Assembly (NCBI GenBank): GCA_965228485.1
Contig: OZ245819.1
Coordinates: 90,001-122,000 of the forward strand
Length of the DNA stretch: 32,000 nt
From: Candidatus Saccharimonadota bacterium
Lineage (GTDB): Bacteria > Patescibacteriota > Gracilibacteria > UBA4473
Reading direction: 5' to 3'
Positions 1 to 32,000 of this stretch are shown in pieces (the first letter of the stretch is position 1; each line of letters begins with the position of its first letter). Both the position numbers and the translations under genes were made by a program. The notes beneath the pieces were generated by a model. The model had not been told where the DNA came from and did no database searches. It worked only from the letters and a program-made list of their open reading frames with translations.

Positions 1-56
1 ATCAAATAAATTACGAAAGATTCTTCGTTCCACTCAGAATGACAGAGGAAGTTTAT

Positions 57-845
57 TTAATTATCAATAAACTCAGTGATTATTTCTGTAAACATTCCAT
101 CTGACCAGAGGTCGTTATGTCCTCGATTTGGAATGAGGAGGTAGGACTTTTTTTGACTGGGGATGGTTTCGAATAGTTCCTCGGAGAAAGTATGGGGGAT
201 GAGTTGATCTTGGTTGCCGTGGATGATAAGGAGTTCGTTGTGGTAGTCTTTGAGCCACTGGATATTATCGTATTTTTCTCGGAGAATTATGGCGGCGGGG
301 TAGATTTTGTATTTTGATTGGGCGAGTTTGGTGAGGGTTGAGAAAGGAGTAACGAGAATGAGTTCGTCGGTATTGCCGAGGTGGGCATGATGGCTGGCGG
401 CACCTGTTCCGATACTTTGTCCGTAGACGGTGGTTTTTTGGAATCCTTTGTCTTCTATGAATTGATGAATGTTTTTGACATCTTTAAGGATGAGTTTGTA
501 GGATGGTTTTTTGCCGTCGTTTGAGTAGCCAGCGTATTCGACAAAGATGAGATGTTTGTTGCTGGTTTCGAATATGGATTTAATGGCGCTTCTATCACAG
601 GCTGATCCGGCATTTCCGTGATAGTAGACGAGAACTTCTGAATTAGTGCCTTCTTTGTAATAGAATCGAGTGCCGTTGTGGTTTAGTTTTTCATAATCTT
701 TGAATCCGTAGCAGCTTTCAAAATCTTGATTATCGGGGTAGTAAATAATTGATCTTTGGCTCATAAAAAGAAACAGTCCAAAGCATAGATAGACGGCTAG
801 GATTATTCGACCAAAGATGACGGCGATTTTTCGAGTTTTTTTCAC
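57..845 (-). CDS. Membrane-anchored alpha/beta-fold hydrolase
   Basis: The 262-aa ORF has an N-terminal hydrophobic helix (IAVIFGRIILAVYLCFGLFLF). It has a GxSxG nucleophile elbow (GQSIGTG), and a late HGNQDQLIP plus GHND consistent with the Asp/His of a Ser-Asp-His triad. Confidence 0.7.
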   Translation of the reverse strand: MKKTRKIAVIFGRIILAVYLCFGLFLFMSQRSIIYYPDNQDFESCYGFKDYEKLNHNGTRFYYKEGTNSEVLVYYHGNAGSACDRSAIKSIFETSNKHLIFVEYAGYSNDGKKPSYKLILKDVKNIHQFIEDKGFQKTTVYGQSIGTGAASHHAHLGNTDELILVTPFSTLTKLAQSKYKIYPAAIILREKYDNIQWLKDYHNELLIIHGNQDQLIPHTFSEELFETIPSQKKSYLLIPNRGHNDLWSDGMFTEIITEFIDN

Positions 846-965
846 TTTTTGGATTATAGCTGAAAGTGTTTTGATTAAAAATCAAGAAAAAATTATGCAA
901 AATTTTGTTTTATTCATATCAATATTTTGTAAAAATTTAGACAAAATATTGTTAACCACAAAAAA

Positions 966-2291
966 ATGGCAAAGTCGGTATCGCTTCCAGAAGGGTCTAT
1001 TGTAAAGACTCTTGTGACAGATTTGGCGGGGGGATTGAAAGAAATCATTTTCCCAGGTTCAGCGTTGAATGCAATTACTGGTCGAGGAATGGCGTATGAT
1101 GGCTCGAGTTTTTCGGGGATTAATAACATTAATTCGAGTGATGCGATTCTTTGGGGAGATATAGAGACATTGGTAGAAGTGCCAGAATGTATAAGTGATA
1201 CTGAAGCGCCTGAGTTTTGGATCATGTGTAATATTCTTACTCCAGACGGAGAACCACATCCAAACTGTGCCAGAACGCATTTGATTGAACGACAAAAGGA
1301 ACTAGGAAAACTCTGGAAAGGAGGGGAGATGTGTGTTGGAGCGGAGCCAGAAGCTTTCTTTGTTTCTGAGCGAAACTCGATTGGACGAGAAGGTGGAGGA
1401 AATGCCAACTACTTCAATCCAAAAGACCCAAAGAGTTTTATCATTGCAGAGATCATGCAAATCTTGCCAAAAATGGGATATACGATCGAACGTGGACATC
1501 CAGAAGTGGGAGATGAGCAGTTTGAGATTAATTGGGAATACGACACGGCACATAGAACGGCTGATCGGATTCAGATGTACAAGTTAATCGCTCATAAGGT
1601 TGCGCGGAGACATGGATTTGATGTGACGTTTTTGCCGAAACCGTTTCCACAACGAAATGGTTCTGGAATGCACTGTCATTTATCGGTCGGAGATGGGAAA
1701 AAGAATCTTTTCTATGATGCGAAGAAGAAAGACCAGAAGTATTTTTCTGATACGGCACTTCATTTCTTAGCCGGGATTATGCGTTATTCTCGTGCGATTG
1801 CCGCGGTGGCAAATTCTACGGAAGCTTCGTATGCACGTTTGACCCCTGGGTTTGAAGCTCCTTGTGTGGTGGCTCTTGGAGAGTTCAATCGTTCAGCAGC
1901 GGGGCGAATTCCAGCTATTTCTGATCCAAAGACCATTTCAAAAGCCCTACGAGTAGAGTTTCGGTTTCCTGATCCATTGGCGAATCCGTATCTGCTTTGT
2001 TCTTCGTTTGTTGTGGCGGGGATTCTCGGGATTGAAAAAGAAGAAAAATTCAAAGGCTTTACCGAAGAAAATCTGTATCGATTAAACCTCGCTCAACTTC
2101 GAGCCAAGCGGTACAAATTACTCCCACGAAATTTATGGGAAGCGTATCAAGATTTTGTGATGAATCCTGACTTTATCGACAAGATGGGGAAAGAAATCCA
2201 CGGAGCTTATGCCGATATTATTCTGGAAGAGATTGATGAATGTCAGCCTTACGCGAATATGGAATCTATGCGAAGACACTACTTTGATTAG
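966..2291 (+). CDS. glnA: Glutamine synthetase, type I-like
   Basis: The 441-aa ORF has the N-terminal YDGSSFSG beta-grasp motif, EPEAFF, NGSGMHCHLS, and RVEFRFPDPLANPYL. These are classic GS signature blocks in the correct order. Confidence 0.85.
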   Translation: MAKSVSLPEGSIVKTLVTDLAGGLKEIIFPGSALNAITGRGMAYDGSSFSGINNINSSDAILWGDIETLVEVPECISDTEAPEFWIMCNILTPDGEPHPNCARTHLIERQKELGKLWKGGEMCVGAEPEAFFVSERNSIGREGGGNANYFNPKDPKSFIIAEIMQILPKMGYTIERGHPEVGDEQFEINWEYDTAHRTADRIQMYKLIAHKVARRHGFDVTFLPKPFPQRNGSGMHCHLSVGDGKKNLFYDAKKKDQKYFSDTALHFLAGIMRYSRAIAAVANSTEASYARLTPGFEAPCVVALGEFNRSAAGRIPAISDPKTISKALRVEFRFPDPLANPYLLCSSFVVAGILGIEKEEKFKGFTEENLYRLNLAQLRAKRYKLLPRNLWEAYQDFVMNPDFIDKMGKEIHGAYADIILEEIDECQPYANMESMRRHYFD

Positions 2292-2315
2292 GTCTTGATA
2301 AGTGGAAACATTAGA

Positions 2316-2344
2316 AAAGAGCTGAAATTTTCAGCTCTTTTTTT
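2316..2344. terminator. Bidirectional rho-independent terminator between convergent glnA and the FMN-reductase fusion gene
   Basis: A perfect 10-bp stem pairs AAAGAGCTGA (2316-2325) with TCAGCTCTTT (2331-2340) around a 5-nt loop. It has an A-run on the left and a T-run on the right. Confidence 0.7.
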
Positions 2345-3548
2345 AACTGGCTTGAGAATGACGACTACCAGAAGAATCTTTCTTTGTGAACAATAATTTT
2401 ATACAAAAAGGGGTGTAGATTACAAAAAATATCGTTAGCAGTACTAATGCGTAGTTTTTTTCAGCAACTAGATACACGTAAAATCCTCCTGCTAAAAAAT
2501 AAATATAGGCCGTTTTTTGCATCCATCTCCAGAGCGTGTTGAAGTTCTCAACCAGCCATTTGTTTGAGGCAAAAAAGAGAATAAACCCTGTGATTTCACT
2601 GGCTCGAGCGATGAGTTTTAGATTTTCAAACGTCCAATTCCTGGCTGAGAAATAGGAAAGGAAATGATCAAGATCGAGTGGAACGATGTTTCGACTGATC
2701 CAGAATCCAATGACGATACTACTGGAAATAAGGCCAATGCCTTTTCGCCAAATAAGCATTTTTTCTATGATTGGGTGAGGAATAAATTCATAAATAGGAC
2801 GAATAACAAGGGTGAAGCAAGCGGCTATCAGTGCGATCTCCCAAAGAATGTTTTGCATCCAGTAATTTAGTATTTCTGGAGCAAAAAAATTTATGCCTAC
2901 AATCGATAAAAGGAGTGCGTATCCAAGGTAACTAAAAATTTCCCCAGCTAATTTGAAAGGTTCTATTTTTTTAGTTTCTTTTTTTGTGATGAGTTCTTTT
3001 TCATTTAAGAAATTTTGAATCTCTGTTTCGAGTAATTTTTCGAGTTCTGGATTTGTGATTTCTCCATCTGAAAAGTTCTTGTAGAAAGATGGGAAAATAA
3101 ACTTTCCGCAGACTTTTCCATTCATGAAAGGGAAATAACTTGCCGCTCCATCAAGAACCGTCTGCCCACCGCGTGCTCCTGGAGAAGTAGCCATAAGTAG
3201 CATGGGTTTGTGTTGCCAGAGTTTTTCTTGGTTTATAGACGCCCAGTCAACAATATTTTTAAATACGGGCGTATAAGAGCCGTTGTATTCCGCAAAAGAG
3301 ATAATAATTCCGTCAGAATCTTTGATCAGGTTGGAAAATTCTTCAGCCTTTGGAGGAATACCGTTTTTTTCTTGAATTTCAGGAGAAAAAAGAGGACATT
3401 CAAAATCATTTAGGTCAATAATGTTTACGTTTCCTTCTATTTTAGAAGTTACGTATTTTATAAGTTCTTTATTGATAGATTTTTTATTGTTGGTGGCGGC
3501 AAGGGCGAGATAGTTTTTCATAAATTTATTTTGTGAGGATAGTACCAT
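2343..3548 (-). CDS. Fusion protein: N-terminal NAD(P)H-dependent FMN reductase (flavodoxin-like fold) plus C-terminal ~6-TM domain
   Basis: The N-terminal half (roughly 2952-3521) looks like the NADPH-dependent FMN reductase family: MKNYLALAATNNKKSINKEL..., IISFAEYNGSYTPVFKNIVDW, LLMATSPGARGG. The C-terminal half (2343-2951) has six hydrophobic helices. The likely true start is the second Met (MKNY, 3521), which removes the 23-nt overlap with apbE. Confidence 0.7.
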   Translation of the reverse strand: MVLSSQNKFMKNYLALAATNNKKSINKELIKYVTSKIEGNVNIIDLNDFECPLFSPEIQEKNGIPPKAEEFSNLIKDSDGIIISFAEYNGSYTPVFKNIVDWASINQEKLWQHKPMLLMATSPGARGGQTVLDGAASYFPFMNGKVCGKFIFPSFYKNFSDGEITNPELEKLLETEIQNFLNEKELITKKETKKIEPFKLAGEIFSYLGYALLLSIVGINFFAPEILNYWMQNILWEIALIAACFTLVIRPIYEFIPHPIIEKMLIWRKGIGLISSSIVIGFWISRNIVPLDLDHFLSYFSARNWTFENLKLIARASEITGFILFFASNKWLVENFNTLWRWMQKTAYIYFLAGGFYVYLVAEKNYALVLLTIFFVIYTPFCIKLLFTKKDSSGSRHSQAS

Positions 3549-4398
3549 CTTTTTTTATAGCGAGGTAGTGTAAGTTTTCGGCTTTTTCGCACCAGAGATC
3601 CCAGGTGTCTTTATTGGTGAAGAACGCTGCCGTAGCCAGTCCGTCGACCAGCCCTCCTGATTTACCCCAAAAGCTTATAGCAATAAACTCAGAATCGGTG
3701 GATTGGTTTTTTTGTGGATCGATCAGATGTGATTTCTGACCAGTATTGGTTTCCCATTTTCGTTTATAAGTTCCACTAGTGGCGAGGCTCATATTTTGTA
3801 TGTGGAGATTTTCAGGTTTGCCACTCACAGGGTTTTTTATAAAAAATTCAAAGCTGTCTTGATCAAGGTCTTTTCCTCTGGTAGCAATATCTCCTCCCAG
3901 ATTTACGATAATGCCTTGAGCTTCTTGTTGATGTTGATCGGCTATAATTTCGGCAAGATATCCTTTTAGAAATCCTCCAAAATCAATGAAAGCGTTTTCT
4001 TTCAGTTTTATGGTGTTGGAGGTCTCAATTAGTCCCTCTGGAAAGACTAAGGGAGGGGGTATTTCTTTTGCTTTTGTGAAGTGGTTTTTTTCGAAAGAAT
4101 CATTGTATCCATGATCCGGTAGATTCACATGAGGATTAAAAAGGCCTTCGGTGAAACGAGAATACTCTTTCGCGGCTTTGAGTGTTTGTGCCAGTTCAGG
4201 GATTAGAACTATTTCTTCACCTTTATTTAACTGTGTCGTGAGACTATTGGGTTGGAATCGAGAAAATAGTTTTTCGTAATGAGTTAAAGTATTTTTTATA
4301 GCTTGAAGTATTTGTTCAGGTTTTTTTGTCGGTTTGATGAGTTCAATCGACATTGAACAGTTCCAGGCCTGGAAACTTTTATGAAAAACTTCTGACAT
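3526..4398 (-). CDS. apbE: FAD:protein FMN transferase (ApbE family), no signal peptide in this ORF
   Basis: ApbE blocks are present in order: DFGGFLKGYLAE, VNLGGDI, ATSGTYKRKW, HLIDP. The N-terminus (MSEVFHKSFQAW) is not hydrophobic. Confidence 0.88.
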   Translation of the reverse strand: MSEVFHKSFQAWNCSMSIELIKPTKKPEQILQAIKNTLTHYEKLFSRFQPNSLTTQLNKGEEIVLIPELAQTLKAAKEYSRFTEGLFNPHVNLPDHGYNDSFEKNHFTKAKEIPPPLVFPEGLIETSNTIKLKENAFIDFGGFLKGYLAEIIADQHQQEAQGIIVNLGGDIATRGKDLDQDSFEFFIKNPVSGKPENLHIQNMSLATSGTYKRKWETNTGQKSHLIDPQKNQSTDSEFIAISFWGKSGGLVDGLATAAFFTNKDTWDLWCEKAENLHYLAIKKDGTILTK

Positions 4399-4401
4399 GC
4401 T

Positions 4402-4674
4402 TTAGCTGGCTTCAGAGTATCGACTCGGCTTTTCTTTGTCTGGTGGAGCCGTTTCTTCTACTACGGGAAGGGTTACGGTTTCAACTATTGGTTCTTGGGT
4501 GTTTTTGACTTCTTGAGCTTGTGTTTCTGGTTCAGAAGTGATTACTTCTTCAACTTCAATGGCTGGCGTTGGTTTTGATGGAGTTGGTGTTGGGGGGGGT
4601 GTTTTTTCTGTTTCGGTAGGGGTTGTACAGGCCACAAGAATTAGTGGTAGAGTCAAAAAAATGTACTTTTTCAT
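4402..4674 (-). CDS. Lipoprotein signal peptide plus Pro/Thr/Glu-rich linker; possibly the detached N-terminus of ApbE
   Basis: MKKYIFLTLPLILVAC has an LVAC lipobox. It is followed by low-complexity TPPPTPTPSKPTP... In the same reading frame as apbE, the sequence reads ...SEAS-TAA-S-MSEVFHK. Confidence 0.6.
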   Translation of the reverse strand: MKKYIFLTLPLILVACTTPTETEKTPPPTPTPSKPTPAIEVEEVITSEPETQAQEVKNTQEPIVETVTLPVVEETAPPDKEKPSRYSEAS

Positions 4675-4753
4675 GGTTTTAAATTATTTACTCTCGGCGA
4701 TTTTATCCGTTTTCGTGATTTTGAGAAAAAGATAATGTTGTTTATCCTACACA

Positions 4754-5629
4754 ATGATGAAAAATAAGAATGGTTTCTTGTTGATAGACAAGCCGGCCGG
4801 GTGGACGAGTTTTGATGTGTGTGCAAAGTTGCGAAAAACCCTGGATGTGAAGCGTATTGGCCATACGGGAACACTCGACCCATTTGCTACGGGTTTACTT
4901 GTTATAGCTGTAGGGAAATGCACGAAGCTGATTCCTTTATTTGAAAAGGATAGAAAAATTTATCGAACAAAAATATTGTTCGGAAAAACTTCTGAAACCC
5001 TTGATCCAGAATCTACGGTTAAAGATGTCTTTAATGGTGTTGAGCCTACCTTAGAGGAAATTCAAAAAATTTTAGAAGATAGATTTACGAGCAAGATTGA
5101 GCAAATACCGCCTAAATATTCAGCTCTAAAAATTGATGGGAAACGGGCTTATGAATTAGCTCGAAAAGGAGAAGACATTGAAATGAAATCACGGTCTACA
5201 GAGGTCTTTAATGTTAAAATAATAGATTATAAATTTCCCGATTTGACGTTGGAGTTAGATGTAGCGGCGGGATTTTATGTAAGGAGTTTTGCTCGAGATT
5301 TGGGTGAAATTTTTTGTGGAGGGGGGATTTGTCAAGAACTGAGAAGAATTGGAGTCGGGGATTTGAGTTTAGAAGATGAAGCACTAGAAGTATTTTCTTC
5401 TGTTGAAGAAGTTAAGAAAGAATCACTTGTAGATGCTCAATTTTTGATCAAAAATATTGTTCACCTGGAAATTTCTGAAAATAGACTTCCTGACCTACAG
5501 TCCGGAAGAGCGGTGATGCTGGAAAATGAAATTTCTAATGGGGAAAAAGTATTGATTTTGTGTGAAGGGAAAACGGTTGGGATGGGGGAGGTGATTAATG
5601 GTAATTTGCAGCCGAGAGTGGTGTTTTAA
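4754..5629 (+). CDS. truB: tRNA pseudouridine(55) synthase
   Basis: The N-terminus GFLLIDKPAGWTSFDV and the catalytic-Asp block GHTGTLDPFATGLL are present. The length of 291 aa includes a C-terminal PUA-like tail. Confidence 0.93.
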   Translation: MMKNKNGFLLIDKPAGWTSFDVCAKLRKTLDVKRIGHTGTLDPFATGLLVIAVGKCTKLIPLFEKDRKIYRTKILFGKTSETLDPESTVKDVFNGVEPTLEEIQKILEDRFTSKIEQIPPKYSALKIDGKRAYELARKGEDIEMKSRSTEVFNVKIIDYKFPDLTLELDVAAGFYVRSFARDLGEIFCGGGICQELRRIGVGDLSLEDEALEVFSSVEEVKKESLVDAQFLIKNIVHLEISENRLPDLQSGRAVMLENEISNGEKVLILCEGKTVGMGEVINGNLQPRVVF

Positions 5630-5645
5630 TTAGGTATAAAAAAAT

Positions 5646-5673
5646 TTGCTTAAAGTGTTTTTATCTCTATATT
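5646..5673 (+). promoter_or_regulatory. Candidate sigma70-type promoter for rpsB
   Basis: TTGCTT (5646-5651), a 16-nt spacer, then TATATT (5668-5673), about 90 nt upstream of the rpsB ATG. This is a sequence match only. Confidence 0.3.
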
Positions 5674-5761
5674 TCCCCAGAATTTCCGCTCGTTTCTGAT
5701 TTAAGATTTTGCAGCGGTTCGTCATTCGACACCATTTATTTACTTCTTAATTACACAAAAA

Positions 5762-6430
5762 ATGGCACAAGATATGATCAAAAAAATGTTTGAAAACTTG
5801 GTTCATGTTGGTCACCGAGCTGATCGATGGAATCCAAAAATGAAACCTTATCTTCACAGTAAAGTAAACGGAGTTTGGGTTTTTGAATTAGAAAAATCTG
5901 CTGAAGGACTTGAGAAAGCTCAAAAGTTTCTGAAGGCTCTAAAAATTCAGAATAAAAAAGTTCTATTTGTTGGAACAAAGCCACAAACGGCTTGGCAAAT
6001 CCAAGAGCTTGTTGAACCTGCAGGACATTTTTACGTAGATAAAAAATGGACACCAGGACTTCTAACAAACTTCAAAGAACTAAGAAAACGAGTAGATTAC
6101 TACCTAGATCTAAAATCTCAGTTTGAGAGTGGAGATATTTCTAAATATACGAAAAAAGAACAAGCACAATTCAAAAAAGACCTTGAAAAACTAGAAGCTT
6201 CTTATGGAGGAGTTGCAGAAATGAGATCTAAACCAGATGCGGTGATTGTACTGGATACTTTCTCTGACAGAATTGCTATTGAGGAAGCTAATAAAGCTGG
6301 AATTGCAACGGTAGCTCTGGTTGATGCTAATGCTGATCCAGATGGAATTGATTATGTGATTCCTGGTAATGATGATGCGGTTAAATCAATTCGCTTTTTT
6401 ATCGAAAATATGTTAGAATCCTTGAGTTAG
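5762..6430 (+). CDS. rpsB: 30S ribosomal protein S2
   Basis: The N-terminal FENLVHVGHRADRWNPKMKPYL and the later VIVLDT...AIEEANKAGIATVALVDANADP are typical of uS2. Confidence 0.95.
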   Translation: MAQDMIKKMFENLVHVGHRADRWNPKMKPYLHSKVNGVWVFELEKSAEGLEKAQKFLKALKIQNKKVLFVGTKPQTAWQIQELVEPAGHFYVDKKWTPGLLTNFKELRKRVDYYLDLKSQFESGDISKYTKKEQAQFKKDLEKLEASYGGVAEMRSKPDAVIVLDTFSDRIAIEEANKAGIATVALVDANADPDGIDYVIPGNDDAVKSIRFFIENMLESLS

Positions 6431-6454
6431 TTCTTTAATCTAACTTAGAGCATC

Positions 6455-6916
6455 ATGGCTAACAGTGATAAAAACAAAAGCAAAAGTGTTTCAATTGATG
6501 AATTAAAAAAAGAAGTTGAAACTAAGAAGAAAGAAGCGAAAGCTATTCAAAAAGCTAGTGAAGATCTTGCTGAGGAGAATAATGTCCCAGTAGAGACTGA
6601 TCCGGATGAAATCCCTCAAGGAGATAAACTTCTCGCTTGTCTTGGGTACATTCACTTCTTATGTATTTTACCTCTAATTCTTAGACAGGAATCTGGCTTC
6701 TGCCAATTCCACGGAAAACAAGGATTAGTGATTACTCTTTTCTTCTTGCTCCTGGGAGTGGTTACAAAGTTTCTAGGGAAATATTATTTGTCTTCTAATA
6801 TCTTTGTAACGGTTTGTTGGATTGCTTTAGCTCTTGTTGGGATTGTGGCTGCTTGGAAAGGTCAAAAGAAGGAAATTCCAGTAGTCGCTTCCCTTGCGAA
6901 GCAACTTAATTGGTAG
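6455..6916 (+). CDS. Hypothetical membrane protein (Lys/Glu-rich N-terminus, 3 predicted TM helices)
   Basis: The 153-aa ORF sits 24 nt after rpsB. It has a charged N-terminal third followed by hydrophobic helices (LLACLGYIHFLCILPLIL, LVITLFFLLLGVV, VTVCWIALALVGIVAAW). No family was confidently recognised. Confidence 0.55.
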   Translation: MANSDKNKSKSVSIDELKKEVETKKKEAKAIQKASEDLAEENNVPVETDPDEIPQGDKLLACLGYIHFLCILPLILRQESGFCQFHGKQGLVITLFFLLLGVVTKFLGKYYLSSNIFVTVCWIALALVGIVAAWKGQKKEIPVVASLAKQLNW

Positions 6917-6946
6917 AAGAGCATTTAGTAAAAACTTAAATACAAG

Positions 6947-6976
6947 AGACTTGGGAATCTTCTCAGGTCTTTTTTT
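6947..6976 (+). terminator. Rho-independent terminator-like hairpin
   Basis: A 7-bp stem pairs AGACTTG (6947-6953) with CAGGTCT (6964-6970), with one G-U pair and a 10-nt loop, followed by a T-run. Confidence 0.45.
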
Positions 6977-7033
6977 GTTGCTTTTTGTTAGTGACTGATT
7001 AGATTACGAGCGATTTTTTAACCTACAAAAACG

Positions 7034-7795
7034 ATGGCAGTAACTGCAGCACAAGTAAAAGAACTTCGCGACCGAACAGGGGTTGCAATGATGGCGTGTA
7101 AAAAAGCGCTTGAAGAAGCTAACGGTAATATGGAGGAAGCTATTGAGATTCTTCGAAAACGAGGAGCCGCTAAAGCTGCTGAAAAAGCTGATCGATCAAC
7201 TGGAGAAGGTCGAGTAGCGATTTCAGGACGAGTAATTGTTAAACTCCTTTGTGAAACAGACTTCGTAGCAAAGAATGAAAACTTTATTGCTTTTGCTCAA
7301 GAAGTAGCAGACAAAGCTTCTACGGATGGTGTTGAAGCCGCTAAAGATCATTTTGAGTCAGTAAAAACTGATAAAATTCAAGAAATTGGAGAAAATATTG
7401 TATTAGAAGATACTCAAGAAATTGAAGGAGGTGATGTTCTTGGAGGATACGTTCACTCAAATGGGAAAATTGCCGTACTTGTTGCTCTTGAAGGAGGGGA
7501 CGAAGAAAAAGCAAAAGATGCAGCAATGCATGCAGCGGCTATGAATCCATTAGTTGCACGACCTGATGAAGTAGATCAAGCTCTAATTGATAAAGAAAAA
7601 GAAATTGCTCGAGATCAACTTATTAATGAAGGAAAACCAGAAACTATTATCGACAATATTATTGCTGGTAAAATTAAAAAATTCTGTGCTGAACGAGCAC
7701 TTGTTTCACAAGCTTTTGTAAAAGACCCAAGCGTGACGGTTGAAGAACACCTTGGAGACGCTAAAGTTGTAGGATTTGTTCGAGTAGAAGTTTAA
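7034..7795 (+). CDS. tsf: Translation elongation factor Ts
   Basis: The N-terminal UBA-like block [40 protein letters not shown] is present, then [12 protein letters not shown] and HAAAMNP. Confidence 0.95.
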
Positions 7796-10572
7796 TCGCT
7801 CTGTAATTGTAAAAGTGCACGAGCTCCATAATTCCCTTTCAGGATAGCCTGAGAGGGATTTATATTATTATAGGCACTTAGTGGTACTTGGCTCATGTCG
7901 ATTCCAAGTGCTTCTTGGATTTTCGCAATAGTATTTTGATATCGAGCAAATCTTAATGGATAGCCTTCAGCACTTGTTCTTGAAAGTAAAGAGTTTGCGG
8001 AATTTTCCGTGATTATGCGTAAAACGTATGATAGATCTTGTGATGTTATCCCTGCTGATTTTATTTTTTGTATAGCGGGCTTGTTGGAATTCCAGTTTTC
8101 TTTTATGAACATTACAACACCTCTTACTGTGTCATAAAACAATTCATTATCTAGATTTCTAGATTCGTATGATATGTCTCCAGGCATTGAAGGTTTCCAC
8201 TCAACCTGAAAACCTCCAACGAATTTTTCGGTATCTAGTGATGAATCTTTGTCTGATCCATCAGAAGAAAGAAGTCCAATTTCCTGAGCTACAAGGATCC
8301 AGCGGTTATAGTCTTCAATTGTTCGAGCTACCGTTGGATTTGGGTTGTACATGTTGGCCAGAATTCTTGCTTGGTGAATAATAGAGTTGGACCAGGTTGT
8401 GCCCGTTAGTTCTGCGATTGACTGGGCTTGGGATAAGTTGCTTCTATTTAGTGTTTGTGCGGCGATAAGACTTGCTTCTGGACAATTAATTAGAAAACTT
8501 TCGATCATTTCTTCAATTTTTCGTCGATCGTCTTTGTTGTCTACGGCGGTTTTTATGGTTTTAATGGTGTCTTTATGTTTTTTATAGAGTTTAGGGTGCT
8601 CAATAAAATTTCGATAAAATCTATTAAATTTTATTCGAACAAGACTTTCTTGTGTTTGCATTTCTCCTACGGATTCTTCATCCGTGAAATCAAAAAAATG
8701 ATCACCAGGTAATAGGTTGTCAAAAATTCGAGATCTGGCATTTCGGTTTAGTGGATCTGGCCATTGTTCGTTACCAGCTTCATTTTGCCAAATAGCAATT
8801 AAGGTTATTTGATCTCGTGGTTCAGGTGCAACTCTTCTTAAAAAATCATAATTAAATGGGAAGCCTTCTGGTATCTGGATTCCACTTTCTTGGAAAATTT
8901 TTTCATTTTCTTTTTGGTGCTCAGAAAAGGCTTTAATTGCTTTTTCTTTAATACTATCAGCAATAGTTTTTTCTAAGAAAAAAACATTATTGATAGTAAT
9001 TGATTGACCTAAATTTATGCCGCTTTCTAAAAGAGCGCTCACGTAAGAGTTAGGGTCACTTTTTTTTATGTCTTGAGTGAGGGTCTGAAAAATTTCTGGT
9101 GAACTTTGAAAAAAGTATCGAAGTTCTGCTGGTGAAGCATTTAGACTTGGTCCAAGTAGTCTGCCTATAAAATCCTGAAGTTTTTCAGGTGGCTGAGTTT
9201 CAACAATTTGTTTTTCTCCTGCAAAATTGGTTTTTAAAATATCGTAATATTTGTCTATGGCTTCACGATTTTTAAAGATTGGAATTTTTTGTCCGGTACG
9301 TAGATTTTGTGGATTAGTGTTAAAGAGCCAGTAGTATATTTGTTGTAGTTTAAAGTAGTTTTCACTAAAGGCCGGAACATCACCATTAAGGTGTTTGGTT
9401 ATTATTTCCGAGAAACTTTCTCCATTTTTATATTCATGATAGTCAATATTTTCGTTTTGTAGCCCAGTTATTTCTGGGTGATTAAAATAATCACTATATG
9501 GTGGATTGAGTCTGGCGGCACTGACAGCCGTGAATAAAGGCTTTTCTTGATATTTGGTGAGCAAAGTTAGGGTAAGGCTTTTTTTGCGGAGTTCTGGGCC
9601 AAATGATTCTTCTAGGAATGTGTCATGAATTATGATGTTATTTCCAGCGGGGGTATTTAATACTTCTGACAAAGAATTTGTATTTCCAGAGTCATTAAAT
9701 TCAACCATAACTTTTGCTATGAGTGGATTTTGCCAGTCTATACTATCTCCAGATCGAAGGTAAAATTTTTCTAGTGTTTGTTTTACTGTTCCATGGCCTG
9801 GGTAGAGCCGGCTTTCATTTGGAAGAGATATTACTGAATGTGAATTAGGATCGATGTCACTATTTCTTCGTCCTGCTTGGATTATATCTGATGAATATGA
9901 AGTTCGAGCATAGTGAAGTCCTAAAGCTTTAGGCGTATCATCGAGTTTGATTCTTTCAATATATGTTTTTAGATGTTGTTGGTAGCCTGGAGAGTTGAAA
10001 TCAGGTGCTGTAATATTATTTCCACGGATTTGTAGGAACTTTTCTCCATTACTAATTTCTTCTGCAAGATTATTTTTTGTGAGATAGGGGATTAGAGTCC
10101 AAGCATCCTGGCTGAGAACGCCTTCATCTCCAGTAATATAATAGAGGTGGTATCCTGTGAATTTAGCACAAAAATCCCTTATGTCGCTTCGGGTTTCTTT
10201 TTGTGATTGAATGACTTGTCGGACTCTAGCACTTCTAAGTTGAGGAAATGCTACTAAGTGAGGGAAAGGTATTTCGGTCATTGGAAGAGATCGAGTTTTT
10301 TCCTCCTCTGGGAATGGGCAACTTGTATCAAACTTATTTTTAACACTTAGTTCTATCCCTTCGTTATACACTAAGAATTGCCCTGATTTTATATCAAAGA
10401 AATTTCCATTTTCGGTTTTTAATTGTAGTTGTGATATTTCTCTCCAGATTTGCTCGTTAGTTTTGTTCTCAAAAAGTTCATGATCGAGCTCTCTCAAAGC
10501 ATCATAAATACTGTTGTGCTGATCCGATATTTCAACGGCTTTTGTAGCCCCGCATTCATGAATTTCACCCAT
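7792..10572 (-). CDS. Large hypothetical protein (926 aa), no recognisable domain
   Basis: The ORF is long and uninterrupted, with ordinary amino-acid composition. I saw no signal peptide, TM helix, P-loop or metal-binding motif. It is last in a same-strand string after nth and the PH-like membrane protein. Confidence 0.75.
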
Positions 10573-10603
10573 CGGGTGATTATACCATTTTTTAGATCAA
10601 AAG

Positions 10604-11101
10604 TCACGAGGTTTTATAAAGGGGAAAACGAGTTTTTCCTTCTTTCTTTCGTCGTTGCATTTTTAGGATGAAACCAGCGACATCATCGGCTTTTTTAAGA
10701 GGCATGAATTCCAATTTTGTACCTGCAATTATTTCTAGTTTGTTACCGAACCAAGAATTAGTTTGTTGAACATTTACTTCTTTGATTTCTTCGAGGTTAA
10801 TCCAAACAGAAGCTTCATCTGAATGTTTCATAACTCTATAGTTACTGATAATTAATGCTTTTAAAGATCGTTGTTTTATACTCCAGACAATTAGTCGGAT
10901 GAATAGTCCTGCTTGTATAAAAATAACGATGCTTATCCCCAGTAGAGTCTGATTATGAAAGAGAAGGCTTATTCCAAAGCAGATGAGGATAAAGATAAAT
11001 ACGGCAAACCAAATTTTTAAAGCGGTTCCTATATGAAAAAACATTGGAGCGTGTAGCTCTGCTAAAATTTTTTCATCAGGCATAAGTTTTACTGATTTCA
11101 T
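10604..11101 (-). CDS. Membrane protein with bacterial PH-like (bPH/YdbT-like) C-terminal domain
   Basis: Two hydrophobic helices are followed by a beta-rich segment (YRVMKHSDEASVWINLEEIKEVNVQQTNSWFGNKLEIIAGTKLEF), an arrangement typical of bPH_2-type proteins. Its ATGA start/stop overlaps nth. Confidence 0.5.
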   Translation of the reverse strand: MKSVKLMPDEKILAELHAPMFFHIGTALKIWFAVFIFILICFGISLLFHNQTLLGISIVIFIQAGLFIRLIVWSIKQRSLKALIISNYRVMKHSDEASVWINLEEIKEVNVQQTNSWFGNKLEIIAGTKLEFMPLKKADDVAGFILKMQRRKKEGKTRFPLYKTS

Positions 11102-11748
11102 TCTGGAGTATTAAGTTTTGGGCAGATGTCTTTTAAAAAACATTCTTCGCATTTAGGTTTTCGAGAGATGCAAAAGTCTCGTCCAAACTGTACAAGCCTG
11201 TGTGACATAGCCCCCCATTGTTTTTGTTCAATTTTTTTCATGAGATCTTTTTCGATTTTTTCGGGTGTTTTGGCTTTTGTGAGTCCTGTTCGTTGGCTAA
11301 TTCTGCCTACATGAGTATCAACGACAAATCCTTCGTTTTTTTCAAAAATATTCCAGAGAATTACATTGGCTGTTTTTCTACCAACCCCTGCAAGATTCAC
11401 TAGATCGGCCATATTGTCTGGAACTTTGCCGTCATGAAGGGTCAGAATTTGTTCGGCACATTTTTTAAGATTTTTTGTTTTTGATTTATAAAGTCCGATA
11501 GTTTTAACCTCTTGTTCTATAAGCTCTAAAGGCTTAGCTACGAAACTTTCTAAATCTGGAAAGTTTTTGAAAAGCCCCGGAGTGGCTTTGTTTACCCCCA
11601 CATCAGTCGCTCGCGCTGATAAAATTACGGCAAAAAGCAGAGTCCATGGACGTTCTTTGTCCCAGTGCAGGTGGCAGATTTCGTCACTATAATGTTCAGT
11701 GACTCGTTGGGTAAAATGATGTGGATCAATGTTTTTTTTTCGTGCCAT
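11098..11748 (-). CDS. nth: Endonuclease III (DNA-(apurinic or apyrimidinic site) lyase)
   Basis: The HhH-GPD element LVNLAGVGRKTANVIL and the C-terminal 4Fe-4S Cys cluster CISRKPKCEECFLKDIC are present. Confidence 0.93.
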   Translation of the reverse strand: MARKKNIDPHHFTQRVTEHYSDEICHLHWDKERPWTLLFAVILSARATDVGVNKATPGLFKNFPDLESFVAKPLELIEQEVKTIGLYKSKTKNLKKCAEQILTLHDGKVPDNMADLVNLAGVGRKTANVILWNIFEKNEGFVVDTHVGRISQRTGLTKAKTPEKIEKDLMKKIEQKQWGAMSHRLVQFGRDFCISRKPKCEECFLKDICPKLNTPE

Positions 11749-11785
11749 GTTGTGAAAATTCTAGATTTTAAATTTCAAATTTCAA

Positions 11786-13168
11786 ATGGTGATTTATCAT
11801 AAGGGCATGAAGCGTTGGGCTTTGATCTTGTTTTTTTTACCTGTTACCGCTTTTGCGAATGTAGGAGATGACCTGAATGATTTGATTCAGCGCTTCTTTG
11901 GAAGTGGCCAAGATCCAGTGGAAATGCCTATTGAAGAGCCGATTTCAGATATTGAACTTCCAGATTTTGCTACCGATGAAAACCTAGACCTTCGAGCCTT
12001 GAGAGAGTCAATCATGTTAGAAGAGGAGAGTTTAGCTAATTTTGAGGCTGATATTTATGATAAAGAAGCGGCACTTTCTCGTCTCAATACCGAAAATAAT
12101 TCCGCTCAGAATCAATTATTTCTGTTAGATGAACAGATTGGATTTAATACTCAAAAATATGAGCAATATCTTGAATTAGAAGCAAAATGGAAAACTGAAC
12201 TTGAAGGTTTAACTCGAGAAAAATCAGAAATAAAAGCTCTTCTTCGCCAATCAGAGAGAGAGTATAAAAAATTTATGAGTAAAAATTTTATTCAAAAAGA
12301 AAATCTGGAATCTGATCCTGAAATTTCAGTGCTGCAATGGTTATTTTCTTCTCGCTCGGTTTCAGAGATTCTTGAAGATCGTCGTAACCAAGCCATCCTA
12401 GCGAATCAAAAATCAGAATCATTAGCTCAATTAAATGCGGTTAAAAGAGCTCTGGATGCCCAAGAAAAGAAGACGGTTTTGTTGTATGATCGGATGAATT
12501 ATTTAGCTCGCCAAGTGTCTCGAGAAAAGTTAGTTTTATCAAATATGGCCGAACTTAAGGCGAAGCTTTTGGCAAAGAATGAAGCGAATAAAGATGAGTT
12601 AGAAGCGGCTTTAGCTTTTGCTCGTGAGAAGCAAGTAGATTCTACTATTTATTTACAAGAATTACGGCAGAGGTTAGACGAGGTTTTTGTGGAAGAAGAT
12701 GTTGTTGACGAAGTTGTGTTGGAAACATCTTCTGATCCAGGAGAAGAAGATTTATCTATTTTTGATTGGCCTCTAGCTATACCTATTCAGATTGAAGCGG
12801 TTTTCAAAGATCCCGAATATGAGGCGGAATTTTCTCGAGAGCACGAGGGAATAGATATTTTCGCTGAACAGGGGACTTCGGTTCTGGCTCCAGCTGATGG
12901 GATTGTAGAAAAAGTTGTTTCTAATGGTTATGGATATTCTTACTTAATACTCAAACATGAAGAGGACCTATTCACCGTTTATGGGCATCTCTCAAAAATG
13001 TTGGTATCCAAAGGAGATGTGATTAGCTATGGACAGGAAATTGCTTTAACAGGAGGGACGCCAGGTACTCCAGGAGCAGGATTTTTTACTTCTGGTCCAC
13101 ATTTGCATTTTGAAGTATTTCATGATGGTGCTCACCGTAACCCCTTGAATTATTTACCAGGACTTTAA
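11786..13168 (+). CDS. Secreted M23 (LytM-type) peptidoglycan metalloendopeptidase with long N-terminal coiled coil (EnvC-like architecture)
   Basis: It has a signal peptide MKRWALILFFLPVTAFA and about 250 aa of heptad-like charged sequence. The catalytic motifs HEGIDI (HxxxD) and GPHLHFEV (HxH) are intact. The true start may be Met8 (11807), which is preceded by AAGGG. Confidence 0.88.
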   Translation: MVIYHKGMKRWALILFFLPVTAFANVGDDLNDLIQRFFGSGQDPVEMPIEEPISDIELPDFATDENLDLRALRESIMLEEESLANFEADIYDKEAALSRLNTENNSAQNQLFLLDEQIGFNTQKYEQYLELEAKWKTELEGLTREKSEIKALLRQSEREYKKFMSKNFIQKENLESDPEISVLQWLFSSRSVSEILEDRRNQAILANQKSESLAQLNAVKRALDAQEKKTVLLYDRMNYLARQVSREKLVLSNMAELKAKLLAKNEANKDELEAALAFAREKQVDSTIYLQELRQRLDEVFVEEDVVDEVVLETSSDPGEEDLSIFDWPLAIPIQIEAVFKDPEYEAEFSREHEGIDIFAEQGTSVLAPADGIVEKVVSNGYGYSYLILKHEEDLFTVYGHLSKMLVSKGDVISYGQEIALTGGTPGTPGAGFFTSGPHLHFEVFHDGAHRNPLNYLPGL

Positions 13169-13172
13169 TTAT

Positions 13173-13649
13173 TTAATGAACGGTAGGCCTCTCTTTTAAT
13201 GCTTGTTCAATTTCGTAAATGATCAAGTTTACAAGGCCTTGAGTGGTAAGATGACTTTCTGTTATATCTTCGTGAAAATCTTTCTGTGGTGTATGTAGAG
13301 CGTAAATCTGATCACAGTTTTGATATCTTCTGTGTATGGCTTTGATTCTTGTGGCAACATGAAAAACTCCATTTTCTACTACATTTCTTCTGGCTTTTAA
13401 TTGTTGATGATTTGGTGTCCCAAAGACGACTCTTAATCCAAAGTCTAGGCAGTCTCCTTCTGGGGAGCGACAGAGGCTTAATTGTGATATTGCTGAAAAA
13501 TTACCGAGTCGTTTTTCTGTCGCTGTTTTTTCCAGAAGTGCATAGACTCTTGGTAAGATTTTTGCGGTGATATCTTCAGCTTGAGTATACCCTAATAGCG
13601 GAACACCTAGTGTTTCTATCTGTTCCTCTGTAACATCTATTTGCGCCAT
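13173..13649 (-). CDS. Hypothetical protein; weak QueF/T-fold-like motif resemblance
   Basis: The 158-aa ORF lies downstream of the DHOD-like gene on the same strand. GVPLLG, SLCRSPEGDCLDF and DFHED occur in the same order as GVTLLG, SLCPKTGQPDF and DFHED in my recollection of type-I QueF. I do not see the QueF E-S-K-S-L-K motif. Confidence 0.55.
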   Translation of the reverse strand: MAQIDVTEEQIETLGVPLLGYTQAEDITAKILPRVYALLEKTATEKRLGNFSAISQLSLCRSPEGDCLDFGLRVVFGTPNHQQLKARRNVVENGVFHVATRIKAIHRRYQNCDQIYALHTPQKDFHEDITESHLTTQGLVNLIIYEIEQALKERPTVH

Positions 13650-13694
13650 AATTTAACATTATTCGCGTTTTTAGAAGCCGGTCAATTTTTGTTC

Positions 13695-14795
13695 TTACCT
13701 TTCTAGATTGTGATATCGTTCTGCAAGAAATGGGTCCCACATAATAGCGGTAGCACTCATGGCAATATCGGCTCCGGAATTGAGTCTTTCTTGGAAGTCT
13801 TCGGCACTCATGATGCCTCCAACTCCACAGATAGCAAAATCCCCGTTTAGTTCGGTTTTTATCTTCGCCATATTTTCAACGAAATTTTGAGAAACTTCCT
13901 TAATTTTGGCTCCACAGATTCCAGAGCTAAGACGTCCTTTTCCAGGAAGTGCTTGCTCTCCATCTGGTTTTCTAACATTTCCTGGCATGGTGTTTATTCC
14001 GGCAATTCCATCTACATAAGGAAGATTGGCTTCGACAACAGCTTTGAGTTGTGGGTAGGGGAGGTTTCCAATTTTTATCATGAATGGAACATTTGGCCCA
14101 ATGGCTTCTCGAATAGCCTTTGATATCGCACTCGAAGTTTCTGGGTCCTGATAAATCGCTCCTTCTCGTCCGCCACAGAGATTTGGGCAAGAGTAGTTTG
14201 TTTCTAAAATTTTTCCTCCAGCTTCTTTTGCCATGCTGGCGGTATAAGCATAGTCTTCTATGAGTTCTCGTCCTTCAGCTCCATTAGTCCCCATGAAAGA
14301 GAGAATCATTACTTGTCCATCCTTGAGACTCTTATTCGCAATTTCTACATCCTCCATCCATTCTTTAGGTTCTTTTGACGGAACCCCCAAAGAATTTGTG
14401 ATGGTTAGATTTTCTAGATTTTTAGGTTGTGAAGTCGTTATTAAGTCAGGTTTTGTTCCGAGGGCAATTTGATTTTCTGGATCAACATATACACAGTTCG
14501 GTGCTGGATGGCAGGGCTGATTTGTACTTCGAACGGTTTTGTAAACGGGGATATCAAACCCCATATCAGCGTAGAATTTTATCCAGTTGCTATTGAGGAG
14601 TGGACCAGCAGGAATTCCAATGGGAGAATTAAGCTCAAAGTCCCAGAGTTTTATTTTTTGTTTCTCGTTTAGGGTTCTTTCTGGAACATTCCCTTCAAAA
14701 AAAGGACCGTGAGCATAGTTTTCTTCGTAACTTTTGTTCACGTCGTAGACGTTGTATTTAATTGGGTGCATTTTCGTCCAGGAGTTTAAAATCAA
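13695..14795 (-). CDS. Class-1 dihydroorotate dehydrogenase-like FMN oxidoreductase (DHOD/DHPD family)
   Basis: The TIM-barrel flavoenzyme blocks NSPIGIPAGP, the NYSCPN catalytic-Cys loop, IKIGN, GINT, CGVGGI and GADIAMSATA are present. An alternative start is Met9 (14771). Confidence 0.8.
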   Translation of the reverse strand: MILNSWTKMHPIKYNVYDVNKSYEENYAHGPFFEGNVPERTLNEKQKIKLWDFELNSPIGIPAGPLLNSNWIKFYADMGFDIPVYKTVRSTNQPCHPAPNCVYVDPENQIALGTKPDLITTSQPKNLENLTITNSLGVPSKEPKEWMEDVEIANKSLKDGQVMILSFMGTNGAEGRELIEDYAYTASMAKEAGGKILETNYSCPNLCGGREGAIYQDPETSSAISKAIREAIGPNVPFMIKIGNLPYPQLKAVVEANLPYVDGIAGINTMPGNVRKPDGEQALPGKGRLSSGICGAKIKEVSQNFVENMAKIKTELNGDFAICGVGGIMSAEDFQERLNSGADIAMSATAIMWDPFLAERYHNLER

Positions 14796-14938
14796 ATACC
14801 AAAAAATACAATCAAAATTTGACTATTTGTTTTGTCTCAGTAGATTTTCTCAGTCTTTTGATAAAAAATTAGCTTTGACGTGTACTAGTTTTGCATCTGG
14901 GACTGTAAAAATACTTTAATTTCACGTCGTAAAATACC

Positions 14939-16009
14939 ATGGCAACAAAAGATGCAATGCAAAATTTACTAAAGGACGACAGCGCTTTGGTCGTTTTTAA
15001 GGCTGGACAATCTATTAAAGGAACGGTTATTGATGTAACGAGTTCCCGAATTTTGATGGAACTTCCAGGAGGAACTACAGGGCTTATCACCAAAAGAGAA
15101 GCGGCTGGTTTCGGAACAGAAGATGACGCTCTAGATCTTGGAGCGCAAATTGAAGCAACGGTTATTGATCCAGAGAATGATCAAGGACTCGTGCTACTTT
15201 CTCTTCGACGAGCTTCACAAGACACTGCTTGGGCAGAACTTGGAACAATTCAAGAAGAAGAACGAATTATCAAAGTTAAAATTGATGAAGCTAATAAAGG
15301 AGGGCTTATGGCTAAATACAAAGGTCTACGAGCTTTCTTGCCGGTTTCACAGCTTATGCCAATGAATTACCCACGGGTTGAAGGAGCTGATGCTGGAGAA
15401 ATCTTGAAAAAACTACAGAGTCATATGGGTAAAGAATTTGCCGTTCGTGTGATGAATGTAGATCGAGAACAAGGGAAAATTATTATTTCAGAAAAACTAG
15501 CTCACGAAACACAAATGGTGGAAACACTTAAAAATATCCAAGTTGGTGATGTGGTTGAAGGAGTGGTTTCTGGAGTGGTTAAATTTGGAATTTTTGTTAC
15601 TTTCGGTGGAGTTGAAGGGTTGGTTCACGTTTCTGAACTTGAATGGGGACACGTTTCTGATCCAGGACGAAACTACTCAATTGGAGATAAAATTGAGGTT
15701 CTTATCATCGGAAAAGAAAATGACAAACTATCATTCTCTGTAAAACAATTAAGCGAGGATCCTTGGTTAAAATTTGCTGAGAAGTACTCAGATGGACAAG
15801 AAGTTACTGGGAAAGTTACTCGATGGAACGACAATGGAGTATTCATTGAAGTTGAATCAGAAGTTCAAGGTCTTTTCAGTATCGATCAATTCGGTGTAGA
15901 AAAAGGTGCAGACTTAACTGGAACGGTAAGTGAAGGGCAAGATATGACGGGAGCGGTTATCAGTGTTAATACTGATTCTCATCGTCTAGAACTTAAGAAA
16001 GTTGATTAA
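14939..16009 (+). CDS. rpsA: 30S ribosomal protein S1 (four S1 domains)
   Basis: S1/OB motifs repeat, for example GQSIKGTVIDV, GDVVEGVVSGVVKFGIFVTFGGVEGLVHVSEL and GQEVTGKVTRWNDNGVFIEV. Confidence 0.85.
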   Translation: MATKDAMQNLLKDDSALVVFKAGQSIKGTVIDVTSSRILMELPGGTTGLITKREAAGFGTEDDALDLGAQIEATVIDPENDQGLVLLSLRRASQDTAWAELGTIQEEERIIKVKIDEANKGGLMAKYKGLRAFLPVSQLMPMNYPRVEGADAGEILKKLQSHMGKEFAVRVMNVDREQGKIIISEKLAHETQMVETLKNIQVGDVVEGVVSGVVKFGIFVTFGGVEGLVHVSELEWGHVSDPGRNYSIGDKIEVLIIGKENDKLSFSVKQLSEDPWLKFAEKYSDGQEVTGKVTRWNDNGVFIEVESEVQGLFSIDQFGVEKGADLTGTVSEGQDMTGAVISVNTDSHRLELKKVD

Positions 16010-16018
16010 AAATAATTT

Positions 16019-16053
16019 ACTCCGAGAGCGTGAACTGTTCTCGGAGTTTTTTT
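16019..16053 (+). terminator. Rho-independent terminator after rpsA
   Basis: A perfect 9-bp stem pairs ACTCCGAGA (16019-16027) with TCTCGGAGT (16039-16047), followed by a T7 run. Confidence 0.8.
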
Positions 16054-16066
16054 CTAATGTAACACT

Positions 16067-16186
16067 ATGAGTGGATTGGTAATTATTGGACTTGTGGTAC
16101 TATTGCTTGGTTTTGTGGCGGTTTTTGGATCAGGATCAAAGTCAGGAGGTACAAGTGGCAATCTCAGTGATTCTTCTGAAGAATAA
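16067..16186 (+). CDS. Micro-ORF (39 aa), single TM helix; not in supplied ORF track
   Basis: The product reads MSGLVIIGLVVLLLGFVAVFGSGSKSGGTSGNLSDSSEE. Its TAA overlaps the ylxR ATG as TAATG (16184-16188), which suggests translational coupling. Confidence 0.4.
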   Translation: MSGLVIIGLVVLLLGFVAVFGSGSKSGGTSGNLSDSSEE

Positions 16187-16437
16187 TGGAGAGAACTTGT
16201 TTGGTGACTAAACAAAAGCTTCCTGTGTCGGAACTTTTGCGTTTTACTGTGCAGGAAAAGGTTTTGGTTTTTGACCAGGAGACAAAACGACCTGGTAGAG
16301 GAGGATATGTTGTAAAAGATTCTTTAGCGGTAATAAAACTTCCTTTGTTAAAGAAGAAAATAAAATATTTTTTAAAAACTTCTGAGGATTTTGAAATTTC
16401 TGAAGATGAGATAAAAAAAGCTTTAACTCTTTTTTGA
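16186..16437 (+). CDS. ylxR: YlxR/DUF448-family RNA-binding protein
   Basis: The N-terminal RTCLVTKQKLPVSELLRF and GRGGYV match the R-x-C...L-R-(F/V)...GRG-x-Y pattern of YlxR. The longer antisense ORF 16164..16451 is low-complexity. Confidence 0.75.
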   Translation: MERTCLVTKQKLPVSELLRFTVQEKVLVFDQETKRPGRGGYVVKDSLAVIKLPLLKKKIKYFLKTSEDFEISEDEIKKALTLF

Positions 16438-16494
16438 TCGCTAAATTTCAAATACTCGTGACAGAAGAAAAATAGCTTCTATAATAGTTTTACT

Positions 16495-17526
16495 ATGGCC
16501 ATAGAAGAAGAAAATACTATTGAGAGTCCAGAAGAAGGCGTGGCTTCAGGGAATGTTATTACTGGAGAAACTGAGGCGTTTGAAAATCAATTAAGGCCGA
16601 AAGATTTTTCACATTATATAGGACAGAGTGAGGTAAAAAATAATCTTACGGTCTTCGTGAAAGCGGCTAAAAATAGGGGAGAAACTTTGGACCATACTAT
16701 TTTTTATGGGCCACCAGGACTTGGGAAGACAACTTTGGCTATGATTTTAGCCACGGAAATGGGAGTTCAGTTGAGAGTCACCTCTGGCCCAGCTTTGGAA
16801 AAACCAGGAGATTTAGCTTCGATTCTTTCAAATTTACAAGAAGGAGATTTTCTGTTTATTGATGAAATCCATCGTCTTCGAATGCCAGTAGAAGAGATTC
16901 TTTATACGGCCATGGAAGATTTCGCGATAGACATCGTGATTGGAAAAGGTCCGAGTGCTCGAACGATGAGAATTAATGTGCCTCGTTTTACGCTTATTGG
17001 AGCAACGACACAAATTTCGCGGTTATCAAATCCTTTAAGAGATCGTTTTGGTCATGTGGAAAAACTTCGTTATTACGAGAATGAAGAAATTCAAAGTATT
17101 ATAGAACAATCGGCTGATATCTTAGAGGTTGATATCGAAAAAAAGGCTTCAGAAAGACTCTCAAAATCTGCACGACGAACCCCTCGGATTGCGAATAGAC
17201 TACTTAGAAGAATGAGAGATTTTGCAGAAATCCTGCATGAAGGAAAGATTACTGAGAAAGTAGTAGAAGAGGGGTTAAAGAGCCTTTCTATTGATGAGTA
17301 TGGGTTAGACTATGCGGATCAGGAATATCTCAAAGTATTATGTGAGAAATTTAAAGGTGGTCCTACGGGTCTTTCTACTTTGGCGGCAGCCATTGGAGAA
17401 GATGAAGCAACGGTTGAAGAAGTAATTGAGCCCTTTCTGATTCGAGAGGGATTTATTCAGAAGACCCCAAGGGGTAGGCAGGCGACGGATCTGGCTTTTC
17501 AGCATTTGAAGCTTGGGATGCTGTAG
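16495..17526 (+). CDS. ruvB: Holliday junction branch-migration helicase RuvB
   Basis: LRPKDFSHYIGQ, Walker A GPPGLGKTT, Walker B FIDEIHRL, the sensor GATT, and the RTPRIANRLLRR arginine finger/winged-helix region are all present. Confidence 0.96.
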   Translation: MAIEEENTIESPEEGVASGNVITGETEAFENQLRPKDFSHYIGQSEVKNNLTVFVKAAKNRGETLDHTIFYGPPGLGKTTLAMILATEMGVQLRVTSGPALEKPGDLASILSNLQEGDFLFIDEIHRLRMPVEEILYTAMEDFAIDIVIGKGPSARTMRINVPRFTLIGATTQISRLSNPLRDRFGHVEKLRYYENEEIQSIIEQSADILEVDIEKKASERLSKSARRTPRIANRLLRRMRDFAEILHEGKITEKVVEEGLKSLSIDEYGLDYADQEYLKVLCEKFKGGPTGLSTLAAAIGEDEATVEEVIEPFLIREGFIQKTPRGRQATDLAFQHLKLGML

Positions 17527-17656
17527 GTTGACTTTTTGTGTTAAATGTTTAAAAAAGGAATATCCACTAGAGTAGGATTTTTCTTTCATCGCGAAACGAA
17601 CATTCTCCAGTGGAGGAATTTGTTCTTTTCGTAACTATCAAACGGCTGAAACTTAC

Positions 17657-17662
17657 AGGAGG
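17657..17662 (+). promoter_or_regulatory. Canonical Shine-Dalgarno (AGGAGG) for the KAS gene
   Basis: AGGAGG lies 8 nt upstream of the ATG at 17671. Native genes in the window (rpsB, tsf, pyrG, glnA, ruvB, secD, ligA) have A-rich leaders without such a site. Confidence 0.7.
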
Positions 17663-17670
17663 AAGCCATC

Positions 17671-18915
17671 ATGAGAAGAGTAGTTGTAACAGGACTGGGG
17701 ATCGTATCACCACTGGGCGCAGATGCCCAAACGGTGACAGCCGCGCTGCAGGCAGGAACGTCGGCAACACGACTTGACCCAGTTTTCAAAGAAATGGGTT
17801 TTCGGTGTCATGTATCAGCGCCGATTCCAAACCTGGCCGAACTGGCCGAGGAGCTTGATCGGAAGCAGAAGAGCTTCCATGGCAAGGGGGATACCCTGCT
17901 GATCGGGCACCTGGCTATGGCTCGGGCGGTTGCGGACTCGGGTCTGACTCTGGACCAAATTTCGGATCCGATGGTCGGCCTGTACTGCGGTACGGGCGGT
18001 CCTTCGACGGAAGATCAGGTTCAGGCGGTCAATACCACCATCGAAAAAGGTGGCCCAAAACGTATGGGGCCGCGTATGGTCACGCCGACCATGAGCTCCG
18101 GTCTACAAGCGGTGCTGTGTACGCAGTACCAGATCAAGGGTCTGAACATTTCGATGACTTCCGCCTGCGCGACCAGTGCTCATAGCATTGGGGAAGCCTG
18201 GTGGGCGATTCGGACGGGGCGGCAGAACATCATGTTCGCCGGTGGTTCAGAAGATTGCCACTGGACAAAGGCCTGTGGCTTCGACGCGATGCCGGCACTT
18301 GCTCAGGGGTTCAACGATTCGCCGGAAGTAGCCTCTCGTGCTTTCGATGCTGGCCGGAGTGGCTTTGTCGATGCGGCTGGCGGCGGGATGATCGTTCTCG
18401 AAGAGTATGAGGCGGCGAAGGCTCGTGGCGCCAAGATCTACGCGGAGCTTGTCGGATACGGGGCCAACTCTGACGGCGATGATATGGTCGCTCCTTCTGG
18501 GGAAGGCGCTGAGCGGTGCATGAAAATGGCGCTCTCGACTGTTGATGGTGACATTGATTACGTCAACCCGCACGGAACGTCCACGCCGGTCGGTGATGTC
18601 AAGGAGGTCGGGGCTCTGGCTTCGATCTTTTCCGCAAGACAGGAGGCGCTTCCGCTTTTGGCTTCCACGAAGTCGATGACGGGACATGCTCTTGGCGGCG
18701 CTGGCGTGACTGAAGCGATCTACACGTTGCTGATGATGCAGGGGGACTTTGTCGCTCCTTCGATCAACATCGATGAGATCGACCCGGAAATTGCCGCTTT
18801 GGGCTGGACCGATTTCATTCCACGTGAAGCCCGTGAACGCAAAATCCGCCAGGCGCTCTCCAACAGCTTCGGCTTTGGGGGGACAAACGCCTCTCTGGTT
18901 TTTGCGGCCGTCTGA
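17671..18915 (+). CDS. fabB: 3-oxoacyl-[ACP] synthase, KAS I/II family (FabB-like)
   Basis: It appears collinear by eye, end to end, with E. coli FabB as I recall it: VVVTGLGIVSPLG, SACATSAH (Cys166), GGSEDCHWTKACGFDAMPAL, DMVAPSGEGAERCMKMA, NPHGTSTPVGD (His301), SMTGHALG (His339), SNSFGFGGTNASLV. The Cys-His-His triad is intact. Confidence 0.9.
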   Translation: MRRVVVTGLGIVSPLGADAQTVTAALQAGTSATRLDPVFKEMGFRCHVSAPIPNLAELAEELDRKQKSFHGKGDTLLIGHLAMARAVADSGLTLDQISDPMVGLYCGTGGPSTEDQVQAVNTTIEKGGPKRMGPRMVTPTMSSGLQAVLCTQYQIKGLNISMTSACATSAHSIGEAWWAIRTGRQNIMFAGGSEDCHWTKACGFDAMPALAQGFNDSPEVASRAFDAGRSGFVDAAGGGMIVLEEYEAAKARGAKIYAELVGYGANSDGDDMVAPSGEGAERCMKMALSTVDGDIDYVNPHGTSTPVGDVKEVGALASIFSARQEALPLLASTKSMTGHALGGAGVTEAIYTLLMMQGDFVAPSINIDEIDPEIAALGWTDFIPREARERKIRQALSNSFGFGGTNASLVFAAV

Positions 18916-18930
18916 TCTACGAAAAGAATT

Positions 18931-18975
18931 GGGGCAGAGCACTTGTGTTCCTGCCCCTTTTCGTCATTTTTTTTT
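18931..18975 (+). terminator. Rho-independent terminator with G/C stem, belonging to the island
   Basis: GGGGCAG (18931-18937) pairs with CTGCCCC (18951-18957) around a 13-nt loop, followed by TTTTCGTCATTTTTTTTT. Confidence 0.7.
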
Positions 18976-18982
18976 AAAATCT

Positions 18983-19010
18983 TTGCAAATATAAAAATTC
19001 GAGTTACAAT
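18983..19010 (+). promoter_or_regulatory. Candidate sigma70-type promoter upstream of pyrG
   Basis: TTGCAA (18983-18988), a 16-nt spacer, then TACAAT (19005-19010). The predicted start (~19017) falls inside the left arm of the following hairpin. Confidence 0.35.
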
Positions 19011-19012
19011 GG

Positions 19013-19043
19013 AATCCCGTAGAGCACTGCGGGATTTTTTTTT
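19013..19043 (+). terminator. Second rho-independent terminator (host-like composition)
   Basis: AATCCCG (19013-19019) pairs with CGGGATT (19030-19036) around a 10-nt loop, followed by a T9 run. Confidence 0.7.
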
Positions 19044-19092
19044 AGAAAAGCCAGTTCTCGTGCTGTACGAAATCTGTATTTTTTAGTTTATA

Positions 19093-20697
19093 ATGTCAAA
19101 ATTTGTATTCGTTACGGGAGGTGTTTGTAGTAGTTTAGGAAAGGGGATTGTAGCTTCTAGTGCCGCGGCTATTTTAAAATCGTCGGGCTTGAAAGTAGCT
19201 ATTATGAAATTGGATCCTTATTTGAATGTAGATCCAGGAACGATGAGTCCTTTTCAGCATGGAGAGGTTTTTGTTCTTGATGATGGAAGTGAGACGGATT
19301 TGGATTTAGGACATTATGAACGTTTTATCGATACACCTTTGAGTGGCGTATGTACGGTAACAACTGGAAAAGTGTATAGTGAGGTATTAGAAGAGGAAAG
19401 AGAAGGGAAGTATCTTGGAGGAACAATCCAGGTTGTACCCCATATTACCAGTAAGATTTTGCAAAAAGTAGAAGCTGCGGCTAAAAAAATGAAAGTTGAT
19501 GTATTGGTGGTTGAAATTGGAGGGACGGTTGGAGATATTGAAGGAGAGCCATTTTTGGAAGTGATTCGTCAGATGAAAAATAAATATGGTGATGATCTTG
19601 TGTCATTGCATTTGACACTACTACCGTATTTAGCTGCTTCTGGAGAGCTTAAGACTAAACCAACTCAATTGTCGGTAAGAGAGCTAAGACGTGTAGGGAT
19701 TCATCCTGATATGATCTTCTGTAGAGCGGATGTAAAAATTCCAAAAGCGCTTCTAAAGAAAGTCGCTTATTTTTGTGATGTGGCAGAAGATTGTGTAATT
19801 CCAGCTGAAACCGTTAAATCTATTTATGAAGTTCCACTGCGTTTTGAGAAAAGTAAGGTTGGAGAAATTTTAGCTAAGAAATTAAACCTTGGAGACCTAA
19901 AGTTTGATCTTTCTGAATGGGAAGAGGGAGTGCAAAAAATCATTAGAACGAAAAAAGAATTAACGATTGGTTTGGCTGGTAAATACAACGAATTGGATGA
20001 TGCTTATTTGTCGGTTATTGAAGCAGCTAAATCAGCGGGATTCTTTCACGGATACAAAGTTGGTATTGAATGGATTGATACCGAGCTTATCGAGCAAAAG
20101 GATGAAGCTGAATGGGAAAAATTAAAGAATGTATCTGGGGTAGTTGTTCCAGGGGGATTTGGTAATCGAGGAACTGAAGGAAAAATTCTTGTAGCTCAAT
20201 ATTGTCGAGAGAATGAGAAACCATACTTAGGACTCTGTCTTGGAAGTCAGATTATGGCGATAGAATTTGCACGAAATGTTCTAGGTCTAAAAGATGCTAC
20301 AAGTGAAGAATTCGATGAAGCTGGAAAGTCTAAAAATCATGTAATTCATTTTATTCCAGAGCAGAAAAACATCAGAAGAAAAGGCGGGACGATGCGTTTA
20401 GGAGCTTATGATTGTCGGATTGAGAAGGGAACTAAGGCTTTTGAAATTTATGGGCAAGCAAATGTCTCTGAACGACATAGGCATCGTTATGAGTTTAATG
20501 ATGAATTTTTGCTAAAATTTGAAGGGAGTGATTTTGTGATTTCAGGAAGAAATCCACAGTCTGATCTTGTAGAGATTGTGGAGATTAAAAACCATCCGTT
20601 TATGGTAGCGGGACAATTTCACCCAGAGCTGATTAGTCGACCATTCAAACCACATCCACTCTTCAGAGCTTTTATTGGTGCGGCAAAAGATAATTAA
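19093..20697 (+). CDS. pyrG: CTP synthase
   Basis: The N-terminal KFVFVTGGVCSSLGKG, DPYLNVDPGTMSPFQHGEVFV and HYERF are present. The glutaminase domain has GLCLGSQ (catalytic Cys) and HPE. Confidence 0.97.
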   Translation: MSKFVFVTGGVCSSLGKGIVASSAAAILKSSGLKVAIMKLDPYLNVDPGTMSPFQHGEVFVLDDGSETDLDLGHYERFIDTPLSGVCTVTTGKVYSEVLEEEREGKYLGGTIQVVPHITSKILQKVEAAAKKMKVDVLVVEIGGTVGDIEGEPFLEVIRQMKNKYGDDLVSLHLTLLPYLAASGELKTKPTQLSVRELRRVGIHPDMIFCRADVKIPKALLKKVAYFCDVAEDCVIPAETVKSIYEVPLRFEKSKVGEILAKKLNLGDLKFDLSEWEEGVQKIIRTKKELTIGLAGKYNELDDAYLSVIEAAKSAGFFHGYKVGIEWIDTELIEQKDEAEWEKLKNVSGVVVPGGFGNRGTEGKILVAQYCRENEKPYLGLCLGSQIMAIEFARNVLGLKDATSEEFDEAGKSKNHVIHFIPEQKNIRRKGGTMRLGAYDCRIEKGTKAFEIYGQANVSERHRHRYEFNDEFLLKFEGSDFVISGRNPQSDLVEIVEIKNHPFMVAGQFHPELISRPFKPHPLFRAFIGAAKDN

Positions 20698-20769
20698 AAC
20701 ATTTTATTTTTTGGTCAATTTAAATACGTGAAAAGCCAGTCCTAGACTCTGGAAAAAATGTGTTTGGTA

Positions 20770-20778
20770 TGGTATAAT
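20770..20778 (+). promoter_or_regulatory. Extended -10 element (TGgTATAAT) placed 8 nt before an ATG
   Basis: TGGTATAAT spans 20770-20778 and the ORF ATG is at 20787. This geometry implies a leaderless or nearly leaderless mRNA if the element is used. Confidence 0.35.
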
Positions 20779-20786
20779 CGCGTGAT

Positions 20787-21977
20787 ATGCGTAAGTATTT
20801 TTTTCAGGCTGTAACTCAAGAGGGGAAACAAATCTCAGGATTTGTGAGTGCTCCTTCTTTAGATGAGGCTAGAGATAAGCTTAAGGCAGGGGGACTTTCA
20901 ATCCTTACTCTGGAAGAGCCTAAAGAGGATTTAACTGGGAAGTTAGTTGCAGGGCTTAAGTCTTTTGAATTTGAAGCTACAAATAGTGCTCGAAAGAAAA
21001 TTAGAGGGACGATTGAAGCGGAAGATCGTTATGCCGCTTACAAAAAATTGAGACTCGAATATGAGTTAGAAGTTGATTATATCGCTGATATGACATTGCC
21101 TCCAAGTAAGAAAGAGGCAGAAAAGGCTAAGGGGATTGAGCAGGATTTGGTAGAACGTCTAAAAATTGAAGTCAAGATTGCAGAGAAGAAAGAGAGTAAG
21201 AAGAAAAAAGGGAAAAAAAAGAAAGAGGAAAATACTACTGATGAAATTCAAGAAGCGGTAGAGGCGAATGAGAAAGAGCGGCAGTTTATGATGGAAAAGA
21301 TCGATGCAGTTCTTTCTGAAGTGATTCCACTTCTAGAAGAAAATGCTGAGTATATTGATACTAATAAAAAACGTCAGATTGAAGAGAGGATTAACCTCTT
21401 GATGCGTTTGAAACACTCTAATTCAGTGGCGCATCTAAAGAGCCTGACAAAGCGTATTCTCGATCAGATCACCAATGATGAGATCTTTTTGCAGGATTCG
21501 AATATTCCACCAGACCTACAAGAAGAAATTGATCGTCGGAAGACGGCCTTCCAGTCGGTGGGAAGAAAATTTGATAAAGCCATTAGTAAAGGGTTGGTAG
21601 ACCTTCAGGTTCAGTTGGCTAAAATTGATACCCAGGGATTGAAGGATACCGTAACAGAAATTCGGTTGATTGAGCAATTGATCAATATTTTCTATCTTAC
21701 TTTTTCGTGTCTATTTTTATACTTCGTTGGTTTTTTAATTTTTAATTTAGGGCGTGGTTTGATGGAAATTTCTGTGAGTCAGAGTAATTTTTATCTGACG
21801 TCCCCATTGATTTGGTATGCTTGGGGATTCTCTTTGATTCTGATCGTTTCTTTTTACTTTTTTCGGTTTTCTCCACAGGTAAAAAATTGGAGAGATAAGA
21901 TAATTGTTCTGGCAAGTACAGCATTGGCTCTGTTCCTATATACCGTACAATTTCCTGTTATTTTTTACTGGGTATAG
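20787..21977 (+). CDS. Hypothetical membrane protein with two GspF/PilC-N-terminus-like modules, a coiled-coil/Lys-rich linker and 3 C-terminal TM helices
   Basis: Residues 1-44 (MRKYFFQAVTQEGKQISGFVSAPSLDEARDKLKAGGLSILTLEE) match the pattern of the extreme N-termini of T2SS-F/PilC platform proteins. A second copy spans residues 60-99 (FEFEATNSARKKIRGTIEAEDRYAAYKKLRLEYELEVDYI). The C-terminus has hydrophobic helices. I recognise no canonical T2SSF helical-bundle block. Confidence 0.7.
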   Translation: MRKYFFQAVTQEGKQISGFVSAPSLDEARDKLKAGGLSILTLEEPKEDLTGKLVAGLKSFEFEATNSARKKIRGTIEAEDRYAAYKKLRLEYELEVDYIADMTLPPSKKEAEKAKGIEQDLVERLKIEVKIAEKKESKKKKGKKKKEENTTDEIQEAVEANEKERQFMMEKIDAVLSEVIPLLEENAEYIDTNKKRQIEERINLLMRLKHSNSVAHLKSLTKRILDQITNDEIFLQDSNIPPDLQEEIDRRKTAFQSVGRKFDKAISKGLVDLQVQLAKIDTQGLKDTVTEIRLIEQLINIFYLTFSCLFLYFVGFLIFNLGRGLMEISVSQSNFYLTSPLIWYAWGFSLILIVSFYFFRFSPQVKNWRDKIIVLASTALALFLYTVQFPVIFYWV

Positions 21978-22025
21978 GGATATCAATTTATTTGATAAAA
22001 CTGAGGGAATTAGTAGTTTTTAGTC

Positions 22026-22799
22026 ATGAATTTTTCTCAGATTAATTTCAGTGTCTTTGCTCTAAAGATTTATGGAATTTTACTTAGTATTGGTTTTTTA
22101 ATTGCTTCATTACATTTTTATAAATCCTTAAAGGCTGAAAATTTTTCTGAAGATTTTTTTATTCACCATTATTGGCGATGGCTTTTAGGGGCATTATTGC
22201 TTGGAAGATTATTTGCGGTATTACTCAACCCAGAAATTTTTGAGGTTTTTGGGATTTTTTCTTTTTTTGCTTTTTGGGAAGGAGAAGTGAGTTTCTATGG
22301 GGCTGCTTTGGGATTTGTTCTTACGATGTATGTTGATCTCAAAAAACATAAAAAATCATTCTGGAAGTGGGCTGATTTGGGAGTTCCATCTTTTTTGATT
22401 GGAGTTTTAATTATGGATTTGGCGGCTTTTTTAACTGGGGCTATTTATGGAACTGAAACTAATATGCCGTGGGGAATTCAGTATGAGACTTTTGGAGTTG
22501 AAATTATTAACCCTGTACATCCCGTAACGCTGTATGCCTTTGTTTTTCATTTAATCTTACTTCAATGGGCAAGGAAGCTTTATGAACCTTATAAAAAGAC
22601 ACCTGGACGGTTATTCCTTAAGTTTTGTTTATTCTTCTTCTTAGCGGATTTCTTTTTACAGTTTATCCAGGGAAATGCAGTTTTGGTTTTAGGCGGACTT
22701 AAGGCTGGTCAATGGGTCGATCTACTTGTGGTGCTTGTGGCCCTTTGGATTCTTTATGCTAGAAGTACGATTGCTCGTCTTAAAAAACGTTCGGCGTAA
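22026..22799 (+). CDS. lgt: Prolipoprotein diacylglyceryl transferase-like polytopic membrane protein
   Basis: The 257-aa ORF has about 7 TM helices. The order of YGILLSIGFLIA, LLLGRLFAVL, VSFYGAALGF and GTETNMPWG resembles the Lgt blocks (YG..., GGRLG..., LSxHGG, ...PWG). It is divergent, and the G-R-x-G-N-F block is not conserved. Confidence 0.6.
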   Translation: MNFSQINFSVFALKIYGILLSIGFLIASLHFYKSLKAENFSEDFFIHHYWRWLLGALLLGRLFAVLLNPEIFEVFGIFSFFAFWEGEVSFYGAALGFVLTMYVDLKKHKKSFWKWADLGVPSFLIGVLIMDLAAFLTGAIYGTETNMPWGIQYETFGVEIINPVHPVTLYAFVFHLILLQWARKLYEPYKKTPGRLFLKFCLFFFLADFFLQFIQGNAVLVLGGLKAGQWVDLLVVLVALWILYARSTIARLKKRSA

Positions 22800-23525
22800 C
22801 TATTGTATGCACCAGTTAATTGGAGTGATTTTTTTACTTTCTAGAAACTGGTTGGTTGCCGAGAAGTGTTTACATCCAAAAAATCCTGAATGAGCCGAAA
22901 AAGGTGATGGGTGAGCAGCTTCTAAAATAAGATGCTTCTTTTGGTCAATCAGTACTTTTTTTGATTGAGCAAATCTACCCCAGAGTAAGAAGACTAAGTT
23001 TTCTTTTTCTTCAGAACATTTTCTGATGACTTCATCAGTAAAGTTTTCCCATCCTTTGCCGCTGTGTGAGGTGGGGGATTTGTGTCTTACGGTTAAGGTG
23101 CTATTGAGTAATAACACCCCTTGTTCTGCCCAGGTCTCAAGATTTCCGTGCATTGGAATATCGCAGCCTATGTCGGTATGAATTTCTTTGTAAATGTTTT
23201 GCAGACTCGGTGGAATATTAATTCCCTTATTTACCGAAAAACTTAATCCATGAGCCTGTCCTGGACCATGATAAGGATCTTGGCCTAGAAGTATGACTTT
23301 TGTTTTATCAAATGAGCACTGATTAAACGCATTAAAAATAAGTTGTGGTTTTGGATATACCACTTGTTTGGCTTCTATTTCTGAAATAAGAAAAGATTTA
23401 AGCTCTCTAAAATAATCTTTTTCAAACTCATCTCCAAGAATAGTTTTCCAGCTGTCTTCGATTTGAATATTTCTGGAAGTCATAATTGAGAATATTAACC
23501 TCTTCTGTCGGCTAGATTCTTCCAT
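22800..23525 (-). CDS. ung: Uracil-DNA glycosylase, family 1
   Basis: GQDPYHGPGQAHGLSFSV (catalytic Asp), PPSL, LLLNSTLTV and the HPSPFSA His loop are present. The true start is probably Met15 (23483), which removes the 31-nt overlap with secF. Confidence 0.94.
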   Translation of the reverse strand: MEESSRQKRLIFSIMTSRNIQIEDSWKTILGDEFEKDYFRELKSFLISEIEAKQVVYPKPQLIFNAFNQCSFDKTKVILLGQDPYHGPGQAHGLSFSVNKGINIPPSLQNIYKEIHTDIGCDIPMHGNLETWAEQGVLLLNSTLTVRHKSPTSHSGKGWENFTDEVIRKCSEEKENLVFLLWGRFAQSKKVLIDQKKHLILEAAHPSPFSAHSGFFGCKHFSATNQFLESKKITPINWCIQ

Positions 23526-24394
23526 TCAGCGAGCATTGGAGCCGCAATAAAAATGGAAGAATAGGTTCCTACGGCAATTCCTACGGTCAGAGCTAGTACA
23601 AAGAAGAAGATAGAATCCGCCCCCCAGATAAGGAGTGATATTAGCGGTAGAAGTGTAGAAATAGAAGTGTTAATAGACCTTGTAAGTGTTTGTTGAACAG
23701 AGTTTTCGATAGTGTCTTCAAATGTTTCACTTGCTTTTTGAAGTCGAATATTTTCTCGAACTCGGTCTAGGATTACGATGGTATCATTTACAGAGAATCC
23801 AAGAGTTGCCAGTAAAGCTGTGATAAAGGGGAGATCGAGTTCTACTTGATAGATAGCTCCTAGAACCACAAAGATACCGAAAACAATCGCGATATCGTGA
23901 AATAGTGCAATAATGGCCACTCCTCCAAACCGCCAAGGATTAATGGCTTCAGGGATTCTTCTAAATACAAAAGCCACGAAAAGGATAATTCCTGCTAAGG
24001 CCGTCAAAATTGCGTAAAGTGACTTTGTTTTAAAACTAGCTCCAATAGTGGCGTCTACCTTTCGATAAGAAACCTCTGTGAAGTTTCCAACTTGGTTTCT
24101 TAAGTTTTGAGCAATAGATTGAATAGTTTTATCGTCTAGGTCCTGGATTGTAATCAGGAATGTATTGTTTTCTGAAGGTTGAACTTTTACTTCTTTTGTT
24201 AGGGCTGCCTCATTAGCAAAGAAGTTGGTAAGTTCTTCTTGATTTATAGTTTCTTCGAATTGGATATCCCATCGAGCTCCTCCGATGAAATCCAATCCGA
24301 GTTTTGGACCGATTGTAAAGGCTGCAATTAGACTGGCAGCAACGAAACATCCTGAGATAGTGAACCAAATTTTTCGGGTGGCAGTGATATTCAT
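23495..24394 (-). CDS. secF: Protein translocase subunit SecF
   Basis: LGLDFIGG is near the N-terminus. It has a periplasmic P4-like segment and then the conserved 5-TM block, including GFSVNDTIVILDRVREN. Confidence 0.92.
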   Translation of the reverse strand: MNITATRKIWFTISGCFVAASLIAAFTIGPKLGLDFIGGARWDIQFEETINQEELTNFFANEAALTKEVKVQPSENNTFLITIQDLDDKTIQSIAQNLRNQVGNFTEVSYRKVDATIGASFKTKSLYAILTALAGIILFVAFVFRRIPEAINPWRFGGVAIIALFHDIAIVFGIFVVLGAIYQVELDLPFITALLATLGFSVNDTIVILDRVRENIRLQKASETFEDTIENSVQQTLTRSINTSISTLLPLISLLIWGADSIFFFVLALTVGIAVGTYSSIFIAAPMLAEWKNLADRRG

Positions 24395-24434
24395 TTTTAA
24401 CAGATTAGTGTTTTATAAAATTTCAGTGATAAGT

Positions 24435-26597
24435 TTATTTTTTTCGTTTTCGAACTTTTGCACCAACCGTTTTCTTTTTGTGGTTGATACTTGACTCTGA
24501 CACTCCAAATAAATTTGGATTTTGCATTCCAGGGATAAGAATGAGTAGTCGAAGTAAATTTCGAGAAATTGTTACGGCTGTAAACATTGAAAGGAGTGTT
24601 CCAACAATTAATGTAATAGCGAATCCTTTTACTACAGAACTTCCCAGAGAGAAAAGAATAATACAAGTGATTAGTGTCGTTAGATTTGAGTCTCGAATAG
24701 CTGTCCAGGCTCTTTCAAACCCTAAATCAATGGCTTGGCTCAAGGTTCTCCCTCGTCGAAGTTCTTCTTTTAATCGTTCGAAGATAAGAATATTTCCATC
24801 AACCGCTAATCCAATAGATAGGGCGATACCAGCGGCACCTGCAAGAGTGAGAACGATTGGACCACCAAGAGATGTTGGCCAGACTTTTAGGAGGGTAATA
24901 AATAGTGCAGAGTAGAGAAGGAGGGCAATTGCAGCCACAATTCCTGGAATTCGATAGATCAAAATCATAAAGAGAATGGTTGCCGCTAGTCCTAATACTG
25001 CAGCTTTGATACTTTTATTTAGTTGATCAGCTCCAAGTTCGGCTTGAATTGTTGTTTGTCCACTAAGGATTACAGGCGCATCAATAGCCCCAAGATTCAG
25101 TCCATCGGATAATTCTTTGGCTTCTTCGTAGGTGAAACTTCCTGTGATTTGTGCGTTTCGACCTGAAATCTTTTCACTTACGTACGGAAGGCTAATCCAT
25201 TCACCTCCAACCTTAATTCCAAGTCTACAGTTTGTATTATTACATTGTTGAGCGGCTAACTGTTCTGTGATTTGAGCAAATAGCCTTCCACCTTCACTGT
25301 CGAATCTTAGATCAACGAGAGGACTTCCAACTTGGTCATATCCTACTCGAGCAATTTCTAGCTGTCCTCCTCCCAGCTCGGTTTCTGACCAGGTGATATC
25401 ATCTTTATTCCATGATAAAAGTTCGTACGTAACTTTTTTGGTTGGTTGAACGGCTGTCAGTTCTTTTTGTACAGCCTGCACATCAATAATGTGGAAACCA
25501 AAATCAGTTTCGATAACTTCCTCAATAAGTTGAGGTGTCTCCAGAGCAAAAACAGCATCATTAAAAGGTCCAACCATACTTCCTGGCTCGAATTCACCTA
25601 AATCTCCACCGCTTTCGGCTGATGGTCCAGTTGAAAATTCTTTTGCTAATTCTGCAAAATCTGCACCATCTTTAATTTGTTGTAAAATTTCTTCAGCTTT
25701 TGCTTGAGCTTCCTCTTTACTGGCATAAGGAAGTTCCTCAGGAGCTCTCATGGCTTCTGGATGAGCAATAAGAATATGTCGTGCAGTAGCTTTTGCTGGG
25801 GTGGTGCTTTCTTTATCTTCTTCTGTTACGGCTGTTAGTCGAGCAATCCCAAGCATATTTCGTGGAAATGGAGATCCTTCAATGGTTAGTTCACCAGACT
25901 CATTAACGGTAAAACTTGGTTGAATAGTAGTATCAACAATTTCTTGAAGGACTTCTCCTGGAGCTAGTGTTGCTAATTTTTTCCCGAGTTCAGCATCTTC
26001 CATTTCATCAAGGAAGACTGGTCCAAAACTTTCCAACAAAGCACCTCTTTGAACTACATATTCAGGAGCTTTTTGCTCCCAATTTTCAGCATTGATATCT
26101 GTAGTGAGCCACTCAGCAATTTCTAGTCGTTTTCCAACGATGGCTCCAGGGTCTTCAGCGTAGAACTCTAGTCGATTGTCTTTTTCGGCATCACTTTTTG
26201 CTTGTTCTACATTTGAAGAGGGTGGCATCTGGATGAGAATGTGTTCTTCATTATTGATCTGAGATCTTTTAACGATAATTTCTCCAATTCCTGCTGGATT
26301 CACCCTTCGCTCTAGAGAATCTCTTACCGATTCTGAAATATCATTAATACTTACATCATTGGTTGGATCATCATCATTGTTTTGAGTAAGAGCATCCGTA
26401 AGATCTATTTTATAGTCTAGCTCTGTTCCTCCAGCGAGGTCGAGACCAAGAGTAATTTTGAAATTTTCTAATCGTTGAACGATTGATGAATCGGATCCTG
26501 CTATTTGAGCAATCCAAGAAGACGGGACGCTAAACACTCCAGCAATAAGAGCGATTGCGATCACAAAGGCAAAACGGTTAAGGATCTGTTTTTTCAT
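24435..26597 (-). CDS. secD: Protein translocase subunit SecD with an inserted parvulin-type peptidyl-prolyl isomerase domain
   Basis: SecD blocks are present: LGLDLAGGTEL, the P1-head-like GSPLVDLRFDSEGGRLFAQIT...ITGSFTYEEAKELSDGLNLGA, and the TM block LAVDGNILIFERLKEE. Residues ~270-376 (25470-25790) read as a parvulin domain: ARHILIA..., GADFAELAKEFSTGPSAESGGDLGEF, MVGPFNDAVF, TDFGFHII. Confidence 0.9.
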   Translation of the reverse strand: MKKQILNRFAFVIAIALIAGVFSVPSSWIAQIAGSDSSIVQRLENFKITLGLDLAGGTELDYKIDLTDALTQNNDDDPTNDVSINDISESVRDSLERRVNPAGIGEIIVKRSQINNEEHILIQMPPSSNVEQAKSDAEKDNRLEFYAEDPGAIVGKRLEIAEWLTTDINAENWEQKAPEYVVQRGALLESFGPVFLDEMEDAELGKKLATLAPGEVLQEIVDTTIQPSFTVNESGELTIEGSPFPRNMLGIARLTAVTEEDKESTTPAKATARHILIAHPEAMRAPEELPYASKEEAQAKAEEILQQIKDGADFAELAKEFSTGPSAESGGDLGEFEPGSMVGPFNDAVFALETPQLIEEVIETDFGFHIIDVQAVQKELTAVQPTKKVTYELLSWNKDDITWSETELGGGQLEIARVGYDQVGSPLVDLRFDSEGGRLFAQITEQLAAQQCNNTNCRLGIKVGGEWISLPYVSEKISGRNAQITGSFTYEEAKELSDGLNLGAIDAPVILSGQTTIQAELGADQLNKSIKAAVLGLAATILFMILIYRIPGIVAAIALLLYSALFITLLKVWPTSLGGPIVLTLAGAAGIALSIGLAVDGNILIFERLKEELRRGRTLSQAIDLGFERAWTAIRDSNLTTLITCIILFSLGSSVVKGFAITLIVGTLLSMFTAVTISRNLLRLLILIPGMQNPNLFGVSESSINHKKKTVGAKVRKRKK

Positions 26598-26633
26598 GAG
26601 TATTTCGAAGTTATTCGTGGGTATTTCGGGGGG

Positions 26634-26661
26634 ATGTTACTAAATTTGTCAGGAGGGTCAA
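26634..26661 (-). promoter_or_regulatory. Candidate promoter for secDF
   Basis: On the minus strand: TTGACC (26661-26656), a 16-nt spacer, then TAACAT (26639-26634), about 35 nt upstream of the secD ATG. This is a sequence match only. Confidence 0.3.
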
Positions 26662-26809
26662 ATTCATTGGAAGATGTATTTTGTTTTCATTAAATATATA
26701 AGTATTACCCCTGAGAAAATCGCACAAAATGAAGCAAATGTTATCGGTGAAATATGAAGAGTTCTCCCAAAGTAGATTAGATGAGCTCCATTTAATAGAA
26801 GTGTTCAGA

Positions 26810-29105
<2,296 letters not shown>

Positions 29106-29115
29106 TCACTAAATG

Positions 29116-29124
29116 TGATATAAT
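29116..29124 (+). promoter_or_regulatory. Extended -10 element (TGaTATAAT) in the ligA / micro-ORF divergent spacer
   Basis: TGATATAAT spans 29116-29124, 30 nt upstream of the ATG at 29155. Confidence 0.35.
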
Positions 29125-29154
29125 ATCCAGATTTATTGAATTTTAAATCTTCAT

Positions 29155-29331
29155 ATGACTCGATTCTACCGAAAATTTTGGCATCGATCGAACAAAAACC
29201 AAGGGATTTTTGGTGGAAAGATTGCAAGTCATCAAGAGGTAAAAGCGCTGAATGATAAAATTAACAATCATGAAGCTCAAGAATTTGAAGCCTTTGAAGA
29301 GGAGTTCGATAAAGAACTGAAAGATTTATAA
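29155..29331 (+). CDS. Micro-ORF, 58 aa (basic N-terminus, acidic C-terminus); not in supplied ORF track
   Basis: My hand translation is MTRFYRKFWHRSNKNQGIFGGKIASHQEVKALNDKINNHEAQEFEAFEEEFDKELKDL, with a stop at 29329-29331. It is tightly packed with the following ORFs. Confidence 0.4.
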   Translation: MTRFYRKFWHRSNKNQGIFGGKIASHQEVKALNDKINNHEAQEFEAFEEEFDKELKDL

Positions 29332-29341
29332 CTTAAATTTT

Positions 29342-29443
29342 ATGGAGACTTCCTACCAAACGCTTTCGAATCGGGAAAAGTTAGAAATTTTATCTGAATT
29401 AGAAGTCAAACTTCTAGAACTTGTTAACAAAAATAACGCCTAA
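29342..29443 (+). CDS. Micro-ORF, 33 aa, helical; not in supplied ORF track
   Basis: My hand translation is METSYQTLSNREKLEILSELEVKLLELVNKNNA, with a stop at 29441-29443, 3 nt before the next ATG. Confidence 0.3.
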   Translation: METSYQTLSNREKLEILSELEVKLLELVNKNNA

Positions 29444-29446
29444 AAA

Positions 29447-31999
29447 ATGACAGGAAATATTCGACAGGCTATCGACAATATTGGAGCGGCTCAGGTTGAT
29501 TTTGATGGTGATCGAGATCAAGAGACGTTGAAGCAGCATGAAGCCACTAAAGAAGAACTAGATAAGCACTCACAAGGAGTGGAAGTGGCTGATAAAGATC
29601 TTCAAAATGCTGTTAAATCTTGTAAGGATTTAATAGAAAGCCTAAGAAGCTCAGGAGCAGATTCCACGGAAACAGAAGCTTCAATTCGTCAGGCTTTGCA
29701 AGAGGTCACAGGGGGGAATCAAGCGGAACTTGATTGGCTATTGAAAGAATCAGGTATTGATATCTCGAAATTAGATACCACTGGAGAGGCTAAATTTGGA
29801 TCGGATGATCTGCTTGGAGCTGTTGAGACTACCACAGAAGGGCCAGCGAGACATGAACAAATGTTTGCAATTCTTTCTGGTTTGAATGGAGCTTCTACTC
29901 AAGCTCAACAATTATTTTCTCAGGCACATTTTTCTCGTTATGAAACCTCGACTGATCCAGTAGAAAAACAAGGGGTTCTAGATGATTGGGTAACTTATAT
30001 TCAGAGTACTTTGGTTAAAGAGAGAGAGATGAAAGAACCTGAAAAAGCTTTGGTAACTGCAGCAGAAAAAGTACTAGCTGATTTGGATGGAATAACCACG
30101 GCTCCAGAAACAAGAGATGCGGGCAGAGATCAAGCACCAGAATCTACAGAAACAGTAGAGACTAACAAAGTTGCTATGGCGGCTCTTGCAGAGTTTCTTG
30201 GAGTTTCGGCTGATAGCCCTGAAGCGTTAAAGTCTGCTCTTTCGACAAAACTTCAAGCAGAAGGAGGGCCAAAAGCCGTTTTAGATTTTATAAGTGGTTT
30301 GAAAAATAATGCTTCTCTTATTTCTAGTTTAGCTGGGAAATTCCCTTTTTCAGAAACTGCAGTAAAACAAGCTTTTGAACAAGTTTCTAAAGCAGTTTTA
30401 GGAGATTTGCAAAATGATTTTAAAGACGGTGTTCCTGATAAGTTAGATAAAGAAAAAGCTGATAGGATGGCGGAAGGAGTTGTAGAAGGTTTAGATTCAT
30501 TAACACCAGATCAGCCAAATCCTTTTGAGATGCCTGATTGGGCGCCCGGGAAAGCTCAGGAGAGAATATCAGATTTATTTACCAATTTTCCAGATATTGT
30601 TTCCACTGATACAGAGCAGTTAACTACGGATAAAGTTGAAAAATATTTGAAAGGTATATTAGAGAAGGCTTTAAGTTCTAATGATGCTGACGCTTTAAGA
30701 AAGCTCGGTAGTGTGTTAGGATTCTCATTTAGTGAGACCGATCCTGAGAAACTTAAAACTCACATTAAAGAGAATGAATCTGAAATTATGAAAAGAATTG
30801 GTGAAGTTGCCAAAGAAGCAAATGGAAAAAGTAAGGCAGAAGCTCAACGAGAAGCTATTGAAGCCAATCAAGCAAAAGCAAGTGAGCTTATTGATCAAGC
30901 CGCTAAAGAGTTTCCAGAGCATGTGGGAACGCCTCGATGGGAGCGTTGGGTTAATAAGTTAGCGAATGGAGAAACACAAAAATCTTTTGCCGAATACTTA
31001 GCTGAAGATGAACCTGTGGAAGGTTTAGAAGTCATTATTTTAATGCTTAAAAAACTGTTTATGCAGTTTAAAAGTTTGATGGATAGCTTTGGTAAAAAAG
31101 AAGGAGAAACAACTCTTTCTGAACAGTTGCAAGCGGATGTAGATGCTGCAAAAGATAAAATTAAAAATGCTTATTTGGGTAGATTGGGAGAAGAGTTTGG
31201 TCTAACAGCTGAACAAGTTGAGGCTAATCGTGATGGATTAAGTTTTGTTAATGAGAATAGAGATTTATTGGGAGCTGTTCCTAATTTGAATATAGCAGGG
31301 ATGGATCTTAATGGAGATGGGCAGATTACTCCTGCTGAAAAAGTACAAACACTTCAGTCTATGTCGCCAGATCAAAGAGATGTATTAAAAACACTTCTTC
31401 GTTCAGTAGAACAAAAACCATACATGAAAGATGTATTACAGGCTGGATTGGATGGTACAACTATTGATGCCATTTATGATTTTGAATCTAATATGTCTGA
31501 AAAAGATAGAACTGCTGATATTAAAGTTGAAGGAGGAAATCTTGTGGTTAATGGGCAAACAGTAGAGTTGAAACCAGGTAACGATAACGCCATTAAAGAT
31601 TTATTAGAAGCAACTTTAAAAGATGAAGATGGAACTTTGACAACTGTAGAAAGAGATACTACGACAGTACGAAATAGTTTAGAACGTGGAGAAGTTAAAG
31701 GTGAAATTGAGCTTGATGGAGTTCATATAAAAGTTGGAAAGGAAGAACCTATTACTAAAGAATTCTTTGATAAAGCAAAAGCCGCATTGGGGGCTAATCC
31801 AGATTTAGCAAAAGCTTTAGAAGAAGGTTTATCATTAGCTACACTTGAGAAATTTATGAAAATTTTAGAAGACCCAAGAGCCGTGAAAGAGGAGTATGTC
31901 GAGTTTAGAAATGGATATATTAACCTAGATAGTTCAGAATGGTTTGAATGGAATGATGCCTTTGATTATGGCGGTAATTTATTAAGTAAAGAAGCACGT
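29447..31999 (+). CDS. Very large acidic hypothetical protein, 5' partial view (>851 aa, runs off the window); not in supplied ORF track
   Basis: I read this frame codon by codon from the ATG at 29447 to 31999 and found no stop. The product starts MTGNIRQAIDNIGAAQVDFDGDRDQ... It is rich in E/D/K/A/L and has no signal peptide or TM helix in the visible part. It contains one canonical EF-hand loop, DLNGDGQITPAE (31304-31339). The only track ORF here (30725..30922, minus) is antisense to it. Confidence 0.8.
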   Translation, partial: MTGNIRQAIDNIGAAQVDFDGDRDQETLKQHEATKEELDKHSQGVEVADKDLQNAVKSCKDLIESLRSSGADSTETEASIRQALQEVTGGNQAELDWLLKESGIDISKLDTTGEAKFGSDDLLGAVETTTEGPARHEQMFAILSGLNGASTQAQQLFSQAHFSRYETSTDPVEKQGVLDDWVTYIQSTLVKEREMKEPEKALVTAAEKVLADLDGITTAPETRDAGRDQAPESTETVETNKVAMAALAEFLGVSADSPEALKSALSTKLQAEGGPKAVLDFISGLKNNASLISSLAGKFPFSETAVKQAFEQVSKAVLGDLQNDFKDGVPDKLDKEKADRMAEGVVEGLDSLTPDQPNPFEMPDWAPGKAQERISDLFTNFPDIVSTDTEQLTTDKVEKYLKGILEKALSSNDADALRKLGSVLGFSFSETDPEKLKTHIKENESEIMKRIGEVAKEANGKSKAEAQREAIEANQAKASELIDQAAKEFPEHVGTPRWERWVNKLANGETQKSFAEYLAEDEPVEGLEVIILMLKKLFMQFKSLMDSFGKKEGETTLSEQLQADVDAAKDKIKNAYLGRLGEEFGLTAEQVEANRDGLSFVNENRDLLGAVPNLNIAGMDLNGDGQITPAEKVQTLQSMSPDQRDVLKTLLRSVEQKPYMKDVLQAGLDGTTIDAIYDFESNMSEKDRTADIKVEGGNLVVNGQTVELKPGNDNAIKDLLEATLKDEDGTLTTVERDTTTVRNSLERGEVKGEIELDGVHIKVGKEEPITKEFFDKAKAALGANPDLAKALEEGLSLATLEKFMKILEDPRAVKEEYVEFRNGYINLDSSEWFEWNDAFDYGGNLLSKEAR

Positions 32000-32000
32000 T

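Follow-up and report, generated by a model that had tools for sequence, protein, structure and literature searches.

Why does a bacterium from a group without reported fatty-acid synthesis (FAS) carry an intact, FabB-like beta-ketoacyl-ACP synthase (KAS), encoded alone between ruvB and pyrG, and where did this gene come from? The CPR/Patescibacteria are generally reported to be without fatty-acid synthesis, and lipidomics suggests that they recycle host lipids (PMC7242380, PMC12455944). Complete Peribacteria genomes are missing FAS and carry fabG only (PMC4736985). AccC, FabK, FabG and a FabA-like protein have been described for Minisyncoccus archaeiphilus (PMC12281837), and acpP and a lysophospholipase are reported gains by horizontal gene transfer (HGT) in Patescibacteria (PMC12455944). 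Our literature search found no direct report of a clade of solitary FabB-like synthases, or of a FabB or other ketoacyl synthase in the CPR. We analysed the locus within a 32-kb stretch of DNA, called the window throughout, and compared the results with a preliminary description that had been made from the sequence alone.

The host

The PyrG protein encoded next to the island showed 71-77% identity to matches labelled Ca. Gracilibacteria and 64% to those labelled Ca. Peribacteria, both of which lie within the Patescibacteria group; this supports a CPR-type host, which the preliminary description had considered as a condition. Code 25, which some Gracilibacteria use and in which UGA encodes glycine, would lengthen the KAS open reading frame (ORF), but was rejected. 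Three native genes of conserved length end in TGA; the host therefore uses code 11, and the TGA of the KAS gene is a true stop. The host is a member of the Patescibacteria (CPR) of the 'Gracilibacteria' type with ~38% G+C and the standard code, and its contig has a length of 1.295 Mb.

Position and composition of the island

The island lies in the spacer between ruvB and pyrG, from position 17527 to ~18980 of the window, comprises ~1.45 kb and carries one gene; all features described here are on the + strand. The native left flank is ruvB (16495..17526, with a TAG stop at 17524-17526), identified by the Pfam domains RuvB_N, AAA_lid_4 and RuvB_C (E = 1.9e-76), and the native right flank is pyrG (19093..20697), which encodes CTP synthase (Pfam CTP_synth_N, E = 2e-114). 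The G+C contents of these genes are 40.9% for ruvB (31.4% at third codon positions, GC3) and 38.3% for pyrG (GC3 26.5%).

Profiling of the window in 500-bp bins revealed G+C contents of 51.2, 59.2 and 53.6% for the three bins between 17501 and 19000, which are the three richest of all 64 bins; the highest value outside the island is 46.0%. In 100-nt windows the G+C content goes up at ~17650 and down at ~18900. The KAS ORF has 58.3% G+C and a GC3 of 62.7%, compared with means of 38.5% (sd 2.3) and 30.1% (sd 6.1) for the 23 other genes of the window, corresponding to z = 8.6 and z = 5.4, respectively. A CAI-like index with the window's own genes as reference was 0.47 for the KAS gene versus 0.708 +/- 0.042 (z = -5.7), and host-rare codons make up 9.4% of its codons versus 2.3% in host genes. 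The highest tetranucleotide distance, 0.647, falls on the island, against a mean of 0.265 (sd 0.07). Like other genomic islands, the segment departs from the host in its composition as well as in its codon usage, and it is foreign by either measure. The preliminary description had recorded a G+C-rich island with G/C-rich third codon positions between ruvB and pyrG, and the G+C profiles, the GC3 values and the Pfam calls for both flanks bear out each of these statements.

Comparison of the insertion site with related genomes

A search for the corresponding site in related genomes revealed that in L085 (GCA_020630245.1) ruvB is followed by pyrG after a gap of 67 bp, which represents an empty site. 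In the sister genome L083 (1.326 Mb), whose PyrG is 88% identical to that of the host, the slot is filled by a gene for a 553-aa glucosaminidase of native composition. The ruvB gene of the host is collinear with both relatives, and the shared gene order, pyrD-S1-ylxR-ruvB to the left and pyrG-T2SSF_N-like gene-lgt-ung-secF-secD-ligA to the right, extends over >10 kb on each side of the island. The KAS gene is missing at the orthologous site in both L085 and L083, again a property of genomic islands, and judged by gene order the island is a lineage-specific insertion. Neither junction showed signs of chimerism, one of the findings that the preliminary description had named as speaking against it.

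Signatures of mobility, which also belong to the picture of a genomic island, were not detected. No integrase, transposase or tRNA gene was found in the 32 kb, where tRNA and Rfam scans were empty, and searches for flanking direct or inverted repeats or target-site duplications returned only short matches at chance level. A mobile vector was considered and rejected: viral contigs, phage records and plasmids contained no relatives of the KAS above 54% identity, and the best matches there (51-54%) are ordinary chromosomal-type fabB genes. The locus thus resembles classical genomic islands in its sharp composition break, in being missing from relatives and in lying in a variable slot between conserved genes, but in contrast to integrase- and tRNA-associated islands it consists of a single gene of ~1.45 kb without integrase, transposase, tRNA or flanking repeats.

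Signals around the inserted gene

The KAS gene is preceded by an AT-rich 5' non-coding segment (17527..17670), which is either part of the insert or a remnant of the ruvB spacer. This segment holds a Shine-Dalgarno sequence (SD), AGGAGG at 17657-17662, followed by 8 nt and the ATG at 17671. It is the sole SD among the 24 starts of the window; a GGAG, GAGG or AGGA core at -4 to -16 was found at 0 of the 23 native starts, and the host seems to initiate translation without SD sequences. No sigma-70-like promoter was detected in 17527..17670, where only weak hairpins can form (z = -1.97).

The intact ORF for the 414-aa FabB-like synthase (17671..18915, TGA stop) is followed by an intrinsic terminator of its own (18919..18975). 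Its hairpin at 18919-18964, which corresponds to inverted repeat I17, has the core GGGGCAG...CTGCCCC, and the T9 run behind it ends at 18975; the predicted energy is -21 kcal/mol (z = -4.4), and 0 of 200 shuffled sequences fold as well. Both the textbook SD, set against native genes without one, and the G/C-stem terminator had been pointed out before and were recovered by these analyses.

Downstream of the insertion sits the native pyrG promoter, TTGCAA-N16-TACAAT (18983..19010), the only promoter-like site within 17300-19300. Read by eye, the -35/-10/AATCCCGT architecture immediately precedes pyrG in L085 and L083 as well. MAFFT slid the AT-rich regions upstream of pyrG against each other and arrived at another placement; the by-eye version was kept, since the 8-mer AATCCCGT downstream of the -10 box is matched exactly and the spacing agrees. 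By this by-eye judgement, the retained pyrG promoter would mark where the foreign DNA ends on the right. The host has an extra leader of ~73 nt, located between this conserved promoter and the start codon of pyrG, that is missing in L085 and L083 and that contains a second terminator-like hairpin with a T-run (19011..19043; 12-bp stem, -16.3 kcal/mol, z = -4.2).

The inserted gene encodes an intact ketosynthase

Pfam searches identified both ketoacyl-synthase domains of the KAS I/II thiolase fold at full length, the N-terminal PF00109 at residues 1-249 (107 bits) and the C-terminal PF02801 at residues 257-367 (108 bits), with a cut-off of 20.8 bits. The best structure match, FabB 7pps, covers residues 1-411 of 414 (E = 5.7e-137), and identity to solved FabB is 55% over the full length. 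The residues Cys166, His301 and His339 align with Cys163, His298 and His333 of E. coli FabB, and Lys334, Thr303, Thr305 and Phe402 align with Lys328, Thr300, Thr302 and Phe392. The Cys-His-His triad, the lysine, the Thr-x-Thr motif and the gating phenylalanine of the GFGG loop are thus all kept, and the enzyme appears functional from its residues, as had been proposed on the basis of the triad. Its root-to-tip distance is not inflated (1.095 versus 1.141 +/- 0.029).

The fold, the triad, the lysine, the threonine pair and the phenylalanine gate are shared with E. coli FabB (PDB 1FJ4, 1EK4) and P. aeruginosa FabB (PDB 7PPS). At the FabB-type position 107 the protein has Gly, where FabF has Ile, and Gln113 of FabB is kept in the window KAS and in P0002 and P0003. 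FabF (KAS II) shares the fold, the catalytic residues and the reaction. A full-length alignment was obtained with E. coli FabF, but identity is only ~39%, and the window KAS has Gly where the diagnostic pocket position of FabF is Ile. The best NCBIfam model is FabB (NF005935), for which the KAS scored 537 bits against an equivalog cut-off of 630, whereas four proteobacterial FabB used as controls scored 674-756 bits. The FabF model TIGR03150 gave 360 bits against a cut-off of 493.75. The label 'FabB-like' in the preliminary description is correct as a statement of resemblance, but not if it is taken to mean a FabB equivalog; the protein belongs to a separate rare clade described below.

A search of 5.8 billion proteins revealed no KAS homologue above 60% identity; an identical protein was found on one contig only. 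The lack of closer homologues, the empty site in L085, the other occupant of the slot in L083 and the CPR-type host together support the horizontal acquisition that had been suggested at the outset. Thousands of proteobacterial FabB sequences are 50-57% identical to the window KAS, 57% being the maximum; a contig scan with the KAS detected only proteobacterial fabB loci, at 49-55% identity. In contrast to FabB, the window KAS lies outside all sampled proteobacterial sequences, has no fabA partner and belongs to a group whose carriers have small genomes and include at least some CPR bacteria. Judged from domains, residues and scores, the inserted gene encodes an intact elongating ketosynthase whose closest relative is FabB, although it is distinct from the FabB of proteobacteria.

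A rare clade of solitary FabB-like synthases

The window KAS belongs to a rare clade of solitary FabB-like synthases with about 11 known members. Eight of them are in our tree, and three more were retrieved with a clade-specific DNA pattern (motif GG-x-EDC...KA-x-GFD). The tree was calculated by neighbour-joining only, with 137 other FabB sequences sampled. The clade is sister to all 137 of them with a bootstrap support of 130-133/150 (87-89%), so that the KAS does not group within proteobacterial FabB, and within the clade the window copy forms the deepest branch as sister to the other seven members (144/150). The KAS phylogeny, a check that the preliminary description had suggested, did not place the gene among homologues of the lineage to which the host belongs. 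Members of the clade are 52-60% identical to the window KAS and 52-66% identical to each other. With the FabB model NF005935 they reach 489-537 bits (489-511 for five members other than the window KAS), all below the cut-off of 630.

Alignment of the sequences revealed two insertions, one of 2 aa at 76-77 and one of 4 aa at 379-382, which are present in 8/8 clade members and in 0/137 other FabB. In addition, 12 signature residues (T75, G79, T108, P139, G144, L145, C196, K200, A201, G203, D234 and A236) are found in the window KAS and the seven other members, and each of them occurs in <5% of the 137 other FabB. Lys200 and Gly203 take the positions of Met197 and Glu200 in E. coli FabB, at the gate of the pocket bottom; in the E. 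coli enzyme, the pocket bottom is gated by Glu200 and Gln113' (PMC9006962, PMC13160055). Most proteobacterial FabB have Leu or Met at position 200, and loss of the E-Q gate is therefore a difference from E. coli FabB and not from FabB in general. The pocket changes that are specific to the clade are limited to Lys200, Gly203 and the other signature residues.

A fabA gene lies within 200 bp of fabB in 77/80 proteobacterial loci. No FAS-II partner of the KAS was found within the 32-kb window, where ACP, a source of malonyl-ACP and reductive FAS-II enzymes were likewise missing near the gene, and no FabA, AcpP, FabD, FabG, FabH or PlsX in 114 kb over 10 clade loci, where tblastn and Pfam lists agree; fabA linkage is thus missing from the window and from all of these loci, and at 10/10 of them the synthase is encoded alone. 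The preliminary description had likewise listed no FAS-II partner, integrase or transposase next to the gene, and its finding extends to the whole 32 kb.

The carriers of these genes were assigned to the CPR from one MAG label, from small genome size and from a sample name. The synteny DUF2914-KAS-UDG is common to P0311, which stems from a Ca. Pacebacteria MAG, and to L001, L091 and L002; L001, a contig of 746 kb, bears the flag '_c' in its name, and the sample of L176 is named 'Hain-H51-01um'. Members with informative context, or at least some of them, sit on small genomes of the CPR type. As a possible link to the host, the UDG of L001 was compared with that of the window, but the identity of 56% is uninformative for so conserved an enzyme. 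A search of representative sequences with a clade profile was dominated by polyketide megasynthases, multi-KS proteins with domain-summed scores, and clustering at 50% left the clade unresolved. Three representatives, P0357, P0358 and P0394, carry a partial clade signature.

Origin of the inserted gene

In the explanation that we favour, and that we consider reasonably probable, the island is a foreign single-gene insertion of a KAS of the solitary clade from an unsampled, G+C-richer donor, and the enzyme would perform stand-alone acyl condensation in its carriers. The sharp compositional step at both island ends and the occurrence of the exact protein on one contig only could also be produced by an assembly chimera or a binning artefact. 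This is very improbable: the foreign piece is a complete gene with SD and terminator that lies exactly within an intergenic spacer, the flanks keep the gene order of the relatives for >10 kb on each side, the junctions contain no repeats that might mislead an assembler, and the same slot is independently variable in L083. Two precise false joins 1.45 kb apart in a contig of 1.295 Mb are implausible. We find it barely conceivable that the gene is native and vertically inherited, with a high G+C content owing to the Gly/Ala-rich composition of ketosynthases or to selection. Values for GC1 (58-63%) and GC2 (47-53%) are indeed intrinsically high in all clade members, and at each locus of the clade the KAS GC3 lies +0.03 to +0.21 above that of neighbouring genes; the excess in the window, however, is +0.33 (z = 5.4) and well past the other clade loci, and highly expressed native genes of the window are low in GC3 (tsf 16%, rpsB 22%). 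A native gene is also at odds with its lack at the syntenic site in L085 and L083 and with the lack of homologues above 60% identity despite many sampled relatives of the host. Direct and recent capture of an ordinary alpha- or gammaproteobacterial fabB from a host or neighbour cell, unrelated to the solitary genes, is unlikely. It would fit FabB as the best NCBIfam model, the 58% G+C, which suits many proteobacteria, and the thousands of FabB at 50-57% identity, only slightly below the 52-60% of the clade. Against it stand the two insertions and 12 signature residues common to the solitary clade and found in 0/137 FabB, the bootstrap support of 87-89%, the gap between 537 bits and the 674-756 bits of proteobacterial controls, the lack of fabA at the island despite the fabA-fabB operon in 77/80 loci, and the lack of any proteobacterial sequence above 57% identity among 5.8 billion proteins.

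Whether the transferred gene does anything in its new host is a separate question. It is conceivable, if doubtful, that the transfer was real but brought in a functionless passenger, a recent and neutral gain that is poorly or not expressed, has no substrate and is bound to decay. The window offers no partner genes in 32 kb, FAS is reported missing in the wider lineage of the host (PMC4736985), and the insert has no detectable promoter, 9.4% host-rare codons (CAI-like z = -5.7) and an SD in a genome where 0/23 native genes use one; the unameliorated composition also implies too little time for selection. With no promoter, poorly adapted codons and a host that seemingly makes no use of SD sequences, the KAS may be poorly expressed. 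On the other hand, the ORF is intact, every catalytic residue is kept and no rate acceleration was detected; the insert has a clean terminator and left the pyrG promoter intact. Moreover, divergent small genomes (52-66% identity) have retained solitary genes of the clade within a conserved neighbourhood, and such cells evidently benefit from a solitary copy. If the gene is a silent passenger, the finding shrinks to an ordinary HGT event.

Predicted role of the solitary synthase and its meaning for CPR lipid biology

For the favoured insertion of a solitary-clade gene, the donor would be an unsampled, G+C-richer carrier of the clade, plausibly another CPR bacterium. Because the KAS belongs to a separate rare clade, a donor among the hosts of this clade is more likely than a proteobacterium; since the window copy is basal in the clade, a donor outside the CPR is possible. 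The transfer appears to be recent because no amelioration is visible. Both its direction and its recency are read from composition only, the nearest protein being 60% identical. As no promoter was detected on the insert, transcription would probably come by read-through from ylxR-ruvB and end at the insert's own terminator.

Since the conserved residues and the fold match FabB, the predicted chemistry is the same decarboxylative Claisen condensation. Going by the KAS mechanism as established and by the residues that are kept, an acyl chain would be loaded onto Cys166, and malonyl-ACP would be decarboxylated and condensed with it by way of His301, His339, Lys334 and the Phe402 gate; the predicted product is a beta-ketoacyl thioester that is two carbons longer. 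In its carriers, the enzyme would probably act in stand-alone condensation on scavenged acyl chains, with ACP and malonyl donors that are probably encoded elsewhere or drawn from the host cell, and the outcome would be lipid remodelling rather than de novo synthesis. Lipid salvage or remodelling, or a role outside FAS, had already been put forward in the preliminary description as what a single acquired condensing enzyme might do.

We also put forward, tentatively, a further-reaching proposal: the clade may constitute an undescribed CPR-specific family that derives from FabB, has a remodelled and partly charged pocket (Lys200, Gly203, Asp234), spreads by gene transfer and serves a step in the use of host lipids without FAS-II. 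If this holds, its members might, for example, extend scavenged acyl chains by two carbons or re-tailor them, or alternatively form a beta-keto-acyl product that is unrelated to membrane fatty acids.

The partial FAS-II sets of other CPR bacteria, as in Nealsonbacteria (PMC7242380), Minisyncoccus archaeiphilus (PMC12281837) and Peribacteria (PMC4736985), resemble the present case in having FAS-II-type genes without a complete pathway. The window orphan differs from them as a condensing enzyme alone, with a sequence clade of its own and in a fresh, unameliorated insertion. The locus provides a clean case of integrase-free gain of a single gene at an intergenic hot spot of a streamlined genome. 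The solitary clade is found repeatedly in small genomes, of which at least some are CPR, and the present locus adds a fresh insertion in a further CPR class. Such a solitary condensing enzyme offers a testable handle on how CPR cells obtain or tailor their membrane lipids.

The G+C-rich island between ruvB and pyrG

The window carries a series of housekeeping genes in the order glnA, FMN reductase, apbE, truB, rpsB, tsf, nth, M23 peptidase and pyrD, followed by an S1-domain protein gene, ylxR, ruvB, the β-ketoacyl-ACP synthase (KAS) gene, pyrG, lgt, ung, secF, a secD-PPIase fusion and ligA. No tRNA, Rfam match, integrase or transposase was detected in these 32 kb. The exact window proteins were found on a single contig of 1,295,315 bp, and the nearest named relatives of PyrG are proteins labelled as Candidatus Gracilibacteria, at 71-77% identity, and as Candidatus Peribacteria, at 64%; both groups fall in the Patescibacteria/CPR. 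Since TGA terminates three native genes of conserved length, the host uses the standard code and the stop of the KAS gene is valid.

Analysis of G+C content in 64 bins of 500 bp revealed the three highest values (51.2, 59.2 and 53.6%) across 17501-19000, and every bin outside this interval had 46.0% or less. The island is genuine and greatly exceeds what chance would produce, with a step up near ~17650 and a step down near ~18900. It contains one long ORF (17671-18915, + strand; 414 aa), flanked by RuvB and CTP synthase (PyrG). Comparison with the 23 other window genes showed a G+C content of 58.3% for this ORF versus a mean of 38.5% (sd 2.3; z = 8.6), and 62.7% versus 30.1% (sd 6.1; z = 5.4) at third codon positions (GC3). 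Its codon-adaptation index, with the window's own genes as reference set, is 0.47 versus 0.708 +/- 0.042 for host genes (z = -5.7); host-rare codons account for 9.4% of the ORF versus 2.3% in host genes, and the maximum of the tetranucleotide distance (1.4-kb windows) falls exactly on the island. An AGGAGG (17657-17662) is placed 8 nt before the ATG, whereas a Shine-Dalgarno (SD) core at usable distance was found at none of the 23 native starts. The stop codon is followed by a strong hairpin (18919-18964; -21 kcal/mol, z = -4.4) and T9. The preliminary description had reported a sharp G+C island at 17590-18975 between ruvB and pyrG, with G/C-rich third positions, AGGAGG-N8-ATG where native genes lack a ribosome-binding site, a G/C-stem terminator of its own and no integrase or transposase; all of this was confirmed, also by the composition and codon-usage profile it had proposed as a check.

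At several native genes an exact TATAAT, in two cases as TGGTATAAT, ends 7-10 nt ahead of the start codon (noted at 20787, 16495, 10572(-) and 845(-)). This spacing, together with the missing SD cores, suggests that the host organism often makes mRNAs with no leader or almost none.

The ruvB-pyrG site in related genomes

We compared the regions around pyrG in three relatives. In L085 (GCA_020630245.1; PyrG 81% identical to that of the window) the order is pyrD, S1, ruvB, pyrG, a T2SSF_N-like gene, lgt, ung, secF, secD and ligA, and the ruvB-pyrG gap is only 67 bp. The sister genome L083 (1.326-Mb contig; PyrG 88% identical) matches the window in its order from rpsB to ligA and carries in the ruvB-pyrG slot a 553-aa glucosaminidase-domain gene on the opposite strand (L083 8006-9667) of native-like composition (GC 37.7%, GC3 22.9%). 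With an empty slot in one relative and a different gene in the other, the slot is variable and KAS is peculiar to the genome of the window; the site appears to be one of recurrent gene gain or loss.

By eye, a pyrG promoter seems conserved in L085 (TTGCAT-N16-TACACT-TAAATCCCGTG-ATG), L083 (TTGATT-N16-TACACT-TAAAGCCCGTA-ATG) and the window (18983-19021; TTGCAA-N16-TACAAT-GGAATCCCGTA), although MAFFT placed the AT-rich stretch differently. Under either alignment the foreign DNA is bounded by the ruvB stop (17526) and pyrG. The pyrG promoter is the sole promoter-like site within 17300-19300. As the insert showed no promoter of its own and the ruvB-KAS interval holds only weak hairpins, KAS would be transcribed by read-through from ruvB, stopping at the insert's own terminator.

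In the window (19011-19092), ~73 nt that are missing from L085 and L083 separate the promoter/AATCCCGT motif from the pyrG ATG. At the start of this stretch a strong terminator-like hairpin forms from a 12-bp stem (-16.3 kcal/mol) and is followed by T9; the conserved leader itself supplies the 5' arm, most of which would be missing from a pyrG transcript starting ~7 nt past the -10 box. One may speculate that the hairpin stops upstream read-through but spares pyrG's own transcripts, or that it is an attenuator.

Two further segments are absent from the sister genome. A segment between tsf and nth (7792-11101, -), with a 926-aa ORF without Pfam match and a 165-aa ORF, is another lineage-specific segment, as tsf and nth adjoin in L083; its composition is host-like (36% G+C). 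A 158-aa ORF (13173-13649) is likewise missing from L083. Elsewhere in the window, the SecD protein (24435-26597, -; 720 aa) bears at its N-terminus a fused PPIC-type peptidyl-prolyl isomerase domain, an arrangement shared by the relatives L083, L084 and L085. At ~29440-32000 (+), an ORF of at least 852 codons continues past the right window end; the N-terminal part of the predicted protein appears rich in Lys, Glu and Asp.

The KAS protein and its clade

Pfam detected both ketoacyl-synthase domains in KAS. Among NCBIfam models FabB scores highest (537 bits), followed by FabF (360), and the top structure matches are all FabB, led by that of P. aeruginosa (7PPS; E = 5.7e-137) and continuing with Brucella, Vibrio, Yersinia and E. 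coli; FabF structures rank far lower. Alignment to E. coli FabB showed that the Cys166, His301 and His339 triad is kept, as first described, along with Lys334, Thr303, Thr305, Asp309, Glu312, the gating Phe402, Gly110 (FabB Gly107; Ile in FabF) and Gln116 (FabB Gln113). Given the established KAS mechanism, these residues predict that KAS is able to carry out decarboxylating condensation.

In a set of 5.8 billion proteins, the closest matches other than KAS itself are only 58-60% identical, and thousands of proteobacterial FabB are 50-57% identical. In a neighbour-joining tree rooted on E. coli FabF, KAS groups with P0002, P0003 and P0006. A profile search also recovered P0242, P0243 and P0244, after which scores fall to a proteobacterial plateau that includes P0311, labelled Candidatus Pacebacteria. 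All eight members form one clade (bootstrap 130-133/150), with the window's copy as sister to the other seven (144/150). Independently of distances, the clade is supported by insertions of 2 aa (76-77) and 4 aa (379-382), present in 8/8 members and 0/137 other FabB-type sequences, and by 12 invariant residues (T75, G79, T108, P139, G144, L145, C196, K200, A201, G203, D234, A236), each below 5% frequency outside it. On the FabB equivalog model (cut-off 630 bits), six members score 489-537 bits and P0311 lower still, versus 674-756 bits for four proteobacterial controls. By these sequence criteria KAS stands apart from ordinary FabB. Searching metagenomes with a degenerate DNA pattern for GG-x-EDC...KA-x-GFD revealed three further members, one from a sample named 'Hain-H51-01um'. 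Three single-domain synthases of a representative library (P0357, P0358, P0394; 422-426 aa, 48-55% identity) carry part of the signature (P139, G144, K200, G203, D/E234), and a wider, still rare subfamily may exist around them.

Positions 200 and 203, Leu or Met in most FabB, correspond to Met197 and Glu200 of E. coli FabB and are Lys and Gly in the clade. In E. coli, Glu200 and Gln113' form the gate at the base of the 12-carbon pocket (PMC9006962, PMC13160055). From these substitutions we infer a remodelled, partly charged acyl pocket.

Solitary state of the clade

In proteobacteria fabA lies within 200 bp of fabB in 77/80 loci (median gap 40 bp). In contrast, tblastn with six E. coli queries (FabA, AcpP, FabD, FabG, FabH, PlsX) gave no match in the window, where an adjacent FAS-II partner had already been reported missing, nor in nine other clade loci (114 kb in total); the precomputed Pfam lists of clade loci hold no FAS-II domains.

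Four members (L001, L002, L091, L094/L095) share the neighbourhood DUF2914, [large SdrD_B surface protein], KAS, small ORFs, UDG, [GT4, MauE], so KAS appears to be a resident gene of that lineage. L001, a contig of 745,752 bp, has a name flagged '_c', and L094 comes from a MAG labelled Candidatus Pacebacteria, within Minisyncoccota (the current name of Patescibacteria/CPR). In L092, a SWIB-domain protein (9258-9557) is encoded just upstream of KAS, beside murJ and lepA.

KAS in the other clade loci follows local composition; its GC3 excess over neighbours, compared gene by gene in six loci, is +0.03 to +0.21 (z 1.0-4.2), and +0.33 in the window. GC3 was above that of the neighbours in every clade locus (L001, L002, L091, L092, L093, L094, L178), even where conserved synteny suggests long residence. 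Being a third-position effect, the excess cannot be explained by amino-acid composition; repeated replacement by transfer and selection on the gene are both possibilities. An SD-like motif precedes every clade gene, so the imported SD in the window fits a donor of the clade-carrier kind.

Origin and possible role of the acquired synthase

The KAS gene is an apparently recent, single-gene, horizontally acquired insertion that encodes an intact FabB-like ketosynthase of a rare clade, of which all known copies are solitary. The acquisition of a lone FabB-like synthase, as originally proposed, is supported by the foreign codons and by the slot without KAS in L085 and L083, with the refinement that the gene belongs to a separate rare clade. 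At the level of the assembled sequence, the tested evidence contradicts an assembly chimera, a native gene and a direct proteobacterial donor alike. Related genes on viral contigs, phage records and plasmids do not exceed 51-54% identity, no integrase or tRNA accompanies the insert, and its junctions lack flanking repeats. The variable slot in the sister genome suggests entry by recombination at an intergenic hot spot, and the donor would be an as yet unsampled clade carrier of higher G+C content, with another CPR bacterium as a plausible candidate.

The main rival to a working enzyme is that this copy is a silent passenger, which is favoured by the undetected promoter, the codons poorly adapted to the host, an SD in a host whose genes seem to start translation without one and the lack of visible partner genes. 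As a working enzyme, the predicted synthase would condense scavenged acyl chains with a malonyl donor on carriers encoded elsewhere. The window also encodes an alpha/beta-hydrolase of the Hydrolase_4 type (PF12146; 57-845, -). A lysophospholipase of the alpha/beta-hydrolase superfamily (COG2267) is reported to be a horizontally acquired lipid-salvage gene in Patescibacteria (PMC12455944), and the window's hydrolase may be relevant to lipid scavenging in the host.

Complete Peribacteria genomes have no FAS and fabG only (PMC4736985), some Nealsonbacteria have a near-complete FAS-II with ACP-processing genes missing (PMC7242380), Minisyncoccus has AccC, FabK, FabG and a FabA-like protein of unclear use (PMC12281837), and acpP and lysophospholipase are reported horizontal gains in Patescibacteria (PMC12455944). 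Orphan FAS-II genes in CPR are therefore a known puzzle; no description of a solitary condensing-enzyme clade in CPR was found in the literature searched. The KAS locus provides a clean horizontal transfer event and a concrete handle on lipid handling in CPR bacteria.

Follow-up and report, generated by a model that had tools for sequence, protein, structure and literature searches.

The window (the whole 32-kb stretch of DNA analysed), which belongs to a bacterium of the candidate phyla radiation (CPR) with a small genome, carries secD and, downstream of it, secF, both on the reverse strand (Table 1). The secD reading frame is unbroken, with no internal stop, and runs to a TAA end; its product matches the NCBIfam secD model TIGR01129 with 306.1 bits (cutoff 244.4), and profile positions 1-397 are covered. 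The Pfam domains follow each other in the order SecD_1st (aa 91-149), parvulin, SecDF_P1_head (aa 405-506; 69.8 bits, cutoff 27, E=2e-19) and SecD_SecF_C (PF02355, aa 515-685; 42.7 bits, cutoff 20.5), the SecD_1st match being below its cutoff in the window protein (23.4 vs 27) and above it in relatives. The top fold matches of the AF2 model (mean pLDDT 84.9; pTM 0.54, which leaves the inter-domain geometry unfixed) are SecDF crystal structures (5YHF, E=9e-20). Asp600, within an AVDGN motif, aligns with the AVDGN Asp of Thermus thermophilus SecDF 3AQP (residue 340, as counted off the printed alignment) and is invariant in 25 sequences. The SecF protein (TIGR00966, 263.9 bits, cutoff 160) contains both Arg239, in TLTRS, and Asp204. 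From their role in the literature, we take Asp600 and SecF Arg239 to be the functional transmembrane Asp of the proton pathway and the conserved SecF Arg, respectively. The 720-aa protein is a bona fide SecD.

Table 1. Features of the secD-secF locus, with positions in the window.
Feature	Position	Strand	Details
secD	24435..26597	-	720 aa; ATG start, TAA stop, no in-frame TGA
N-terminal membrane anchor	26523..26597	-	aa 1-25; AF2 helix 2-23
P1 base, N-terminal part	26151..26462	-	aa 46-149; aligns with T. thermophilus SecDF residues 31-102; weak SecD_1st match 91-149
First part of insert	25800..26150	-	aa 150-266; fast-evolving alpha/beta region, no Pfam family
Parvulin (PpiC-type) domain	25473..25811	-	aa 263-375; Pfam and fold search
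Parvulin His274	25776-25778	-	
Parvulin Gly324	25626-25628	-	at the Cys/Asp position
Parvulin Thr364	25506-25508	-	
Parvulin His369	25491-25493	-	
Return segment of insert	25386..25463	-	aa 379-404; long beta-strand 380-397 back into the P1 head
P1 head subdomain	25080..25385	-	aa 405-506; Pfam PF22599
SecD C-terminal transmembrane domain	24543..25055	-	aa 515-685; Asp600 at 24798-24800
secF	23495..24394	-	299 aa; TIGR00966; gap of 40 nt to secD, which is in another frame

Neither YajC nor any free parvulin gene was detectable in the 32-kb window, and Rfam and tRNA scans of it gave no matches. A transmembrane ORF of 86 aa (26810..27070) was considered as a conserved upstream partner (YajC-like or an arrest peptide) and rejected, as Pfam gives no match for it and none of the loci fetched has a counterpart. 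Genetic code 25 (UGA=Gly), suspected because homologs bear 'Gracilibacteria' labels, was likewise discarded: the stops of 25 confident genes are TAA (16), TAG (6) and TGA (3), not one of 8,957 codons is an in-frame TGA, although TGA occurs 564 times when any frame is counted, and ORF extensions under this code resemble junk.

Within the extracytoplasmic P1 domain of this genuine SecD a parvulin fold is embedded. Pfam calls Rotamase_3 (PF13616) at aa 263-375 (96.3 bits, cutoff 22.5, E=2.2e-27) and Rotamase (PF00639) at aa 274-374 (85.5 bits, cutoff 21.7, E=5e-24), and Foldseek overlays the AF2 model of the insert on the PPIase domain of Pin1: over 112-113 columns the rmsd is 1.4-1.7 A and the identity 38-40%, with a TM-score, referred to the target, of 0.85-0.87. 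Both the SecD and the parvulin matches, in sequence and in fold, lie far beyond chance. By sequence, the nearest solved relatives of the inserted domain are the SurA P2 domain (E=3e-17), PrsA (E=3e-15), Pin1 and PpiC. The initial annotation had placed a parvulin-type domain in the periplasmic part of SecD, at 25470-25790, and these results bear it out: that span is exactly aa 270-376, where the domain scan finds the fold, and the motifs it quoted (ARHILIA, GADFAELAKEFS, SAESGGDLGEF, MVGPFNDAVF and TDFGFHII) all occur in the secD translation. Its statements on the size and the place of the insert need revision. The insert, given as about 105 aa, comprises about 255-273 aa (from aa ~135/150 to 404/407) when measured against short SecDs and T. 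thermophilus SecDF, and the foldase, described as sitting directly on the moving head, lies between the P1-base and P1-head models, that is, at their junction, with the geometry left loose by the pTM of 0.54.

The part of the insert preceding the parvulin (aa 150-266) is possibly the decayed remnant of a second parvulin that lacks the N-terminal strand. Aligned by hhalign, it matches the parvulin of the same protein with E=4e-5 and free parvulins with E=2e-4, keeping to one colinear register in both cases, while controls gave E=0.01-0.16; hmmsearch yields cross-hits, and in relatives a Pfam-significant Rotamase is found at its place. Foldseek with the isolated AF2 model of aa 150-266 returned no significant match (best E=0.31). 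In the AF2 model a beta-strand of unusual length lies on either side of the parvulin itself (246-266 and 380-397).

The fusion is no one-off. As to its phyletic distribution, an issue raised in the initial annotation, it is common in assemblies labelled CPR/Patescibacteria and occurs in several variants. The same domain order is seen in all 120 homologs listed, which come from independent assemblies and share 39-66% identity, and the best 150 census matches form at least about 35-40 clusters at 50% identity. The insertion site, at the SecD_1st/P1_head boundary, is the same in every fusion scanned and recurs in 15 genome loci labelled as several CPR/Patescibacteria groups. Plain SecDs without the insert also occur in many CPR-labelled lineages (Saccharibacteria, Doudna-, Curtiss- and Giovannonibacteria, and others). 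Short multi-stretch census matches were examined as candidate free parvulins and set aside: they are unrelated multi-parvulin proteins from other phyla, ranked high by summed domain scores, and are thus uninformative on free parvulins in the lineage of the window.

The substrate pocket of the parvulin is conserved. Among the 120 homologs listed, His274, His369, Leu333 and Phe345 are each present in all, Met341 in 119, and position 364 is always Thr (93) or Ser (27). Going by the Pin1 sequence and by HMMER alignments, we take His274, His369, Thr364, Leu333, Met341 and Phe345 to correspond to Pin1 H59, H157, T152, L122, M130 and F134. The catalytic Cys/Asp is absent: Gly324, in FSTGPSAESGGDLG, occupies the position of Pin1 C113 and is aligned with the Asp of SurA P2. 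Among the homologs listed, Gly at this position (STGPS) is found in about 40 of 120 and Glu (STE...) in many other relatives, and a Cys or Asp is kept only in the two most distant fusions (P0119, HSDCSS; P0120, YTDDPS). The earlier statement that the insert has all hallmarks of a parvulin is thus upheld for the two His, the Thr/Ser and the Leu/Met/Phe pocket, and fails for the catalytic Cys/Asp. With Gly or Glu at this position catalysis may be impaired, and PPIase catalysis in the window protein is, judged from its residues, uncertain. Mean identity of the 120 homologs listed to the window protein is 55% in the parvulin segment, 63% in the P1 head and 29-33% in the parvulin flanks. The pattern of conservation suggests that selection acts on the substrate-binding site of the parvulin.

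The protein is probably a functional SecD of a proton-driven SecD-SecF motor whose parvulin module, at the junction of P1 base and head, works in cis as a holdase/foldase near the translocon. The module would consist of one intact parvulin and the preceding fast-evolving region, perhaps the decayed second copy. Its embedding in the P1 domain of SecD holds the parvulin by construction at the outer face of the membrane, presumably close to SecYEG by analogy with known SecDF biology. There it would bind unfolded chains on their exit from SecYEG and stop them from sliding back or aggregating; chains would be handed from the parvulin to the adjacent P1 head, or the reverse, and the head would pull them using the proton-motive force. 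One polypeptide would in this way do the work of separate PpiD and SecDF in Escherichia coli and Vibrio, of PrsA in Firmicutes, and of the Mdp dome and SecDF in Mycoplasma. Since the catalytic Cys/Asp is replaced by Gly, we expect the domain chiefly to bind, or chaperone, its substrates; in the clade of the window protein prolyl isomerisation would be weak or missing altogether.

An alternative is that the parvulin has become a non-catalytic structural or regulatory part of the motor. Serving at the P1 hinge as a lid, spacer or brace, it would tune head movement or lengthen P1 across the CPR envelope and bind no substrate. The insertion exactly at the base/head junction, the two long flanking strands and the loss of the catalytic Cys/Asp are in keeping with such a role, as is a Gracilibacteria-labelled homolog (L041) in which the parvulin is degenerate and lacks the first His while the insert length is retained; that lineage, at least, thus either can do without the domain or needs it for structure only. 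However, a mere spacer is hard to reconcile with a Leu333/Met341/Phe345 pocket and two His that are near-invariant over 120 diverged sequences listed, or with the canonical Cys or Asp in the more distant fusions P0119 and P0120, and we regard this explanation as unlikely.

Quite improbable, in our judgement, is a fully active PPIase at the translocon exit that replaces lost free PrsA or PpiD, with catalysis rather than holding under selection. Three of the four residues of the hydrogen-bond network (two His and Thr/Ser) are conserved together with the hydrophobic pocket, identity with the Pin1 catalytic domain reaches 38-40%, and fusions may be favoured in reduced genomes; against this stands Gly324 in place of the Cys/Asp. 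The in vivo functions of SurA and PrsA do not need PPIase activity, and the parvulin domain of PpiD is inactive. The importance of this domain for PpiD function has been questioned (PMC9643414). A chimeric assembly or frameshifted join of secD and a separate parvulin gene, the misassembly that the initial annotation had named as a possible refutation, is effectively ruled out by the single uninterrupted frame, a GC content of 0.39-0.43 in every gene segment, a 100% identical protein in NCBI/ENA on a 1.295-Mb contig (P0001), the constant domain order of the 120 homologs listed from independent assemblies, and the insertion site that recurs in 15 genome loci.

The preferred reading, a SecD with a chaperone-like parvulin in cis, has parallels in known systems. 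In E. coli and Vibrio the chaperone PpiD, which has a parvulin domain, can be cross-linked to SecD and works together with SecD/F, and a handover from PpiD to the P1 head has been proposed (PMC7793623, PMC9643414). In Mycoplasma pneumoniae, PrsA-like Mdp proteins form a dome over SecYEG-SecDF, and one PPIase, Mpn444, cross-links to SecD (10.1101/2025.04.25.650208; 10.1101/2024.09.05.611430). The earlier view of the fusion as a Rosetta-stone link between the two activities therefore holds, because PpiD contacts and cooperates with SecD and the PrsA-like Mdp proteins sit on SecDF. The window SecD would resemble PpiD(-YfgM) as a membrane-tethered, parvulin-containing chaperone at the translocon exit, but PpiD stands alone as a protein, with a transmembrane anchor of its own and SurA-like chaperone domains, whereas here only parvulin unit(s) are present, covalently inserted. 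The Mycoplasma dome (Mdp444/436/489) likewise couples parvulin-type foldases physically to SecDF, in a genome-reduced, wall-less organism with a single membrane; its association is, however, non-covalent, and the large Mdp lipoproteins, in which SurA-like and PPIC units are duplicated, form a folding chamber, as opposed to one or two parvulin units inside SecD. Among solved structures, PrsA of Firmicutes and SurA of Proteobacteria come closest to the inserted domain in sequence, yet in both the parvulin is set in a helical N/C chaperone module, which the window SecD lacks. SurA carries parvulins in tandem, of which one is inactive. The window SecD may work like the PrsA/SurA/PpiD-type chaperones, but it is no member of that group, since Pfam finds no SurA_N-type domain in it at E<=0.01 and aa 150-266 is an alpha/beta region without a significant fold match. 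With canonical SecD and SecDF (T. thermophilus 3AQP/5YHF; E. coli SecD) it shares the N-terminal transmembrane segment, the P1 base and head, the C-terminal transmembrane bundle with its Asp and the partner SecF; the base-to-head connection, however, is about 57 residues in T. thermophilus SecDF and about 273, with the parvulin module, in the window SecD.

A wider scenario, possible if rather doubtful, is that the insert is an ancient single-origin innovation in a large part of the CPR that replaced free PpiD/PrsA-type chaperones and moves in mechanical coupling with the P1 head as protons drive its swing, so that a single chain would both pull and hold or fold. The variants of the insert (a tandem form, the form of the window protein with one copy decayed, and a single-copy form in which the first strand, with its His, now follows the last) would then record a natural circular permutation by duplication and loss. 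The tandem and presumably permuted variants make a neat case for domain evolution.

No description of a SecD-parvulin fusion came up in full-text searches of the literature, in line with the initial annotation, whose author was aware of no characterised example. The fusion would hard-wire a chaperone-motor partnership for which model bacteria use separate proteins. SecDF-chaperone cooperation and chain handover have been modelled mostly from PpiD-SecD cross-links and low-resolution tomography of the Mycoplasma dome, and a single-chain SecD-parvulin offers independent evolutionary evidence for the importance of the parvulin-to-P1-head partnership, and, being compact and of fixed stoichiometry, lends itself to cryo-EM and mutational study of the handover. 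Knowledge of envelope biogenesis in the CPR is sparse, and the fusion contributes a trait specific to a lineage. The names of the fusion proteins expose an annotation blind spot: they are annotated as plain 'SecD', and one as 'peptidylprolyl isomerase'.

The 720-aa ORF scores as SecD (NCBIfam TIGR01129, 306.1 bits against a cutoff of 244.4) and the adjacent 299-aa ORF as SecF (TIGR00966, 263.9 bits against a cutoff of 160). The parvulin that the initial annotation had read inside SecD is borne out by Pfam, the order from the N to the C terminus being SecD_1st, Rotamase_3/Rotamase, SecDF_P1_head and SecD_SecF_C; its coordinates, 25470-25790, correspond exactly to SecD residues 270-376, and all the motifs it quoted are found in the translation. 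The SecD/SecF pair is complete. Asp600 of SecD (the Asp of AVDGN) is invariant across the family and aligned with the AVDGN Asp of 3AQP (residue 340, counted off the printed alignment), and Arg239 (in TLTRS) and Asp204 are both kept in SecF; the literature assigns these residues to the proton pathway. The surrounding genes are housekeeping genes. No second parvulin occurs within the 32-kb window, and YajC went undetected in the window and the CPR loci, being found only in Chloroflexota loci.

Positions of the features discussed (nucleotides of the window, residues of the window SecD, or positions in the genome loci, L, fetched around SecD relatives; P, homologous proteins from database searches)
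Feature	Position	Strand	Remarks
secD	24435..26597	minus	720-aa ORF, ATG start, TAA stop, no in-frame TGA
secF	23495..24394		299-aa ORF, 40 nt downstream of secD, different frame
Lgt	22026..22799		
Uracil-DNA glycosylase	22800..23525		
NAD-dependent DNA ligase (ligA)	27042..29090		
CTP synthase, RuvB			also among secD/secF neighbours
SecD_1st	SecD aa 91-149		Pfam, weak match
Rotamase_3 / Rotamase	SecD aa 263-375		Pfam, E=2e-27 and 5e-24
SecDF_P1_head	SecD aa 405-506		Pfam
SecD_SecF_C	SecD aa 515-685		Pfam
Peregrinibacteria-type SecD-SecF-parvulin	L002:886-4062, L003:5281-8697		also P0158, P0169, P0215
Tandem-type SecD	L004:5890-8040, L005:5824-7869, L006:5983-8025, L009:5908-7977		
Short (Moran-type) SecD	L011:5995-7686, L012:5368-7254, L013:5869-7569, L021:760-2520		also L014

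Residues 46-134 of SecD align to residues 31-102 of T. thermophilus SecDF and residues 408-685 to its 160-425, the base-to-head connection of ~57 residues in the latter being replaced by ~273 residues, and against the short SecDs of other lineages the gap spans residues ~150-400. These alignments place an insert of ~255 aa, more than twice the ~105 aa initially estimated, where the P1 base meets the head. An AlphaFold2 model computed from an alignment of 25 homologs has a mean pLDDT of 84.9 and a low pTM of 0.54, and its top Foldseek matches in the PDB are SecDF crystal structures (5YHF, E=9e-20). Foldseek also aligns the model with the isolated Pin1 PPIase domain, at 1.4-1.7 Å rmsd over 112-113 columns (TM-score 0.85-0.87 on the target, 38-40% identity); the nearest solved parvulins by sequence are SurA domain P2, PrsA, Pin1 and PpiC. 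The outward-facing P1 domain of SecD carries a parvulin that is well folded in the model and whose substrate pocket is conserved; it lies beside the head, on which it may ride. CPR bacteria are not known to have an outer membrane; if they lack one, this location is better termed extracytoplasmic than ‘periplasmic’.

The parvulin hallmarks claimed at the outset stand in part: both His and the pocket residues are present, whereas the catalytic Cys/Asp position is occupied by Gly324 (FSTGPSAESGGDLG), aligned with the Asp of SurA P2. His274, His369, Leu333 and Phe345 are each retained in all 120 homologs and Met341 in 119, while position 364 is Thr in 93 and Ser in 27; in this order we take them to be Pin1 H59, H157, L122, F134, M130 and T152, using HMMER alignments. 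At the Cys/Asp position ~40 of the homologs have an STGPS-type motif and ~70 a Glu (STE..), and the two most distant fusions carry Cys (P0119, HSDCSS) and Asp (P0120, YTDDPS). Mean identity to the window protein is 55% in the parvulin segment, 63% in the P1 head and 29-33% in the parvulin flanks, which evolve rapidly. As the pocket residues are near-invariant and the parvulin segment is almost as conserved as the P1 head, we read the binding pocket as being under strong selection and catalysis as uncertain in the clade of the window protein.

The module would bind the unfolded chain leaving SecYEG and may work together with the P1 head on the emerging chain. PPIase activity is dispensable for the function of SurA and PrsA in vivo, and the parvulin domain of PpiD is inactive. 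Because Gly replaces Cys/Asp, a holdase/handover role rather than efficient isomerase catalysis is favoured for the clade of the window protein. A purely structural hinge element, compatible with a Gly at the catalytic position and set against the near-invariant pocket, is unlikely. That the domain is a PPIase with full activity, taking the place of a PrsA or PpiD that was lost, would suit the two His, the Thr/Ser and the pocket, is opposed by Gly324, and seems quite improbable. According to literature cited in PMC7793623, the P1 head of SecDF binds substrate and moves. Chain binding and joint work with the head would match experiments on PpiD, which cross-links to SecD and cooperates with SecD/F in translocation and in release of VemP arrest, and from which a handover of the chain to the P1 head has been proposed (PMC7793623, PMC9643414). 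Such a role would also match work on Mycoplasma, where SecD was cross-linked to Mpn444, a PPIase, and SecYEG-SecDF is covered by a dome of PrsA-like proteins (10.1101/2024.09.05.611430; 10.1101/2025.04.25.650208).

A 100% identical protein is present in NCBI/ENA on a 1.295-Mb contig, and Rotamase and SecD Pfam domains occur in all 120 homologs listed (39-66% identity, many independent assemblies), the named ones being ‘protein translocase subunit SecD’ of Candidatus Gracilibacteria or Patescibacteria. GC is 0.39-0.43 in all segments of secD. Genomes were also scanned, one for each species, and 80 loci were kept; 15 of these (L001-L014, L021) hold an in-frame parvulin between the N-terminal part of SecD and the head. 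Their labels show the phyletic spread: Gracili-, Peregrini-, Magasanik-, Falkow- and Moranbacteria and Parcubacteria/Patescibacteria, plus two odd labels. With the identical protein, the 120 homologs, the uniform GC and these loci against it, an artefact such as the misassembly first considered is hardly conceivable. The insert is missing from SecDs labelled Saccharibacteria, Doudna-, Curtiss-, Giovannonibacteria, Melainabacteria and Chloroflexota in the scanned loci. When residues 263-506 (parvulin and head) were queried against 1.84 billion representatives, the best 150 matches included at least about 35-40 clusters (50% identity) covering both halves, the proteins being 540-1100 aa long; all that were scanned or looked up proved to be SecD or SecDF fusions, and the taxonomic names among them are all Patescibacteria. 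The odd labels are ‘Candidatus Binatia’ (L004, DATJFD010000021.1) and ‘uncultured Gammaproteobacteria’ (L005, CAYMVY010000002.1), which look unreliable, as both SecDs share 51-59% identity with Magasanikbacteria/Patescibacteria fusions. GC is unusually high (0.64-0.65) in L004 and L012.

Beyond the window, the architecture comes in several variants. In the Peregrinibacteria type, SecD and SecF are fused into one chain of 1040-1140 aa that includes one parvulin insert; in the tandem (Magasanik/Falkow) type, SecD_1st is followed immediately by two Rotamase stretches, both significant in Pfam, and P1_head comes after them. The short Moran-type SecDs (564-629 aa) have a single Rotamase match beginning at profile position 28-38, and their His-bearing first strand follows the last strand (FGWHIIKK ... 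HSAHILIAKK; also YRASHILFKK) instead of preceding the match. When this strand was placed first in silico, in four proteins, the Rotamase_3 match grew to profile 14/15-116 in all four and the PF00639 match to 1-96 in three, and each score rose by 2-4 bits, which supports a circular permutation. The tandem form is likely a duplication intermediate in this permutation, and plausibly one for the window layout and the permuted short type alike. In a Gracilibacteria chromosome (OY760935.1, L041:5035-7161) an insert of similar length holds only degenerate parvulin remnants, all Rotamase matches being sub-threshold and the ARHILIA-equivalent strand reading KEIFVA, without the His. Eight Gracilibacteria homologs of 780-880 aa (P0075, P0083, P0092, P0094, P0095, P0098, P0100, P0102) have extra inserts inside the parvulin: the first strand is followed by a helical segment, and there is a long, acidic loop of low complexity. 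In four of the eight, the TM domain contains an additional hydrophobic segment of ~60 aa (LPNIP.DLY.YFVK.WW...).

Parvulin, SecD and their partnership are already known; what appears not to have been described is their covalent form, shared across the lineage, with its variants. In line with the initial annotation, which knew of no characterised example, a search of full-text literature turned up no paper describing a SecD-parvulin fusion. The sequences are public; among the matches listed, the names given are ‘SecD’, ‘SecD/SecF fusion protein’ and, in one case, ‘peptidylprolyl isomerase’, and annotation of the architecture is inconsistent. The last name belongs to P0184 (MEK7145599.1, 615 aa), which matches across parvulin and P1 head and whose relatives are named ‘SecD’.

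The name Candidatus Gracilibacteria, borne by the closest named relatives, is associated with recoding of UGA to Gly. Such recoding is ruled out in the window, which has no in-frame TGA in 8,957 codons and TGA stops in three of 25 genes, and the standard code applies. Between ligA and secD there is an ORF of 86 aa (26810-27070, minus) for which membrane segments are predicted and which shares 29 nt with the 3' end of ligA; Pfam gives no match for it, and a counterpart is absent from all fetched loci. Another ORF (7792-10572, minus; 926 aa) has no Pfam match at E<=0.001, and one running off the 3' end of the window (29444-31999, plus; >852 aa) is acidic, rich in Glu, Lys and Ala, and falls in no Pfam family. 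A beta-ketoacyl synthase gene (17671-18915, plus; Pfam ketoacyl-synt N and C domains), one of only three ending in TGA, lies in a stretch of 56% GC against ~38% in the rest of the window and looks like a horizontal acquisition.
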